A stretch of DNA of 64,000 nt from Euglena gracilis (Eukaryota). A model generated the notes under the pieces. It was not told the DNA's origin. It saw only the letters and a list, made by a program, of their open reading frames with translations, and did not search any database. Shown here one piece after another: positions 1-64,000 of the stretch (positions are counted from its first letter, which is position 1; every line of letters begins with the position of its first letter). The translations under genes were made by a program, and so were the position numbers. The stretch is taken from NCBI GenBank assembly GCA_039621445.1, contig CP154954.1:21898954-21962953 (forward strand), read 5' to 3'.

Positions 1-2811
<2,811 letters not shown>

Positions 2812-2894
2812 GTGTTTGTTTGCATACCATTTTGGCGCTTTCTTGAACCCCGCGTTGGGTTGGAGGAATGTGCTCTCTTTTGCCCCCCCCCCTC

Positions 2895-3211
2895 CAGGGA
2901 TTTTTTTAAGTTTGACCCCCCGGGGGGGGGGGAGGGGGGGGGTAGGGTGGGTGGGTCCGCCGGACCCCCTCCCCCCCCCCCCCCGGGGGGGGGGGGGGGG
3001 GGGGGGGGGGGTCCCCCCGGAGGGGGTGGGATATACTTTTCGGCGCCGCAGGCGCCGAAAAATTCTATTTTTAGCACTTCGCGATTTTTTCGGCCATTTT
3101 TTGTGGGTCCCCCGGGACCCCCTCCCCCCCCGGGCCCCCCCCCCCCCCAGGGGGTGGGTGGGTGGGGGGGACCCCCCCCCCCCCCCCCCCCCGGCCTTAA
3201 AAAAACCCCTA
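2895..3211. mobile_element. hAT-like MITE, poly-G/poly-C family (related to 16035-16286)
   Basis: TIR CAGGGATTTTTTTAAG / CTTAAAAAAACCCCTA; 8-bp flanks CCCCCCTC / CCCCCATC; internal CGGCGCC-GCA-GGCGCCG hairpin. Confidence 0.65.
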
Positions 3212-4626
3212 CCCCCATCCCAAGGGGGGCGGGCTGTGTGCGATGGGGCGCATTTTGGTCCGGCCAGAGGCCGGCGCGGAAAATTTTTCAAGGGCTTTCG
3301 GCCGACTTTGGCTGAATGTTGGGTGGGCTGGCCGGGTGGTTGACCCCCCACCATGGGGGGGGGGGTAAACCCCCCATTCCAATGCGCAGTGCCCAAATGG
3401 TGCACAATGTTCCCCAAGGGTCTGAAAGTGAATCCAAAAAAACGCCCCTACAAAAGCCATTTTACGTTGAACTGCTTTCGGGTAGTGCCCAAATAAATGT
3501 CACACACCTGAGGATTCGAAACTTCGGTCCGATGATGTGCACACCCCATGCATTTAAGTGAGGAGGATTTGCACGTTCATGTTTGGTTTGTTTTTGTAGA
3601 CAGGGGGAAAAGCGCTGTGTTTTCCTCATTTTCACACATTTTGTTGTGTATTTTTGTGATTTTCAGGCGAATGCACATTCTTCGCACATTTTGTGCATTT
3701 TTTGCTCGTGATTTTATTTGCGTATTTTTTGTGTTAAACACATTTTTCTGTAACAAGTTTTATCTTGCGTAAATTTTTGTAAATGCTCTTTGGCAAAAGG
3801 GTGTACATTCCCGGGAGGTTTTTAGGAGTTTTCATGCAACTTGCAGTTTTATTCTTTTCCATCGTTTTGCATTGCACATTTTGGGGTGCCTTGTTGCATA
3901 TTCTCCCCACTAACCTTGACGATGATGCACGGAGGGCGGTGCCTTTTTGCATTCACTCTGCCTTGTTTCCTGGACTTGCAGCATTTTTATTGCATTTTCC
4001 AGTTGTTCGCTTTCCCCCCTGTCGTTTTCCGATTTGAAAGGACGGCAACGGGTGCTTGGACATTGTTCCCCTTCAGGGACAACTGATGCATGGGACTCTG
4101 GTCTCTTGGATTTGGAGGCAACCATCGGAGGTGTGTGTCAAGCCCCCCCCCTCCCCCCACAGAACCGAATTCCAATACCCTGCTCCATTTTTCCATTGGG
4201 CTCCCATCCTGACATTTCAAAAAGGTTCAGTGACCAGAAGGATCGGGTTGCGGAGGGAAACAATGAAGCAGCATTCTTGTTGCTCCAGATCCGGGGCAGC
4301 AGTTTGGTTTGGCTGTGGCAACCAGCGGCGACCGACTGCGACGAAAGCAGGAACAGAGGTCAAAGAAGATGCAACCGGCGTAATAGGGCATTCTGGCCAC
4401 CACCACTGCCCTGGTCTGGTGACGTTTCGCCCGGCGTTTTTCCCGCATCAAGCCATGTCACATATGTCACGTGTGACCGTGTGGCACAGGGCTCTTCCCT
4501 GCCGAGACTGCTTTGTGCCATTATCCCTGTCACCCCCCAGGGCCTAGGAAGGCACAGGAGGGGGGCACAGGTTGGCTGGCAGCCAGCCTGCCTCTGGTGC
4601 GAGCCAGCCCGCATCTTTTGCTCCAG

Positions 4627-4852
4627 GTTTCCTGGGGTCCTTCGTCGTCCTGCACCCGTCTGGCGACCCCGACGCCCCCGCTGTCGTGGCCGCCGCCACC
4701 ACCGCTGCGCTGGCGGCCGCCGCCCTCGCGGCTGCCGCAGCGTCGGCCGTCCACCGCACGCCGCGCGGTGGTGACCGCACGCCGCGCCTCCGGTCCCCGC
4801 CCCAGACCCCCCGCCCCGAATGGGACAGCCGCATCATTGCGAGCAGGGTCGG
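4627..4852 (+). CDS. Putative RbcX presequence exon (transit-peptide-like)
   Basis: Acceptor ttttgctccag; VSWGPSSSCTRLATPTPP...RRASGPRPRPPAPNGTAASLRAGS is S/T/R/P/A-rich with no acidic residues. The phase-1 donor G|gtcaga matches the 6821 exon. No start or signal-peptide exon was found. Confidence 0.45.
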
Positions 4853-6524
4853 GTCAGAAGCCCAGCACACCCCCAGACGGGGCTTTTTCGGGGGTGGGGA
4901 GCAAGGGCCTGTTGGGGGGCATTTCCTAATGTGCCCCCCAATTGGTTGGCAGCCTGTAGGCGCATCAGGGGAAGACCCATGAGGTTCAGGCAGGGCTCCC
5001 TCCACCCTGTCTGTGTCCCTGCCCTGCAAGCCCACGCCTCCAAGGCTCCAAGCAGGGCGGTGCACCCCCGATGGCACGCACATCAGATGAAAAAGGTTCT
5101 GTTGTCGTGTTGAAAATGCACAAGGTTGAGACATTACGCTGATGGTGTGATGGGAGGTGCAAAAATAAAACCCTCCGTGGTGGGTGGCAGTGCCAGGGTG
5201 GCGCCGCCCTGCCTCCGCCGGGAAAGCCGCCCCGCGTAAAGCCTCACGTCCCCGCCGTCCCCCTCCTCCTTCTCCAGGGCTGAATGGGAATCCCGGAAAC
5301 CAACAGGTGGTGGTTGTGGAGGTCCGACCCCACCACCCCCTTCCCGTTTTGCAGGGGCACCAATTTTACAGTAACGGTGTCTTCCGCCGGTCCGGCCCAC
5401 ACCATTGCTTGAGGTGTGTCCAACCCCACCCCCTCTCGGGGGGTGACTGATTGGTTTTTTTTTTGGAATGACTTGCTTTTGGCTCCAACCCACCCCCGGG
5501 GGTGGGGTTGGCCAGGATTGGCTAAAAGTGGCCACCCAGCGCCGAGGGCACCGGAAAATTTGTTGGAGCCAAAGTGGCCAACCCCCTCCCCCTTGAGGGG
5601 GTGTAGGAAGTGACTGACTGGTTTTTGAAGTGACCCTCCTCCTTTGGATGGGACAGCCAACCCCCCAGACCGTCCCATACAGCCCTGCTCAATCCCCGTC
5701 TCTGTTGGGCACCTGCTTTGCAAGTGCCCAGGAACGTTATGCGGTGTACAGCTCTGCCTCTCTCCCCCTTGACTCGACCTGCACGACCTGCACGCCCCAC
5801 CTGTGCACTTTCTGTGGGTTGCGCAGCGGGCTTGGGCTAAAGGGCCAACCACCACTCAGTGAGGGCAAAAGCACTCTGGAAGGGCAAAGGTGTGAAGTCA
5901 AAATTGTTTTTTTTGTCCAAAGAAACCATCCCAAATTTCTTTTTAATTTTAGCGGGTTTGCTTTCAGGGGAAGGCAAATCCGGGGTGGGTGATTGGGGTG
6001 GTTCTCAGGAGCAGGTGTTTTCTCAAGGCGAGGGGATGCTGCCCTCAGGGGGTCCTGCCAGCCAGCACCTTTCTTCCAGACAGTCTCCCAGCCGGACAGC
6101 CATCCCAGCCCAGACAGACATCTCCCAGCCGGTCTGTGGAAATAAAGTTTGGATCAGCCCAGCAAAGCGCCGAAAAAAAAATAGGTTGAAAGGGTGTAAA
6201 ATGACAAAAAATGTCATTTTTGAGGTTTTGAAGCTTTGGGTTTTCATGTCCAAAGTTTGGCTGAAAAAGTCCAACCTTGCTGGATTTGGGCGTATTTGCT
6301 TGTTTTTTAGGGTATCCAGGTCCAGCTGCCAGCCGACTGTACCCCCACATGTCAGATGTGGGACGACGCATATGAATCCCCGCTTTCCTGCACTGCCCTT
6401 TCCCTGGGTCACCTGCATGAATCCAGTATACCCCTTTGACCGCTGAGTGACTCAATCCCCCTTTCAGTGCAGCCCGGCGCATAAGAAGCGGGGGGGAGGG
6501 GCGACGTCAGCCGTCCCCCCCCCC

Positions 6525-6805
6525 CAAGGATGGATATTGATAATGGGTTTAGGGGGGTCCCGATACATTTGGATATATTGACACACTGATATCCTCGATA
6601 AAAGTCGATAAACCGATTTGATCATTTTGTGCCCCAATATCCTCATTTTTGTGATTTGGAGAATCCCAAAGCCGCCCAGAAAAAAACAACAACAAAAACT
6701 ACGTCCCCCCCAATAGAGCCAATATTTCACAATATTTTTTTCGGCCCGATAAATTCAAGGTCGTCAATAAGGCCGATATGGGCCGATATCCAATCTCCAT
6801 CCTTG
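6525..6805. mobile_element. MITE inserted in an intron polypyrimidine tract
   Basis: TIR CAAGGATGGA(T/G)ATTG at both ends; degenerate 8-bp TSD CCCCCCCC / CTCCCCCG. Confidence 0.65.
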
Positions 6806-6820
6806 CTCCCCCGCCCCCAG

Positions 6821-6912
6821 CACCAATGCCCGCCGCGACGGACCCCCAGGGGCCGCGGGCCGCGGCCTTGTGGTGCGGCGTCGTGGTCGGCGCCGCCTTG
6901 GGTTGCGGCTGC
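6821..6912 (+). CDS. Putative RbcX presequence exon (linker and start of hydrophobic stop-transfer segment)
   Basis: Acceptor cccccag; (A)PMPAATDPQGPRAAALWCGVVVGAALGCGC; the phase-0 donor gtcagc joins the 11444 exon. The exact donor is uncertain. Confidence 0.45.
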
Positions 6913-6984
6913 GTCAGCGTGGCGGCCAAGCCCCCGCTTGGACCGGCCGGAGGCCCTTGTTTGGACCGGCCGGAGGCCCCTGCG

Positions 6985-7120
6985 CCATGCCGCCATGTCA
7001 TGCAACCACATCACGTCATGCCGTCATGTCATGCCGTCACAGCATGCCGCCATGTCATGCCACCACGTCACGTCATGCCGTCACGCCATGCCGTCGCGTC
7101 ATGCTGTCACGTCATGTCGC
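6985..7120. repeat. Degenerate pentamer microsatellite (GYCAY)n
   Basis: Tandem GTCAT/GCCAT/GTCAC units. Confidence 0.85.
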
Positions 7121-10100
7121 CCCTGGGACCTGTGGGACGACCTCGGGTGTTGAGGTAGGTGGTGGGGGAGGGGCGGGTCAATGTGGTGGGGGGGGTCTGG
7201 ACCACCCCAAGATGTTGGGAGGGGGTCCAGGACCCAAACCTGGCTGCCAGCCAAAGTTTCAAGATTTTTCTTCTGGCGCTTCGTTCCGGAGGTGGAAAAT
7301 AATTGCATTTTCGCGGATTTTTTTTGAATTTTTAGCTTTCTTTTTAATATTTTTTAGCACTCTTCAGCACTTTTATGTTTTGGTGATTTCTCACCTTTTT
7401 GATCATTTCTTGATGTTTCTTTTTTTTGCATTTTTTGTTTTTTCTGAAAGGTTCATTTTTTTCAGAAAAATTCACATTTCAAAAACATTTTTTTTTTAAT
7501 TGTTCGCGAGTTTTCCCAGAGTTTCCTTGGGGGCGGTAGTTTGCTGAAAACAAATGTGAAGGCTTGAATTTTTTTCCTTGACATTAATTTTTTACATGAC
7601 TTCAGAATTTAATTTGAATTTCAAAGTATTTGTGTATGTTTAATTTGTGTTTTTCCCTCATCAATCCTCTTTTCCATCAATCTTTCAAGCCTCTAAACCA
7701 TTTTCTTTTCTAAACCATTTTCGATTGATTTTTTTGTTTTTGCAGTCTTTTTTTTTGTTTTTTCCCCACCTCTCATTTTTTTAAGGGAAAATAAAGAATA
7801 ATTGTGGTGGATTTGTGGTATTTGAAATCATTAATTTTTGATATCCGTTAATGTCTTTTTGTCTCCTATTAGTCTCATAAAACATTCAAACTGCAGAAAA
7901 TTATTTTCCTGCATACTTAAAAAAAAATTAAAAAAAATTAAATAAATGTTCTTCCTGAATACAAAAAAAGACACAACAAATCTCATCCCCCCCCTCAAAA
8001 ACCAATTAAAATTACAAAGGTCTCTTGTCTCTTATATATTTTGAGTTCTTTACTCACAAGTATTTTTATCAAGAATAATTTATTTCTGGTGTTGTTTTGT
8101 TGTTTTTAAGAACGTTAAAAAAAATATTTTTTCAAATGCTGAATTTTCATTGATTTATGTTTTCAGATTGATCCGTTTGTTTTTTTTTGTCTTGTGCTGA
8201 AGCATTCGAGAATTCCCATACTTTTATGACGCAACGGTGATAAAATGCAATAAAATTTAGAAAAATGTATAAAAAAAATATTGGAACAAAGTTTTGTGTG
8301 CATTTTTTTTTGAATTCAGGATTTCTTTTTGTATTTTGGGAATTTCGGGTATTTTCTTTGGTTCATAATGTGGTGAAGGTGAAGAATGACAATTTTTGAC
8401 ATTATCTTCGAAAAATTCAGGGTTCTTTCAACAATTGTTCACCGGTGTCTTCACCCTCGGCCGTTTCCCGAACCAAAAAAATATCTTAAAACCTCGTCGG
8501 TTTCGAGGAAGGGGGAGTCTGACCTTCATAGGGTTTCCCATACATCCCTGTGCAGCCCCCACCTCACGACCACGTTCAAATCCACCCACACCGCAACGGG
8601 AGAGACACACAAACGCCCACACAGACCATTAATTTGCCACCCATTTTCTCAACACAGGACAAATGTTTATTTTTTGGGAAAATGAGCAGAAAAGGCAGGG
8701 ATGAACAGGCAGACAGGTGGTTTTTTTTACACCAACCATATAAAGGCTTTGGGCCAATAAAAAAATAATTTGGCAATATTTTGGCAATATTTTGGCAAAC
8801 CACACACCCAATAAATTTCTGAAAGATGGGGACTTGCAGGCGATCCACGCCGGCGCACAGGACGGCCAGCAGATGCGTGCGGTTGCCAGCCGTGTGGTGG
8901 TGCGGATGGCCCACAGCCAGGCGGCAAACAATGTGTTTAACACAGCGAACCACCACTCCGGCCGCTATGGCAGCCCCAGGTGTTTGTCTTCAAACTGGCG
9001 CGAATGCGGTGTTGTTTTTTTTACACACGAGAGAGATCCCAGTGGTGTCATCCACTCCTCCATATCAGTCATATTGTTACATGCTGTCAGTGAAAAGGCC
9101 TCCCCATCAAAGCACATCAGTTTTGTCCAGGTTTTATCCCCTCTGTGGCGTTGGTTTGGATTAACTTGCAATCGTCCCCCCCCCAACCAGTGCACATATC
9201 TGGTGCTCAAGTGATTGTGCACCTCCAGAGCAGCCAAAATCATGGCTTTGATGAGTGACCCCCCTAGGCCAAAAATCCATCGGGAGAGAGTTTTTTAAAA
9301 AAAAATGAAGCTGTTGATTGCTTTTTTGCCATAGATAGACTAATTTTTTTCCAGTGAAAAAAGCTTGTAAAACGCCCATTTCGAGGACCTTTGGTGTGTC
9401 CTTAATAAGTGTGCATCCCTGGCGTTCTGAAACAATGTATTTTCACGAATTTCTGCATCTGCATTATTGAGGGATTATTTGTGACAGCTTTTTTTCCCCA
9501 GCGCACGCTTTTTCTGCGTGTGGTATTATCTTTCTTTATTGCTTTATGATATTTCACGCCATGCATAATGTGCTTCATTTAACTGGCCAGAATCGCAGTC
9601 AATTGAAGTCATTTTCAAAAGCCCAGCGGCATAATGGGGCCCTGCACATTGCAAGGTATGTCTAACCTGTAATTCAATGCCATTGGGGGGGGCCATCCCA
9701 CCATGTTTTCACCGTTTGTCAGTGCAATGATGGGACGGTGTCCATCTGTGCAATGCCCAGACTCCTTTACACCTATCTCCACCATTCTGATGCACACGGT
9801 GGAAGCCTCACCCTTTTCTGCCTCTGCAGCACTGGGGACGGCACCGGTTCCCCCGCCCATGCTTTCTTCGCGGACATCACCTACCGCCTTGGCTCGTTCT
9901 CCTTGGTGCGCCATCCCGACTGCCGTCGTCACATTCAAAGTTTGGGAGTGGTCGCGGTTTTCGCATTTTGACATTGTGGTGTCTGCCCCTCACCCCTTCC
10001 TATTTTTTTCGGAGGCGCCGATGTGGTAAACCATTTCCATGTTTCATACCTTTTCATGTTCCATGGACGACGGTGGGATATTTTTCTCCAAAGTTCCATA

Positions 10101-10608
10101 TGGCAGATGGTTTGGATGAGCACAGCACGGACAAAATAACACAAAATAAAAATGATAGGGAAAAAATTGACGGGGAAAAATGTTTGGAAAAATTCTTTTT
10201 TGGAAAATTTAATGATAGGATAATTCAGCTTCACAGAAATCGGTGGTAGACAGGGGGGAGTAGGGGGTCAGACCACACCCCCTCCCCCCTTCCGATGGAG
10301 GACCTCTGGACCCCCCCCCTGGAAATCAAAAAATTCTCCGGCGTTTGGCGCCGGAATGGATGAAAATTTTGGTGGATGTTTTGGCCGATTTTTCAAAAGG
10401 CGTGCAAAAACGCAAATTTGGCGCCCTTCAAGGCACAAAAATTTTTCTGGCGCTTCGCACCGACGATTTTTTGCTCGGGGGGGAGGGGGGTCCAGGCCCC
10501 CCCCGCCCCCCCCACTCACATAACGCCCTGCCTGTGGGGGGGTTCCAGCCAGCCAGCCAACACCTTTTCTCCAGCAGCTCCCAGCTGGGCTGTGGAACCC
10601 CCCAGGGG

Positions 10609-10989
10609 CAGGGTTTGATATAAGGAGGGCGTACATGGTTTAGGTGGGGGGGTGTCCCCCCCCCCCCTCCTACCAGGGGGTCCGGACCACCCCCCCCCCC
10701 ACCTGCCAGGGGGTCCGGACCGACCCTGGGAGGGTATCCGGGACCCCCCCCCAAAAAGGGTCAATTTTTTCCTCCAGCGCTTCGCGCCGAAAATTTTTTG
10801 CATTTTTGGCACATTTTTGCCCCAAAAGTGCCCAAAATGGCACTTTTGGTCGTTTTGGGGGTCAAAAATTTTCGGTCACCCAGACCGCGCAACTGTTTAG
10901 GTGGGGGGGTGTCCCCCCAACCCCCCCCCCTCCTGGCCCGCAGGGGGGGTCCGGACCACCCCCCCCACCTGTCCTTATATCGAACCCTG
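10609..10989. mobile_element. hAT-like MITE
   Basis: TIR CAGGGTT(T/C)GATATAAGGA; perfect 8-bp TSD CCCAGGGG at 10601-10608 and 10990-10997. Confidence 0.9.
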
Positions 10990-11443
10990 CCCAGGGGTCC
11001 AGTGGTCATAAAGTTTTCACAGCCCTGCTTTGCTGGGCTGAGCCGAAAGATTTTTCGGCACAAAGCGCCGAGAATTTCGCAAAAAAAAAAGTTCAAAAGT
11101 GGTGCCAAAAAATGGCCTTTTTGAGGGTTTGGGGGGGTTACCCCAAAAGCTTGGCTGTCAAAAATGTATCCCGGCTGGATCTGGGCTTCTTCCTGCTTTC
11201 AGGTTCCAGCCAGGCCCAGCCCAGCAGCCGAGTAGGACCCACCCCCTGGACCCCCTCCCCGAAGGGGGGGGGCCACCCAGCACCCTTCATCCAACCGGAA
11301 CTTTTCCCCCGCCGGCTGTCTGGACCCCCCAGGGGGTGCTCAAGGAATTCCCTCGCTGCGAGCAACTCCCAACCAGGCTTTCCCGTCCAATCTCAGTGCG
11401 GAGGGGCGCCTCCGCGCAGCCACCCTCCCTCTTCCTTTCGCAG

Positions 11444-11558
11444 GCCGTGGTGGTGGCGATGGGCCTGCTGGCCGCGCTCCGCCTCGTGGTGGGCCCAAAG
11501 GGGCGGGACCTCGCCCCACTGCCTGCCCCCATGGCGATGGCCAGCACGTCGGGCTTCC
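11444..11558 (+). CDS. rbcX: RbcX gene exon: hydrophobic segment and end of presequence
   Basis: Acceptor ttcctttcgcag; AVVVAMGLLAALRLVVGPKGRDLAPLPAPMAMASTSGF; phase-1 donor gtgtgt matches the 11911 exon; GC-rich third positions. Confidence 0.7.
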
Positions 11559-11910
11559 GTGTGTGCCCCTTCCTCACAGCACTGTTGGGGGTTACCGCCG
11601 CCTTTTGGGAAGCGGCCGTTTCCAACGTTCATTTTTTGCACCTGATCCAAGGGATTCCAGCCTCTTGTTCTCGTGGCGAGTTTGATGCGTTGCATGATTT
11701 GGCTCTCACATCGAACATAATGACCTGCCCTACCTTGCAATCTTGGCCTTTATTTCCCGTTTTTTCCGGCCGTTTGAGGCTCGAGCAAAGTACCCCCCCC
11801 CCAATTCACCCCAGGTTCAAATTTTCGAATGCAAATATATTTCAGTCATACGGGTGTTGACACTGAACCTACAGGTGCCTGGTGACCAGTTGTATTCTCT
11901 GTCCTATCAG

Positions 11911-12019
11911 CTGAGAAGGAGAGGTCTGGGAGTGAGGCCCCGCCAAAGCGGATGAGTGATCAGGATTGCACAGACGTGGAGAACCACCTGATGAATTACC
12001 TGACCTACAAGGCAGCAAG
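11911..12019 (+). CDS. rbcX: RbcX exon (start of the RbcX domain)
   Basis: Acceptor tctctgtcctatcag; ...DCTDVENHLMNYLTYKAAR resembles the plant RbcX 'NYFTYKAVR' motif; phase-2 donor gtgcgg. Confidence 0.85.
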
Positions 12020-12059
12020 GTGCGGACACGGCAACAATATCCCCATATTGATGAGACTC

Positions 12060-12560
12060 CGGGGGGGGTCGTAAATGAGGGGGCGGTCGTAGGTAAGGTG
12101 GTGTTAGAATTTTCGCAACCTGCAACCTGCAACCGGGGGGGGTCGTAAATGAAGGGTGGTCCGTACGACAAGGGGGGGGGGCAGGGAAGATAGCCATCAG
12201 CATGATCATCATGTCCACTGCTACAAAAAACTTCACAATTTCACTATCTAAATTTCACGAAGCTTACCTAAGCTTCTCATATCCACTAAAGAAGCTCCAC
12301 AAATTCACAAAAATAATTGATTTTGATATGAAGGAAAATGGAAAACATTCAGCTTAACCGAAAGCGGGCGAAGAAGGTCATTTAACAGAAACTTCAAAAG
12401 AATTTCCATAAGGTGGTTCAACGCAACAATCCAAATAATAACCCCACCTAGGAGTAAAACCTATATGGCCACTCTTCAGGTCGCAGGTTGCAGGTTACGG
12501 GGGTGTTACAACCACCCCTCCCGGTCGCAGGTTGCAGGAACCCGGTCATACGACGGGGGG
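12060..12560. mobile_element. MITE-like inverted-repeat element in an RbcX intron
   Basis: GCAACCTGCAACCTGCAACC (about 12115) is inverted as GGTCGCAGGTTGCAGG (about 12479 and 12523); ends not resolved. Confidence 0.45.
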
Positions 12561-13037
12561 GGGGGCGGATACAAGTAATTCAGATCTCCATGCAAAGGAT
12601 ATTGGTTTCCAGCAAAAGACGTCATATACCAAAAGGGTATTTTCATGAATCTTTCTGAAGAAGTAGTTCATTGGAAGTCCAAGAACTCGCCAAAATTTTG
12701 GGGCCTTTTAAAGGATTTTGTCCTTTTTTTTCAGCCACCAATTTTGTTGGAACCAATTTGATCTACCCCTCCCTCAGCCCAACCTCAGAAAACGCCTTGA
12801 TGCCCCCGTGGCACGATGCAGGACAGGAATAATACCGCCGTTGAGGGTTGAGGGTGCTTCAGATCCCCCCGCACTTTCTGCAAATGCTTTCTGTTCCTTT
12901 CTGTTCCCGAAAGGCACCAGGGAGGTCTTTCCCAAACCCTTGCACGTTGGGCCTTCTGCAGCTGGTCGCTCACCAGTGCCGTCGCCCCATCTTTTTTTAA
13001 CCGGGATGCCGGACCCTTTCTGAGGCGAGTCCCCCTT

Positions 13038-13107
13038 TTTTGGGTTCAATACCCAAACCCCAACGATCATTGGGTTGATCGTTGGGGTTTGGGTATTGAA
13101 CCCAAAA
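13038..13107. repeat. Perfect 32-bp palindrome with a 6-nt loop
   Basis: TTTTGGGTTCAATACCCAAACCCCAACGATCA, loop TTGGGT, then the exact reverse complement. Confidence 0.97.
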
Positions 13108-13182
13108 TGTGTGATTTGATTGGGGGGGAAGGGGGTTGTTGCCGAGTCGGGTTCGGTCGGCACCCATGGTGTGGGTCCCCAG

Positions 13183-13314
13183 GATCGTGCTGACCCAGCT
13201 GGTGGAAACGGACCACAGCCCCATGAAGGCGGACTACATGTGGTTCCGGCACTTCTGCCTCGAGAACTCCATGACCGACTCCGAGGGTTTCCTGAAGAAG
13301 CTGAGCACCACCCG
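13183..13314 (+). CDS. rbcX: RbcX exon
   Basis: ccccag|G ATC: IVLTQLVETDHSPMKADYMWFRHFCLENSMTDSEGFLKKLSTTR; phase-2 donor gtggct; strong GC3 bias; fits the RbcX pattern VLxQLxE...YxWF...N..TD...FL. Confidence 0.9.
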
Positions 13315-13452
13315 GTGGCTTTCCCCTTGAGCGGCAATCATCCCAAAAGTCATCTCGATGCTGTCCCGTTCTCTTCCCAGTGCTTGTGTCAGATCCTTGG
13401 GATGGATCGCGCGACCAGAAGTTCCAGTCGGCTTCCTGATACTCCCCAGCAA

Positions 13453-14058
13453 GCACCTATGCCGACCGCAGCCGACCGCAGCCGACCGCGGCTTTGGTGA
13501 CTGTCATAGGTAGGGTGCCGCAGCCGACCGCAGATTTTTTCCCCCAAGTCCACATTTATTGTCACATGACAATGAGTAAGTGGATTGTTTTTTATGCAAG
13601 GGCTTGTGAAGTTGATGCTTTTCTGGGCAAGCATTGCCACACAATGATTGGATTTTCTCCTTTGAGAGGTTGATGCTTCAGTCTTTCATGGCATTGCAGA
13701 TGCGGATTGCCATTAAGGAGTTTATTGCTAGTTCTTTGTTCTGTGTTCTCTTTGACAAGCGATGGCGCGAAATCATCCAAACTGATGACTGTCTCAACAT
13801 GTCTAATGGCACCCTTGACGCCCTTTTGTTTGTGAAAATGAATCGGCGTCTCTACAACGTTAGCGCCTGCCGGTGGTCGGACGCCGGAGAAGATTGTGTT
13901 GTCCCTCATGGTATTGCATTTTGGGAGTAACCACCTGTTCTTTTCTTTTGTCATCGGTGGTTTCGTCATCCAAGAGTGGGCAAATAAGTGCTGACCGCAG
14001 CCAACCCGCTGCCGACCACAGCCGACCGCGGAAAAAAACTTGGCCCTGACCATAGGTG
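13453..14058. mobile_element. Probable non-autonomous DNA element with subterminal GCCGACCGCA repeats
   Basis: CACCTATG...CATAGGTG termini; tandem GCCGACCGCA copies near both ends; no clear TSD. Confidence 0.45.
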
Positions 14059-14320
14059 CCTGCTCCCCAGGAGAAGGAAAATGGGAAACATGAGATTGGC
14101 CAAAGTGCTCACCGGCTGAAACATCATGCCTTTTGTTGTGGTGGTCATCAATTTTTTGTAATGATGCGAACTCGAAGAGTCGAGGTCTATTTTGCGTTAG
14201 CACGTCTGCTCTCGGCGGCGTCGTTCTGCTTCGTCACTGTGTCGCAATCCCGCCGCGAGGCGGCCGCTCCACCCAGCCCCACGCCCCCGGGCTGTGTGTG
14301 TGACGTCCTTACCTCCGCAG

Positions 14321-14525
14321 GCCGTCCTTCGCGGAGCGCCTGATGGTGACCCGGCTCGACGCCTTCACGCAGTGGTCGAAGGGCTATGCGGAGGGCCACA
14401 TGCGGCAGCGGCTGCTGGACAGCGACCTGCGCGTGCGGAAGCACCAGCTGGCCGCCGCCATCCAGCTGGAGGCGCGGGGCCGGACCCCCGTGGGGAGGGC
14501 CGCGGAGGAGAGGGGCGAGCCCTGA
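14321..14525 (+). CDS. rbcX: RbcX terminal exon
   Basis: ctccgcag|G: PSFAERLMVTRLDAFTQWSKGYAEGHMRQRLLDSDLRVRKHQL...stop; resembles the RbcX 'AERVMITRL...W.K' motif; in phase with the previous exon. Confidence 0.9.
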
Positions 14526-15122
14526 CGGCGGCGGAGCGCGCAACATCGTGAGTGACAGCAGTCACACCCCCAGCATTTCCGGAGGCACTTGGGTTTTGGG
14601 GATGGCTGGGCAGTTGCTGTTTCATTTGGCCATCATTTGCGTTGTCAGGTAGTGACCAACTTCTGGAGACCATCTCCCAAAGAATCTGCAGTTCGAACCA
14701 ATTACATGGAAATGACAAGTTCAAGTGTTGGTTTTTTGTGGGGTGGTCCCGGGTGTCATTTTTCGCCCGAAGTCCTGGCCCAAGGGACGGTGTTATTTGG
14801 GGGGTTGTACTCCTGAAATCTTTTGAAGTCGAAAAAGGAGGGCCAAAAGTGAGCTATGTGGCGTGAGGAATGGTTGAACACCTCTTGTGCATTTTCCCAA
14901 AAGAAAGTTTTGTCAAAGGTTGCGGGAATGAAGGGGAGGGGAAGACTTGCACTGGTTTTTGCACATTTGACAGCAACACGTTCGGAGTTCTTGGAGAGCC
15001 TTGCTCTTGTGTTGCCGTGGAGAGCTTGCGAAGTCGGACCCTCAGGGGGAGCATCATTTGAGGGGAGGGTTTAAATGGGCAGGAGGGGGAATTTGCCCTG
15101 TTTACACAAATGAATTTTGTGA

Positions 15123-15398
15123 GGCAGCCCGAAACTACTGGCCCCCCCCGGGGGGGCCCAGTAGTTAATCCGGGGGGTCAGAATAGTTTCTTTGCGTTAA
15201 TGATGGAATAGGGTTAGGTGCGCGACTTAGGCTTAGGGTTAGGCCTAATTAATAGACGGGTGTTCGGTGTACAAGTTAGGCCTAACCCTAAGCCTAAGTC
15301 GCGCACCTAACCCTATTCCATCACTAACGCAAAAAAAAAATTTTGACCCCCCGGATTAACTACTGGCCCCCCCCCGGGGGGGCTAGTTTCGGGCTGCC
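15123..15398. mobile_element. Foldback MITE with about 125-bp TIRs and telomere-like TTAGGG/TTAGGC units (Merlin-like termini)
   Basis: GGCAGCCCGAAACTA...TAGTTTCGGGCTGCC; perfect 8-bp TSD TTTTGTGA at 15115-15122 and 15399-15406. Confidence 0.9.
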
Positions 15399-16034
15399 TT
15401 TTGTGATTTCTGGTCAGCAATGCTTGGAAAGTCTCGGCTTGAGTGGGTAGATTCTGTTCAAGGCAAATCTTTCTTTATAATTGAAATTTTGCAAAGCGGT
15501 TTCTGGAGTGTGGAGGTGGCAAATTTAAGCCTGGAGGCTGGATGAAATTCTTCGCTTTTTTGACAGCCCAGAAAAGATGATAATTTTGGTTGGTTTTGAG
15601 CGACTTCCCAAAAAAAAAAACGTGAAACCCTGCAAACGGTGAGGCGGTCAACCCCCTCCCCTGCGGCAATTCATGTTTCTGGGGCAAACCCTTTTTGGAT
15701 CAACAAGACGCTCTGGCCCATTTGATGCCTTAGGCCGATACCCCGTCAGCGTTGCGACCAGCGCCGCCCTCTCCTTCCAGGGTGGTGCCCCGCCGTGTGG
15801 ACCAAGGACCGCTGCCCTTAGGCCCAAGGGACGGCCAGCGGCCGATCTGGGGATCCAACGGGGGCAAACGTTAAAAGGTCAAAAGACGCATTTTTCTACG
15901 TTTGGGAGGATGGGTGGATGGTGTGAGGATGCCAGAAATTACTTTTTTTACCCGAGTTTGACCCATTCTTGCCAAAATATGGCCATTTTTTGACCAGTTT
16001 GCCTGTGGATTTTTCATTAAATACTGCCCTGCCG

Positions 16035-16286
16035 CAGGTTTCTTTTTAAGTCACCTGACCCCCCCCCCCCGGGGGAGGGGGTGGGTGGGTGGGTGGGTGG
16101 GTCCGGGCCGGACCCCCCCCCCCGGGGGGGGGGGGGGGGGTCCCGCGCCGGAGGCGCTGGGTATACCTTTTCGGCGCGAAGCGCCGAAAATTTTGAAAAT
16201 TGCCTTTAACGGGCCCGATTTTGGGGGGGTCCCCCCCCCCGGGGGGGCCCCCCTCCCCCCCCCCGGGGGTCTTAAAAAGAAGCCTG
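16035..16286. mobile_element. hAT-like MITE, poly-G/poly-C family
   Basis: TIR CAGG(T/C)TTCTTTTTAAG; flanks GCCCTGCCG / GCCCTGCG; internal CGGCGCGAAGCGCCG. Confidence 0.75.
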
Positions 16287-18069
16287 GCCCTGCGTACCCC
16301 CCATTGAACCAAAGAATTTTTCCCCGACGCTTCGCTTGCTTTTCAGCACCTGTTTTTGTTAGTTTGGAGGAAAAAATCATCTTAACCCGAAATTTTGACG
16401 CTTTTTGAAGCCCCTGATAATTTTTACGGCATTTTGCGCCGTACATTTTTTTTTATCTCACGGTGGAGGGTGGGGTCGACCCCCTCCTGGGGGGGAGGGA
16501 GGTCCAGGACCACTCCCTTTCCCCCCTCTCACGTAATACCTTGCTCAGGGGGCATCAAAAATCACCATTTGCGGACCCTTTGCGGCCCAATGAGAACAAT
16601 GGCTCGGCGTGGGGGGCTTGAAGAATTTAATTTGGCAATGTTGCCGGCATGATCTCTGCACTTGGGCATTCTGCGGTCTGAGTTTTCATTGACTTTGGTG
16701 TTTGCAGTCCAAAACCCGTGCAGCGTTGGCCGTTGCCTGACGGTTTAGCCATCAGGCAATCCGCCACAGCAAGCATCACTGACCTCCTCTCCTCGCCACC
16801 TCCGTATTGTATTTGCTGATTTGTGCTCCAGGAGGGCGACTGTCCCCTCTTGTCCGAGCTGTCCAAAAATAGAGTCTCGCTTGCCAATGTGGGTTGCTTG
16901 ATGTTTTGCATACCTCTTTGTCAACGTTTCTGAGAGGCCCGTTTAATAAATTTTCGCCCTCCGGCTGGTATTGCACGCCTCAGCCTTGAAGGCACGCAAT
17001 TGTTCAGTGAGATTTTACCTGGTACGCAACTAGGGCGTTGCTTCAGAAAATTTGGCCCGACCCCCCTGTGGGGGGGTCTGGCCACCCAGCAGCCTTTTTT
17101 TCAGCCCCGGACCCCCCATCAACGAGATTTATTTGTTTCCAACCGCCCAAAGGGCACCTAAACAATCCAAACGACACCGCCGGCGAGGAAGGCATGGCCT
17201 CACAAGGTCTTTGTGCTTCGCCCTCGGTGTCCCTTCGTTTTTCCTCGAGGGAGTACGACAGCTCCAAAGAAAAACCACTTGCGCCCAGCAAGAAAAAATA
17301 TTTTGCCCAGCGAAGGGAAGGCACCAAATTAATAAATCGCAAATGCATGCGCACATTCAGCACGATCTGCCATTTTGAATTTAGTAGCCTGCGGCCGCTA
17401 AAAAAAAATTTCGTTCTGAAAAGCAGCTAGGGCTAAAAAATGCGACGAGCGCGTTGCATGAGGACCCTTGGGGGGTCCAGCTTGGAGGCTAGAAATTTGG
17501 GCTGGCTGCCCCCCCGCCCGATAGGGGTCCTGAGCGGGAGCTGTTGAAAAATGGCATTATGCTAATGAAAAATGTCACTTTGCCCGTGAAAAATGTCATT
17601 ATGACCCGGGGTCGAACCGGGCACAAAAAATCGACATTGCAAATCTGTCCAAAAGCTTCTAATTACGCCAAAAATCGCCTTCTGAATCAGAAATATCCTG
17701 GGCAGCTTATTTCCCGACTCATTTCCTCCCATTTTTTGGCCACTTGTGCCCATTTTTGGCCATTTTAGTGCCCCCGAATGCAGAAAATACGTTACCGTCC
17801 GAGCTCGCTGGGTTAGGACGTCCCGCTTAGTGGCGCCTCGCCGATGATGCTGCTCCGGCTTGGCCCGTCCCCCTGGCCCCCACTCTTCGACCGAGGGCTT
17901 TTGAGCACAAACTTTCTTTTACGGGTAAGGGGGTCGGGCTCACAAGGTCTTTGTGCTTCGCCCTCGGCGCCCCTTCCCCTGGTGTTTTTCCTCGAAGGAG
18001 TACGCCTCGGCCTCCGCACTTTGCCCTTGTGAGGCGAGATTTTTCACTGAAATTAGGGGGGCCAGGGTT

Positions 18070-18640
18070 TTTTCTAAGGCACCTTCCGCAGCAAGTCTTT
18101 GATAGTGTGCTGTGAATACCCCCTCCCCCCTTCCACTGGCCAAATTCACAAACTTCTTGGGCAGAAACGCCCAATTTTTTGAGTAAACCAGAGGGCCCCC
18201 CACACCTGGGGGGTACCCCTTGCTTGGCCAAAAAAGTCTTTTGTGATGGAAGCAAGGTATCTGCACTTATGGCCCTGAAGGGGGGACTTAATGAATTTAG
18301 GTGGGGGCCCCCTGGTCTGACGAATTCACGTTTAGCTTCCAAATAGCACATCATTAAATGTAATGGGCCTATTTAGGGACACTGGGGAATAGACAAAACC
18401 CTTTCCCACTTATGGAATTTTTGACTTTTACGCTTAATCTGGATGTAGGGTGCCCTACCCAACACACTGGTGGTTCGTTTGACTCGTTGTAAGTCTGAGG
18501 ATCGGTGTAAACAGAGGATTAGTGAGCAAAAAATCAAATACATGTACAAATACATGAACAAATATCAGCCGGAATAGGCGCCTTTGCCAGCCCCAGGAGG
18601 ATTGGGAGTGGATCCCAAAATGCCCCATGCTTCTCCAGGT
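18070..18640 (-). pseudogene. DIRS-type tyrosine recombinase relic
   Basis: Frameshifted pieces LCLHRSSDL, GPLHLMMCY, SLSPPFRAISADT, KKLGVSAQEVCEFGQWK and FTAHYQRL contain the YR catalytic R...GxW...Y motifs. Confidence 0.7.
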
Positions 18641-18675
18641 TTTGGTTCCAAAGCCTCTTGTAGGGGGTTAACAGG

Positions 18676-21475
18676 TGCAAAGGGGACCTAACCCAAAGAT
18701 TGGCCAAAATTTGCCTGAGTGGGGCCAAAAATCACTGAAATTACATTTTTTGGTTTTTAGTCGAACTTATCCTACGGATAAGATTATTATGGTTCGGCTT
18801 GAAGGCCTGAACTCAATTGTTGACCTTGCAGGGCCGATTCTTTGAAATTTTAAAGACCGGCAGACCAATGTTCCACAGTAAGATTTGTCATTTTCCCTAA
18901 TTAACCTAAGAAAGTCCCCACTCAAACCCACCAATTTCAAACTCAATCACACAACACAGGGTTCTTATCCCACCCAATGCACTGGTGAACACTACAAAAA
19001 ATATCAATTGTTTGTGCATGCAAGAACCAGAATTTGATAATAAAAAAAATCAATTTCAAGGTTCAATTGGAAAAGCCCAAGGTCAAAAAGAAAAAGTTTG
19101 AATATTTTGACTCGAAGCCCGGCGGCCGCCTCAACAAAAAGTCGAGGCCGAAGGATCCGCAAAAACTTCGAAACAAGGTCGGGGCTTCATGCAGGTCCTA
19201 CCCGGATCCTCCGGCCAGAGCGAGGCCCGCCAGGCAGCTGATGCAGAAGAAAGACAAAGAAGAAAGACAAGAAAGAAGATTGAAGCTGAAGTCATAACAA
19301 AGTCTTGGTTGAAGCCGCGCAGTGTTCAATCTGTGCGCGGTATTGAAGCTGCGGACACATATAACACATGACAATGGTGTGCCAGCAGACAAACCCCAAC
19401 CACAGCCCTAAGGCTACTAAAGAACCCGAAGAATTGTAGGCATTCAGAAGTGTCAGGTGGGAGAATTTCAGTGCCACAATGCATTCCATCTGCTGCTTTT
19501 TCAAAAAGGTCTTTCTTGCCAAATTTTCTTGTCGCATCACCACAGATTTTTCACAAAAGTGAATACGCAGCAGATTTTCATGGGTTAACACAGGATTTTC
19601 ACACCCGAGAAGATTTTTCACAATAAAATTGGCCAATTTCAGCACGAATTACATTGAGGGCCCAGAATTTTCTGGAATTTTATCAAGAATCCCCACAGTT
19701 TTTGCCAACGGCGTGCATTTTCAGCAATATTTATTGTGGGGGCAGAGTCCCATTTACAAAGTTGCACGTATTTTCCCCCACAAAAAAATCCAGGCGTTTT
19801 CTCACCCAGTATATTTCAGTTTTCAAGTGAAAAAAGTCAATTTTCCTTTCCCCGTCACAGAAATTTCCTGTCATTTTGGCAGATTTTTAGACAAAACATT
19901 CGGAGATGGGTGATATCCTCCGTACGGGACAACTTTCCATTGTGCCACGGGATTTTGCTGTAGTTTTCACATTTTTTTCAGCCAATCTTGTCGGAGAATG
20001 GTGGAATCCTCCGTGCGGGAAATTTTTTCCTTTTGCTCCCCCAGGCTGGGAGCGGGCACGGTTCATCCATTTTGGCTGGTTGAGGAGAAACGGGAATTGT
20101 CCCCCTCGCACACATTTCAGCCCCCCCGATGGAAATGGAGATGGAGGGGGGAAACAAAGGACCTTGGGAGAAACGTGCAAGGAGGAGTGTGCACAAAATA
20201 ATTCAGTTTGAGGTGCTTGGTGAGGAATGTTTTCAATTTCCCTGGGCAAAATTGGAAAAAACTGCAGATCCACCAGATTCAAAAAAGAAAACCGCTTTGG
20301 TCAAAAGTGACCAAAACTGAGCAGGATTCCAGCCCAATTTAACTTTGGACAGCAGCGCCAAAGGCAAGGACTTTTTGACGAGAAATTACCAGTTATGGGT
20401 TTGGAAAACTCAGATCAAACGCCGTTTCAGGCAGTTTTGATGAAATTTCAAGGATTTGTAGAAATTTCCACTTTGGTTATTGGGATTGAGCGAAGCTTTT
20501 CTCAATTGGAGGGTCTCAGAAGTTTCAAACGGACTCAATCCCAGTTTATTGCGGAAGGGAGTCAAAGTGGACAGTTTTTTTCCCCCTGCCCAGATCACTG
20601 GCCGCAAACTTTGTTTTCACACCCTGGGGAGGGAGACCGCCAACGCCGGCGTCGGTGTAGTGGCGGCGTCCGGGGACCCACTCACCCGCACCGCTGTGGT
20701 GGCGGTGCAGGGGGCCCCAGGAGCACCCAGGGCAGCGACGAGCACCCCACACAGGAGCTATGGGTTGCGACCAAGCTATGCGTTGGGAGCACGGTTGGGC
20801 CTTGAAGCGATGAGAAGATCTGGGTTGGGAACTGAACCAACGAGAAGGAGAAGCCCAGAAAGAGTGAGTGGGTTGGTTTTTCAAATTTTTGAAATTTTCC
20901 CCCCTGTCGCGCCCCACTCGGGCAACGTAGGCCCAGAGGTATGGGGAGCGTTTTTTGGGGCAACAGTTCTGGAGTGGCAATCTTGCCCAAATGGGAGGAG
21001 CACCATAATGTGGTCTCTACCCCCTGTTGGCAAAGCCACACTTTGCACGTTCCTGTTACCCAACCTACAAAAGTTTTTACCCTCACACCATTTTTTGCTT
21101 CCCCCAGAATGGTGGAGTTTCCTTCTGTAAGTTTGGAAGTAATAGCCCGTTTGTTTGCCCCCCAGCTGAGCGTGTTGGACTTTCCCGTTGAAACGCATGA
21201 AAATTTTCCATTTGTGATGGTCCTGGTGCAAAATTTGCTCACAGGGGAGGGGTCAGGGGTAGGGATGATGGGGGAAGGCACCGTTTTTGGTTACCAGATT
21301 TCAATTTTTTTGGGTATCCCGTTTAGGGACATGGTGGAAAATGAGGCAAAAATCAACAGATTTTCAAGTCACAGGCCTGAATTTTCCTTTCGTTTGCAGG
21401 TTTTTACACTGTCCAGAGTTTTGACAACGTATTTTGGGGAAGATTGGAAACATTTTGAGACATATTTTTTGAGGA
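18676..21475 (+). mobile_element. 3'-truncated copy of the 3-kb LTR (same family as 59107-62114)
   Basis: Starts TGCAAAGGGGACCTAACCC; colinear with the reverse complement of about 59290-62114. Confidence 0.85.
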
Positions 21476-21499
21476 TTCAGAATTTTTTTTCAAATCTCA

Positions 21500-24300
21500 T
21501 GCGGACACGTATCATGTGCTGAGACGGTAATTTCCCCAGATTTTTCACAAAAAAGGAGGAATGAGAGGCAGAACGAAGAATTCATCAGAAAGGAGTTGGC
21601 AAGGGACAAAAATTTGCTTATTTCACTCAATGGACGGTCAACTGGGTAAAAATTGCTGTTTTCCCCAGCTATTTTCATTTCTTCCACGGTCAAATAATGG
21701 GAATGACACAGGGATGTCTTGAACAAACACAGGGGGGATGGAAGTTAAACGGACTGGTGCCCCCCCCCCCTGAAACGAGTCAACCACCCGTTTGGTTGGA
21801 GGTGACCGAATTTGGTCCAAAACGCGAAACAAGAACTTTTCTCAGAGTTTTACCAGAAATCCTCAAGGAAGGGGGCGTTGTAAAAAAATGTTCTGATGTG
21901 AAAGAAGCACCGCTCCCAAACCACAACCACACAACCTGTGTAACCAGAGCACCATGTAAGTGTTGTGGAGAGGTTGGGAAGGATGCCTCTAACTGTTGGA
22001 CAAAAATTCTGGATGCAAATCAAGCTCGCCCCACGCCCAGTATTGGGACCCATGCCCATGGGGGGAGAAGGATGAGGCATGAGGGTGGGACGACCAATTA
22101 TCATGATAAAGGTTGGGAAAATGCCCAAGGAAAAAGTGGTGGCGAACGTTTCAGGGGCAACACTTTTGTTCAAGTGCCCCCAGCGCAAATTTGTTTCAGA
22201 AAATGTTTGCGGCACAGTCAAACGCTTTTTGTGGACAAAGTCCAGCGATTTTTCGGGTCAAACGTAACAACCGCTTTGAAGCATTTTACGGGAACAAAAC
22301 TTGAAAGAGAGGTGGACTTGACTTTTGCATCCGTTCTTCATACAAAATACGGTCAAGAACCCCCATGTGTGAAAGAAGTTTGGAGTATGCCGATTCTCGC
22401 ACAAAAATGACACTTTCCAGCACCCAATTTTCACAACCCCCCACAATTTTCATTAAGACTCCCCGAAAAGACCTTATGAAGGACCGTGAAATTTCAACAG
22501 GGCTAATTGTTTTGAATGTTTATTTTTGTCAATGTGGTCATTTTGACCAAAAAATGCCCACTCGTAGTTGGGGAAAGATGGAGGGTTTTCCAAACCGTTT
22601 GTGTCCGGGTTTTCGGTGCAATTACAACATCCCCAGTTCCAAAAAGACTTTTTCACCGTTTTGGTGGGATTATATTTGGTGGCACTTCACATAAAAAAAT
22701 GCCGAGTCCCAGATTTGGACGTTTTTCAGGTAGAAGGGAAAGAGGAAAGGCATATTCTAAAGGGGGAGGGGTTTGGTGATGGTCTCCCAGGGTACCTCCT
22801 CATGAATGACCCATGACGAAAGCGAATTTAAAAATTGGACGAACCCCAGAATTTGAGAAACGGTGGAGGAAGTGGACAATTTTCTGTTGGAAAAGGAAGG
22901 AGAGAGGTTGACACGCATTTGCACTCCCTCATTTTTCCCGAGTAGAAAAAAGTGAACGTTTTCAATTTCCCCCGTTTGGGGAAAGAGCAGAAAAAATGGG
23001 TTGAACGGTCGACCAATGAAAATTTTGAGTCTGCCAATTATACCCAAGGCACAAAATCTGACGTTTTAATTGGGCAAGTGTGGGAACCGGAATCTATTCA
23101 TTTTCACGGGTTGTGTTATGTGGAAGAAATGAATAAAGTTTGGATGAACAAAAGAGGGATGCGCCCCATTCATTCAGAGGCGAGTGAGCGGGGGGTGCTC
23201 CAACGAAAAGGCGATGTGTTGTACCGACATGATTTTCAGTTAAACCCCCCAAAAAATAAGACCCCCCCAAAAAATAAGACCCCCCCCTGGGCCGATCGAG
23301 CAAAAATCCAAAAAATAAGGCCCCCCCATAAATAGGACCCCCCTTGACGGCGCGAAGCGCCGGGGACGGTGAAAATTTTCCCTGCGAAATTGCCAAAAAC
23401 CCAAATTTCACACACAAAAATGATGGAATTTCAAAATTTTTCAAATTTTTGAAGTGCAAAAAACATGCTAAATGTCAACTAACACAAATTTACACACGGC
23501 GCGAAGCGCCGAAGGAAACTTTTTAGTGCTTTGGGGAACCTGAAAATGATGTTTTATTTTTCGGGCCCGGGTCGGTCAAGAAAAAAATTAAAAATAAGAC
23601 CCCCCCTGGAGGCTTCCAGCAACGGACCCAAAATAAGACCCGGGTCTTATCTTTGGGGGGGGGGGTTTACTCAATGGTGTTATTTACGGAGAGTACATGG
23701 AACCCAACCCCCCCCCGTAAAGGACAGTGTGCAGGATTTTCAGATAATTTTGGAAACGAAACTTGCCCACGAATAGGACAGGGCCGACTATTTTGTCGGT
23801 GAGACTCCCGAGGCACCCCCCAAGGAATTTTGGGTTCGGAAGAACAATTTTTGGAATAGCAAGGAGGTGAGAATTCCACAAATTTGGATTTGCTTTTTTA
23901 AAAGCAAGAGACGGCCTGGTTTCTCAGCGCATTTTATTTCTTTAAAAGTGGTGCAAATTTTGGGCCAAGTTTGGAGAGATGGCCTGGGAGGGCACGGGTT
24001 GATGTGACCCCCCCACAAGAACGGCCGTAAGTCACATTGTCATTGTGGGGAACAAATCCCGCGGTTTGAGGGGTTGTTTTCGTTGTTTCTGGTTTTTGGT
24101 GTTTGGTCGCGACAAGCAACAGATCACGAAAATCAACAATCCCCCCAACAAAAAAGCTGCAGCATTTCAAGAAAAAAAGAGTGTGATTTGCTCCTCAAGG
24201 AGTGTCCTAAGAAGAAAACTCCACGAAAATGGCCCAATCAAAAAAAGGGAGTTTCTCCATAAGAGAAAAAAACCCTGATTAAAGGCTGGACTAACAATCA
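21500..24300 (+). pseudogene. Heavily decayed Ty1/Copia-like internal region
   Basis: In order: knuckle-like CKCCGEVGKDASNCW, protease-like VSGAT, and a C-terminal 'LLLKEC...LIKGWTN' resembling the Copia RNase H end; many frameshifts. Confidence 0.4.
23243..23667 (+). mobile_element. Tc1/mariner-type MITE (AACCCC...GGGGTT, AAATAAGACCC repeats)
   Basis: TA TSD at 23241-23242 and 23668-23669; a second copy lies inverted at 26563-27020. Confidence 0.85.
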
Positions 24301-24902
24301 AACAAACCCCCTGAAGCCTAACAACCATATTTCTTGAAAGACGGTTGGTCAAAAAACGGTTCGCAAGTGTTGGAAACGTGAAACCATGCCTAGGCCCCAT
24401 TGCAGCTCGGCGGGCAACTTTCGAAGTTGCAACCTGACCTGCCTTGGGAGCACCGCAAAGTGTCATTCTAAGCATGAGTGCTGTGTAGTGTGTGGGGATA
24501 AAAATTGCACACCATATTGTGATTGTGAACACACTACCACAAACGCGCGGTACCGTGGACCGTGGCGGCGAAGGAGCGCGGAGCCACGCGGCGTGAGGTG
24601 GCGGTGGCGGCGGCGACACCGCACCGTTGCTTTGCACCGTTAACTGCACCGTGCGCCGCACCTTTGCGTTTCACCGTTGCACCATTCCTCCAGGGTGCGG
24701 TGTGGCCCTTTGGGCGCCCCCCCTCCCCGCTACTTTCACGGGGTAAGGCGTGGCCTGTTAGGCTCCCCACCCCTCGTTAATCTTACCAACCGCACACATA
24801 CGACTCTTTTTTTTCGCAAACCAAATTCTTTCTTTTGGTACGGACCCTTCTTTTTTCATTTCGTGTTTTAAAATCTTCCGGAGTTTTTTCTAAGTGGGGG
24901 AG

Positions 24903-25405
24903 TGTAAAGGAGTCCTAACCCAAATATTGGCCAAAATTTGCCTGAGTGGAGCCGAAAATCACTGAAATTCCATTTTTTGGTTTTTAGTCCAATTTATCCT
25001 ACGGATAAGATTATTATGGTTCGGCTTGAAGGCCTGAACTCAATTGTTGACCTTGCAGGGCCGATTCTTTGAAATTTTCAATACCGGCAGACCAATGTTC
25101 CACAGTAAGATTTGTCATTTTCCCTAATTAACCTAAGAAAGTCCCCACTCAAACCCACCAATTTCAAACTCAATCACACAACACAGGGTTCTTATCCCAC
25201 CCAATGCACTGGTGAACACTACAAAAAATATCAATTGTTTGTGCATGCAAGAACCAGAATTTGATAAAATAATTGAATTTCAAGGGTCAATTGGAAAAGC
25301 ACAAGGACAAAAAGAAAAAGTTTGAATATTTTGACTCGAAGCCCGGCGGCCGCCTCAACAAAAAGTCGAGGCCGAAGGATCCTCAAAAACTTCGAACCAA
25401 GGTCG
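24903..25405 (+). mobile_element. 5' fragment (about 500 bp) of the 3-kb LTR family
   Basis: Starts TGTAAAGGAGTCCTAACCC; closely matches 18676-19190. Confidence 0.9.
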
Positions 25406-25409
25406 CGGT

Positions 25410-26345
25410 TTCACAGGGTGTGGTATCTCAGGCCAACAAACCCAGGAGCAAAAGCCTAGCACTGGCAGTTTTTTGTTTCCCAGGGTGGCAAATACATCTG
25501 TTTTCAAATTTATGAAATCTTTGACTTGCTGTCCTGACCATTGAAAAAAATGGTGGTCTAAAGAGTATTCCGTCATGTCCATTTCCCGTCTGCTTATGGG
25601 GTCCGCCAGGAATTCTTTTGAAGGTACCCAGTTGACTTGGACGTTTAACCTGTTTTTCCATGCAACGTTTGAAAATGGTGTCAGCACTTTGTTGAATGGG
25701 TCCTTTTTACCCCCACCGTTTTTTAAGTTAGTAAATTACCTGGTTGTCAACTGACAAAGAAACGGTTTCCCCAGGAGTGCTCAAACTTTTCACAGTTATG
25801 ATTGCTCCACTGAGCTCATTTGCATGGATGTGCAAATTGGAGTCTTTTCTCCAAAACTCATTCACAATTTCTCCTGTGTGTATGTTCAGCCCTCCCCCGC
25901 CCCAGGCACGGATGCTTCTGTCTGAGTGAAACTCTGTGGTTGCATTTTGGTGGAAAGGTCTGCTCCCCAGGTGCCTATTAAATTTTTTATTTCCCTTAAT
26001 TGTGCCTCGATTTCTGGGTAAATGGGGTGTTTTCTGTCCCAGAGGGCTGTGGACTTTGCCACCAAAAATTAGCCATGGTGTCTGTAAAAGCCCTTATAAA
26101 GGGCAGGGCCAGTATTTTGCATCTTATTTGACCCAAAATGGAAGCCCATTGCCTTCCTGAAAGTGTAATCTTTTTTTAACTCTTCTCAAGTTCCTTTTTA
26201 ATGGTTTTGACCTTCTGGTTGGCACCGGTAGCCTTTCCTTCCTGGAAGTTAGTTGATAACCCAGATGTTACTACTTGGGTAGGCTGGAGGGAGGACTTTT
26301 CAATTGATTTTGAACCCAGAATCAAGTAAATCTTTGAAAGATCCC
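25410..26345 (-). pseudogene. DIRS pol relic: RT C-terminus, RNase H and start of the Dam-like adenine methyltransferase domain
   Basis: GFKIN.KSSLQPTQ (RT end); LHIHANELSGA, SVDNQVIY, VNWVPSKEFLADPISR (RNase H); TDVFATLGNKKLP (DIRS MT-like motif). Confidence 0.8.
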
Positions 26346-29300
26346 CTGTCCCATCGGAGTCGAAAATGTATTGCACTTTGGGCGTGGCCTTTTGCTGCTG
26401 ACTGGACTGCGAGTCGGACAGCTGCGCTGTCAAGATGAAAATCTTTGGCGATTCCGCTTGTGCGGTAGCCGGGTACAGCTTTAAATTTGTTGAACTCGTA
26501 AAAGTTGATCTGGGACTTATAGTCCTGCTTGAATTTGGCCAGATGGTCTTCATTTTCTGGTAAACCCCCCCCCCAAAATAAGACCCGGGTCTTATTTTTG
26601 GGTCCGTTGCTGGAAACCTCCCGGGGGGGTCTTTTTTTTGGGGGGGTCTTATTTTTGGACTTTTTCTTGACCGACCCGGGCCCGAAAAAAACATCATTTT
26701 TCAGGTTCCTAAAAACACTAAAAATTTTCCTTCGGCGCTTCGCGCCATGTTTAAATTCGTGTAAGTTGACATTTAGCATGTTTTTTTACTTCAAGAATCT
26801 AAAATTTTTTGAAATTTATTCATTTTTGTGTGTGAAATTTGGGTTTTTGGCAATTTCTCAGGGAAAATTTACACCGTCCCCGGCGCTTCGCGCCGTCAGG
26901 GGGGGGGGTCTTATTTATGGGGGGGTCTTATTTTTGGATTTTTGCTCGGTCGGCCCAGGATGGGTCTTATTTTTGGGGGGGGTCTTATTTTTGTGGGGGG
27001 TCTTATTTTGGGGGGGGGGTTATGACTCTAGTCATACCGCCAGTGGCAGGTAACCAGAATTCTGCCTGTAGGCAGTTGATGCAACGGACAGGTATGTCCT
27101 TATCATAATCATTTTCCGTCCAGCGAAATTGTCCATATTGGACCATGTCAGTAGGCAATCGCCACAAACCAATGCTGCGCAATTGCGCACATATGCATCA
27201 TGGCGGAAGCTTATGCTATCCGGGTTGCGTGTGCAGATATGCACTGCTGGCATGTCGTTCCGTAGCCTATGGCATGCTGTACATAACGACAATAGTGGAT
27301 CATTGTCCTGGAAATCCAGGACAAAATTTCCTCCAAAATATTGGGCTAATACCCTTGGAGATTTCGCATTCCAAAAACGCCAAGTGTGGCTGGTTTTGAA
27401 AATACCGGGTTGATCCCGGTGGAACAAGGGCTTGATCCACTTGTTCAGCCAGGGGTCACTGCTATTGCGGATCATATTCATCCTAGCCTGGCGAGTGTTG
27501 AGGGGGTCTACTCTGGAAAATACTTCCTTAGTCCGATATGGCTCGTTGGCCTCATGAGGGACATTTCATCTTATCGATCTGATTGTGGGTTTGCGCTTAG
27601 CGCCTTCCGAGGTTGCAGCCACATAGCTGGCCATTGGTATTGTGGGCCTATGGCCTGTGCCAGAGCCATCTCCACCAGGAGATGGTGGCTCATCATCCCG
27701 CCGCTTTTCAGCTGGCTTGCAGCCTTCGGCTGAGGGTTTAGCCTTAGGCTTTTTATGTTTGCCATATCGGCGTTCTTCCCGAGGGTCTGCCGGAGGCAGT
27801 GGTCTTTCCGCCGTTGGCGGTTTCGGGGCTGCCGGTTTGGCAGGAGGTGGTTGCATTTCCGCCGTTGGCGGTGCTGGTGCAGCTGGTTTAGCTGCTGGGA
27901 CATCCAACTCCATTGGAGTTGTCACCGCAGCCTGTACGGCTGTTGAGCTGGTATCAGCAGCAGGAACCCGTTGGGTTTCTGGTGGGGATGCGGCAGGTGA
28001 GCCGCCAGGAGTCAGCACTGCCGATACTGCGGACATCGCCGCTGTCAAACCCTGTAGCACACCACCTAAAACACCTGTAGGTATTGTTGGTGATGCGACA
28101 GGTTCTGTCGGGGTTGGTGCCATTGGCACTGCGGGTAATGAGAGGGGCGGTACCGGAGGTACCGGTGGCCGTTCTGCCTCGGATGCAGGAGATTCAGATT
28201 CGGAGCTGACATCTCCTTCAGGAGGAAGGAGTGTCCCGGAGCCCATTGGGGCTGGTGGAAGAGCTGGATGCTGCGGTTCATCAGCACATATTCTTCCAAG
28301 CCTTCCATGCGGTCTTCACCGCCCTCTCCACGCTCTCTTCACTGCCCTCCACCGTTTCTGGTGAAGCGGCAGGGGCTGTTGTCTGTTCCGCTATAGCGGT
28401 AGGCACAATGCCTGTTTGTGCAGTCGCGCTGGTGGGTACCGCAATGGCGGGCTGGGGAGAGGAGGTAGCGACAGAAGATCGACTCTCCTGAAGTCCCTTA
28501 GGGACAAAAGGTTCTGCTGTAGCCGGTAGGCTTGTACCGATGTAACGCCGACCACGCCCGAAGGCGCTTTGGTGGTGTTTCACCAGGAATTCCCTGGGGA
28601 ACTGGCGTTGCCGGTTGCGGCTGAGCTGTGACTGATGTTGCCGGTTGCGGCTGGGTTGAGGATTCCGATGGCGGAACTTCCGGAGCCGTTTGCGGCTTTG
28701 GGCGGGGTGCCTTTGGCACCTGTCGTTTCCGTAATCGGAAAAGATCCCATGTTTCTTTACTTATTCAACCATCCTGTGGTTGAAGCGCAGGAGAGGTACG
28801 GCCATGCCTAGCTCGTTCCGTCTTCCACCTTGGAAAAACGGCTGGAACAGCGCTCTATCGAGCGTATCGCCGAGTCGGCGTTTGACATCATCGTGAATGC
28901 TTTCCTTCTCGAACCGGGGCCTAATGGGAACATAGTCCGGGGGAATCTCCCTATCTGGATTGGGGTAATAATATATCTCCATGATCTGGCAGGTCCAAGC
29001 CCTGAACCAGAACTGCTGCAAATACAGCAGGAGTTGACGGTGGTTGCGTCGCCCATTGGAGCTTTGGTGAACATACTTTGGATTTCTGCAAAGGTGCAGG
29101 AGCACGATGCGCTTTGGCGCTGCCTGCGGTACATTGGCCTGTTGGCCATCCTCGTCCTGGACTTCGGCCTGTGGTTGAGTACTGCGTACTCCGAATCCCC
29201 AGAAGTCCACTGCAAACATTTCGTAGCAGTGAGAGCATCGGACGATATACGTCTGTGGGAAGCGGATATCAATATCGACCACTTCAAAGTGATAGGCATA

Positions 29301-31300
29301 TTGCCAGTGGTAAAAGACTTGCAGATTGCTGCAGAACATGTTTCCCGTCAATTTGGCGATATTTTCAGGTTGTGGGTAGAACTCCCACTCCAGGCCTTTT
29401 GTGCCTACACTGTGAATGCAGTCGAATAACTGCCGCAGCAAATCTTTACCTGTGTTGTATCGGTCTTCCCGACCACAATCCAGGTAAGGATAGCCACAGG
29501 AGTTCAGGAATCTGCCGAAATTTTGGGTGGGGTATCCCGCCCAGAACCAAACGTGCCAGAATCCCGGCAGACCGTCCAATATCGGACCGAGGATGGGATT
29601 GCCTTCAAAGGAATATAAAGTTCCATCATGGTGGAAATCACGATTTCGCTCCGTATAGAGCTGTCTGGTCACAGTCACGACGGGGGAGGCGACCAGGATT
29701 GGAAGGTTAAGTTCATTTTGGAACTTCCGCATGGCCTCGAATGCGAGGTCATGGATGCTCTGGATGTGCTCGAATAGAGCTTCCATGTCGTCCTCATAGA
29801 AGTTCCGGTATTGTCCTTTCTGGCCTTTGCCTTGGCCTTTTTGGCCTGCAGTAGGTGCTCGTTTGGGAGCACTTTTGGCTTTACCCTTGCCCGATCGGGC
29901 TTCCCATCGAACAATCTCTTCTCTAGCTTGTTTCCAAGCATGAGGACTGAGATTGGATGCAAAACGGGGGCCTAAAAATGCAGGATTCATATCGTTTGTT
30001 CGTCTAAGCAATTCCTGTGGGGCATAAGCCAGTTTGGGTGCTGGGTATGATGCAGGTTGATCCTGCATATCCGCCAATAGCGTTGGGTTATTGTCAGGGA
30101 GGGGTTCGCCTGTAGGCGGGTCGATGTTGGTAGGGTTGCGGACACGTTCGCGAGTATCGTCAAGAATTTTCTGTACTCGTGCACGCTCCGCAGCTTCACG
30201 CTCGATTTCTGCCCTGTGGGCTCTTTGGGCCCCCTCGGCTTGTTCGAGCTGTTGCTGGGTGGGTTCAGGAACAGGCAGTACCTCGGTGGTGGCCTGTTCG
30301 CCTGGAGGTACTGGTGTCTCCTGGGGTGGCGCCATTGGTGCTGTTACAGGCTGTGGCGCTGTTGGCGCTCCTACAGGCTGTGGCGCGATTGGCGCTGCTG
30401 CAGCTGTCGGCGCTGCTGCTTTTGCTGGCACCGGTCTGGGGGGTTGCGCCGTTGGCGCTGGCTTGGCCGGCGCGGCAAACGGTACGGGCACGGGAGGGGC
30501 TGCGGCCTGTTGGCCACCCGATGCCCGACGTTACTGTGCAGCGGTAGCCTGTCTGGCTGGGGCTGGGGCAGGGGCTGGGGGTTTCGGTCTCCACATTGGG
30601 GATGAAGGTTCTGGCCTACCTCGTTTCCCCAGGTCTGCTGGCCTGTACGGCTGTGATGCATATCTGCGTTCTGCAGACTGTGGGCCCTGGAGCTGTTCAA
30701 GGGATTGGTAGTACTGGATGGCTTGCTGAGGTGATGTGAAGCTGGGTTCTGGAAGGGGTTCATGTGCCGTTGGTACATCCTCTTCCACAGCCATACGGCC
30801 TTCGGCCTCGGCTTGCTCAACATCCTCAGCCCAGGGTCCAGGCTCCTGAGCCACCAGCATATCCCGTTGTACGGGTAACTGACTTCCAGCTTCCAGATGG
30901 GCTGGATATGGAAATGGAGGTAGTGCTGTTGACGGTTGCGTCGTTGGCTGATACGCATATTGCGTTGGGGGTTCCCGATATTCGGGTGGTGGTGGCCTTG
31001 GCATACGAGGAGGGGACTGGGTATCGCGAAAAATTCGCGATGGCCGCACCATTGGTGCTGGGATATCTCCCGCCTCGCTTTCCGCCACTGGGGGGCTATG
31101 CCCCCGCATGTATTCGGTGAATGCACCTGTGTGATGACGAATCCGCGGCATCGGCGGTACCTGGATGTCCAGTGTACGCATGCTGACATCAGGGGGATAT
31201 TCCCCAGGTATGAAGTACACTTTCCATGTCATCAGAGTTTGGCCACAAGTGCACCATTGTGCAATAGGCCCATTGGCCAGGCCACACTCAAGCACTGTCA
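26345..31300 (-). pseudogene. Large decayed, apparently intronless ORF of unknown function (Pro/Ala-rich linkers, Cys/His clusters)
   Basis: Colinear ORF pieces 30531-31295, 28761-30491 (576 aa), 28281-28719, 27566-28246, 27032-27481 and 26345-26560; motifs CSHC, CTACH, CGDC, CINC. Confidence 0.6.
26563..27020 (-). mobile_element. Tc1/mariner-type MITE, inverted copy of 23243-23667
   Basis: TA TSD at 26561-26562 and 27021-27022; removing it restores the frame ...ATGGMTRVI|PENEDHLAKFK. Confidence 0.85.
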
Positions 31301-31818
31301 GTGGAAGTGTAAGGCTGGCCTAACCGAACCAGGGACTTTGGCTCGATGCACGGCCAATGCCCAGGTTCAATGATTGGTTGGACACTCCCCACCGTTCCAG
31401 GAATGTTTCCTGAATTGTTGGAGTCAGGTCAAGGCTGTGTTGAGCCCTTTTTTTTGTTGGTTTGGATCAAAATCACGTTTTGGCTTTGTGGTTGGAATTT
31501 TTGACTCAGAATTGGATACCCTGTGAGACGTTTGGGTGGGGACAGGAATGCATCATTTTGTGACCGTGACTGTTTTTGGTCACACCCCAGATTGTGACTT
31601 GGTTTGATGAAATTTCCACTTTTAGTGTTTTTATCGTCAAAATGGCAATTTCAGTTTTGAGGAAGGATTTTTTAACCCATTGCCCTTCCCACACAGGTTG
31701 ACGGTGGGGGGGGACGACATTGTGAAGGCCCGTCCTTTGACACGTGTGAGATTTCAGCCGGTTTAGATATTACGGCCCAGGTTTGTGATTTTTTTTGTTT
31801 GGAGGCTGAAGCCGGTGT

Positions 31819-33447
31819 TGTTACCGTGGAGCCTGTCCCTGAGTTTCCTGTTTCTCGGGGCCGGCACCCCTTTGCGTAGGATCTTTTACCCTGCCCAGGG
31901 TGTTTTCAATTCCCCTCGCGGCTTGTTTTAAAATTTGCATTTTTCTTTGCTTTGAGGGTTTTTTGGGTGAAAACAGGTGGGTTGGTTGGCTGACACCTTT
32001 CCTTTGACAAAAAAAAAATCCACAAGCAATCCAGCAAGCAAATCCACAAATGCAACACAAGGCATCAACAGCACCAAACCAAAGTACGTAACGTCCAGGG
32101 TAAGAATGATAATTGATCCCAGATAATTCTTGAACAAACAAAATGACAGAGTGACAGACAGAGTCCTGCATAGGGACAGATGGAGTCAGTAATTTGTAAT
32201 TCCTAATAAGATTTTCATAATCCTAGCTGAGGAGTCATCAGGTTGGGTTTGGGTTGGGTTAGGTTATGTTGTTTTGGGAACTCAGCACCCCTGACTCACA
32301 CTCCCCTTCCCCAAGGAGTTGTTTACAACACTTCACGACTCCTACAGGAAGGGGTGCGGAGTGCACTCGTTGTGAGGAGGCGGCGAGTGAGGAGAGCGTT
32401 TTTGCTCGCCCCCCCCCCTCAGGGGGCTGTGCCGTTCAAGTTCGTTTTATGGCCAAGGTTGGGTCAAATGTTCTGCTTTGGGTAGTTGGGTCTGGCTGGT
32501 GTGTTGTCTCCCCCCAGCACGCCTAGGGCTGCTTGGCGTTGGAAGGGGGGCAGGCGCCGTTGTGAACCAAGCGCCCGCCGCGGTTAAAATTTTCAGGAAA
32601 TCCTTATTCCCAGGCCAGGTAAGTTGCTTTGTCACGGTCAGGGTCCTAAACAGCGTTTTCGGTTCGGTTAGACCATTCAGTGTCTGGGCTTGGTATCTGT
32701 TCGGTGGGGGGTGGGTCCAGCTGCGGTCTTCCAGCCCCCCCCCCCAGGCAAAGCGGTCAGGCTCCGGCCGGGGACGAATTTTTATAAAAATCAGGTGAAG
32801 GCTGGGTTTCGGTTAAAAATAAGGCTGGGTCAAGACAATGTTTTTTTTGTACTTTTGTATTTTTTTCTGGGGGGTAGGCTGGTTTGTGCGAGGTCAGGAG
32901 CTGTGGAGGGTCCTCGCCCCCCCCCCCCCAGGCCGGTCGCCTGGGATCGGCCAGGTCTGCGTTTTTGGGTCAAAGTCAGGTTCCCCTTCCACCGTTTGCC
33001 CAGTTTTGGCTGCCTGCTACGGTTGGGGTTGGGGGCGGTGATTTTTTTTTTACAGGTAGGCTGGCCAAGTCCAGGGGGGAAGGTTCGTTCTCCTCGGGGG
33101 GGTTCCAACCCACAACAACAACGATGAAGAATTGAAGAATGGATTGATTGGCAGAAGAGTGGCACTTGAGGTCAGTGAATTCGGGTTGGGTCGGGTCTTG
33201 TTCAGGTCCGTTGGGCTGGTTCGAATTGGGCTGGCCAGCGGTTCAGGTTCAGGTGGGCTGGCCAGGGGGGGGGGGGCTGACCAAGCCCGTTTTGTCGACT
33301 TGAGTCGGGCAGGTTTTGTCACAGGCGTGTAAGCTCAAGTCAGTCGAGGTTGGTATGGGTGGTAGGGTTGGGGTTGGCTTTGGGGTCGTTCGGGGTGTCG
33401 ACGTGAAGGTGTCTGTGAGGGGGCCCAGTGGTATGTGACATGTGTCA
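31819..33447 (-). mobile_element. 3' LTR of Gypsy element A (about 1.6 kb)
   Basis: Follows the chromodomain and a purine tract (minus GATGGGATGGAG); starts TG at 33447 or 33440 and ends GGTAACA. The last about 150 bp match 59107-59258. Confidence 0.65.
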
Positions 33448-33469
33448 CTCCATCCCATCAAGCAACTAT

Positions 33470-34900
33470 CTCACATCCACGGCGAAGTCTTGTTCTTTGC
33501 AGTATTGGAACACATCTTTGTTTGTTAGGAGTAAGAAGTGGTTCAGGGTTCCCACTGAGTATCAGACGGATTCCCGTTTTTCCACTGAATCAAAAATTGA
33601 AGTTTTCCGTCTTTTCTGCGGTGGTTCAGTACTTTTTCAGCCTCCCACTCGTCCGGTCCGACCTCCAACTCCTGTGCCTTGCCCGACCAAAAGTTGAGGG
33701 GGACAGGGGTTGTGTTGTAGAGGTCCTTCGCATGGGGTTTGAGTTGTGAGCGGTGGGCAGGTTGTCGGTTTCCGGGTCGAAGTTCCACCACGTAGGAGTG
33801 CTTTCCCACTCGTTCCAACACCACCGCAGGTCCTTTCCACTTCGGTTCGAGTTTTTCGGCACCAGGTTGTCTTTCGGGTTGATACCAGACTTTCGAGCCG
33901 ATTTCCAAGGCAGGTGGTTCTCTGCGTTTTTGGTTCACCGTTTCAGTCCGTTCACGCTGTTTTTCGTTCAGGACCAGACTCACCCTCTGGTCTTGTTCCT
34001 TCATCCTTTCCAAGAACGCTGTGGCCCCTTCCACTTCCCTTTGTGGTTGGTATGGTAATCCCGCCAACGGTCTGTGCCTGCCAAACACAATTTCGTACCG
34101 TGGCAATCCCATTTCACCTGGGACGTCGTGTAGGGCACTCAAGGCGTTCGGTAGGAGTTCAACCCAGGGTACCCTTTTTCAGCAGCCAGTTTTGCAAGTT
34201 TTCGGAGGACTTGTTGACCTGCTACCTCAGCCCGTGCGTTGGCTTGGTGGTGGTATGCCTGCCCGTATGCCACACGGACCCCGTGGGCAGCGCACAGCGT
34301 TTTCCACCAACCGGCTGTGAAATGGGAGCCCCGGTCGGAGCCCACCACCGAGGGTGTCCCAAAATTCCCTACTGTTTGTACATCTCCTTTCTGACCTTTT
34401 CTGCTGTGAGTCCTTTCGCCAGGTGGGGGGTTGCAACCAACCACCCACTTAGCCTGTCCACACACAACGCCAACGTGTCGTATTTCTTCCCTTCAAAGGC
34501 CTTTTCATGTAGTGAGAACAAATCGATGGCAACACTGTCCGTCAGGTGTGCAGGAATCGGTTTCGGTTCAATGGGGCACTTGCATGGTAGGTGGCTGGGT
34601 TCTGTTGCTTTGCAGGTTTCACACATGGTCATAATTTTGCCTGTCAGTCTATTTGCATCCCGGTGGTCCGCAAACGCAAACCACCTTCCCATCTGGTCCC
34701 ACAGTCGGGCAGACCCTGGGTGCCCGGCTGTTTTGTGATGTTCTCGAATTACATTTCCAGTCAATCCACTTGGTACACACAGGACACCGTTTTTTGTAGA
34801 GCCTGCCGTTGTCGAATCGGTACCCGTCAGGCCAGTTTTTCAACCCCGTTTCCTTCAGGTCCTTGAGCACAGGTCCCCACCTTGGGCAACTTTTGTACTC
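33470..34900 (-). pseudogene. Element A integrase plus chromodomain
   Basis: HKTAGHPG...CETCK zinc finger, VAIDLF, SDRGSHF, ARAE, KWKGPAVV (GPY/F-like), chromodomain EWEAEKVLNHRRKDGKLQFLIQWK...WEP. Confidence 0.9.
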
Positions 34901-35185
34901 GTTCTGCCACTCCCTGTCCATCATCTCTTTCGGTTCCCCCTGTTGAAGCTCCGGGGCGTGCACTCCCCGTGATGGAGGTCCAACGGGTGTCCGCATTGAG
35001 GATGACGCACCTTGCGCGTCCTGTTGTTTTGTTGAGTCTGTTGTTGTTAGGGGTTCCACAGGGTCCTCTTCCAGGGGTCTTCGGCTTGGTGGGTCTTACT
35101 CAGTGGATGGTCCCTCGGCCGTGTTTGGTTTTTCTGGGGTTTTGTTTTTTGGTTGGTCTGGTCGGATCAGGTTTCCTGCCTCATC

Positions 35186-35762
35186 CGTGGTCTCGGGAGA
35201 AGGAGACCTACGCAGTGGTCCTGGCCCTGCAACAATGGGCTTCCTGGATAGGAATGCAACCGGTACTGGTGTTGACGGACCACAAATCCATTGAGGCATG
35301 TGCAACGGAGGCACTGGACACCCCCAGTGGACAAGCTGGACGTAGGGCTAGGTGGCACGAACTGCTTTCGCGCTTCGACATAACCGTAGCATGCGTACCT
35401 GGCAAAGACAACACGGTCGCCGATGCCTTGAGTAGGTGGGCCTACCCCGCCTCACAGGCATTCGCCGACGTGAGTATCCACGGCAGTGAGGAGGACGACC
35501 GACTCAGGAAAGACATCATCAAACAGGAGGTAAAGGAACAGAAAACTTGTATGGTGATCAACGTGGCAGACCTGACACAGGCACAAAAACAGCTTCGAGA
35601 ACCCGTCACTGTGGCCGTCACAACAAGGGCGGGAGCCAAAACGGGGAAGATTCCCCCACAGTGCCTGGTTCAACGGAAAAAGGTAACACCCCTCAAAAAA
35701 ATTCAAAAACACCTCAAAAGCCTGCAAAACCGACAAAGAAATGGGTTGTGATAGGAGACCAC
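35186..35762 (+). pseudogene. Inverted RNase H segment of element A
   Basis: EKETYAVV, LTDHKS and PGKDNTVADALSR read on + while the rest of pol reads on -. Confidence 0.85.
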
Positions 35763-38010
35763 GAGCGAACCTGCCCAGGTGTCAGTTTTCGTGAACAGAA
35801 AGCTACAGGTACTGTTTTTTTGGTCATGGCTGTTGTCGGGTCTGGTTTTTCTGCAGTGTCCTCCGCAAGTTGTTCCAGAGCCGCACCTACGGCTCTGCCA
35901 CTTGCATCCACCCTGAGTATGAACGGTTTGTCTGGATTCACCGTTTGCAGTTTTCAGGCTTCCCAGCAGTTTTTCTTTGATGGTCTGGAAGGCTGTTCTT
36001 TCCTTTTCTCCGAAAAGCACAGGTGTCAGGCTTCCTTTCTTTCCTTGTCCCTTTTTCACTTTCAGTTTTTCCATTAGGTCTGCAGCCAATTCCGCGTACC
36101 CTGGGACATATGAGGCATAGTAGTCTGTGAATCACAGGAATGCCCGCAGGGCTGTGACCTTTTTTGATTCCTCCCATTTTTCCAAGGCCATCAGTTTCCC
36201 AGGTGCTGGTTTTCGTTGTCCACCGCCCAGCACGTGTCCACAGAATTCAAACTCTTTCACGAAAAATATTCATTTCTTGATGTCTGCCACGTGCTGCTGT
36301 TTTTTCAGTGCCTCCATCACCGGTTCAAGGAGGTCTCCAAAGCGACAGCACTCTTGGGTTTCAAGTTTGTCGTGGTCTAATGGTAAGAAAAACTAGCATC
36401 AGGAATGTTGGTTGCAAGAACTGACCACATCTAGATGGGTGCATTCGACCATTTTGGTGGACATGCTCCATGCCCTGGTGGCTGGCGGACCGGTAACGGA
36501 ACAACCGGGTGGACGAGATCCAGCGCGCGATGCAGCGGCTGGAGATCGCACGGACCCACACGGAGGGGGTGCCGTCCCCCCTGGACGGCGGCTCCTTCTC
36601 CGCTGGCCCCCTCCACGAGCGACCTGTTTGTTGTGCTGTGATTGCACAGCATGATCTGATGTCCTTGTCGTGATGTTCAAGGGTTTTGTCTTCTGACCCC
36701 TGCCACACGGTTCCTACGATTATGTCGTCCACGTAGGGGTTTGCAATGTCCTGTACCTCCTCCAGGCTGTACTCGATCACCTGCTGGAAAATCGGTACAC
36801 CGTTTTTCATTCCCATGACCACCACTCTCCACTGTTTTGTTCCCTTAGGTGTGCTGCAGCAGGTGTAGCGTTGGTACTCTGTTCTCAGTGGCACCTGATG
36901 GAACGCGTCTTTGAGGTCCAGTACACTGTACATGGCCCGTTGTCCTTGTTGAACTAGGATGTCTTCTATCCTATGGAGGGGATGGGCGTCTGTGAATGTT
37001 GCCTCGTTCAGTGCTCTGAAATCCACCTCCCCTCTCCATTTTCCACCTTATTTAGCCACCACGAACATGGGGCTGGACCAGTCACTCCTCCCATCTTCCA
37101 CTTTCAGGTCCCTAACCCATTCGTCCATCATGTCGATGAGTGCCTGTCGGCGTTCTCCTGTCATGTGGATGGGTCTTTGCTTTTTTGCCACTGTTCCAGG
37201 TTTCAGCTCGATTTTTCCAAAACCCAGTGGTCCGCGTTCTGGGTGGTCTGGGTAGATTTTGTCTCGCAAAACCACTCCTTCATAGTCCTGCCGCAGTTTT
37301 TTCACCAGTTCAGCCACCTTTTTGCCTTGTGTTTCATGTCCTTCTGGCACCACTACCACACCGTGAACCCTGTCAGATTTATTCGCCGATTTCTGAAGTT
37401 GTTTTGCCAGTGTTTCCAGCGTTGTTTCGTCTTCAAACAGTTTTTCCTCGTCCTGGCCCGCTTCAGCAGGAATCTGCAAATTCATTCCCCGCACTGCCGA
37501 AATGTTCTTCTGAAGTCGGTGTATTTTCCGTTCCAGGGGTTTCTGTTCCTTCAGCTTGTGCCAACTGGACAACAGCCGCAGTGGTTCACCTATGGTAGCT
37601 AATGATTGTAGGTGTGGGAAAATACCCAGTTGGTGTTGTTCCATCCACGGATACCCGAAGATGGCATCCACTTGGATGTCGGCGTCATGGAATGTTCCTA
37701 TGGTGGACAATTCCCTTATTCTGTCCGTGTTGTGCACTCGTGATGAAAACTGTAGTTCCAGTGTGACTTCGTGTAGGCCTCCTTCCATCCTTGTTCCGTC
37801 CGCTGTGATCAGATCCAAGAGTTTTTGCGAACGTCCAGATTTTGTTGGGGAAACAGGTTCTTTTTCACCAGGTTCGCCTGTGCTCCCGTGTCAATTAGAG
37901 CCTGTAGGAACATTTTTTTGCCGTCCGGCAACACAGCATGGACTTTGACGAGGAGTTGCTTTGCTTTCCTTCTGATGGCGACCTGCCCCAGCAGGAGTTC
38001 GGACACCGGT
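35763..38010 (-). pseudogene. Element A protease, reverse transcriptase and start of RNase H
   Basis: ALIDTGAQANL; WSSPMFVVAK, DFRALN, LDLKDAFHQV, YVDDII; FILRVDASG, PVAFCSRKL; frameshifts and a foreign insert of about 330 bp at about 36330-36655. Confidence 0.92.
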
Positions 38011-38214
38011 TCAAACAGTCGTTTTGGAAGCCGAATGTTTTGGTCAGGTTCTGTTTTGTCCGTATCAGAATCTGAGTTTGGCTGTCGACCTGTCTGTTCT
38101 GGGCTGGGCTGTGAGAGCATATTTTGTCGGGCAGTCTGGGCAGGGCTTGGCTGCTGCAGCGGTGTTTGCTGCGCGGCCTGGGCTTGGCTGCTTTGCCGTA
38201 GCCGTTCGTGGAAC

Positions 38215-38795
38215 CCCGCCAGGTCCTGAATCAGTTGCTCTGGGATCCTGAATGTTTTGTAGGCTGGAATGTTGTGTTTGTTGCTGAGTTTCACCAGGTG
38301 ACCTCCACCTGTTCGGGTCAAGGTTCTTGCAGGTTTTTCCGTCACACCGTTTTGCTGGTATCTGCAGGATGTCAGGGCTGCCCCAGATTCGTGTTGATTT
38401 TTTGTAACCCCAGTCTGTGTATTGACAGTAATTCACGTCAATGTACGGGTACGGTTTCATGTAATCTCGTTTTCCCAGGTATCTGTACCTTGGGTTTTCC
38501 AACCACCATTTTTGAGGCTGCAGAATTTCCACAATTTTGAGGGCTTTCTTTGCAAGGCTGTCTCCCTTTTCCAGGTTTCTGCGTCTTGTAGTCAGTGCAA
38601 TGCTGAATTCTGTGCATGGAACTCCACAAACCACCGTGTGGAATTCGCCAGGTTTGAAATTCTTTCTGAAGTCCCAGTCCGGTACGTCCACCTGGTAACC
38701 TGGGGTCTGAGTCAACCGTCACCACCTCAAGACCCATTTTTTCATACACCTTGCTGACCGATTTTGTTCCACAGAACAGGTCCAGCACTTTTGGT
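38215..38795 (-). pseudogene. C5-cytosine DNA methyltransferase domain in element A
   Basis: Motif I VLDLFCGTKS, motif IV GVPCTEFS, motif VI WWLENP, motif VIII YKKSTRIW, C-terminal FRIPEQL; split over three frames. Confidence 0.9.
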
Positions 38796-38899
38796 TTCAG
38801 TTTTTCTGCTTGTATCCCTTTCCTGAATCGTAGCCTTTCCCGTAATTCCGATTCCAGTTCTGGTTCCAGTTTTGAATTGAACCCCAGTTTTGACCTTTC

Positions 38900-40306
38900 C
38901 CCTTTCCTTTGCCTTTGCCCCAGTCTTTTTGCCCCCAGTCTGACCAGTTGGTGACCAGGCTGTTCAGAAACTGCCATGGGAAACCTGCTGGCCTGGAGAA
39001 GGGGGTCTGGGTTTTTCAGGTGTTGGGGTTCGAGAGGTCCACGGAGTTGGGTCGGGATCTGGAAGGGGGTGTCCGCCTTCTGGATTTTGTTTTCTCCTCC
39101 TCCTTGACTTCCCTGACGTAACCCCAGCGGTCCATCCATCGTGCTCTGTTCTCACGAGGTTTGTTCTGCCAGCCGTTGTACCCCCTTCCCAGGGAGGCAG
39201 ACTGTTGTTGGCACCTGAGTTCGGTTTCTACCCTTAGGAACAGTTCGTCCGATGTGAGTTTGGCTTGCACCTGCGTGCACTGTGGTTTTTGTCTAGTCAG
39301 CAACGTTGAACCGTTTTTCATCAGGAGCAGTTCAGCATCTCTGCTGCTGTACAGTTGGATCCTGAAGTTTTGTCCGTCTCGTGCCACCTGAAAATTCTCA
39401 CCTGTAACCACGGTTGCTGCCACCAGGTCACGAACGTCTGCCATTTTTGCATCGGGTACGTTTGCAATGTTCGTGACCACTTTCAGTTTCAGTGTTGGTC
39501 TGTCGTGATTTGTGCGGTCCTGTTCCCTGATGCAGCTTCTGCGGTGCGTTTCAGGCATTTTTTCAGCCACCGGGTTCTAAGCGTCATCCTCTGATGGACT
39601 TTCCAGCCTGCTGTAGAGGAGCTTGAAATGGGCCTCAAACGACTTCCACGCTTCCAGTGTCTTTTTTCCTTCCTTTTTTTGGTCTCAGGTTTTTCAGTTC
39701 GTCTTTGATGGCTGATTGAGTGTCCCACCGTATTTCTGGGACATCCAGTTCCAAAATTCCTGGTATTTTATTTTTCACCGCCTTCCTGTCTGCGTTGTAG
39801 TTCCAGTTTGCTGGCACTGTCCAGGATGCCCTCCAGCGGTGACAGTTTCAGGTCATCGGTCAGGGACCCCTGATCGGCTGACACACGTTGCAGGTACATC
39901 GGAAATTTCACGGCAAAATCTGCGAAATTGCCCTGCAGTGTTGGTCTTACCCTTACCAGGTCTTTTGTCATTGCCGCGCCCACTGGACCCAGCAGCAGCC
40001 CGAAGGATGCTGCCGGGGCCGTTGCCACGGGAGACACCACTCTTTCCACTCCTATGTGGTGGATGGCAGTTTGGGTGGACCCATCTGGGGTCCCACCCAT
40101 GTTGTTGTGGCCGTATTCTGAGTTTCGGATTCGTCTGCCCACATGAACAAGCTCCGAGTCCGGGACTGTGAGTTTTGTTGTGTCGTCACTGGCTGTTGAG
40201 TCGGCTCGGGTGGCTGTGGTGCTGGGCTTGTCGGGTTTGTCGTAAGTGCTGGGCTGGTCGGGACTGCAGTCTGCCGTTGTTCCGTTTGTCGAGTCGGTTG
40301 GGCAAT
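38900..40306 (-). pseudogene. Element A gag, C-terminal part (including an RRM-like segment)
   Basis: ORFs 39768-40586 and 39016-39570; LQGNFADFAVKFPMYL...DDLKLSPLEGILD is similar to the gag core of element B. Confidence 0.7.
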
Positions 40307-40938
40307 AGTTTCCCGAACGATCTTGTTTTTGCCCAGCCTTCACTCCCGGGGGTCCGTGAGGGGGTACCGGCGGGGTGGGGGGTAGGCGCGATGGGCTCTG
40401 GGAAGAGGGGTAGGTTCGGGATATTCCCCTTCCCACGTAGGATTTTTTCCCGGGGAACGAAGGCCCTCCTTTTTCTGGAGTGGTTGGAGGGAGGAGTCCG
40501 GCTTGGCGTCCCTTCCGGCAGTGGGGGGGGTTTAGGAAAAGGCCTGGTTGCCCTCCCCTAGGCTTCTTGTACCCCAGAACCAACACCTTTTTTGCTTGTA
40601 CAGCTTCTCCTGCGCCAGCAGATAACCAATCTTTTGTAATCTTTTGCTGCTCCGCCCTTCAGATTTTGACTTTCTTGAACGTTTGCACTTTCTTGGTTCC
40701 AGCGCTTTTTCTTTGAATTCCCTTGAAAATTGATATATTTTGACCTTGGTCTTGATTCATCAGGCACAATCTTGAATTGAAACCATACGTAAAAAAGAGG
40801 GAGCCTGCAGTGAAAAACATCAGAACAGTTAGGGAGCGGTTTGCGCTATTTTGATGCTCAACTAGCGCAGTAGTTCGCTATATACAACAGCAGGCTGTAA
40901 TAGTGGCAACGGTAGCTGCAGCAGCCGGTCCGCCAACT
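40307..40938 (-). repeat. Element B 3' LTR
   Basis: Direct repeat of 54628-55260; AGTT...AACT termini. Confidence 0.95.
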
Positions 40939-40950
40939 GTCCCCTTCCTT
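40939..40950 (-). promoter_or_regulatory. Element B polypurine tract
   Basis: Minus-strand AAGGAAGGGGAC immediately before the 3' LTR. Confidence 0.8.
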
Positions 40951-41229
40951 GGCCTTGACTCCGGCTGCCGTGCCTGGCCGCTGCCTCTCTCGCCCCCCTG
41001 CCACAGGAGCCTGGCTGGGGCTCCCCGGTCCTTCGTTGCGCCGCTGCCTGGCGTGCCGGCTGCGGACGGGCTCCTGTTGTCCGGGTGGGGGTGGACGCCA
41101 GCCAATCCCTGGCCGTGCTCCGCAGGCGTTCGGTGGGCGTCGCTGCTGACGTCGTCCGGCCTTGCAGGCTGGCCTCAGGAATTGGCTGGCCTCTCCTTGG
41201 CTCTCCTTGGTGTGTGGTCTTGTCTGGGT

Positions 41230-43570
41230 TCGGTTGCCCCACCCCCTTTTGGGCTGGCGGTCCCCCTGGCCGCTTTCCCCTCCCCTTGGGGTCTGGGCGC
41301 CTCCCCCCCTGGGGCCCTTTTTTCAGCGCCCCCCCCACTGTGGTCTAGGCGGCCCCCTGAGCCTTTTTTTGGCGCTCCCCCCTGGGGTCTGGGCGCCCCC
41401 CCCCCCTTGGCCGCTTTTCGGCCCCCCCCCGGGGTCTGGGTGGCCCCCTGGGCCATTCTTCGGCGCCCCCCCTGGGGTGTTTTTGCCGGCCCCCCTGGGC
41501 CGTGCGTGCCCCCCCCGGGTGGTCTTGGGCGGCCCCCCTGGGCCGCTTTTCGGCGCCCCCCCCCCCTGGTCTGGGTGGCCCCCCTGGACCGTTCAACGAG
41601 CGCCCCCGCCCCTGGGGTCGCGGGCGCCCCCCCTTCCCGTGGCCGCTCTTGGGTCCGTCCCCCCGGGGTCGGTCTGGGCGGCCCCCTGACCGCTTTTTTG
41701 TTTCCGGCCCCCCTGGCCCGTGTGTGCCCCCCCCCCCGGGTGGTCGTGTGCGGCCCCGCTGGGCCGTTCTTCGGCGCCCCCCCCCCCTGGGGTCTGGGCG
41801 GCCCCGCTGGGCCTTTTTTTCGCCCCCCCCCCTGGGGTCTGGGCGGCGCCCCTGGGCCGCTTTTCGGCGCCCCCCCCCCCGCCCTTGGGGTCTGGGCGTC
41901 CCGCCTGGGCCGCTTTTTCGGCGCCCCCCCCCCACCCCCTGGGGTCCTGGGTGGCCCCCTGGGCCTTTTTTTCGGCGCCCCCCTCCTCCCTGTGGTTGCG
42001 GGCGGCCCAGCCTGGGCCGCTTTTCGGCGCCCCCCCCCCTTTGGGTCGCTGCCGCCCCCCCCCTGGGCCGCTCTTGTGTCCCCGTCCCCCGGGGTCTGGG
42101 CGGCCCCCCTGGGACGATTTTTTTTTCGGCGGCCCGCCCCTGGGGTCTGGGCGGCCCCCCTGGGCCGCTTTTCAGCCCCACCTGGGGTCTGGGCGGCCCC
42201 CGTGGGCCGCTTTTGGTCCCCCCCCCCCGGGGTCTGGGCGGCCCCCAGGGGCCGGTTTTCGGCGCCCCCCCCCCCCTGGGGTCCTGGGTGGCCCCCCTGG
42301 GCTTTTTTTCGGCGCCCCCCCCCACCCTGGGGTCTGGGCGGCCCCTCTGGGCCGCTTTTCGGCGCCCCCCCCCCCTTGGGTCGCGGGCGGCCCCCCCTGG
42401 GTCTCTCTTCGGTCCCCCCCCCCCGGGGTCTGGGCAGCCCGCAGGCCAACTTCTTCTTTTTTTTGCCGGCCTTCCTGGGCCGTCCGTGCCCCCCCTTCCC
42501 CGGGTGGTCTTGGGCGGCCTCCTGGGCCGTTCTTCGGCGCCCCCCCCCCTGTGGTCTGGGCGGCCCCCCTGGGGCCCTTTTTTCGGCGCCCCCCCCCCTG
42601 GGGTCTGGGCGGCCCCCCTGGGCCGCTTTTCGGCCCCCCTGGGGTCTGAGAGGCCCCCCTGGGACGCTTTTCGGCCCCCCCCCTCCCGGGGTCTTGGCGG
42701 CCCCCTGGGCCGGTTTTCGGCGCCCCCCCCCCCCTGGGCCTTTTTTTCGGCGCCCCCCCCCCCTGTGGTTGCGGGCGGCCCCCCTGGGCCGCTTTTCGGC
42801 GCCCCCCCCCTTTGGGTCGCGGGCGCCCCCCCCTGGGCCGCTCTTGTGTCCCCGCCCCCCGGGGTCTGGGCGGCCCCCCTGGGGCGTTTTTTTTTCGGCG
42901 GCCCCCCCCCTGGGGTCTGGGCGGCCCGGCCCCCCTGGGCCGCTTTTCGGCCCCCCCTGAGGGCTGGGCGCCCCCCCCGCGCCGCTTTTGGTCCCCCCCC
43001 CCGGGGTCTGGGCGGCCCCCCGGCGCGAGTTTTCGGCGCCCCCCCCCTGGGGTCCTGGCTGGCCCCCCTGGGCCTTTTTCTCGGCGCCCCCCCCCCTGGG
43101 GTCTGGGCGGCCCCCCTTGGCCGCTTTTCGGCGCCACCCGTTCTTTGGGTCGCGGGCGTCCCCCCTGGGTCGCTCTTGTGTCCCCCCCTCCCGGGGTCTG
43201 GGCGGCACGCTTGCCGCCTTCTTCTTTTTTTTCGCCGGCCCCCTGGGCCGTGCGTGCCCCCCCCCCCACCCGGGTCAGGGTGGCCCACCTGGGCCGTTCT
43301 TCGGCGCCCCCCCCCCCCCTGGGGTCGCGGGCGGCCCCCCTGGGCCGCTCTTGGGTCCCCCCCCCGGGGGTCGCTCTGGGCGGCCCCTGGCCGCTTTTTT
43401 TTTGCCGGCCCCCCTGGGCCGTGCGTGCCCCCCCCGGGTGGTCTTGGGCGGCCCCCCCTGGGCCGCTCTTGGGTGCCCCTGGTCCCGACCCTTTGGTATT
43501 CCTTGGGTCCCCTCTGGGCCCCCTTTTGTCCCCGGGGTCGGTTGGGTCCCCCCCCCCTTTGGGTCCCCTG
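41230..43570. repeat. GC-rich tandem array (unit about 39-40 bp) in the element B 3' UTR
   Basis: Unit approximately CCCTGGGGTCTGGGCGGCCCCCCTGGGCCGCTTTTCGGCGCCC, with recurring variant units. Confidence 0.95.
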
Positions 43571-44578
43571 GTCGTTTCGCCTCCTTCTTTGCTTGCCTCT
43601 CCCCGGGGCTTTCGACCCCGTGCTTCGTCGCTCTCCTCTCCTCTCCTCTCTGTCTCCTCTTTGGGCTCTCTCCGGTCCCCCTTCCCCTGGCTCGGCCTCG
43701 GCCGGGCTCACCGCGACTCAGCTTCGGTTGGGGAAGAGAAGGGAGGGGTGGCACACCAGTGTAAGAGGTTTGGGTTGGTGGGTGAGAAACCTCCACAGTA
43801 TCCATCAGGTCAGTAGGGGGTGAGCCAGCTGCCGCCGACGTCACAGCGTACCCTCACGACGACAGCACAGAATGATCATCTGCTCAGCTCCTGCGCGCGC
43901 GCTGCCAGCCGCCTGTCCTGAGCGTCGAAGGCGAGGGAAAAGAACAGAAAGATGAACGGGAACACGACCACCATGGAGAAAATCCCAGTTTGACGCCAGG
44001 CCTTTTCCATTTCCCCATGGGGTGTGGGTAGGGGGCAGGGGGTGGCCTCCTTGTTGGGAAGTCGCACTGTGGCCATGCAGGGGCACGCCTCTGGTGGTGG
44101 TGCCCCCTCGCCGCAGGGACGGGTCATGGGGGTGCACGGGAACGGGGCCCCTGGTGGAAGGAGGGGATCCCGAGCTGGGGCGTCCCTGCGGGTCGACACG
44201 CGGGGGCGGCGACATCTACCCGTGGGCGCAGGGGAGACTCGGGGACCGGGTCTCTGAGGTACGCCTGGTATGCGGGGTGGGTACGCATGGTACATGGGGA
44301 GTGATAGGGTGGTGGACGGTGGGGCAGGGGCAAGGGAAGCGCGGGAGAGCGCATCCCTCGCAGCGTACGGATCGTACGGAGGCGGGGCGCTCGCCGCTCG
44401 CGGGTTGCCGGTGGACCCTAACCGGGTACCTGGGGTGGGCCGCTTGTTGGGGACCCGCCGGGCTAGCGTCTCCTCTGTCTTCTTGGTCTCGATCTCCTTC
44501 ATCTGCTCCATCACCTTAATCATCGTCTCCATCAGAATCATAACCTTCTCGAGATACATCTCCGTAATCGGTATCCTG

Positions 44579-46150
44579 CTACACCCACTCCTCTGGAGGT
44601 TCTTCCCAGGACATCCCAAACTCCTTCTCCTTCTCCTTCTCGATCTCCACGGCGTGGCAGATGGCGATGTGGGCTTCCTCCGGGAACCCCGAGAGGTACT
44701 TCATGATGTCGTCCTTGATGTCGTGATCGACGAAGTACGACACGATCGGCGAGGCGTACCGGTGGAAGAAACGCCGCAGCGGCTCCCACGTCTTCTCCTC
44801 GTACCCCATCCACTTGACGAGGAACTCGAGGTCGCCGCTGGCATCGCGCCGGTGGGTGACCACCGCCTCCACCTCCCACTCGTCCAGCCAGGAACCCTCC
44901 TCCGGCCTGGATTGGCAGAAGAGGCGGAGATGCGGCCCGGAGATTGGAAGAGGCGAAGCTGTGGCCCCATGATGGCTGGATCGAGGCGGTAACTGTTGAT
45001 TTGGGATCGGTGGGCCACCTGCTTCCGGCCATCCTCCATCTGGAGCATGTACGTGTGCTCACTGGTGCGCTCTGCCACCACGCACGGCCCGATCCAGTAC
45101 ATCTCCAGCTTCTCGCCGGTGCGGGTGCGCGGGCGGAGGTACCAGACCTTGTCGTTGGTCTCCATCTCCAGCAGCTCTTTCCTCTGCTAGTTGACCGTCT
45201 CGGCCGTCTTGGCGTGCTCCTCGTTCAAGATCTTCGCGACACGATGATCGATGTCCTGCATGCGCTCGAAGAAGGCCACCGCGTCCTCGGCCCGCGTGGG
45301 CGGCTGGTACGGCACCCCGCCGTACCACCGCTCGAGGCCGAAGAGCACCTGGAAGGGGCTCAGGCCGCTGGGCCCAGTACTGTCGTGCATGGTCCGCAGG
45401 GCCCGCGGCAGCGCCTCCGCCCACGCCACGCCCTCGCCGCCTTCATCTTCCTCAGCCGCTTCTGGATATGCACGCCGAGGACCTCCGCACGGGCATTGCC
45501 TTCGTGGTGGTATGCTTGGGAGAAGGCATTGCGCACCCCCAGTCTTGCGCACATTGCCCTCCACCAGGCCCCCATGAAGTGGGGGCCCCGGTCCGACGTG
45601 ATGACGCTTGGCACGCCGAACTGCGCCAACTGCTCATACATCGCCCTCGCCACCGCCTCCGCCGTTAGCCCGCGGGTGTAGTGCACGGTCGCGATCGCCC
45701 ATCCGGAGTGCCGATCGATGCATGATGCGAACACATTCACCAGCATGCGGCCCTGCACCTCCACCTCCGGCATCTGGAACAGATCCACGCTTACCGAACA
45801 CATCACATGGGGCAGCACTGGCGTGGACGTGATGCGGAGCCAGAGGGGTTGGTGGAGGTGCTCTGACGCCTGGCAGAACTCGTGCACAGCCAGAATCTTG
45901 CCTGCCGGCTCGCGTGCTCGGGAGAGCACCGCAAACTGGAAGTTCCGGCTGGCCTCATCGAGGACTCGCTCACCACCGACGTGCCCCGACGCCCGAGGCT
46001 GCTCTCGGATTGCCTGCTCGGTCAGGGCATCCGGCACGCACCAGACGGAATCCTTCACCAGCTTGCCTGCCTCCTTTCGGTAGCCGGTGGGCCATGGCCG
46101 GCCGCGCTTGATGGCCTGCCACGGCCCTTTGAACGTTGGGCACTTCTCAT
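44579..46150 (-). pseudogene. Element B integrase plus chromodomain
   Basis: VSVDLF, IDRHSG, TSDRGPHF, ARAE, YWIGPCVV; chromodomain EAVVTHRRDASGDLEFLVKWMGYEEKTWEP. Confidence 0.92.
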
Positions 46151-46859
46151 ATGCCTCACTCCAGTCCATCGCCATCAGGTCCTGGTCCTCTTCTTGCGGG
46201 ACTGCGGCCTGGGTGGCTGCAGCTGGCGGCACGGCGGCTGCCACAGGCGGCACGGCGGCTGCCACAGGCGGTACGGCGGGAGGGCTTGGGTGCCCCCCCA
46301 CCTTGGGTGGGCCGGCCGACGGCACCGCTCCCTTGGCTGGCTTCTTCGAGACGGCGGCACCGGGCGGCTTGGCGGCCGCCTGGCTTCGGGTGGTCACGGC
46401 GTTTGCGGACGGTGGGATGCTGCGTGCACTGGCCGCGGGCGGAGATGATACTTGCTCGGCGGACGGGGATCGCATGGCGGGTGCTGCTGGTGCCGCTTCT
46501 GGCCGTACGGAAAACCGCACCGTGCGTGGTGTGGCGGGCTGCTGCTGCTGCTTGGGCTGTGAGGACAACGGTGCTGCAGTCGCAGCCGGCGAGTTTGGGT
46601 TCGGTGGGGGCGGCGGTCGGATTGCCGGTCGTCCGGCTGCCGGAATCCCGGCGTCGCCGCCTCGGCTGCCGGTGTCCCGGACGATGCCGCTGTGACTGCC
46701 GGTGTCCCGGCTGGCGACGATGGGGATGCCGCATTTGCGGTCGGGAGGAGGCACACCTTGTCCACCGGGTGCACTGCCTTCGGGCAGCTGCGCTCCGCGG
46801 CCTTCTCCTCTCGGATCTGCTGCTCCATCTCCTCGGCGTCCGCTGCCGTCCCGTGCCAG

Positions 46860-48005
46860 CAGAGTCTCGGTACTCCTGGCTGGCCGGGTACGCCCACCGC
46901 GACAGCGCGTCCCCCACCTCGTTTTTCTCCCCCGGCACGTAGACCACCTGCACCATGTGCTCGTTCAGCTTCGAGTGCCACCTTGCCCGCCGGCCTTGCG
47001 GTCCCGATCCCCGGGACACGTGCTCCTTGTACCAGCTCTCCAGGGACAGGTGGTCCGTCAGGACGAGGACCTTCTGCCCGGTGATGTAGCCGCCCCACTT
47101 GTCCAGCGCGCTCACCACCGCGTACGTCTCCTTGTCGCAGGTGTCCCACCGGAGCCGCTGCCCCTCCGTCAGCTTCCTGCTCATGAAGCCCACCGCCACC
47201 GTCGCCCCGTGCTTCAGGAGGTCCTCCACCGAGGGGATGCCCTCCACCTGGGGCAGCTGCTCCAGCACGGCGCCCCCCGCATAGTCGGAGGCGTCCGTGC
47301 GCAGCACGAACGGCTTGTTCATGTCCACGTGCCACAGCTCCAGGTCCGCCACCAGCGCTGCCTTCAGCTTCTCGAAGGCCTCCAGCTCGGCCGCGGACCA
47401 CCCGATGGGGTGCTTGCTGCCCGCCCGGGACAAATCCCGCGGCAGCTTCAGCTTCTCTTGCAGGGGGGCGGCCAGCTCCGAGTACATACGTACATACCCC
47501 GAATGATAATTGCAGATCCGAGAAAGGCGCGCAAACTCGTCACAGTGGCCGGGGGTTGCCACCGCTGCACCGCCGCCAGCTTGCCGCTCGCGGGCACGCG
47601 CTTGCCCTCCCCCAGCACGTGCCCCACGAACGCCGCCCTCTTGCGGAACAGCTGCGCCTTCTTCTTATCAGCCACCCACCGATCCGCCTCCAGCGTCCGC
47701 AGGGTCTCGCGCAGATCCCCCGCGTGCCGCCGGATCAGCTCCTCGTCGGTCCACCCCGGCAGCCGCCTCGTGCTCACCAGGATGTCATCGAAGTAGGGGT
47801 GGGTATGGGCGGAGACGTTGCGGCAGGTCGCGTCGATGTCCCTTTGGAGCAGCGCCGAACCGACGTTGATGCCCTGGGGCACCACGGTCCACTGCCAGAG
47901 GCCGCCTGGCAGGTGGATGTTGGTGATGGGTCGGCATTCCTCCGCCATGGCCACCTGGTGGAAGGCGTCCCGCAGGCCCACCGTCGACAAGATCTCGCAC
48001 TTCGC
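46860..48005 (-). pseudogene. Element B RT core and RNase H
   Basis: LRDAFHQV, VPQG, YFDDILV; LRTDASDYA, DKETYAVV, LTDHLSL, NEVGDALSR. Confidence 0.92.
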
Positions 48006-50081
48006 CTACTCGCTCACGATGTCGTCCGTCAGCGGTAGGGTGTAGGAGTCCATCTGCAGCATCTTGTTGGTCAAGCTGTAGTCGCACACCACCCTCCACT
48101 TGCCCGACTTCTTGCGGATCGGGAAGGCGGCCGCCCTCCACGGCCCCCGCCCCGCCTCCAGCTTGCCGTCCGCCAGGCACTCCCGCTCCATCTCCCTCAG
48201 AGCCTCCAGCCTCTCGCCATTGAGGTTGATGATCCGGCCCACCACCGGGGTTGCCCCCGGCTTCAGCCTCAGCACCGCGTTCCCATGGGTTCCCCCGCGC
48301 CGGGGGACACGGCCACACCCGCTCACGGAACACCCGGCCTTCGAACTCGTTGATGATCTCGTTCCGCAGCTGCCCGCCAAGGGATGGTCGACATCGTCTA
48401 CTGTCTCCACCACCCCTCGCACCGCCTTCGCTGCTTCTTCGGCCTCCTTCAGCATCATTGCCACTTCTTGGACTGCTGCTTCGTCCGTGGTCAGCTGCCA
48501 CATCTTCTTCACCGTGGAGACGTAGCCGTCCAGCTCGTCTTCGTCTGCATCGCCATCTTCCTCCTTCTTCTCTTTGTCTCCACACCGCCTCGGGATCCAC
48601 TTGGGGTCCGCGTGGAGCTGCAAGTTGTCGCGCCACGGCTGCACATCCAGCCGGTTCTCCCGGAGCCACGGATACCCCAGAATGAGGTCCGTGCTGACGC
48701 AGCCGTCATACGCCACCACCTTCATCGTCCACGTCCTCGGTCTCCGCTCCTCGTCGTCGGTCTGGGCCGCGAACGAAAGCTTCAGCTCTGCTTCTCGTTG
48801 TCCTCCGGGTAGCGCCTCTCCACTCACCGTGCGTAGCACCAAGGGTCTCGCCGCCGCGTGGAACACCGACTCCGGGAACAGGTCCTTCTTCACGAGGGAG
48901 GTCGCCCCCGTATCGATCAAGGCCTTCGCCTGGATCTTCATCCCGCCTGCCTCCACCTCCACGTCCATCAGCAGCTGGTAGCACCCTCCACGATGCTCCA
49001 TCCGACCGACCGTGATCGGCCGGTTCGGTAGGTGCTGCCACGGCTGCACCACCACCTTCCGCACCTTCTTCGCCTCCTCCGCCGCCGCCACTTCTTCCCG
49101 TGCCTCCTCCCCCAGGCACAGGTACCGCACCACCCCCTCCGGGATGCGGTAGGCCTCCTCCCTCGTGCACCTGCGCTCGCCGCCACTGCCTCCCAGCTGC
49201 AGCCGGTGTCGTCGCACGCCATCTGGTCCTTCCACCATACTGCCGCACTTTCCACCACAGATGACGTCGTCCAGCTCCTTCGCCATCGCGTCGCTGACCC
49301 AGAAGCGTGTCGGCTTGCGATACCCGTACTCCGCGAAGCGGCAGTAGTCCACACCCACATACCGCACTCCGCGCAGGACTCGTCGCCACCGCAGCAAGCC
49401 GAACCTCGGGTTTTCAATCCACCACCGCGTAGGCGCCAAGTACTCCACCAGCTCCCTCGTGGCCTTCACCACCGCGTCCGCCATGCGGAGCCTGTTCTTG
49501 CGGGTGGTGAGGGCTGTGGAGTACTCGGTACAGGGCGGGGACGCCGCGATGACGTCGAAGTGTCCGGGAGCGTATTGCTCCCAGTACCTCCACTTCATCA
49601 CGTCGGCCACGATGTCCGGCTTCCACTTCTCATCCCAGTCCACGCTGATCACCTTCAAGCCCATCTTCTCCAGCGCTCTTCTCACACTTCCCGTTCTGGA
49701 GAACAGGTCCAGCGCCCATCTTTCCTTCTCTTTCTTCGCCGCCTTCTCGGCCGGCTCTGTCTTCTCCTCCTCCGCCGGTGCTTGTCTTTCTTGTGGTGGT
49801 GTCTTGTGGAGACTTGGTGATGCCTTCGGTGATGATGTTGTCGGCGTTGTTGATGGCAATGACGGAGATCTTGGTAGATTCGATCTCGATACTGCCGTCG
49901 TTGCCGATGCCGTCGGCGTGGATGAGGACGATGATGTCTTCGTTGCCGGTGCCGTCCGCGTTGATAAGGACGATGATGTCACCTTCGCCTTCGGCACACT
50001 CGGTGATGTTGATGGGGACGATAGTGTCGGCTTCGCATTCGACACCTGCCGCAGGCAGGGTCTCTCCCCTTCCTTTGGCAA
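48006..50081 (-). CDS. Element B polyprotein segment: Ser/Thr linker, C5 DNA methyltransferase (about 49115-49720), protease and RT N-terminus in one ORF
   Basis: ALDLFSRTGS, SPPCTEYS, WWIENP, VDYCRF, YRKPTRFW, YRIPE; then ALIDTGA and AFPIRKKSGKWRVVCDYSLTN. Confidence 0.92.
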   Translation of the reverse strand: MPKEGERPCLRQVSNAKPTLSSPSTSPSVPKAKVTSSSLSTRTAPATKTSSSSSTPTASATTAVSRSNLPRSPSLPSTTPTTSSPKASPSLHKTPPQERQAPAEEEKTEPAEKAAKKEKERWALDLFSRTGSVRRALEKMGLKVISVDWDEKWKPDIVADVMKWRYWEQYAPGHFDVIAASPPCTEYSTALTTRKNRLRMADAVVKATRELVEYLAPTRWWIENPRFGLLRWRRVLRGVRYVGVDYCRFAEYGYRKPTRFWVSDAMAKELDDVICGGKCGSMVEGPDGVRRHRLQLGGSGGERRCTREEAYRIPEGVVRYLCLGEEAREEVAAAEEAKKVRKVVVQPWQHLPNRPITVGRMEHRGGCYQLLMDVEVEAGGMKIQAKALIDTGATSLVKKDLFPESVFHAAARPLVLRTVSGEALPGGQREAELKLSFAAQTDDEERRPRTWTMKVVAYDGCVSTDLILGYPWLRENRLDVQPWRDNLQLHADPKWIPRRCGDKEKKEEDGDADEDELDGYVSTVKKMWQLTTDEAAVQEVAMMLKEAEEAAKAVRGVVETVDDVDHPLAGSCGTRSSTSSKAGCSVSGCGRVPRRGGTHGNAVLRLKPGATPVVGRIINLNGERLEALREMERECLADGKLEAGRGPWRAAAFPIRKKSGKWRVVCDYSLTNKMLQMDSYTLPLTDDIVSE

Positions 50082-50143
50082 CTTCCTGCCTCTTCTCTTT
50101 CTTTGGACCAGCCGCCACCCTTCTTCTTCTCACTCCACCGCTC

Positions 50144-53100
50144 TTACCAGCCTCGTCCTTGGTGCGGATGTCGGCTGGGGGGATGACTGCCGGTCCAGGC
50201 CCTTCCCCTCGGGACCTGGACGGCCCCGTCATTGCTGCGTCGATGTCGTCCCGGCCGCTTCTCCTTTGCCGGAACCCTTCTCACCGCCTTTGCCTTTCCC
50301 CTTACCCTTGCCTTTGCCTTTTCAACCATCTTACCCCTTGGCTTCGCCGCCTGTCCGGTCCATCCTTCATTCCACGGCTGCTGGTTGCCTTTGACTCGGC
50401 CAGCCCAGCCTTGTGCATCGTTGGAGTCCTTGGTCTCGTCCACCTCCTTCGCTTCACCTTCCTTTTCTTTCTTCACCGCTTCCTTCCTCACATCCTTGAT
50501 GTTGGACTCCTCCTGGACTCCTTGATTGGCCTTGGTGTCGGTCTCATCATCTTCATCTTCGACATCCACTTCCCGCTGCCATCTTGTGGGTGCCGCCGGT
50601 TTGCCGTGGGCCCGCTCGGGGTCGCCTATGGTGGCGGCCCGCTGGTCCACCCTCAGCCACCGCACCATGATGTCGTTGACTTGGGTGGCCGTGAACTCCA
50701 CGGTGTCGGGGGCCACCCGGACGATGGCTCCACCGGACAGCTTCTGCCAGTCTTACACCGCCTTGATGGCTGCCCGGTGGTCGTCATCCGCTGGGACCAC
50801 CTTGATTCTTCTGCACTGGCCATCCACTTTCTTCGGCACGACACCCGTCTCCTCCACCACCATCTCCGTCGCCTCCGCCACCGTCACATCCTCCGGTAGG
50901 CCTTCCAGGACCAGCGCCTCATACTGCCTTTTTGAAGGTGTCGGAATCTGCACCTTTTTTTTTCTTCTGCCTTTTTGTCCCCCTCCCCATCATCAGCGAC
51001 CTTCGGCAGCTGCTCCAACACCCAAGCCGTGTAAGCCTCCTCAACTTCTTGCTTGAATTTTGCATTCACCTGGGCCTTGTCGCAGGCCTGGGCATATGGA
51101 GTTGTGTTTGGGGGGGACGTACAGCCCAAAATTGATGGACCTCAGCTTTTCCGCCACAGAACGGTGGAAATGACTAGGTGCCCCATCCACTGCATACAAA
51201 CACCGGCCGCGTCCCTTCATGCTCAAAGCCCCCGGCAGTATTGGCCTCACAATCTCCAGCATCACCTTCTCATTTGTTTTACCTTTTGCAGCCACAGTCT
51301 GCAGAAGCCGGGGTATGCGTTGCTTCGACAAATCCTTCTCAACACCCGAGCCTCCCTTGTACACAATGGTGGGGTGAAAGCGGCAAACACGACCGAAAAC
51401 TAGGCCTTGGCTAGCAGGTAAGACTTCGACGGCATAGTGCAGATACACAGTGACATGAGATCAGACTTTCATTCACCCGCATTTCAGGAAAAAATCCAAT
51501 TATTTTGGAGGTCCACTGTTGAACTCAGAAGTCTCAGAAATTGCAGAAATTTCGAAAATTTTGATAATTCTCCTTAAAAATCATGACCACGGCGCCGATC
51601 CTCTTCATGGGCCAGCCGCTTCCTCCATGGCTGGCAAAGCTGGTACACCACCAGGCGGGCTAGCTCTACGTCCGTCATGTCCCCGAATTGCATCGCCAGC
51701 GCCTTGGCGTTGGCGAAGTACTCCCGCCACTCGCGCTCCGTCAGCTTGCCCCGCGTCACCACCTTGAGGTGACGGAGCTTCCTTCGTAGTGCTTCTCGGT
51801 CGTCTCCACCCAGCTCCAGGTCCGGCCTCGCCCACAGCTCCTCGAACGGCATCTCGGGGTAAGTCTCCACCATCAGGTCGATGTGCAACGCCGTCGCCTC
51901 GTCCACAGTACTCCGCAGCAGCGCCACCCGCTGCGCCTCGCTGAGGAGGGGGACCATCCCCTCCACCTCGCGGAGGTAGGGGAGCCATCGCCGCCTCCAT
52001 TGGGGCCACTCCTCGGCGTTACCCGAGAACCGTCCCAGATGCCTCCCCCCGAGCGCATCCGGGAGGTGCGGTGGCAGTATCTGCAGCTGGGGAGCCCACA
52101 GCGGCAGGGTTTTTGCTTGGACTTCTCGGATGGCGGTTCCCCTCACGGATGCGGGCACGCTCGCCCCCGCACGCATGAGGAGCATCGGTGCTGCATTCGT
52201 CGGCACCGGACGGGACCGCACGAGTCGCAGCTCCGGTCGAAGCCGCGACGCGGGCGGGTTGGCTGGGTCCGCCGGTGTGGCCGCATTCGCAGCCGGCACC
52301 GCGGACTGCACCACCGGCGGGGGCCCACAGGCAGGGTGGGCAGATGGCTGCACGGCTGGCTGGAGAGACATCCCGGTGGCGAACGCCACCGCGTGTGTCT
52401 GATGCATGGCATGCGATGGGCTGGGATGGACGGCTTGCTGGTACACCGTGCCTTCGGTACTCTGCGGATCGGTGCCTTCGGCACCCAGCGGCTGGCTTGA
52501 CACGGGCACAGAGGCTTGGGAGAGGGGTCGGACTTGGACTCGGACAGATTGGGCAGCAGCCACCGGCACCGGAACCGGTGGTGACGGCTTGGACATGCCG
52601 GCGGTCGCTGCTTGCGGGTGTGATGCCGGATGCTGCGCTGCTCGGTGTGCTGGTGGGGCGGCGGTGCTGGGGGGACGCGATGCCGGCGCAGGCGGATGCG
52701 AGGACAGCGCGGACTGCTGCACTTGCGCGCGGGACGGTTGCGGATAGGACGGTGCTCGTTGGACCGCGGAGGAAGACGGTTGGCGCTCGGAGACGGACAG
52801 CGGCTCTGCTTGGATGACTGCGGTGCTTGGTCGCCGGGGGAATGCATACGCGGATGGCGGCATGGATATCCATTCTCTTGCCGGGCGCGCGGTGGTTGAC
52901 GATGAGGACCGCTCAGCCGGGGCTCGGGCCGCCCCCACGGATGCAGGATGGGGGGCGGTTTGGTAGGGATCGGCTGCCCCGCGTGTTGGCGGCGTGGTCT
53001 GAGCCGCCGCGGACACCGGGGGTCCCCCGGACGGGCGGAGACCGGACATCTTGACAGACCACTGCTTGATCTCCTCCTTCGCCATCCGTATCTCCCTGAA

Positions 53101-54012
53101 CAGCGCTGTCATCACTTGGTCCACCTCCCGGAGGGCCTTCCCCAAGTACACCCTGCACTTGCCCCCCAACTCTACAGAAATCCGATCGCCAGCTTGTTGA
53201 AATACTGCACCTGCAACGCCGGGATTTGGGTCTTGGAGTTGAGCTCCATCAGCTGTAGTCGCTCCTCCACCACCGTGGCGAGCTCCTCCCGCGTCGCCAT
53301 GGTTCCCCAGAGACGGGCCACCTCCACTGCCGTTTCCGGTCCACCACCCGGGCCGCACCCTCGCCGGTCCCGGCACGCACCATCGCCGTCAGGCCTTGCA
53401 CCTCTGCCTCGCGGCATCGGTGCTCAGCCTGCACGGCGGCGATTGCTTGGGCCGCCTCATCCGCCGCCTTTCGGGCGGCCGACTTGGCTTGCGCCACTTG
53501 GCCCTCGAGCCGTCCGTGCTGGGCTTGGATGGTCTCCACGAACTGCGCGATGACCTTGCCTTGCCCCTCCGCCACTTGCTGATAGGCCGCCGCAGACGCC
53601 TCCTTCGTGGCCTTGATCTCCTTGTCCATCTCCTCCAATGCCGCGGTGGGCCAGTCATCCCACATCTCCCGGGGGCGGTTCCCCAGGAGGTCAGGCTGGG
53701 CCACCACCTGCCCGAGACTCGCCTCCACGCCGCGGACTTGGGCGCCAACGGCATCGATGCGGCTCGTCAGCCACACCGCCACCTCCTCCGACACCCCTGG
53801 ATACTCCTCCGCCATGGTCTGGTCCTGCACCGGGACTTCACCCCCGCACCCATCTCCTCCTGGCACATCTCGGGGGCCATATCTTCCTCGTATCCCTCGC
53901 CTGCGGGCCCAGCCTCGTCGTTCACCTCGATGGTCTGCTCGTACGTCTCCTCTGCCACGTCATACTCCACACTTGCCGCGTCCTCGTCCATCTCCTCCAG
54001 GATTCTTGGCAT
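50144..54012 (-). pseudogene. Element B gag (acidic and coiled-coil N-terminus, Pro-rich linker, capsid-like core, RRM-like segment), interrupted
   Basis: ORFs 53767-54219, 53249-53866, 51574-53376 (RFSGNAEEWPQWRRRW...), 50753-50953 and 50144-50716. Confidence 0.8.
50923..51580 (-). pseudogene. pogo/DDE_1 transposase fragment inserted in element B gag
   Basis: LYAVDGAPSH and PPNTTPYAQACD motifs; flanked by TCAT direct repeats at 50919-50922 and 51581-51584; removal restores the gag frame. Confidence 0.75.
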
Positions 54013-54616
54013 CTTGAGTGGCCGGTTGGACGATGAGGATTCAGTAAAGAGGGTTCGTTCCCCACACACGCTTTGATCCCCCTTGCGACTCCGTCTGGGG
54101 GTGGTGGTGGGGGAGAACAGCGCCCCCGCCGTGGCCAGCAGCGGGAAGCAGGTCCGCAGCGCCGTGGCGTCCCGCGGAGACTCCAGCCGGACCTCCGGCA
54201 GCTGGAGCGGCACCAGCACGAGCGCCGCCGCGGACGCCGCCGCGGACGCCCCCCGGGGACGGCGTGGCTGCTGGGGTGGTGCGCAGGGACTGGGACAGGT
54301 ACGAGGGTGGGGATGGGGTGGACTGGATGGATAATGTGAGCTGGAGTGGGAATGGGAGCTGGCGGTTTGGGCGTATCACCTTTTCTTGAGCAGGGCTGGG
54401 TGGGAAAATGGGGGATTCTTTTTCTGCTGTGCACGCTGACAGGGACTGAGCAGCGGCATGCGTGTGCGGTGGATTGGGATTGGATATGGGGCGGTCTTTT
54501 TCATTTTGGGGAGTCCCATGGTAGGGGACACCCACCACCGGGGCGGGGTGAGCCTGTGGAGCCGGATCCACCTTGTCGGTGTGGTTTGTTCCCAGGAAAT
54601 TTTGTTCTGTGAAAAA

Positions 54617-54628
54617 CCTCTGCTACCA
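54617..54628 (-). promoter_or_regulatory. Element B primer-binding site (tRNA-iMet)
   Basis: Minus-strand TGGTAGCAGAGG is complementary to the initiator-Met tRNA 3' end and overlaps the last LTR base. Confidence 0.85.
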
Positions 54629-55260
54629 GTTTCCCGGACGATCTTGTTTTTGCCCAGCCTTCACTCCCGGGGGTCCGTGAGGGGGTACCGGCGGGGTGGG
54701 GGGTAGGCGCGATGGGCTCTGCGGAGAGGGGTAGGTTCGGGATACTCCCCTTCCCACGTAGGATTTTTTCCGGGGGAACGAAGGCCCTCCTTTTTGGGGA
54801 GTGGTTGGAGGGGGAAGTCTGGCTTGGCGTCCCTTCCGGCAGTGGGGTGGGTTTAGGAAAAGGCCTGGTTGCCCTCCCCTAGGCTTCTTGTACCCCAGCA
54901 CCAACACCTTTTTTTGCTTGTACAGCTCCTCCTGCGCCAGCAGATAACCAATCTTTTGTAATCTTTTGGGGCTCCGCCCTTGGGATTTTTGGCTTTCTTG
55001 AACTTTTGCACTTTCTTGGCTCCAGCGCCTTTCTTTGAATTCCCTTGAAAATTGATATATTTTGACCTTGGTCTTTATTCAGCAGGCACAATCTTGAATT
55101 GAACCCATAGGTAAAAGAGAGGGAGCCTGCAGTGAAAAACATCAGAACAGTTAGGGAGCGGTTTGCGCTATTTTGATGCTGAATTAGCGCAGTAGTTCGC
55201 TATACACAACAGCAGGCTGTAATAGTGGCAACGGTAGCTGCAGCGGCCGGTCCGCCAACT
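54628..55260 (-). repeat. Element B 5' LTR
   Basis: Direct repeat of 40307-40938. Confidence 0.95.
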
Positions 55261-55670
55261 ATTAACGGTGTCAAGGCAGATTTTAGTTCTTGCTGGATGA
55301 GCTGCCCCACCAGGGAAGCCGAGTTAACGGTCCCCAGTGCTGCAGCTCCTCCTTCCGTTTTTGGGTGTGGTGTTCCGTTCCCCCAGTGCTGGCTGCTCTG
55401 GCTGAACATACCTGTCAGGGGTTGTGGTGTCCCCGTCCCCGTTTGACAGGCCTGGGGTTCTGGGGTCCCGTCCCTTGGATTCCTGCGGGCTGGCCCCCCA
55501 GGGCTGGCTGTGGCTGGGCCAGGGGTTGTGGGGTCCCCATCCCCGTTAGCCAGGCTTGGGGTTCTATGGTCCCCGTCCCGTGTTGTGTTGTGGGATGGCC
55601 CCACGGGGCTGGTGGGGGCTGGTTCTGTGGTTGTTAGTTCCCCGATCCCCGTTGACCTGCGGCCCTTCTG
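55261..55670 (-). pseudogene. Element A gag, middle part
   Basis: ...QQELKSALTPLI continues in frame into AQPTRQTEQRQ at 40306 once element B is removed. Confidence 0.7.
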
Positions 55671-55671
55671 G

Positions 55672-57292
55672 GTACCCACTCACCAAAAAGACATTGAGGG
55701 ACTCCCGCAAGAAAGGGTTGGACTTCTTCGTCAAAACCAAAAGAGACACAAAAAGTATAGGTTCTGGACGACGCACCCCACTAGCGGAAGTGGAAGACAA
55801 AATCATGTCATGGATTGAGTCCCGGTGGGCAATGTGCATTCCCCCGACGACTTCGGATATTTTCACCTATGCCGAAAAGATCTTAAGCGAACTCCCTCCA
55901 GATGCACCAAAATTCAAAGTGACAAAGGAATGGTACACTCGCTTCGCCTGCCGAAGGGATTTGGTGTTGAGGAAGCCAACCATGAAGAAGTACGTCCTTT
56001 GGAGAAGCAAACCAAATTTCTTCAATTTGGGATTCAATACCAAAGATGGTTTGCCACCCCGCCCCCGATGCATTGTTTTCACTTCACCCAACTTAGGTTT
56101 GGTGAAGACGTCGTGTTTGTCAATGGAGACCAAACTCGAATTTATTATGCTGATGTGAGTGGATAAAATATTGTGGCCAGACCAGGAAAGCACACCGAAA
56201 CCGCCAACCACTTGCACAATGCAACAGACGCAAGCAAGGGTGTGACCATCATGCTGACGATCGACAACTCGGGCGGAAAACTGCCTCCATGGATCGTTTT
56301 TGCTGGAAAAGGAGAAAACCCTGGTGTCAAAATCAGACGTCAATTGCCTGCATTGGAAAAAGATGGATGGTCCCAGGTGAACCCATTTTCCCAAATTGTT
56401 TCCTTAGTATGTCATTTGCAATCAGGAGTGCATCCATTTCAATGCCGAGGCGTGGTGGAACAAAGAAATCACTCTGCGTTATACAAAATGGGTGAGGAGA
56501 CGTTACCCATCAAACCAAGATGTGGTTTTGGTGTGGGACTCTGGGCCTGGCCAAACGGATCGAGAGGTGTTGGACTGGTGCTGGGCTCACAATTTGGGCA
56601 TCACGGTGGTCCCGGGAGGGTGTACAGGCATGTGCCAACCACTGGACGTGTTGGTCATGAAGCCCTTCAAAGCGCTTTATGCGAAGCAATATAAGGTTGT
56701 TGCAATTTTAAAACCCTTTCCTGCTTTTGATTTAGGAGTGGTTGTCGCAAGTGGGCTTTGTGGACGAGGAAGGAAACATCAAAAAGGCGACACATAACGA
56801 CCTTTTGGAAAACGTGTGGCAAGCTTGGTCCAAAGTGCCTGCGGCAACGGTGGTGACGTCATTCAAATGTGCTGGATGGGTGTGATTCATCTGATTTAAG
56901 CCTTTTTTTTCCGTTCCACCACTTCCAAGGGTCTCCCTCTCAAGATGAGTCCATTTGGCAAGCAGACGTGGTGGGCGAGTTGGCCGACATGGGGTTGCAA
57001 CCTCCTCGCAAGAAGACGAAGCCAAGGCAATGGAGAACTTCTGTTGCCGAGGAGGTGGAAAACGTTGTTCTTCACCCTCTTTGCCTTATTTATTGCTTTA
57101 GGCTACATCCAGTGCTAACGCAACACAACCACAAGTGTTGGACGTGAGCGATGAAAGTGACGGAGGTGTTGAGGTTGTTGATGTGGTGGAGCCACAAATT
57201 GAGCAAGTTGAAAGCGATGACGAGGCTGCTGCGCGTGCTAATGATGCCATGCTGGCACGTGCACTGTCATTGGGACTCCACCCACATCGCTG
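55672..57292 (+). pseudogene. pogo/Tigger-like transposase (CENP-B HTH plus DDE_1) with short GT-AG introns, 5'-truncated
   Basis: VEDKIMSWI...KFKVTKEWYTRF..R; NGDQT, GKLPPWIVFAGK, LVWDS, CQPLDV; introns 56377-56425 and 56696-56735 restore the frame. Confidence 0.85.
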
Positions 57293-57599
57293 AACACACA
57301 CACACACACACACCCACACAATCCGGGGAAAAGATCCTGAACCGGAGGTCAGGCCCAAATAAAGAACACCGATGATGGTACACAAGGCCAAAAGATCAAG
57401 GAGGCCAAAGCCCTACCCCGGTGGCCATGCCGCTGGTGAAGCTGTGCTACCACGTCATGTAATAAAACAAATTTCCTTCCAAAAACCTCTTGCCTCGCAC
57501 CTTTGTTGACAATTGGGGTGGGGCAGGCTGTTTCACGAGGGGGGAATTTTCGGACCCCTGGAAGCATAAGGAAGAACCGCCAAAATCGGGATAATTTCA

Positions 57600-59085
57600 G
57601 GAGGGGGAATTTTCGGGGGGGGGAGGTTTACAGCCACTGCCAGTAGTCACAGTTTTGAATGGTTGTTGTCGTTTTTGTTTCCTGCTGCTGAACCCGTCCT
57701 GCCAGATTTCCGATTTCACTGCCAATGTCCTTCTGAATTCTTTCCACCACACTGCTGATTTCGCCTCTGAAGTTTTCAACTTTTCTGCTCACTGTTGCCA
57801 CAGTTTCGTCCACTTTGCTGTTCACCGTTTGGACTCCGCTGTGATTCCTGTGACCCGTTCTTCTGCAACAGCCAATCTCTGTTGGATTTCTGCAGGTGTT
57901 TTTTCGTTTTCTCGCTGTCGGTGCAGTAAACCAACCATATTTTCACCCTGGTTCTGTGCGTTTCCACCTGCTTTCTGCAGAAAACTGTGAAATTTCCTGA
58001 GTTTTTCACCCAGTGAGCCAGACATTTCCCTGATTTCTGTGTTCTGTTGTGACATTCCGTTGAAATGTTCCTGGCACAGCCTGTTCTGGTTCACTGTCAC
58101 CAGTTCCATGTTTGCTTGAGTTGTTGCCAGGACTGTCGTCAGTTCCTCGTGTCTGCCATTTGTTTCTGTCATAAGTGCTTCACCATGTCTGTTAACTGTG
58201 GTGTGCAGTTCGCTTACCCATTCTGTCGTTGTTTGCTGTAGCTGATGCAGTGATTCTGCCGTTTGCTGGTTCGTCAGTTCAGTTTTGTGTCTGAAATGTT
58301 GAAATTCCTGGGTCAGCTGTCCAGTTTTGTATGCAAAGTTCGATCACCAGTCCCAGTCAGTGTTCTGGTTCTGTGGTTCCGGCTGTGGAATCTCGTACGA
58401 GCTGTACGATGGTTCCTGGTACGAAGTTTCGGTTTCACCCTGGAGGCGGTCTGGTTGTTCCGGGCTCTGTCTTACCGCCACCAGTGCAAAACTCTGGGTT
58501 CCTGGTTGCTGTGCTGTTGCGGTTTGCCAGTTTTTGTTGTTCTGCGTGTCCGTTTCTGGCGGTTGGAACCAGTTTTGTGGTGCAAACACGTGTTCGTCAA
58601 AGTATGGTTCGTTGTTTTCGTCCAGTTCCGTGTAATCTGGTGCTGGACTGGTCTGTTCCGTGTTGTCCTGGTCCATCGTCACCATGGCAATGACAAGTGG
58701 GCTGTCATTGCATGTCTGTTGCACTGTAATGTCTGTGCCGTTTTGTTCAGTTTCAGTCCATAAGTTGCTGTCCAATGGATGGTACGTGGCTGCAAAGCCA
58801 TCTGCCGGCTCCACCATCCTAGCGATGGCGGTTAAGGCAGCTGGCATTTACAGTGTTTGGTTCATGGCTGGGAAACCATCCGCCCGCTCCACCACCCTAG
58901 CGATGGCGGTTAAGGCAGCTGGCACATCCAGTGTTTGGTCCAGAGCTGGGCAGCCATCCGCCGGCGCCACCATCCTAGCGACGGCAGTTGAGGCCGTAGG
59001 CATGTCAGCGTCAGTTTTTTCAGTTTGTTGTCGTTTTTCAGTTTCTTGTTCGTAGCCGCATGTTGGAGGGGAATCAAAAATGGGC
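57600..59085 (-). pseudogene. Gag N-terminal region (78-bp tandem repeats, coiled coil) of element A or a sister element
   Basis: ORFs 58848-59144, 58344-58847, 57822-58172 and 57628-57825 lie directly downstream of a PBS; three 78-bp repeats at about 58790-59000. Confidence 0.6.
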
Positions 59086-59091
59086 AGTCTA

Positions 59092-59103
59092 CCTCTGCTA
59101 CCG
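59092..59103 (-). promoter_or_regulatory. Primer-binding site (tRNA-iMet) after the 3-kb LTR
   Basis: Minus-strand CGGTAGCAGAGG, 3 nt after the LTR end TTACA; same as the element B PBS except the first base. Confidence 0.75.
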
Positions 59104-59106
59104 TGC

Positions 59107-62100
59107 TGTAACCGTGGAGCCTGTCCCTGAGTTTCCTGTTTCACAAGGCCGGCACCCCTTTGCGTAGGATCTTTTACCCTGCCCAGGGTGTTTTCAATTC
59201 CCCTCGCGGCTTTAAAAATTGCATTTTTCTTTGCTTTTGAGGGTTTTTTGGGTGAAAATCATTGAAACGAATCATTGATTTTTTGGCCAAAAAATCTGTC
59301 TCGAAATTCTTCCAATCTTCCTCAAAATACGTTGTTGAAACTCTGGACAGTTTTGGGGTAAAATTCTGCCAACGAAAAGAAAACTCAGGCCCGTGACCTG
59401 AAAATCTGTTGATTTTTGCCTCTTTTTCCACCATGTCCCAAAACGGGATACCAACAAAAATTGAAATCTGGCAACCAAAAACGTTGCCATCCCCCATCAT
59501 CCATACCCCTGCCCCCATCCCTGCGAGCAAATTTTGCACCAGGGCCATCACAGATAGAAATTTTTCATGCGTTTCAACGGGAAATTCCAACACGCTTCGC
59601 TGGGGGGCGTTCAAAAGAGGTATTGTTTGTGAGGCTTTTACTTCCAAACTTACGGAAGGAAAATCCACCATTCTGGGAGAAACAAAAAACAGAGTGAGGG
59701 TAAAAACCGTTGTGGGTTGGGTAACGGGAACGTGCAAAGTGTGGCTTTGCCAACAGGGGGTAGAGACCACCTTATGGTGCTCCTCCCCTTTGGGCAAGAC
59801 CAACACTCCACCACTGTTGCCCAAAAAGGCCGCTCCCCCTACCTCTGGGCCTAGGTTGCCCGAGTAGGGAGCGACGGGGGGGATGTTTTGAAAATTTTCG
59901 AAAACCAACCCACTCAGCTCTCGAGAGGGGATTGAGAGGGTATCGGTCTCCGCCTTCTTGGGTGGTCGAAGTTCCCTCCTACCCAAAAAGCCAAAACCCA
60001 ACCCATAGCTGGGGCTTGGGGTTGCTGTCGTTGTGCTGGGTGCTGCTGGGCCCCCCTGCACCGCCACCACAGCGGTGCGGGGGAGTGGGCCCCCGGACGC
60101 CGCAACCACAGCCACGCCGGGGTTGGGGGTCTCCCTTCCCGGGGTGTGAAAACAAAATTTGCGGCCAGTGACCTGGGCAGGGGGAAAAAACTGTCCACGT
60201 TGACCCCCTTCCGCAATAAACTGGGATTGTGTCCATTTGAAAATCCCTCCAATTGAGAAAAGCTTTGCTCAATCCCAATAACCAAAGTGGAAATTTTTAC
60301 AAATCCTTGAATTTTCAGCAAAACTGCCTGAAACGGAGTTTGATTTGAGTTTTCCAAACCCAAAACTGGTGATTCCTCGTCAAAAAGTTCTTGCCTTTTG
60401 GCGCTGTTGTCCAAAGTAAAGTTGGGCTGGAATCCCGCTGAATTCTGATCACTTTTGACCAAAGCGGTTTCCATTTTTGAATCTGGGGGATCTGCAGTTT
60501 TTTCCAACTTTGCCCAGGGAAATTGAAAACATTCTTCGCCCAGCACCTCAAACTGAATTATTTTGTGAACTCCCCTCCTTGCACGTTCTTCCCAAGGATC
60601 TTTGTTTCCCCCCTCCATCTCCATTTCCATGGGGGGGACTGAAATTTGTGTGAGGGGGACAATTCTTGTTTCTCCTCCACCAGCCAAAAAGGCTGATCCG
60701 TGCCCACTCCCAGCCTGGGGCAAAAGGGAAAAATTTACCGTACGGAGGATTCCACCCATCTCCGACAAGATTGGCTGAAAAAATATGAAAACCACAGCAA
60801 AAATCTGTGGCACCAGGGAAAGTTGTCCCGTACGGAGGATATCACCCATCCCCGACCGTTTTGGCTGAAAATCTGCCAAATGCACAGGAAATTTCTGTGA
60901 CGGGGAAAGTGAAAATTCACTTTTTTACTTGAAAACTGAAAGATCCTTGGGTGAGACAACGCCTGGGTTTTTTTATGGGGGAAAATACGTGCCACTTTGT
61001 AAATGGGACCCTGCCCCCCACAATAAATATTGCTGAAAATGGATGCCGTTGGCAAAAACTGTGGGGAAACTTAAGAAAATTCCAGAAAATTATGGGTCCT
61101 CATTGTAATTCGTGCTGAAATTGGCCATGTTGATTGTGAAAAATCTTCTCGGGTCTGAAAATCCTGTGGTAACCCATGAAAATCTGCTGGGAATTCACTT
61201 TTCTGAAAAGTCTGTGGTGATGCGACAAGTAAATTTGGCAAGAAAGATCTTTCTGAAAAATAAGCAGATGAAAAGATAGAAAATTGTGGCACTGAATTTC
61301 TCCCACTTGACACTTCTAAATGCCTACCATTCTTCAGGTTCTTTAGAAGCCTTAGGGCTGTGGGTGGGGGTTGTATGCTGGGACACCATGGTCGTGTGTT
61401 GTACGTGTCCGCCTGCTGATGTCCAGCAGCTTCAATACCGCGCGCCGGGGGGCCATTGCAGGTCCCCCCTCCACCAGATGCAGCTGTCAATGCTGTGCTT
61501 GTTTCTTCAGCTTCAATCTTTTTGGTCTTTCTTCTTTGTCTTTCTTCTGCTTCAGCTGCCTGGCGGGCCTCGCTGTGGCCGGAGGATCCGGGTAGGACCT
61601 CCATGAAACCCCTTCCTTGGTTCGCTGTTTTTGCGGATCCTTCGGCCTCGGCTTTTTTTGAGGCGGGCGCCGGGCTTCGAAGCCAAAATCTTCAATGTTT
61701 TTCTTTTTGTCTTTGGGCTTTTTCCCTTGAACATTAAAATCCAGTTTTTCTTCAAATTCTTGTTTTTGCATGCACAATCAATTGATTTTTTTTGTAGTAT
61801 TGTTCCAGTGCATTGGGTGGGATAGAAGAACCCTGTGTGTGGTATGGTTTGGAATTGGTGGGTTCGAGTGGGGACTTTCTTAGGTTAATTAGGGAAAATG
61901 GGCAAATCCTACTGTGGAAAATTGGTCGGCCGGTCTTGAAAATTTCAAAAAATCGGCCCAGCAAGGTCAAAAATTGAGTTCAGGCTTTCAAGCCGAACCA
62001 TAATAATCATTTCCCTAGGTTAAAATCGACTGAAAACCTAAAAGTGGTATTTCAGTGATTTTCGGCCCCACTCAGGCAAATGTTTGCCAATTTTTGGGTT

Positions 62101-62114
62101 AGGACCACTTTACA
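59107..62114 (-). repeat. Complete 5' LTR of about 3.0 kb (TGTAA...TTACA)
   Basis: Termini defined by comparison with the copies at 18676, 24903 and 31819; followed by a PBS. Confidence 0.88.
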
Positions 62115-64000
62115 GCCGACCCCCCCCGGGGGGGAGGGGTCCGGGTCAAGACCATTCGGGCTCCGCACGGCGAGATGGTGAGGTCCTGCTTTCCTTGCCG
62201 GCTGTTCCGTTCTGGTGTGTTTGTGCGTGTGCGGGGGGGTGCTTCTTACTGCTTTTTGTTGCTGGAGTTGGCTGATTCCTATTTCTGCCCTCAAGGAGAA
62301 AGAGTTTTACTTTTACGAGTTCAAGTGGAATTATTTTACGAGGAGTACTACTTTCCCAAAGACCATCACTTTGACCAACTGGTGGACCGAACTTTTTCGG
62401 AACTTCAACTTCCTGACGGAAGAATTCAACTCCTCGAGTTCAACTGGAATTATTCCCAGAAGTATTGCAATTGCCACAACAGAGATCAATGAATTTCAAA
62501 GAAACTCTGAATTTCAAGAAGAACTTCAAAGAACTTCCAAGAAGTCAGCTGAAGCTGGGGAAGGTGGAGACACAGCAGCTGCTGCAGAAGCTGGAGGGGC
62601 GGCAGCAACACACCTGTCCGTTGCCATCGCAACCCCCCACCGCATCAGAGATTTCAAAATCCCCCTCTCAACATGAGAATGGCCATGGAACATGGACAAC
62701 TGTGGTCAGGAGGACAAGAAGGCAGAAGGGGAATACCATCACAGGTCCAACAGACTCCCCCCCTTTTTCTATGTCCCCCTCCTTCCAGGGGACAAAGCGA
62801 GGGCTACGGCAGATTTTCAACAAATATCAGAAATCCAAAGGATTCAAGTCATCATGGCTATGGCAGCCAGCATCCAAAAGGACCTGGGGTCCAGAATCAA
62901 GGCTATGGAAGCCATCATTCAAGAGGGCAGTGGACCCATGGGCAAGGCTGTGGCAGCCAGTGCCCCAGACTGGAAAGATCCCACTGGGGAAGGGTATGTC
63001 CAACTTACCCCACAGCTCTCTCAAACATAAACCCCTCAGGAGCTGCCCATCCAAGCAAGCAGTCCCCCCTTCAGGGGAAGGCCAATGGAGGCCATTATAT
63101 GCAAGAGGCCAATGGAGGCCAGGGGAAGCATCAAAATATCAAGGCCAATGGAGGTCATTTCAATCAAAATCAGGTTGCCATTGGAGGCCAGTGCATTCCA
63201 GATCACATCAGCCCTTGGGGGGGGCGGCCCAAGATTGGCTACACCAGGGCCCCCCAAGAAGGTAATCAGCCCACACCCCCCAGCTATATATGTACCTCCC
63301 CATTGCAGACACAGACCTTCCCCCATCTTTCAAATTCAGGGGGAAAGCCTGTCTTTGAGCAGCCCTATGGCAGGGCCAGAGGTGACCCCAGTGATGGGGC
63401 TGCCAGGGAGGACCCCAGTGATGGGGCCAGGGGGAAGGACCCCAGTGATGGGGCCTGTGGAATCCCCAGACACATTACACCCAGGGGTGCCCCCCTACAG
63501 AGCCCTGCAGGCCAGCATTCCCCATTGGTTCAAGGCAGGAGCCAGCACAGAGGTATATAACTTTCTAAGGGAAGGGGTCAGGGCAGATATTCTCCTCCCC
63601 CCTCAGATGTCCTTAAAAGTTCCCTTCAAAACTCCCCAAGAAATAATGACTGCCCAGAAAATTCTGAGGGAATACGAATGTGCAGCGGCAACCAGCCAAA
63701 TCACCCCAGAGGAGGCAAAACATTTTGTCCCTTATTTTATCATTCCCAAAGAGGAAGGGGGAAAGACAAAGGAAAGACTAATTTCAGATTGTCGACAGTT
63801 AAATCTCCATTTCACCCCCCAGAAGTTCAGATTGGAACACATGGGAAACATCTTCCCATATCTCAGAAAAGGTTGGTTCTGTGGAAAAATAGATCTGAAA
63901 GACGATTATTTCTACTTAAAGCTGCACAGCAGACTGGAAAAACATGTTTGCATGCAGGTGGGGGGGGGGAGAAACGTGGCAATTTCAATCTGCATGCTTT
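62115..64000 (+). mobile_element. DIRS-type retrotransposon (gag-like region, then RT from about 63480), runs off the right edge
   Basis: FVPYFIIPKEEGGKTKERLISDCRQLN, KFRLEH, GWFCGKIDLKDDYF; short tandem repeats at 63080-63190 and 63383-63455. Confidence 0.85.

What the first reader, a model, noticed from the sequence alone, without database searches (positions are those of the whole stretch)
38215..49720. Two divergent chromodomain Gypsy retrotransposons each encode a C5-cytosine DNA methyltransferase between gag and protease
Seen: element A (38215-38795) and element B (49115-49720) both have a domain of about 200 aa with C5-MTase motifs I (DLFxxTxS), IV (PCTE), VI (ENP) and VIII (KxTRxW), plus a shared CxxxC-like insert. 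In B it is in frame with protease and RT. The two elements differ strongly in base composition, LTR length and LTR termini, so the domain looks like an old, retained part of a clade. Established: DNMT-carrying retrotransposons have been reported in dinoflagellates and charophytes. Inference: this is a compact, viral or phage-like DNMT in a probable euglenid, which I do not recall being described. It could be cut from the polyprotein, packaged, and methylate the new cDNA or the insertion site. Together with the integrase chromodomain, that would give a reader-plus-writer epigenetic module.
Basis: partly seen in the sequence, partly recalled or inferred. Interest (0 to 1): 0.92.

Follow-up and report, generated by a model that had tools for sequence, protein, structure and literature searches.

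The report
Gypsy retrotransposons carrying a compact cytosine methyltransferase
Three decayed Gypsy-type jumping genes in this window each carry a very small, virus-like DNA cytosine methyltransferase just ahead of their protease, a real and old module, but one closely related to retrotransposon methyltransferases that a 2026 preprint already describes.

Summary
Both domains lie on the minus strand: B at 49095-49712, A at 38205-38788. A third remnant lies at 22365-22661 (+).

The domain is a real C5-cytosine methyltransferase. An AlphaFold model has pLDDT 94.4 and matches DNMT3A and M.HhaI at Z 14. The best viral match is a 218-aa Tetraselmis virus 1 enzyme (TM 0.84). It has about 200 residues. 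A conserved Cys3-His cluster sits where the target-recognition domain would be.

B is a 15-kb chromovirus with LTRs, PBS and PPT, and is probably nested inside A. In B the domain is in frame with protease and RT.

None of the window copies is intact. A has two frameshifts. B has Arg at a SAM-loop Gly that 265 of 266 relatives keep.

In my tree, all 27 retroelement-linked domains form one clade of 54 tips. That clade holds 0 of 68 viral tips and is nested among standalone and virophage/PLV/giant-virus forms. It also holds proteins that join this domain to a Dam adenine methylase. That is the "EpiLTR" design reported in 2026 for Euglena gracilis and Cymbomonas. No Dam domain is found in the window.

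Verdict: a DNMT-only variant of a known kind. The host was not identified. What the enzyme does (self-methylation of new cDNA) is inferred, not shown.

The parts
49095..49712 (-). Element B: compact C5-cytosine MTase domain (206 aa, P0006). It is in frame with the protease. It has Arg at the otherwise invariant motif I Gly (codon AGA, 49695-49697).
48006..50129 (-). Element B: 707-aa open frame holding a basic/Ser-rich linker, the MTase, the aspartic protease (about 48606-49034, ALIDTGAT) and the N-terminal part of RT
46843..48594 (-). Element B: RT (about 47517-48594) and RNase H (about 46843-47517). The frame breaks near 48292 and 46861.
44660..46178 (-). Element B: integrase (rve, SH3_Tf2-1-like) and C-terminal chromodomain (about 44660-44887)
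54628..55260 (-). Element B 5' LTR. The PBS (TGGTAGCAGAGG on the minus strand) lies at 54617-54628.
40307..40938 (-). Element B 3' LTR (94.8% identical to the 5' LTR). The polypurine tract lies at about 40939-40954.
51574..53388 (-). Element B upstream ORF. Its C-terminal ~170 aa are helical and gag-like by position only. The ORF continues at 50144-50989 once the copy-specific insertion is skipped.
   Evidence: no significant gag match
50918..51584 (.). ~666-bp stretch present in this copy of B but skipped in contigs of four runs. It is an insertion that interrupts the upstream ORF.
   Evidence: joints 50917/50918 to 51584/51588; low depth in the 51034-51330 bin
41237..43479 (.). Element B: GC-rich (76%) degenerate repeat block between the chromodomain and the PPT
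38205..38788 (-). Element A: the same MTase domain in three frame pieces (38699-38788, 38305-38700, 38205-38309). It has two frameshifts but all catalytic residues are present.
33546..37997 (-). Element A: protease (37845-37997), RT (36652-37830), RNase H (35952-36329, plus a piece inverted to the + strand at 35068-35640), integrase (34175-34930) and chromodomain (33546-33653)
59103..59258 (-). Probable 5' LTR of element A (short, TG...CA). It is followed by the PBS GGTAGCAGAGG at 59092-59102. On this reading B is nested inside A.
31815..31973 (-). Probable 3' LTR of element A (93% identical to 59103-59258)
22365..22661 (+). Element C: heavily decayed remnant of the same MTase (motifs VI to VIII region). 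It lies inside a short LTR element (LTRs 18675-19189 and 24902-25413) in which no RT was detected.

Best explanation
SHOWN. The window holds three LTR retrotransposons of one chromovirus (Ty3/Gypsy with chromodomain) lineage. A ~200-aa C5-cytosine methyltransferase domain sits immediately N-terminal to the protease as the first recognisable domain of the pol frame.

The domain belongs to a large family of minimal C5-MTases. These keep motifs I, II, IV (PC), VI (ENP), VIII and X. In place of the usual target-recognition domain they have a ~50-residue segment with a conserved Cys3-His cluster. That this cluster binds zinc is my inference.

Standalone members of the family are found in virophage, polinton-like-virus and giant-virus contigs.

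INFERRED FROM MY TREE. The retroelement copies derive from one capture of such a viral or standalone gene. The module then diversified, partly alongside a Dam adenine methylase (the 'EpiLTR' design). B belongs to a DNMT-only branch. A is closest to a Dam-carrying polyprotein but has no Dam itself.

SHOWN. The copies here are dead. A has 2 frameshifts and an internal inversion. B has a Gly-to-Arg change in the SAM loop, several frame breaks in pol and a 666-bp insertion. C is a remnant. The B family itself is very abundant in the DNA runs of the coded organism.

INFERRED, NOT SHOWN (mechanism). In intact copies the domain is made as part of the polyprotein. It is freed by the protease or stays attached to the upstream protein, and so travels with the particle. 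It then methylates cytosines of the newly made cDNA or of the new insertion. New copies would then carry the host's default 5mC state, while the chromodomain steers integration.
For: Fold and motifs:
- The AF2 model has pLDDT 94.4 and pTM 0.90.
- All rows listed by Foldseek against the PDB are C5-MTases (DIM2, DNMT1, MET1, DNMT3A/B/C, HhaI, HaeIII), best E 2.5e-7, with 149 matches at E <= 0.001.
- VIA-align gives Z 14.2 for DNMT3A (190 aligned, rmsd 4.5) and Z 14.0 for M.HhaI (187 aligned, rmsd 3.5), over model residues 1-203.
- A family profile against PDB sequences hits DNMT1, DNMT2 and HhaI, best E 2e-4.

Viral affinity:
- Best BFVD match is Tetraselmis virus 1, 218 aa: E 5.8e-17, TM 0.84/0.80, 30% identity.
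- The nearest Atlas clusters are 213-219-aa viral cytosine MTases.
- 298 of 450 IMG/VR candidate stretches encode a relative.
- Neighbouring genes in 10 of the 80 loci kept include Sputnik_MCP, MCP_V20_C, AEP_C962R, Capsid_N and D5_N.

Retroelement context:
- P0228 (2513 aa) reads MTase, RT, RNase H, rve, Chromo. P0166, P0113, P0110 and P0111 have the MTase upstream of PR/RT.
- Both A and B align to P0228 from the MTase through to the chromodomain.
- B has LTRs, a PBS and a PPT.

One clade:
- All 25 PR/RT- or Dam-linked database proteins plus A and B fall in a clade of 54 of 266 tips (SH-like support 0.893). The clade holds 0 of the 68 IMG/VR tips and sits 10 nodes deep from the midpoint root, among standalone and viral forms.

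Constraint within the 54-tip clade:
- Catalytic Cys: 54 of 54.
- ENP Glu: 54 of 54.
- Motif II Asp: 54 of 54.
- Lys133: 54 of 54.
- Cys124, Cys156 and His169: 54 of 54 each.
- Cys152: 53 of 54.
- Motif I Gly: 53 of 54. The exception is window B.

Abundance: 7757 contigs (X1) and 5843 contigs (X2) lie on 44500-53400 at 85% likeness or more.

Precedent for the mechanism: retrotransposon DNMTs methylated CG de novo, and self-methylation of cDNA was proposed (PMC5890265, abstract and sections 6 and 9 read).

Host 5mC is plausible. CpG o/e is 0.67 over the window and 0.50-0.66 in old element A, against 0.94-0.99 in younger B. TpG+CpA is in excess.
Against: - No activity, cleavage or packaging data exist for any member of this compact family, as far as I could find.
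- All three window copies are defective, so nothing here can act.
- Pfam PF00145 is at or below threshold. Single-sequence phmmer against the PDB gave only E = 1.
- The tree uses about 185 columns, FastTree and a midpoint root. Its tips came from searches seeded with element B. I dropped 73 of 338 hits with partial domains. The 27 unlabelled short or long tips inside the 'TE' clade are only presumed to be TE fragments.
- The upstream ORF could not be shown to be gag.
- dN/dS could not be computed, because no DNA of close relatives was recovered.
- RNA evidence is limited to contigs in RNA-labelled libraries, which may contain DNA.
Confidence: 0.72

Rival explanations
1. The domain is an RNA m5C methyltransferase, as DNMT2 is. 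It would act on the element's genomic RNA or on the tRNA primer, not on DNA.
For: DNMT2/tRNA(Cyt38) MTases are among the best sequence-profile hits (1g55 and 9hgm, E about 3e-4). The usual DNA target-recognition domain is missing. Both A and B prime from the same tRNA 3' end.
Against: The best structural matches are DNA MTases (DNMT3, HhaI, DNMT1, DIM2). Standalone relatives sit in dsDNA-virus contigs next to D12 and N6_N4 DNA MTases. In some polyproteins the domain is fused to a DNA adenine MTase.
Confidence: 0.1
2. The enzyme does not mark its own cDNA. It acts in trans, for example on host DNA, on rival elements or on incoming viral DNA. Given its copy number, it could be a major writer of the host's genome-wide CG methylation, as proposed for Symbiodinium.
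For: The B family is very abundant. The window shows CpG depletion with TpG/CpA excess. Symbiodinium has hundreds of TE-borne DNMTs and a near-fully CG-methylated genome (PMC5890265 abstract and section 6). The E. gracilis genome is described as having 5mC as the near-default state at CG (preprint passages).
Against: The host is not identified. No methylome was examined here. The copies in this window are inactive.
Confidence: 0.15
3. The domain is a hitch-hiking relic without function, or an artefact of nested insertion or assembly that placed a viral MTase gene inside retrotransposons.
For: All three window copies are broken. The preprint warns that chimeric TEs and assembly artefacts occur in E. 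gracilis (passage).
Against: The same order (MTase, then PR, then RT) occurs in frame in B and in independent metagenome polyproteins P0110, P0111, P0113, P0166 and P0228. A and B are 38% identical, yet both have the domain at the same place. Catalytic residues are kept in 53-54 of 54 clade members.
Confidence: 0.03

Closest known systems
EpiLTRs of Euglena gracilis and Cymbomonas tetramitiformis (bioRxiv 10.64898/2026.05.21.726589; sections 6, 8 and 12 and passages read)
   Same: They are LTR/chromovirus-like retrotransposons with a chromodomain and a C5-DNMT. The authors read them as an 'epigenetic toolkit'. In my tree, proteins that join this compact MTase to a Dam domain (P0145, P0251, P0216, P0012, P0011, P0120, P0186) lie in the same clade as A and B. 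A is 56% identical (100 of 177) to the Dam-linked P0145.
   Different: No Dam or other N6 adenine MTase is detectable in A, B, C or their flanks. The full-length relative of B, P0228, has none either. The preprint places its DNMT as sister to DNMT4. I find the nearest relatives among compact viral MTases. I could not see the preprint's sequences or Supplementary Fig. 2D, so identity of the two DNMT modules is inferred, not shown.
KnitGypsy-Dnmt3, SymbioDIRS-Dnmt3 and SymbioLINE-Dnmt (de Mendoza et al. 2018, PMC5890265; sections 6 and 9 read)
   Same: A C5-DNMT is built into a retrotransposon coding region. In Klebsormidium it is in the Pol of a Gypsy element. Catalytic residues are conserved, and self-methylation of cDNA is the proposed role.
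   Different: Those are Dnmt3-type domains, or an orphan Symbiodinium lineage, in DIRS, LINE or Gypsy elements. Here the domain is a ~200-aa enzyme with no full target-recognition domain. Its best match is a giant-virus protein (TM 0.84, 30% identity), against DNMT3 at TMq 0.55-0.60 and 15-19% identity. It sits upstream of the protease.
Compact viral C5-MTases, e.g. Tetraselmis virus 1 putative cytosine DNA methyltransferase A0A2P0VN45 (218 aa), and relatives in virophage/PLV-like IMG/VR contigs
   Same: Same length, same fold and the same Cys3-His segment. Identity is 30-39%.
   Different: Those are free-standing genes of dsDNA viruses. Here the domain is fused into a retroelement polyprotein.
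M.HhaI and the DNMT3A catalytic domain (solved structures)
   Same: The catalytic Rossmann core and motifs I, IV, VI, VIII and X align (Z 14).
   Different: Sequence identity is 14-18%. The large target-recognition domain is absent, which is why TMq is only about 0.45-0.6.

Membership tests
C5-cytosine DNA methyltransferase (PF00145 superfamily) | Motif I FxGxG SAM loop | tested here: met
   The family consensus is LDLFSGTGS. A has DLFCGTKS. B has DLFSRTGS, so the first Gly is lost in this one copy (265 of 266 have Gly).
C5-cytosine DNA methyltransferase (PF00145 superfamily) | Motif IV Pro-Cys with the catalytic Cys, and motif VI ENV-type Glu | tested here: met
   PPCTEYS in B and VPCTEFS in A; ENP in both. 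Cys is present in 266 of 266 domains and Glu in 266 of 266.
C5-cytosine DNA methyltransferase (PF00145 superfamily) | C5-MTase fold | tested here: met
   pLDDT 94.4. Foldseek and VIA-align top rows are all C5-MTases, with Z up to 14.2.
C5-cytosine DNA methyltransferase (PF00145 superfamily) | Pfam gathering score | tested here: inconclusive
   The piece of A scores 22.8 bits against a cut-off of 22. B scores 15.5 bits, below the cut-off. Many relatives pass.
C5-cytosine DNA methyltransferase (PF00145 superfamily) | Target-recognition domain between motifs VIII and IX | tested here: not met
   There are only about 50 residues there, with conserved C152, C156 and H169 (plus C124). No HhaI-like TRD is present.
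C5-cytosine DNA methyltransferase (PF00145 superfamily) | Cytosine-5 methylation of DNA | not testable with these tools
   This needs expression followed by 5mC mapping.
Chromovirus (Ty3/Gypsy with chromodomain) | PR, RT, RNase H and integrase in that order, with a C-terminal chromodomain | tested here: met
   Pfam finds RVT_1, RT_RNaseH, rve and Chromo. The collinear tblastn match to P0228 holds for both A and B.
Chromovirus (Ty3/Gypsy with chromodomain) | LTRs with PBS and PPT | tested here: met
   B has 632-bp LTRs at 94.8% identity, PBS TGGTAGCAGAGG and a PPT. A probably has a 160-bp LTR pair at 93% identity with the same PBS core. No clear target-site duplication was seen for either.
Chromovirus (Ty3/Gypsy with chromodomain) | Recognisable gag/capsid | tested here: inconclusive
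   There is no Pfam gag hit even at E <= 5. The model of the upstream ORF has pLDDT 57. Foldseek finds 0 matches at E <= 0.001, though 8 of the top 12 weak rows are Gag, Arc, PNMA or MOAP1 capsids.
EpiLTR (Dam + DNMT + chromodomain LTR element) | Dam-type adenine MTase domain in the element | tested here: not met
   No Dam, D12 or N6_N4 family appears among 112 + 123 ORFs scanned. The best relaxed tblastn hit with three Dam segments has E 0.12.
EpiLTR (Dam + DNMT + chromodomain LTR element) | DNMT of the EpiLTR clade | tested here: inconclusive
   Dam-fused homologues share the clade with A and B. The preprint's own sequences and supplementary tree could not be seen.
Dnmt3-type retrotransposon DNMTs (KnitGypsy, SymbioDIRS) | DNMT domain groups with eukaryotic Dnmt3 | tested here: inconclusive
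   No Dnmt3 sequences were placed in my tree. By structure and identity the domain is much closer to the compact viral enzyme (TM 0.84, 30%) than to DNMT3A/B (TMq 0.55-0.60, 15-19%).

The most novel reading that the evidence does not exclude
A minimal C5-MTase of virophage, PLV or giant-virus type was captured once by a chromovirus ancestor. It became the founding 'writer' module of a widespread retroelement lineage that later gained or lost Dam (the EpiLTRs). In the host of this window the DNMT-only branch has amplified to thousands of copies.
Probability: 0.25. Interest if true: 0.75.

Novelty: new variant of a known kind. Interest (0 to 1): 0.5.

Why it matters
Retrotransposons that carry their own DNA methyltransferase reverse the usual picture of methylation as a host weapon against transposons.

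This window adds three points to what I found in print:
1. The DNMT of this chromovirus lineage is a minimal ~200-aa enzyme. Its nearest relatives are in viruses of eukaryotes, not in cellular DNMT families.
2. DNMT-only elements exist beside the Dam+DNMT 'EpiLTRs' and share their MTase clade. This helps to order the gains and losses of the two writers.
3. The family is very abundant in its host.

A 200-aa C5-MTase with a Cys3-His mini-module in place of a target-recognition domain would also be an attractive small enzyme to characterise.

Tried and rejected
- Plus-strand reading of the given coordinates gives no protein-like frames.
- Searching the window's own genome: none is held.
- Single-sequence phmmer against the PDB gave only E = 1. 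The profile search worked.
- LTR search for A within 29000-40400 found nothing. The pair appeared only in a whole-window self-comparison.
- Rfam and tRNA scans of the window found nothing, so they give no host clue.
- The second Atlas call gave only generic protease/RT look-alikes and no host taxon.
- Cluster look-up gave no organism names.
No DNA of close relatives was recovered, so no dN/dS could be computed.
- Read laying: the variant table was truncated (541 rows not shown). I therefore could not see what other copies carry at B's motif I codon, nor count changes by codon position.
- Among the 40 rows shown, only 5 of 17 window-T/A versus others-C/G differences lie at CpG sites. This is inconclusive for deamination.
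- Gag confirmation failed. Pfam was empty at E <= 5. Only 3 homologues were found, none with a Pfam domain. The model had low confidence and gave no significant fold match.
- The N-terminal 620 aa of P0228 are low-complexity and do not look like gag.
- Dam remnants were sought with relaxed tblastn and none was credible.
- Literature: searches found no paper describing a DNMT-only chromovirus or this compact MTase in a retroelement. Supplements were closed, so the preprint's Supplementary Fig. 2D and tables may already cover it.
- RNA-library contigs (X16, X17) overlapping the MTase are not proof of transcription.

Full report
OBSERVATION

The plus-strand frames at the given coordinates are not protein-like. 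The elements lie on the minus strand.

In element B, window 48006-50129(-) is one 707-aa open frame. Residues 141-346 (window 49095-49712, P0006) read LDLFSRTGS ... SPPCTEYS ... ENP ... RKPTRFW ... CGGKC ... H ... YRIPEGVVRYL. The frame then continues into the protease (ALIDTGAT) and the start of RT.

In element A the same domain lies at 38205-38788(-). It is split over three frames by two frameshifts. All motifs are still present: DLFCGTKS, VPCTEFS, ENP, KKSTRIW, CDGKTC ... H.

tblastn also shows a third, badly decayed remnant at 22365-22661(+).

The signal is far above chance:
- 103 of 566 candidates match at E <= 0.001 among 5.8 billion proteins, best 2.6e-79.
- 12 of 1007 longer candidates match.
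- A profile of 44 family members (A1) finds 11296 cluster representatives at E <= 0.001, 4512 at E <= 1e-10 and 1256 at E <= 1e-30.

Pfam PF00145 is only marginal: 22.8 bits against a cut-off of 22 for the piece of A, and 15.5 bits for B.

WHAT THE DOMAIN IS

An AlphaFold2 model of B's domain, built with alignment A1, has pLDDT 94.4 and pTM 0.90.

Foldseek against the PDB gives 149 matches at E <= 0.001. Every listed row is a C5-MTase: DIM2, DNMT1, MET1, DNMT3A/B/C, HhaI or HaeIII. The best E is 2.5e-7. TMq is only 0.44-0.60 because the targets carry a large target-recognition domain that this protein lacks.

VIA-align gives Z 14.2 for DNMT3A (190 aligned, rmsd 4.5) and Z 14.0 for M.HhaI (187 aligned, rmsd 3.5), over model residues 1-203. 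The profile search of PDB sequences hits DNMT1, DNMT2 and HhaI, best E 2e-4.

In the alignment the invariant or nearly invariant columns are the motif I Phe and Gly, the motif II Asp, the Pro-Cys, the ENP, Lys133, Thr135, and C124, C152, C156 and H169. These four Cys/His residues lie in or next to the short segment that replaces the target-recognition domain. I read them as a zinc site, which is inference.

WHERE THE DOMAIN COMES FROM

The best BFVD match is the 218-aa putative cytosine MTase of Tetraselmis virus 1: E 5.8e-17, TM 0.84/0.80, rmsd 2.6, 30% identity. The nearest Atlas clusters are 213-219-aa viral cytosine MTases.

In IMG/VR, 298 of 450 candidate stretches encode a relative, and the best 80 were kept at 30-39% identity. 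I then took 10 of those 80 loci and scanned 91 of their 100 ORFs of at least 110 aa, leaving out 9 that overlapped longer ORFs. Pfam found Sputnik_MCP_1st, MCP_V20_C, AEP_C962R, Capsid_N, D5_N, PriCT_2 and D12/N6_N4 MTases. These are hallmark genes of virophages, polinton-like viruses and giant viruses, not of tailed phages.

RETROELEMENT CONTEXT

Element B is a complete LTR retrotransposon on the minus strand.
- LTRs lie at 40307-40938 and 54628-55260, 94.8% identical over 634 columns.
- The PBS, TGGTAGCAGAGG, lies at 54617-54628. That it matches initiator tRNA-Met is my recollection, not a call.
- A polypurine tract lies next to the 3' LTR.
- An upstream ORF lies at 51574-53388.
- Then follow the MTase, PR, RT, RNase H, integrase and chromodomain (Pfam; collinear match to the 2513-aa P0228).
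- A 2.2-kb GC-rich repeat block precedes the PPT.

Element A has the same order from the MTase to the chromodomain. One RNase H piece is inverted (35068-35640). A 160-bp direct repeat at 31815-31973 and 59103-59258 is 93% identical and has TG...CA ends. The upper copy is followed by GGTAGCAGAGG. I therefore read these repeats as A's LTRs, with B nested inside A. This is inference, and I saw no clear target-site duplication.

Element C has LTRs at 18675-19189 and 24902-25413, 95% identical. It keeps only the MTase remnant and no RT.

Outside the window, several metagenome polyproteins carry the same domain upstream of PR/RT: P0110, P0111, P0113, P0166 and P0228, the last reading MTase, RT, RNase H, rve, Chromo.

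The 'gag' label could not be confirmed:
- Pfam found nothing at E <= 5.
- Only 3 homologues were found, none with a Pfam domain.
- The model had pLDDT 57.
- Foldseek found 0 matches at E <= 0.001, although 8 of the top 12 weak rows are retroviral, Arc or PNMA capsids.

STATE OF THE COPIES

A has two frameshifts inside the domain.

B has Arg (AGA) where 265 of 266 family domains have Gly. If the ancestral codon was GGA, the change is a transition at a CpG site. That reading is inference. B's pol frame is also broken.

Laying contigs of four coded runs on 44500-53400 showed the following:
- 7757 contigs (X1), 5843 (X2), 59 (X17) and 43 (X16) were laid at 85% likeness or more.
- Indels carried by part of the contigs occur at 48292, 46861 and 45434. 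These are the places where this copy changes frame.
- Joints skip 50918-51584 in X1, X2, X16 and X17. That 666-bp stretch is therefore an insertion carried by this copy.

Homologue P0264 bridges the same gap at the protein level.

So B is a slightly decayed member of a very abundant family. The X16 and X17 contigs come from RNA-labelled libraries and overlap the MTase, but they do not prove transcription.

CpG o/e is 0.94-0.99 in B's coding parts, 0.50-0.66 in A and 0.67 over the window, with an excess of TpG+CpA. This fits a host that methylates CpG and an older age for A. It is not proof.

PHYLOGENY

hmmsearch with the A1 profile found the domain in 338 sequences (database proteins plus ORFs of the IMG/VR loci). 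I kept the 265 with a near-complete domain and dropped 73 partial ones. I added A, read through with X at each frameshift.

I labelled proteins 'RT-linked' or 'Dam-linked' by blastp to the non-MTase parts of P0228 and to three Dam segments.

The FastTree result (LG+gamma, 185 columns, midpoint root) was as follows:
- All 25 labelled proteins (18 RT, 4 Dam, 3 Dam+RT) plus A and B fall in one clade of 54 tips, with support 0.893.
- That clade has 0 of the 68 IMG/VR tips.
- It lies 10 nodes deep among standalone and viral sequences.
- B groups with P0110, P0007, P0111, P0113 and P0228, where no Dam was detected.
- A groups with P0197, the Dam-carrying P0145 and P0149.
- A and B are 38% identical (66 of 173). 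A and P0145 are 56% identical (100 of 177). B and P0110 are 63% identical (111 of 175).

Within the clade the catalytic residues are kept in 53-54 of 54 members.

Caveats: the tips come from searches seeded with B, the alignment is short, the root is a midpoint, and the unlabelled tips in the clade are only presumed to be TE fragments.

COMPARISON WITH THE LITERATURE

de Mendoza et al. 2018 (PMC5890265; abstract and sections 6 and 9 read) describe SymbioLINE-Dnmt, SymbioDIRS-Dnmt3 and KnitGypsy-Dnmt3. They show de novo CG methylation by retrotransposon DNMTs.

The preprint 10.64898/2026.05.21.726589 (sections 6, 8 and 12 and passages read) screened eukaryotes starting from Dam domains. It reports 'EpiLTRs' in E. 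gracilis and Cymbomonas: LTR elements with a chromodomain, a Dam and a DNMT. It places their DNMT as sister to DNMT4.

In my data the compact MTase is fused to Pfam Dam (PF05869) in P0145, P0251 and P0012. By blastp it is also Dam-linked in P0216, P0011, P0120 and P0186. All of these lie in the same clade as A and B. The module here is therefore very probably the EpiLTR DNMT module or its close kin. I could not check this against the preprint's sequences, because supplements are closed.

The window itself has no Dam:
- None among 112 minus-strand ORFs from 32450-55679.
- None among 123 ORFs of the flanks and of element C.
- The best relaxed tblastn hit has E 0.12.

Searches found no paper on DNMT-only chromoviruses or on this compact enzyme in a retroelement.

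MECHANISM (INFERRED)

In intact copies the MTase is translated as the first pol domain. It lies next to the upstream structural protein, so it should be present in the particle where the cDNA is made. It would put 5mC on the cDNA or on the new insertion. The chromodomain on the integrase would choose the chromatin.

The rival readings are an RNA m5C enzyme, a writer acting in trans on the genome, and a relic or artefact. They are weighed in their own section.

VERDICT

This is a DNMT-only variant of a known kind of element. Its new points are the minimal viral-type enzyme, the single-capture clade shared with Dam+DNMT elements, and the high copy number. The host was not identified.

Noticed in passing
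window 50918-51584: A ~666-bp stretch inside element B's upstream ORF is skipped by contigs of four runs and has far lower depth. It is a copy-specific insertion. By eye, its minus-strand ORF (51041-51460) recalls a DDE transposase fragment, but Pfam finds nothing.
   Followed up: partly
window 41237-43479: A GC-rich (76%) block of degenerate repeats lies inside element B between the chromodomain and the PPT. It is open in several frames. Its function is unknown.
   Followed up: no
window 18675-25413 and 59288-62114: Element C is a short LTR element (515-bp LTRs, 95% identical) with a zinc-knuckle-like ORF (21565-22410) and an MTase remnant but no RT. It may be a non-autonomous derivative. A second, inverted partial copy (84% over 2.9 kb) lies at 59288-62114.
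   Followed up: partly
window 35068-35640: The RNase H part of element A is inverted relative to the rest of the element.
   Followed up: no
window flanks (among ORFs of 27000-32400, 18600-25500 and 55183-64000): A Tc5/pogo-type transposase (HTH_Tnp_Tc5 at E 1.6e-8 and DDE_1 at E 4.9e-8) is present somewhere in these flanks. The call reports families, not which ORF.
   Followed up: no
window 28764-30530 (-): This is the longest intact ORF outside the elements (589 aa). It is Pro/Ala-rich at the N-terminus, has a Cys/His/Trp-rich C-terminal half, and has no Pfam family.
   Followed up: no
window 54617-54628 and 59092-59102: A and B are very divergent, with different LTR lengths and ends. Yet both have the same primer-binding core, GGTAGCAGAGG.
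   Followed up: partly
proteins P0071, P0183: The same compact MTase also occurs fused to an N-terminal PHD finger (PF00628), outside the retroelement clade (P0183). This is another reader-plus-writer combination.
   Followed up: no
loci L001-L055 (10 sampled): In virophage/PLV-like contigs the compact C5-MTase is accompanied by D12 and N6_N4 adenine/N4 MTases and by a TET-associated glycosyltransferase family.
   Followed up: no
run X16 on window 44500-53400: A leaf-litter metatranscriptome library holds contigs about 90-97% identical to most of element B, including the MTase (record 10, 49384-49878, 25 differences).
   Followed up: no
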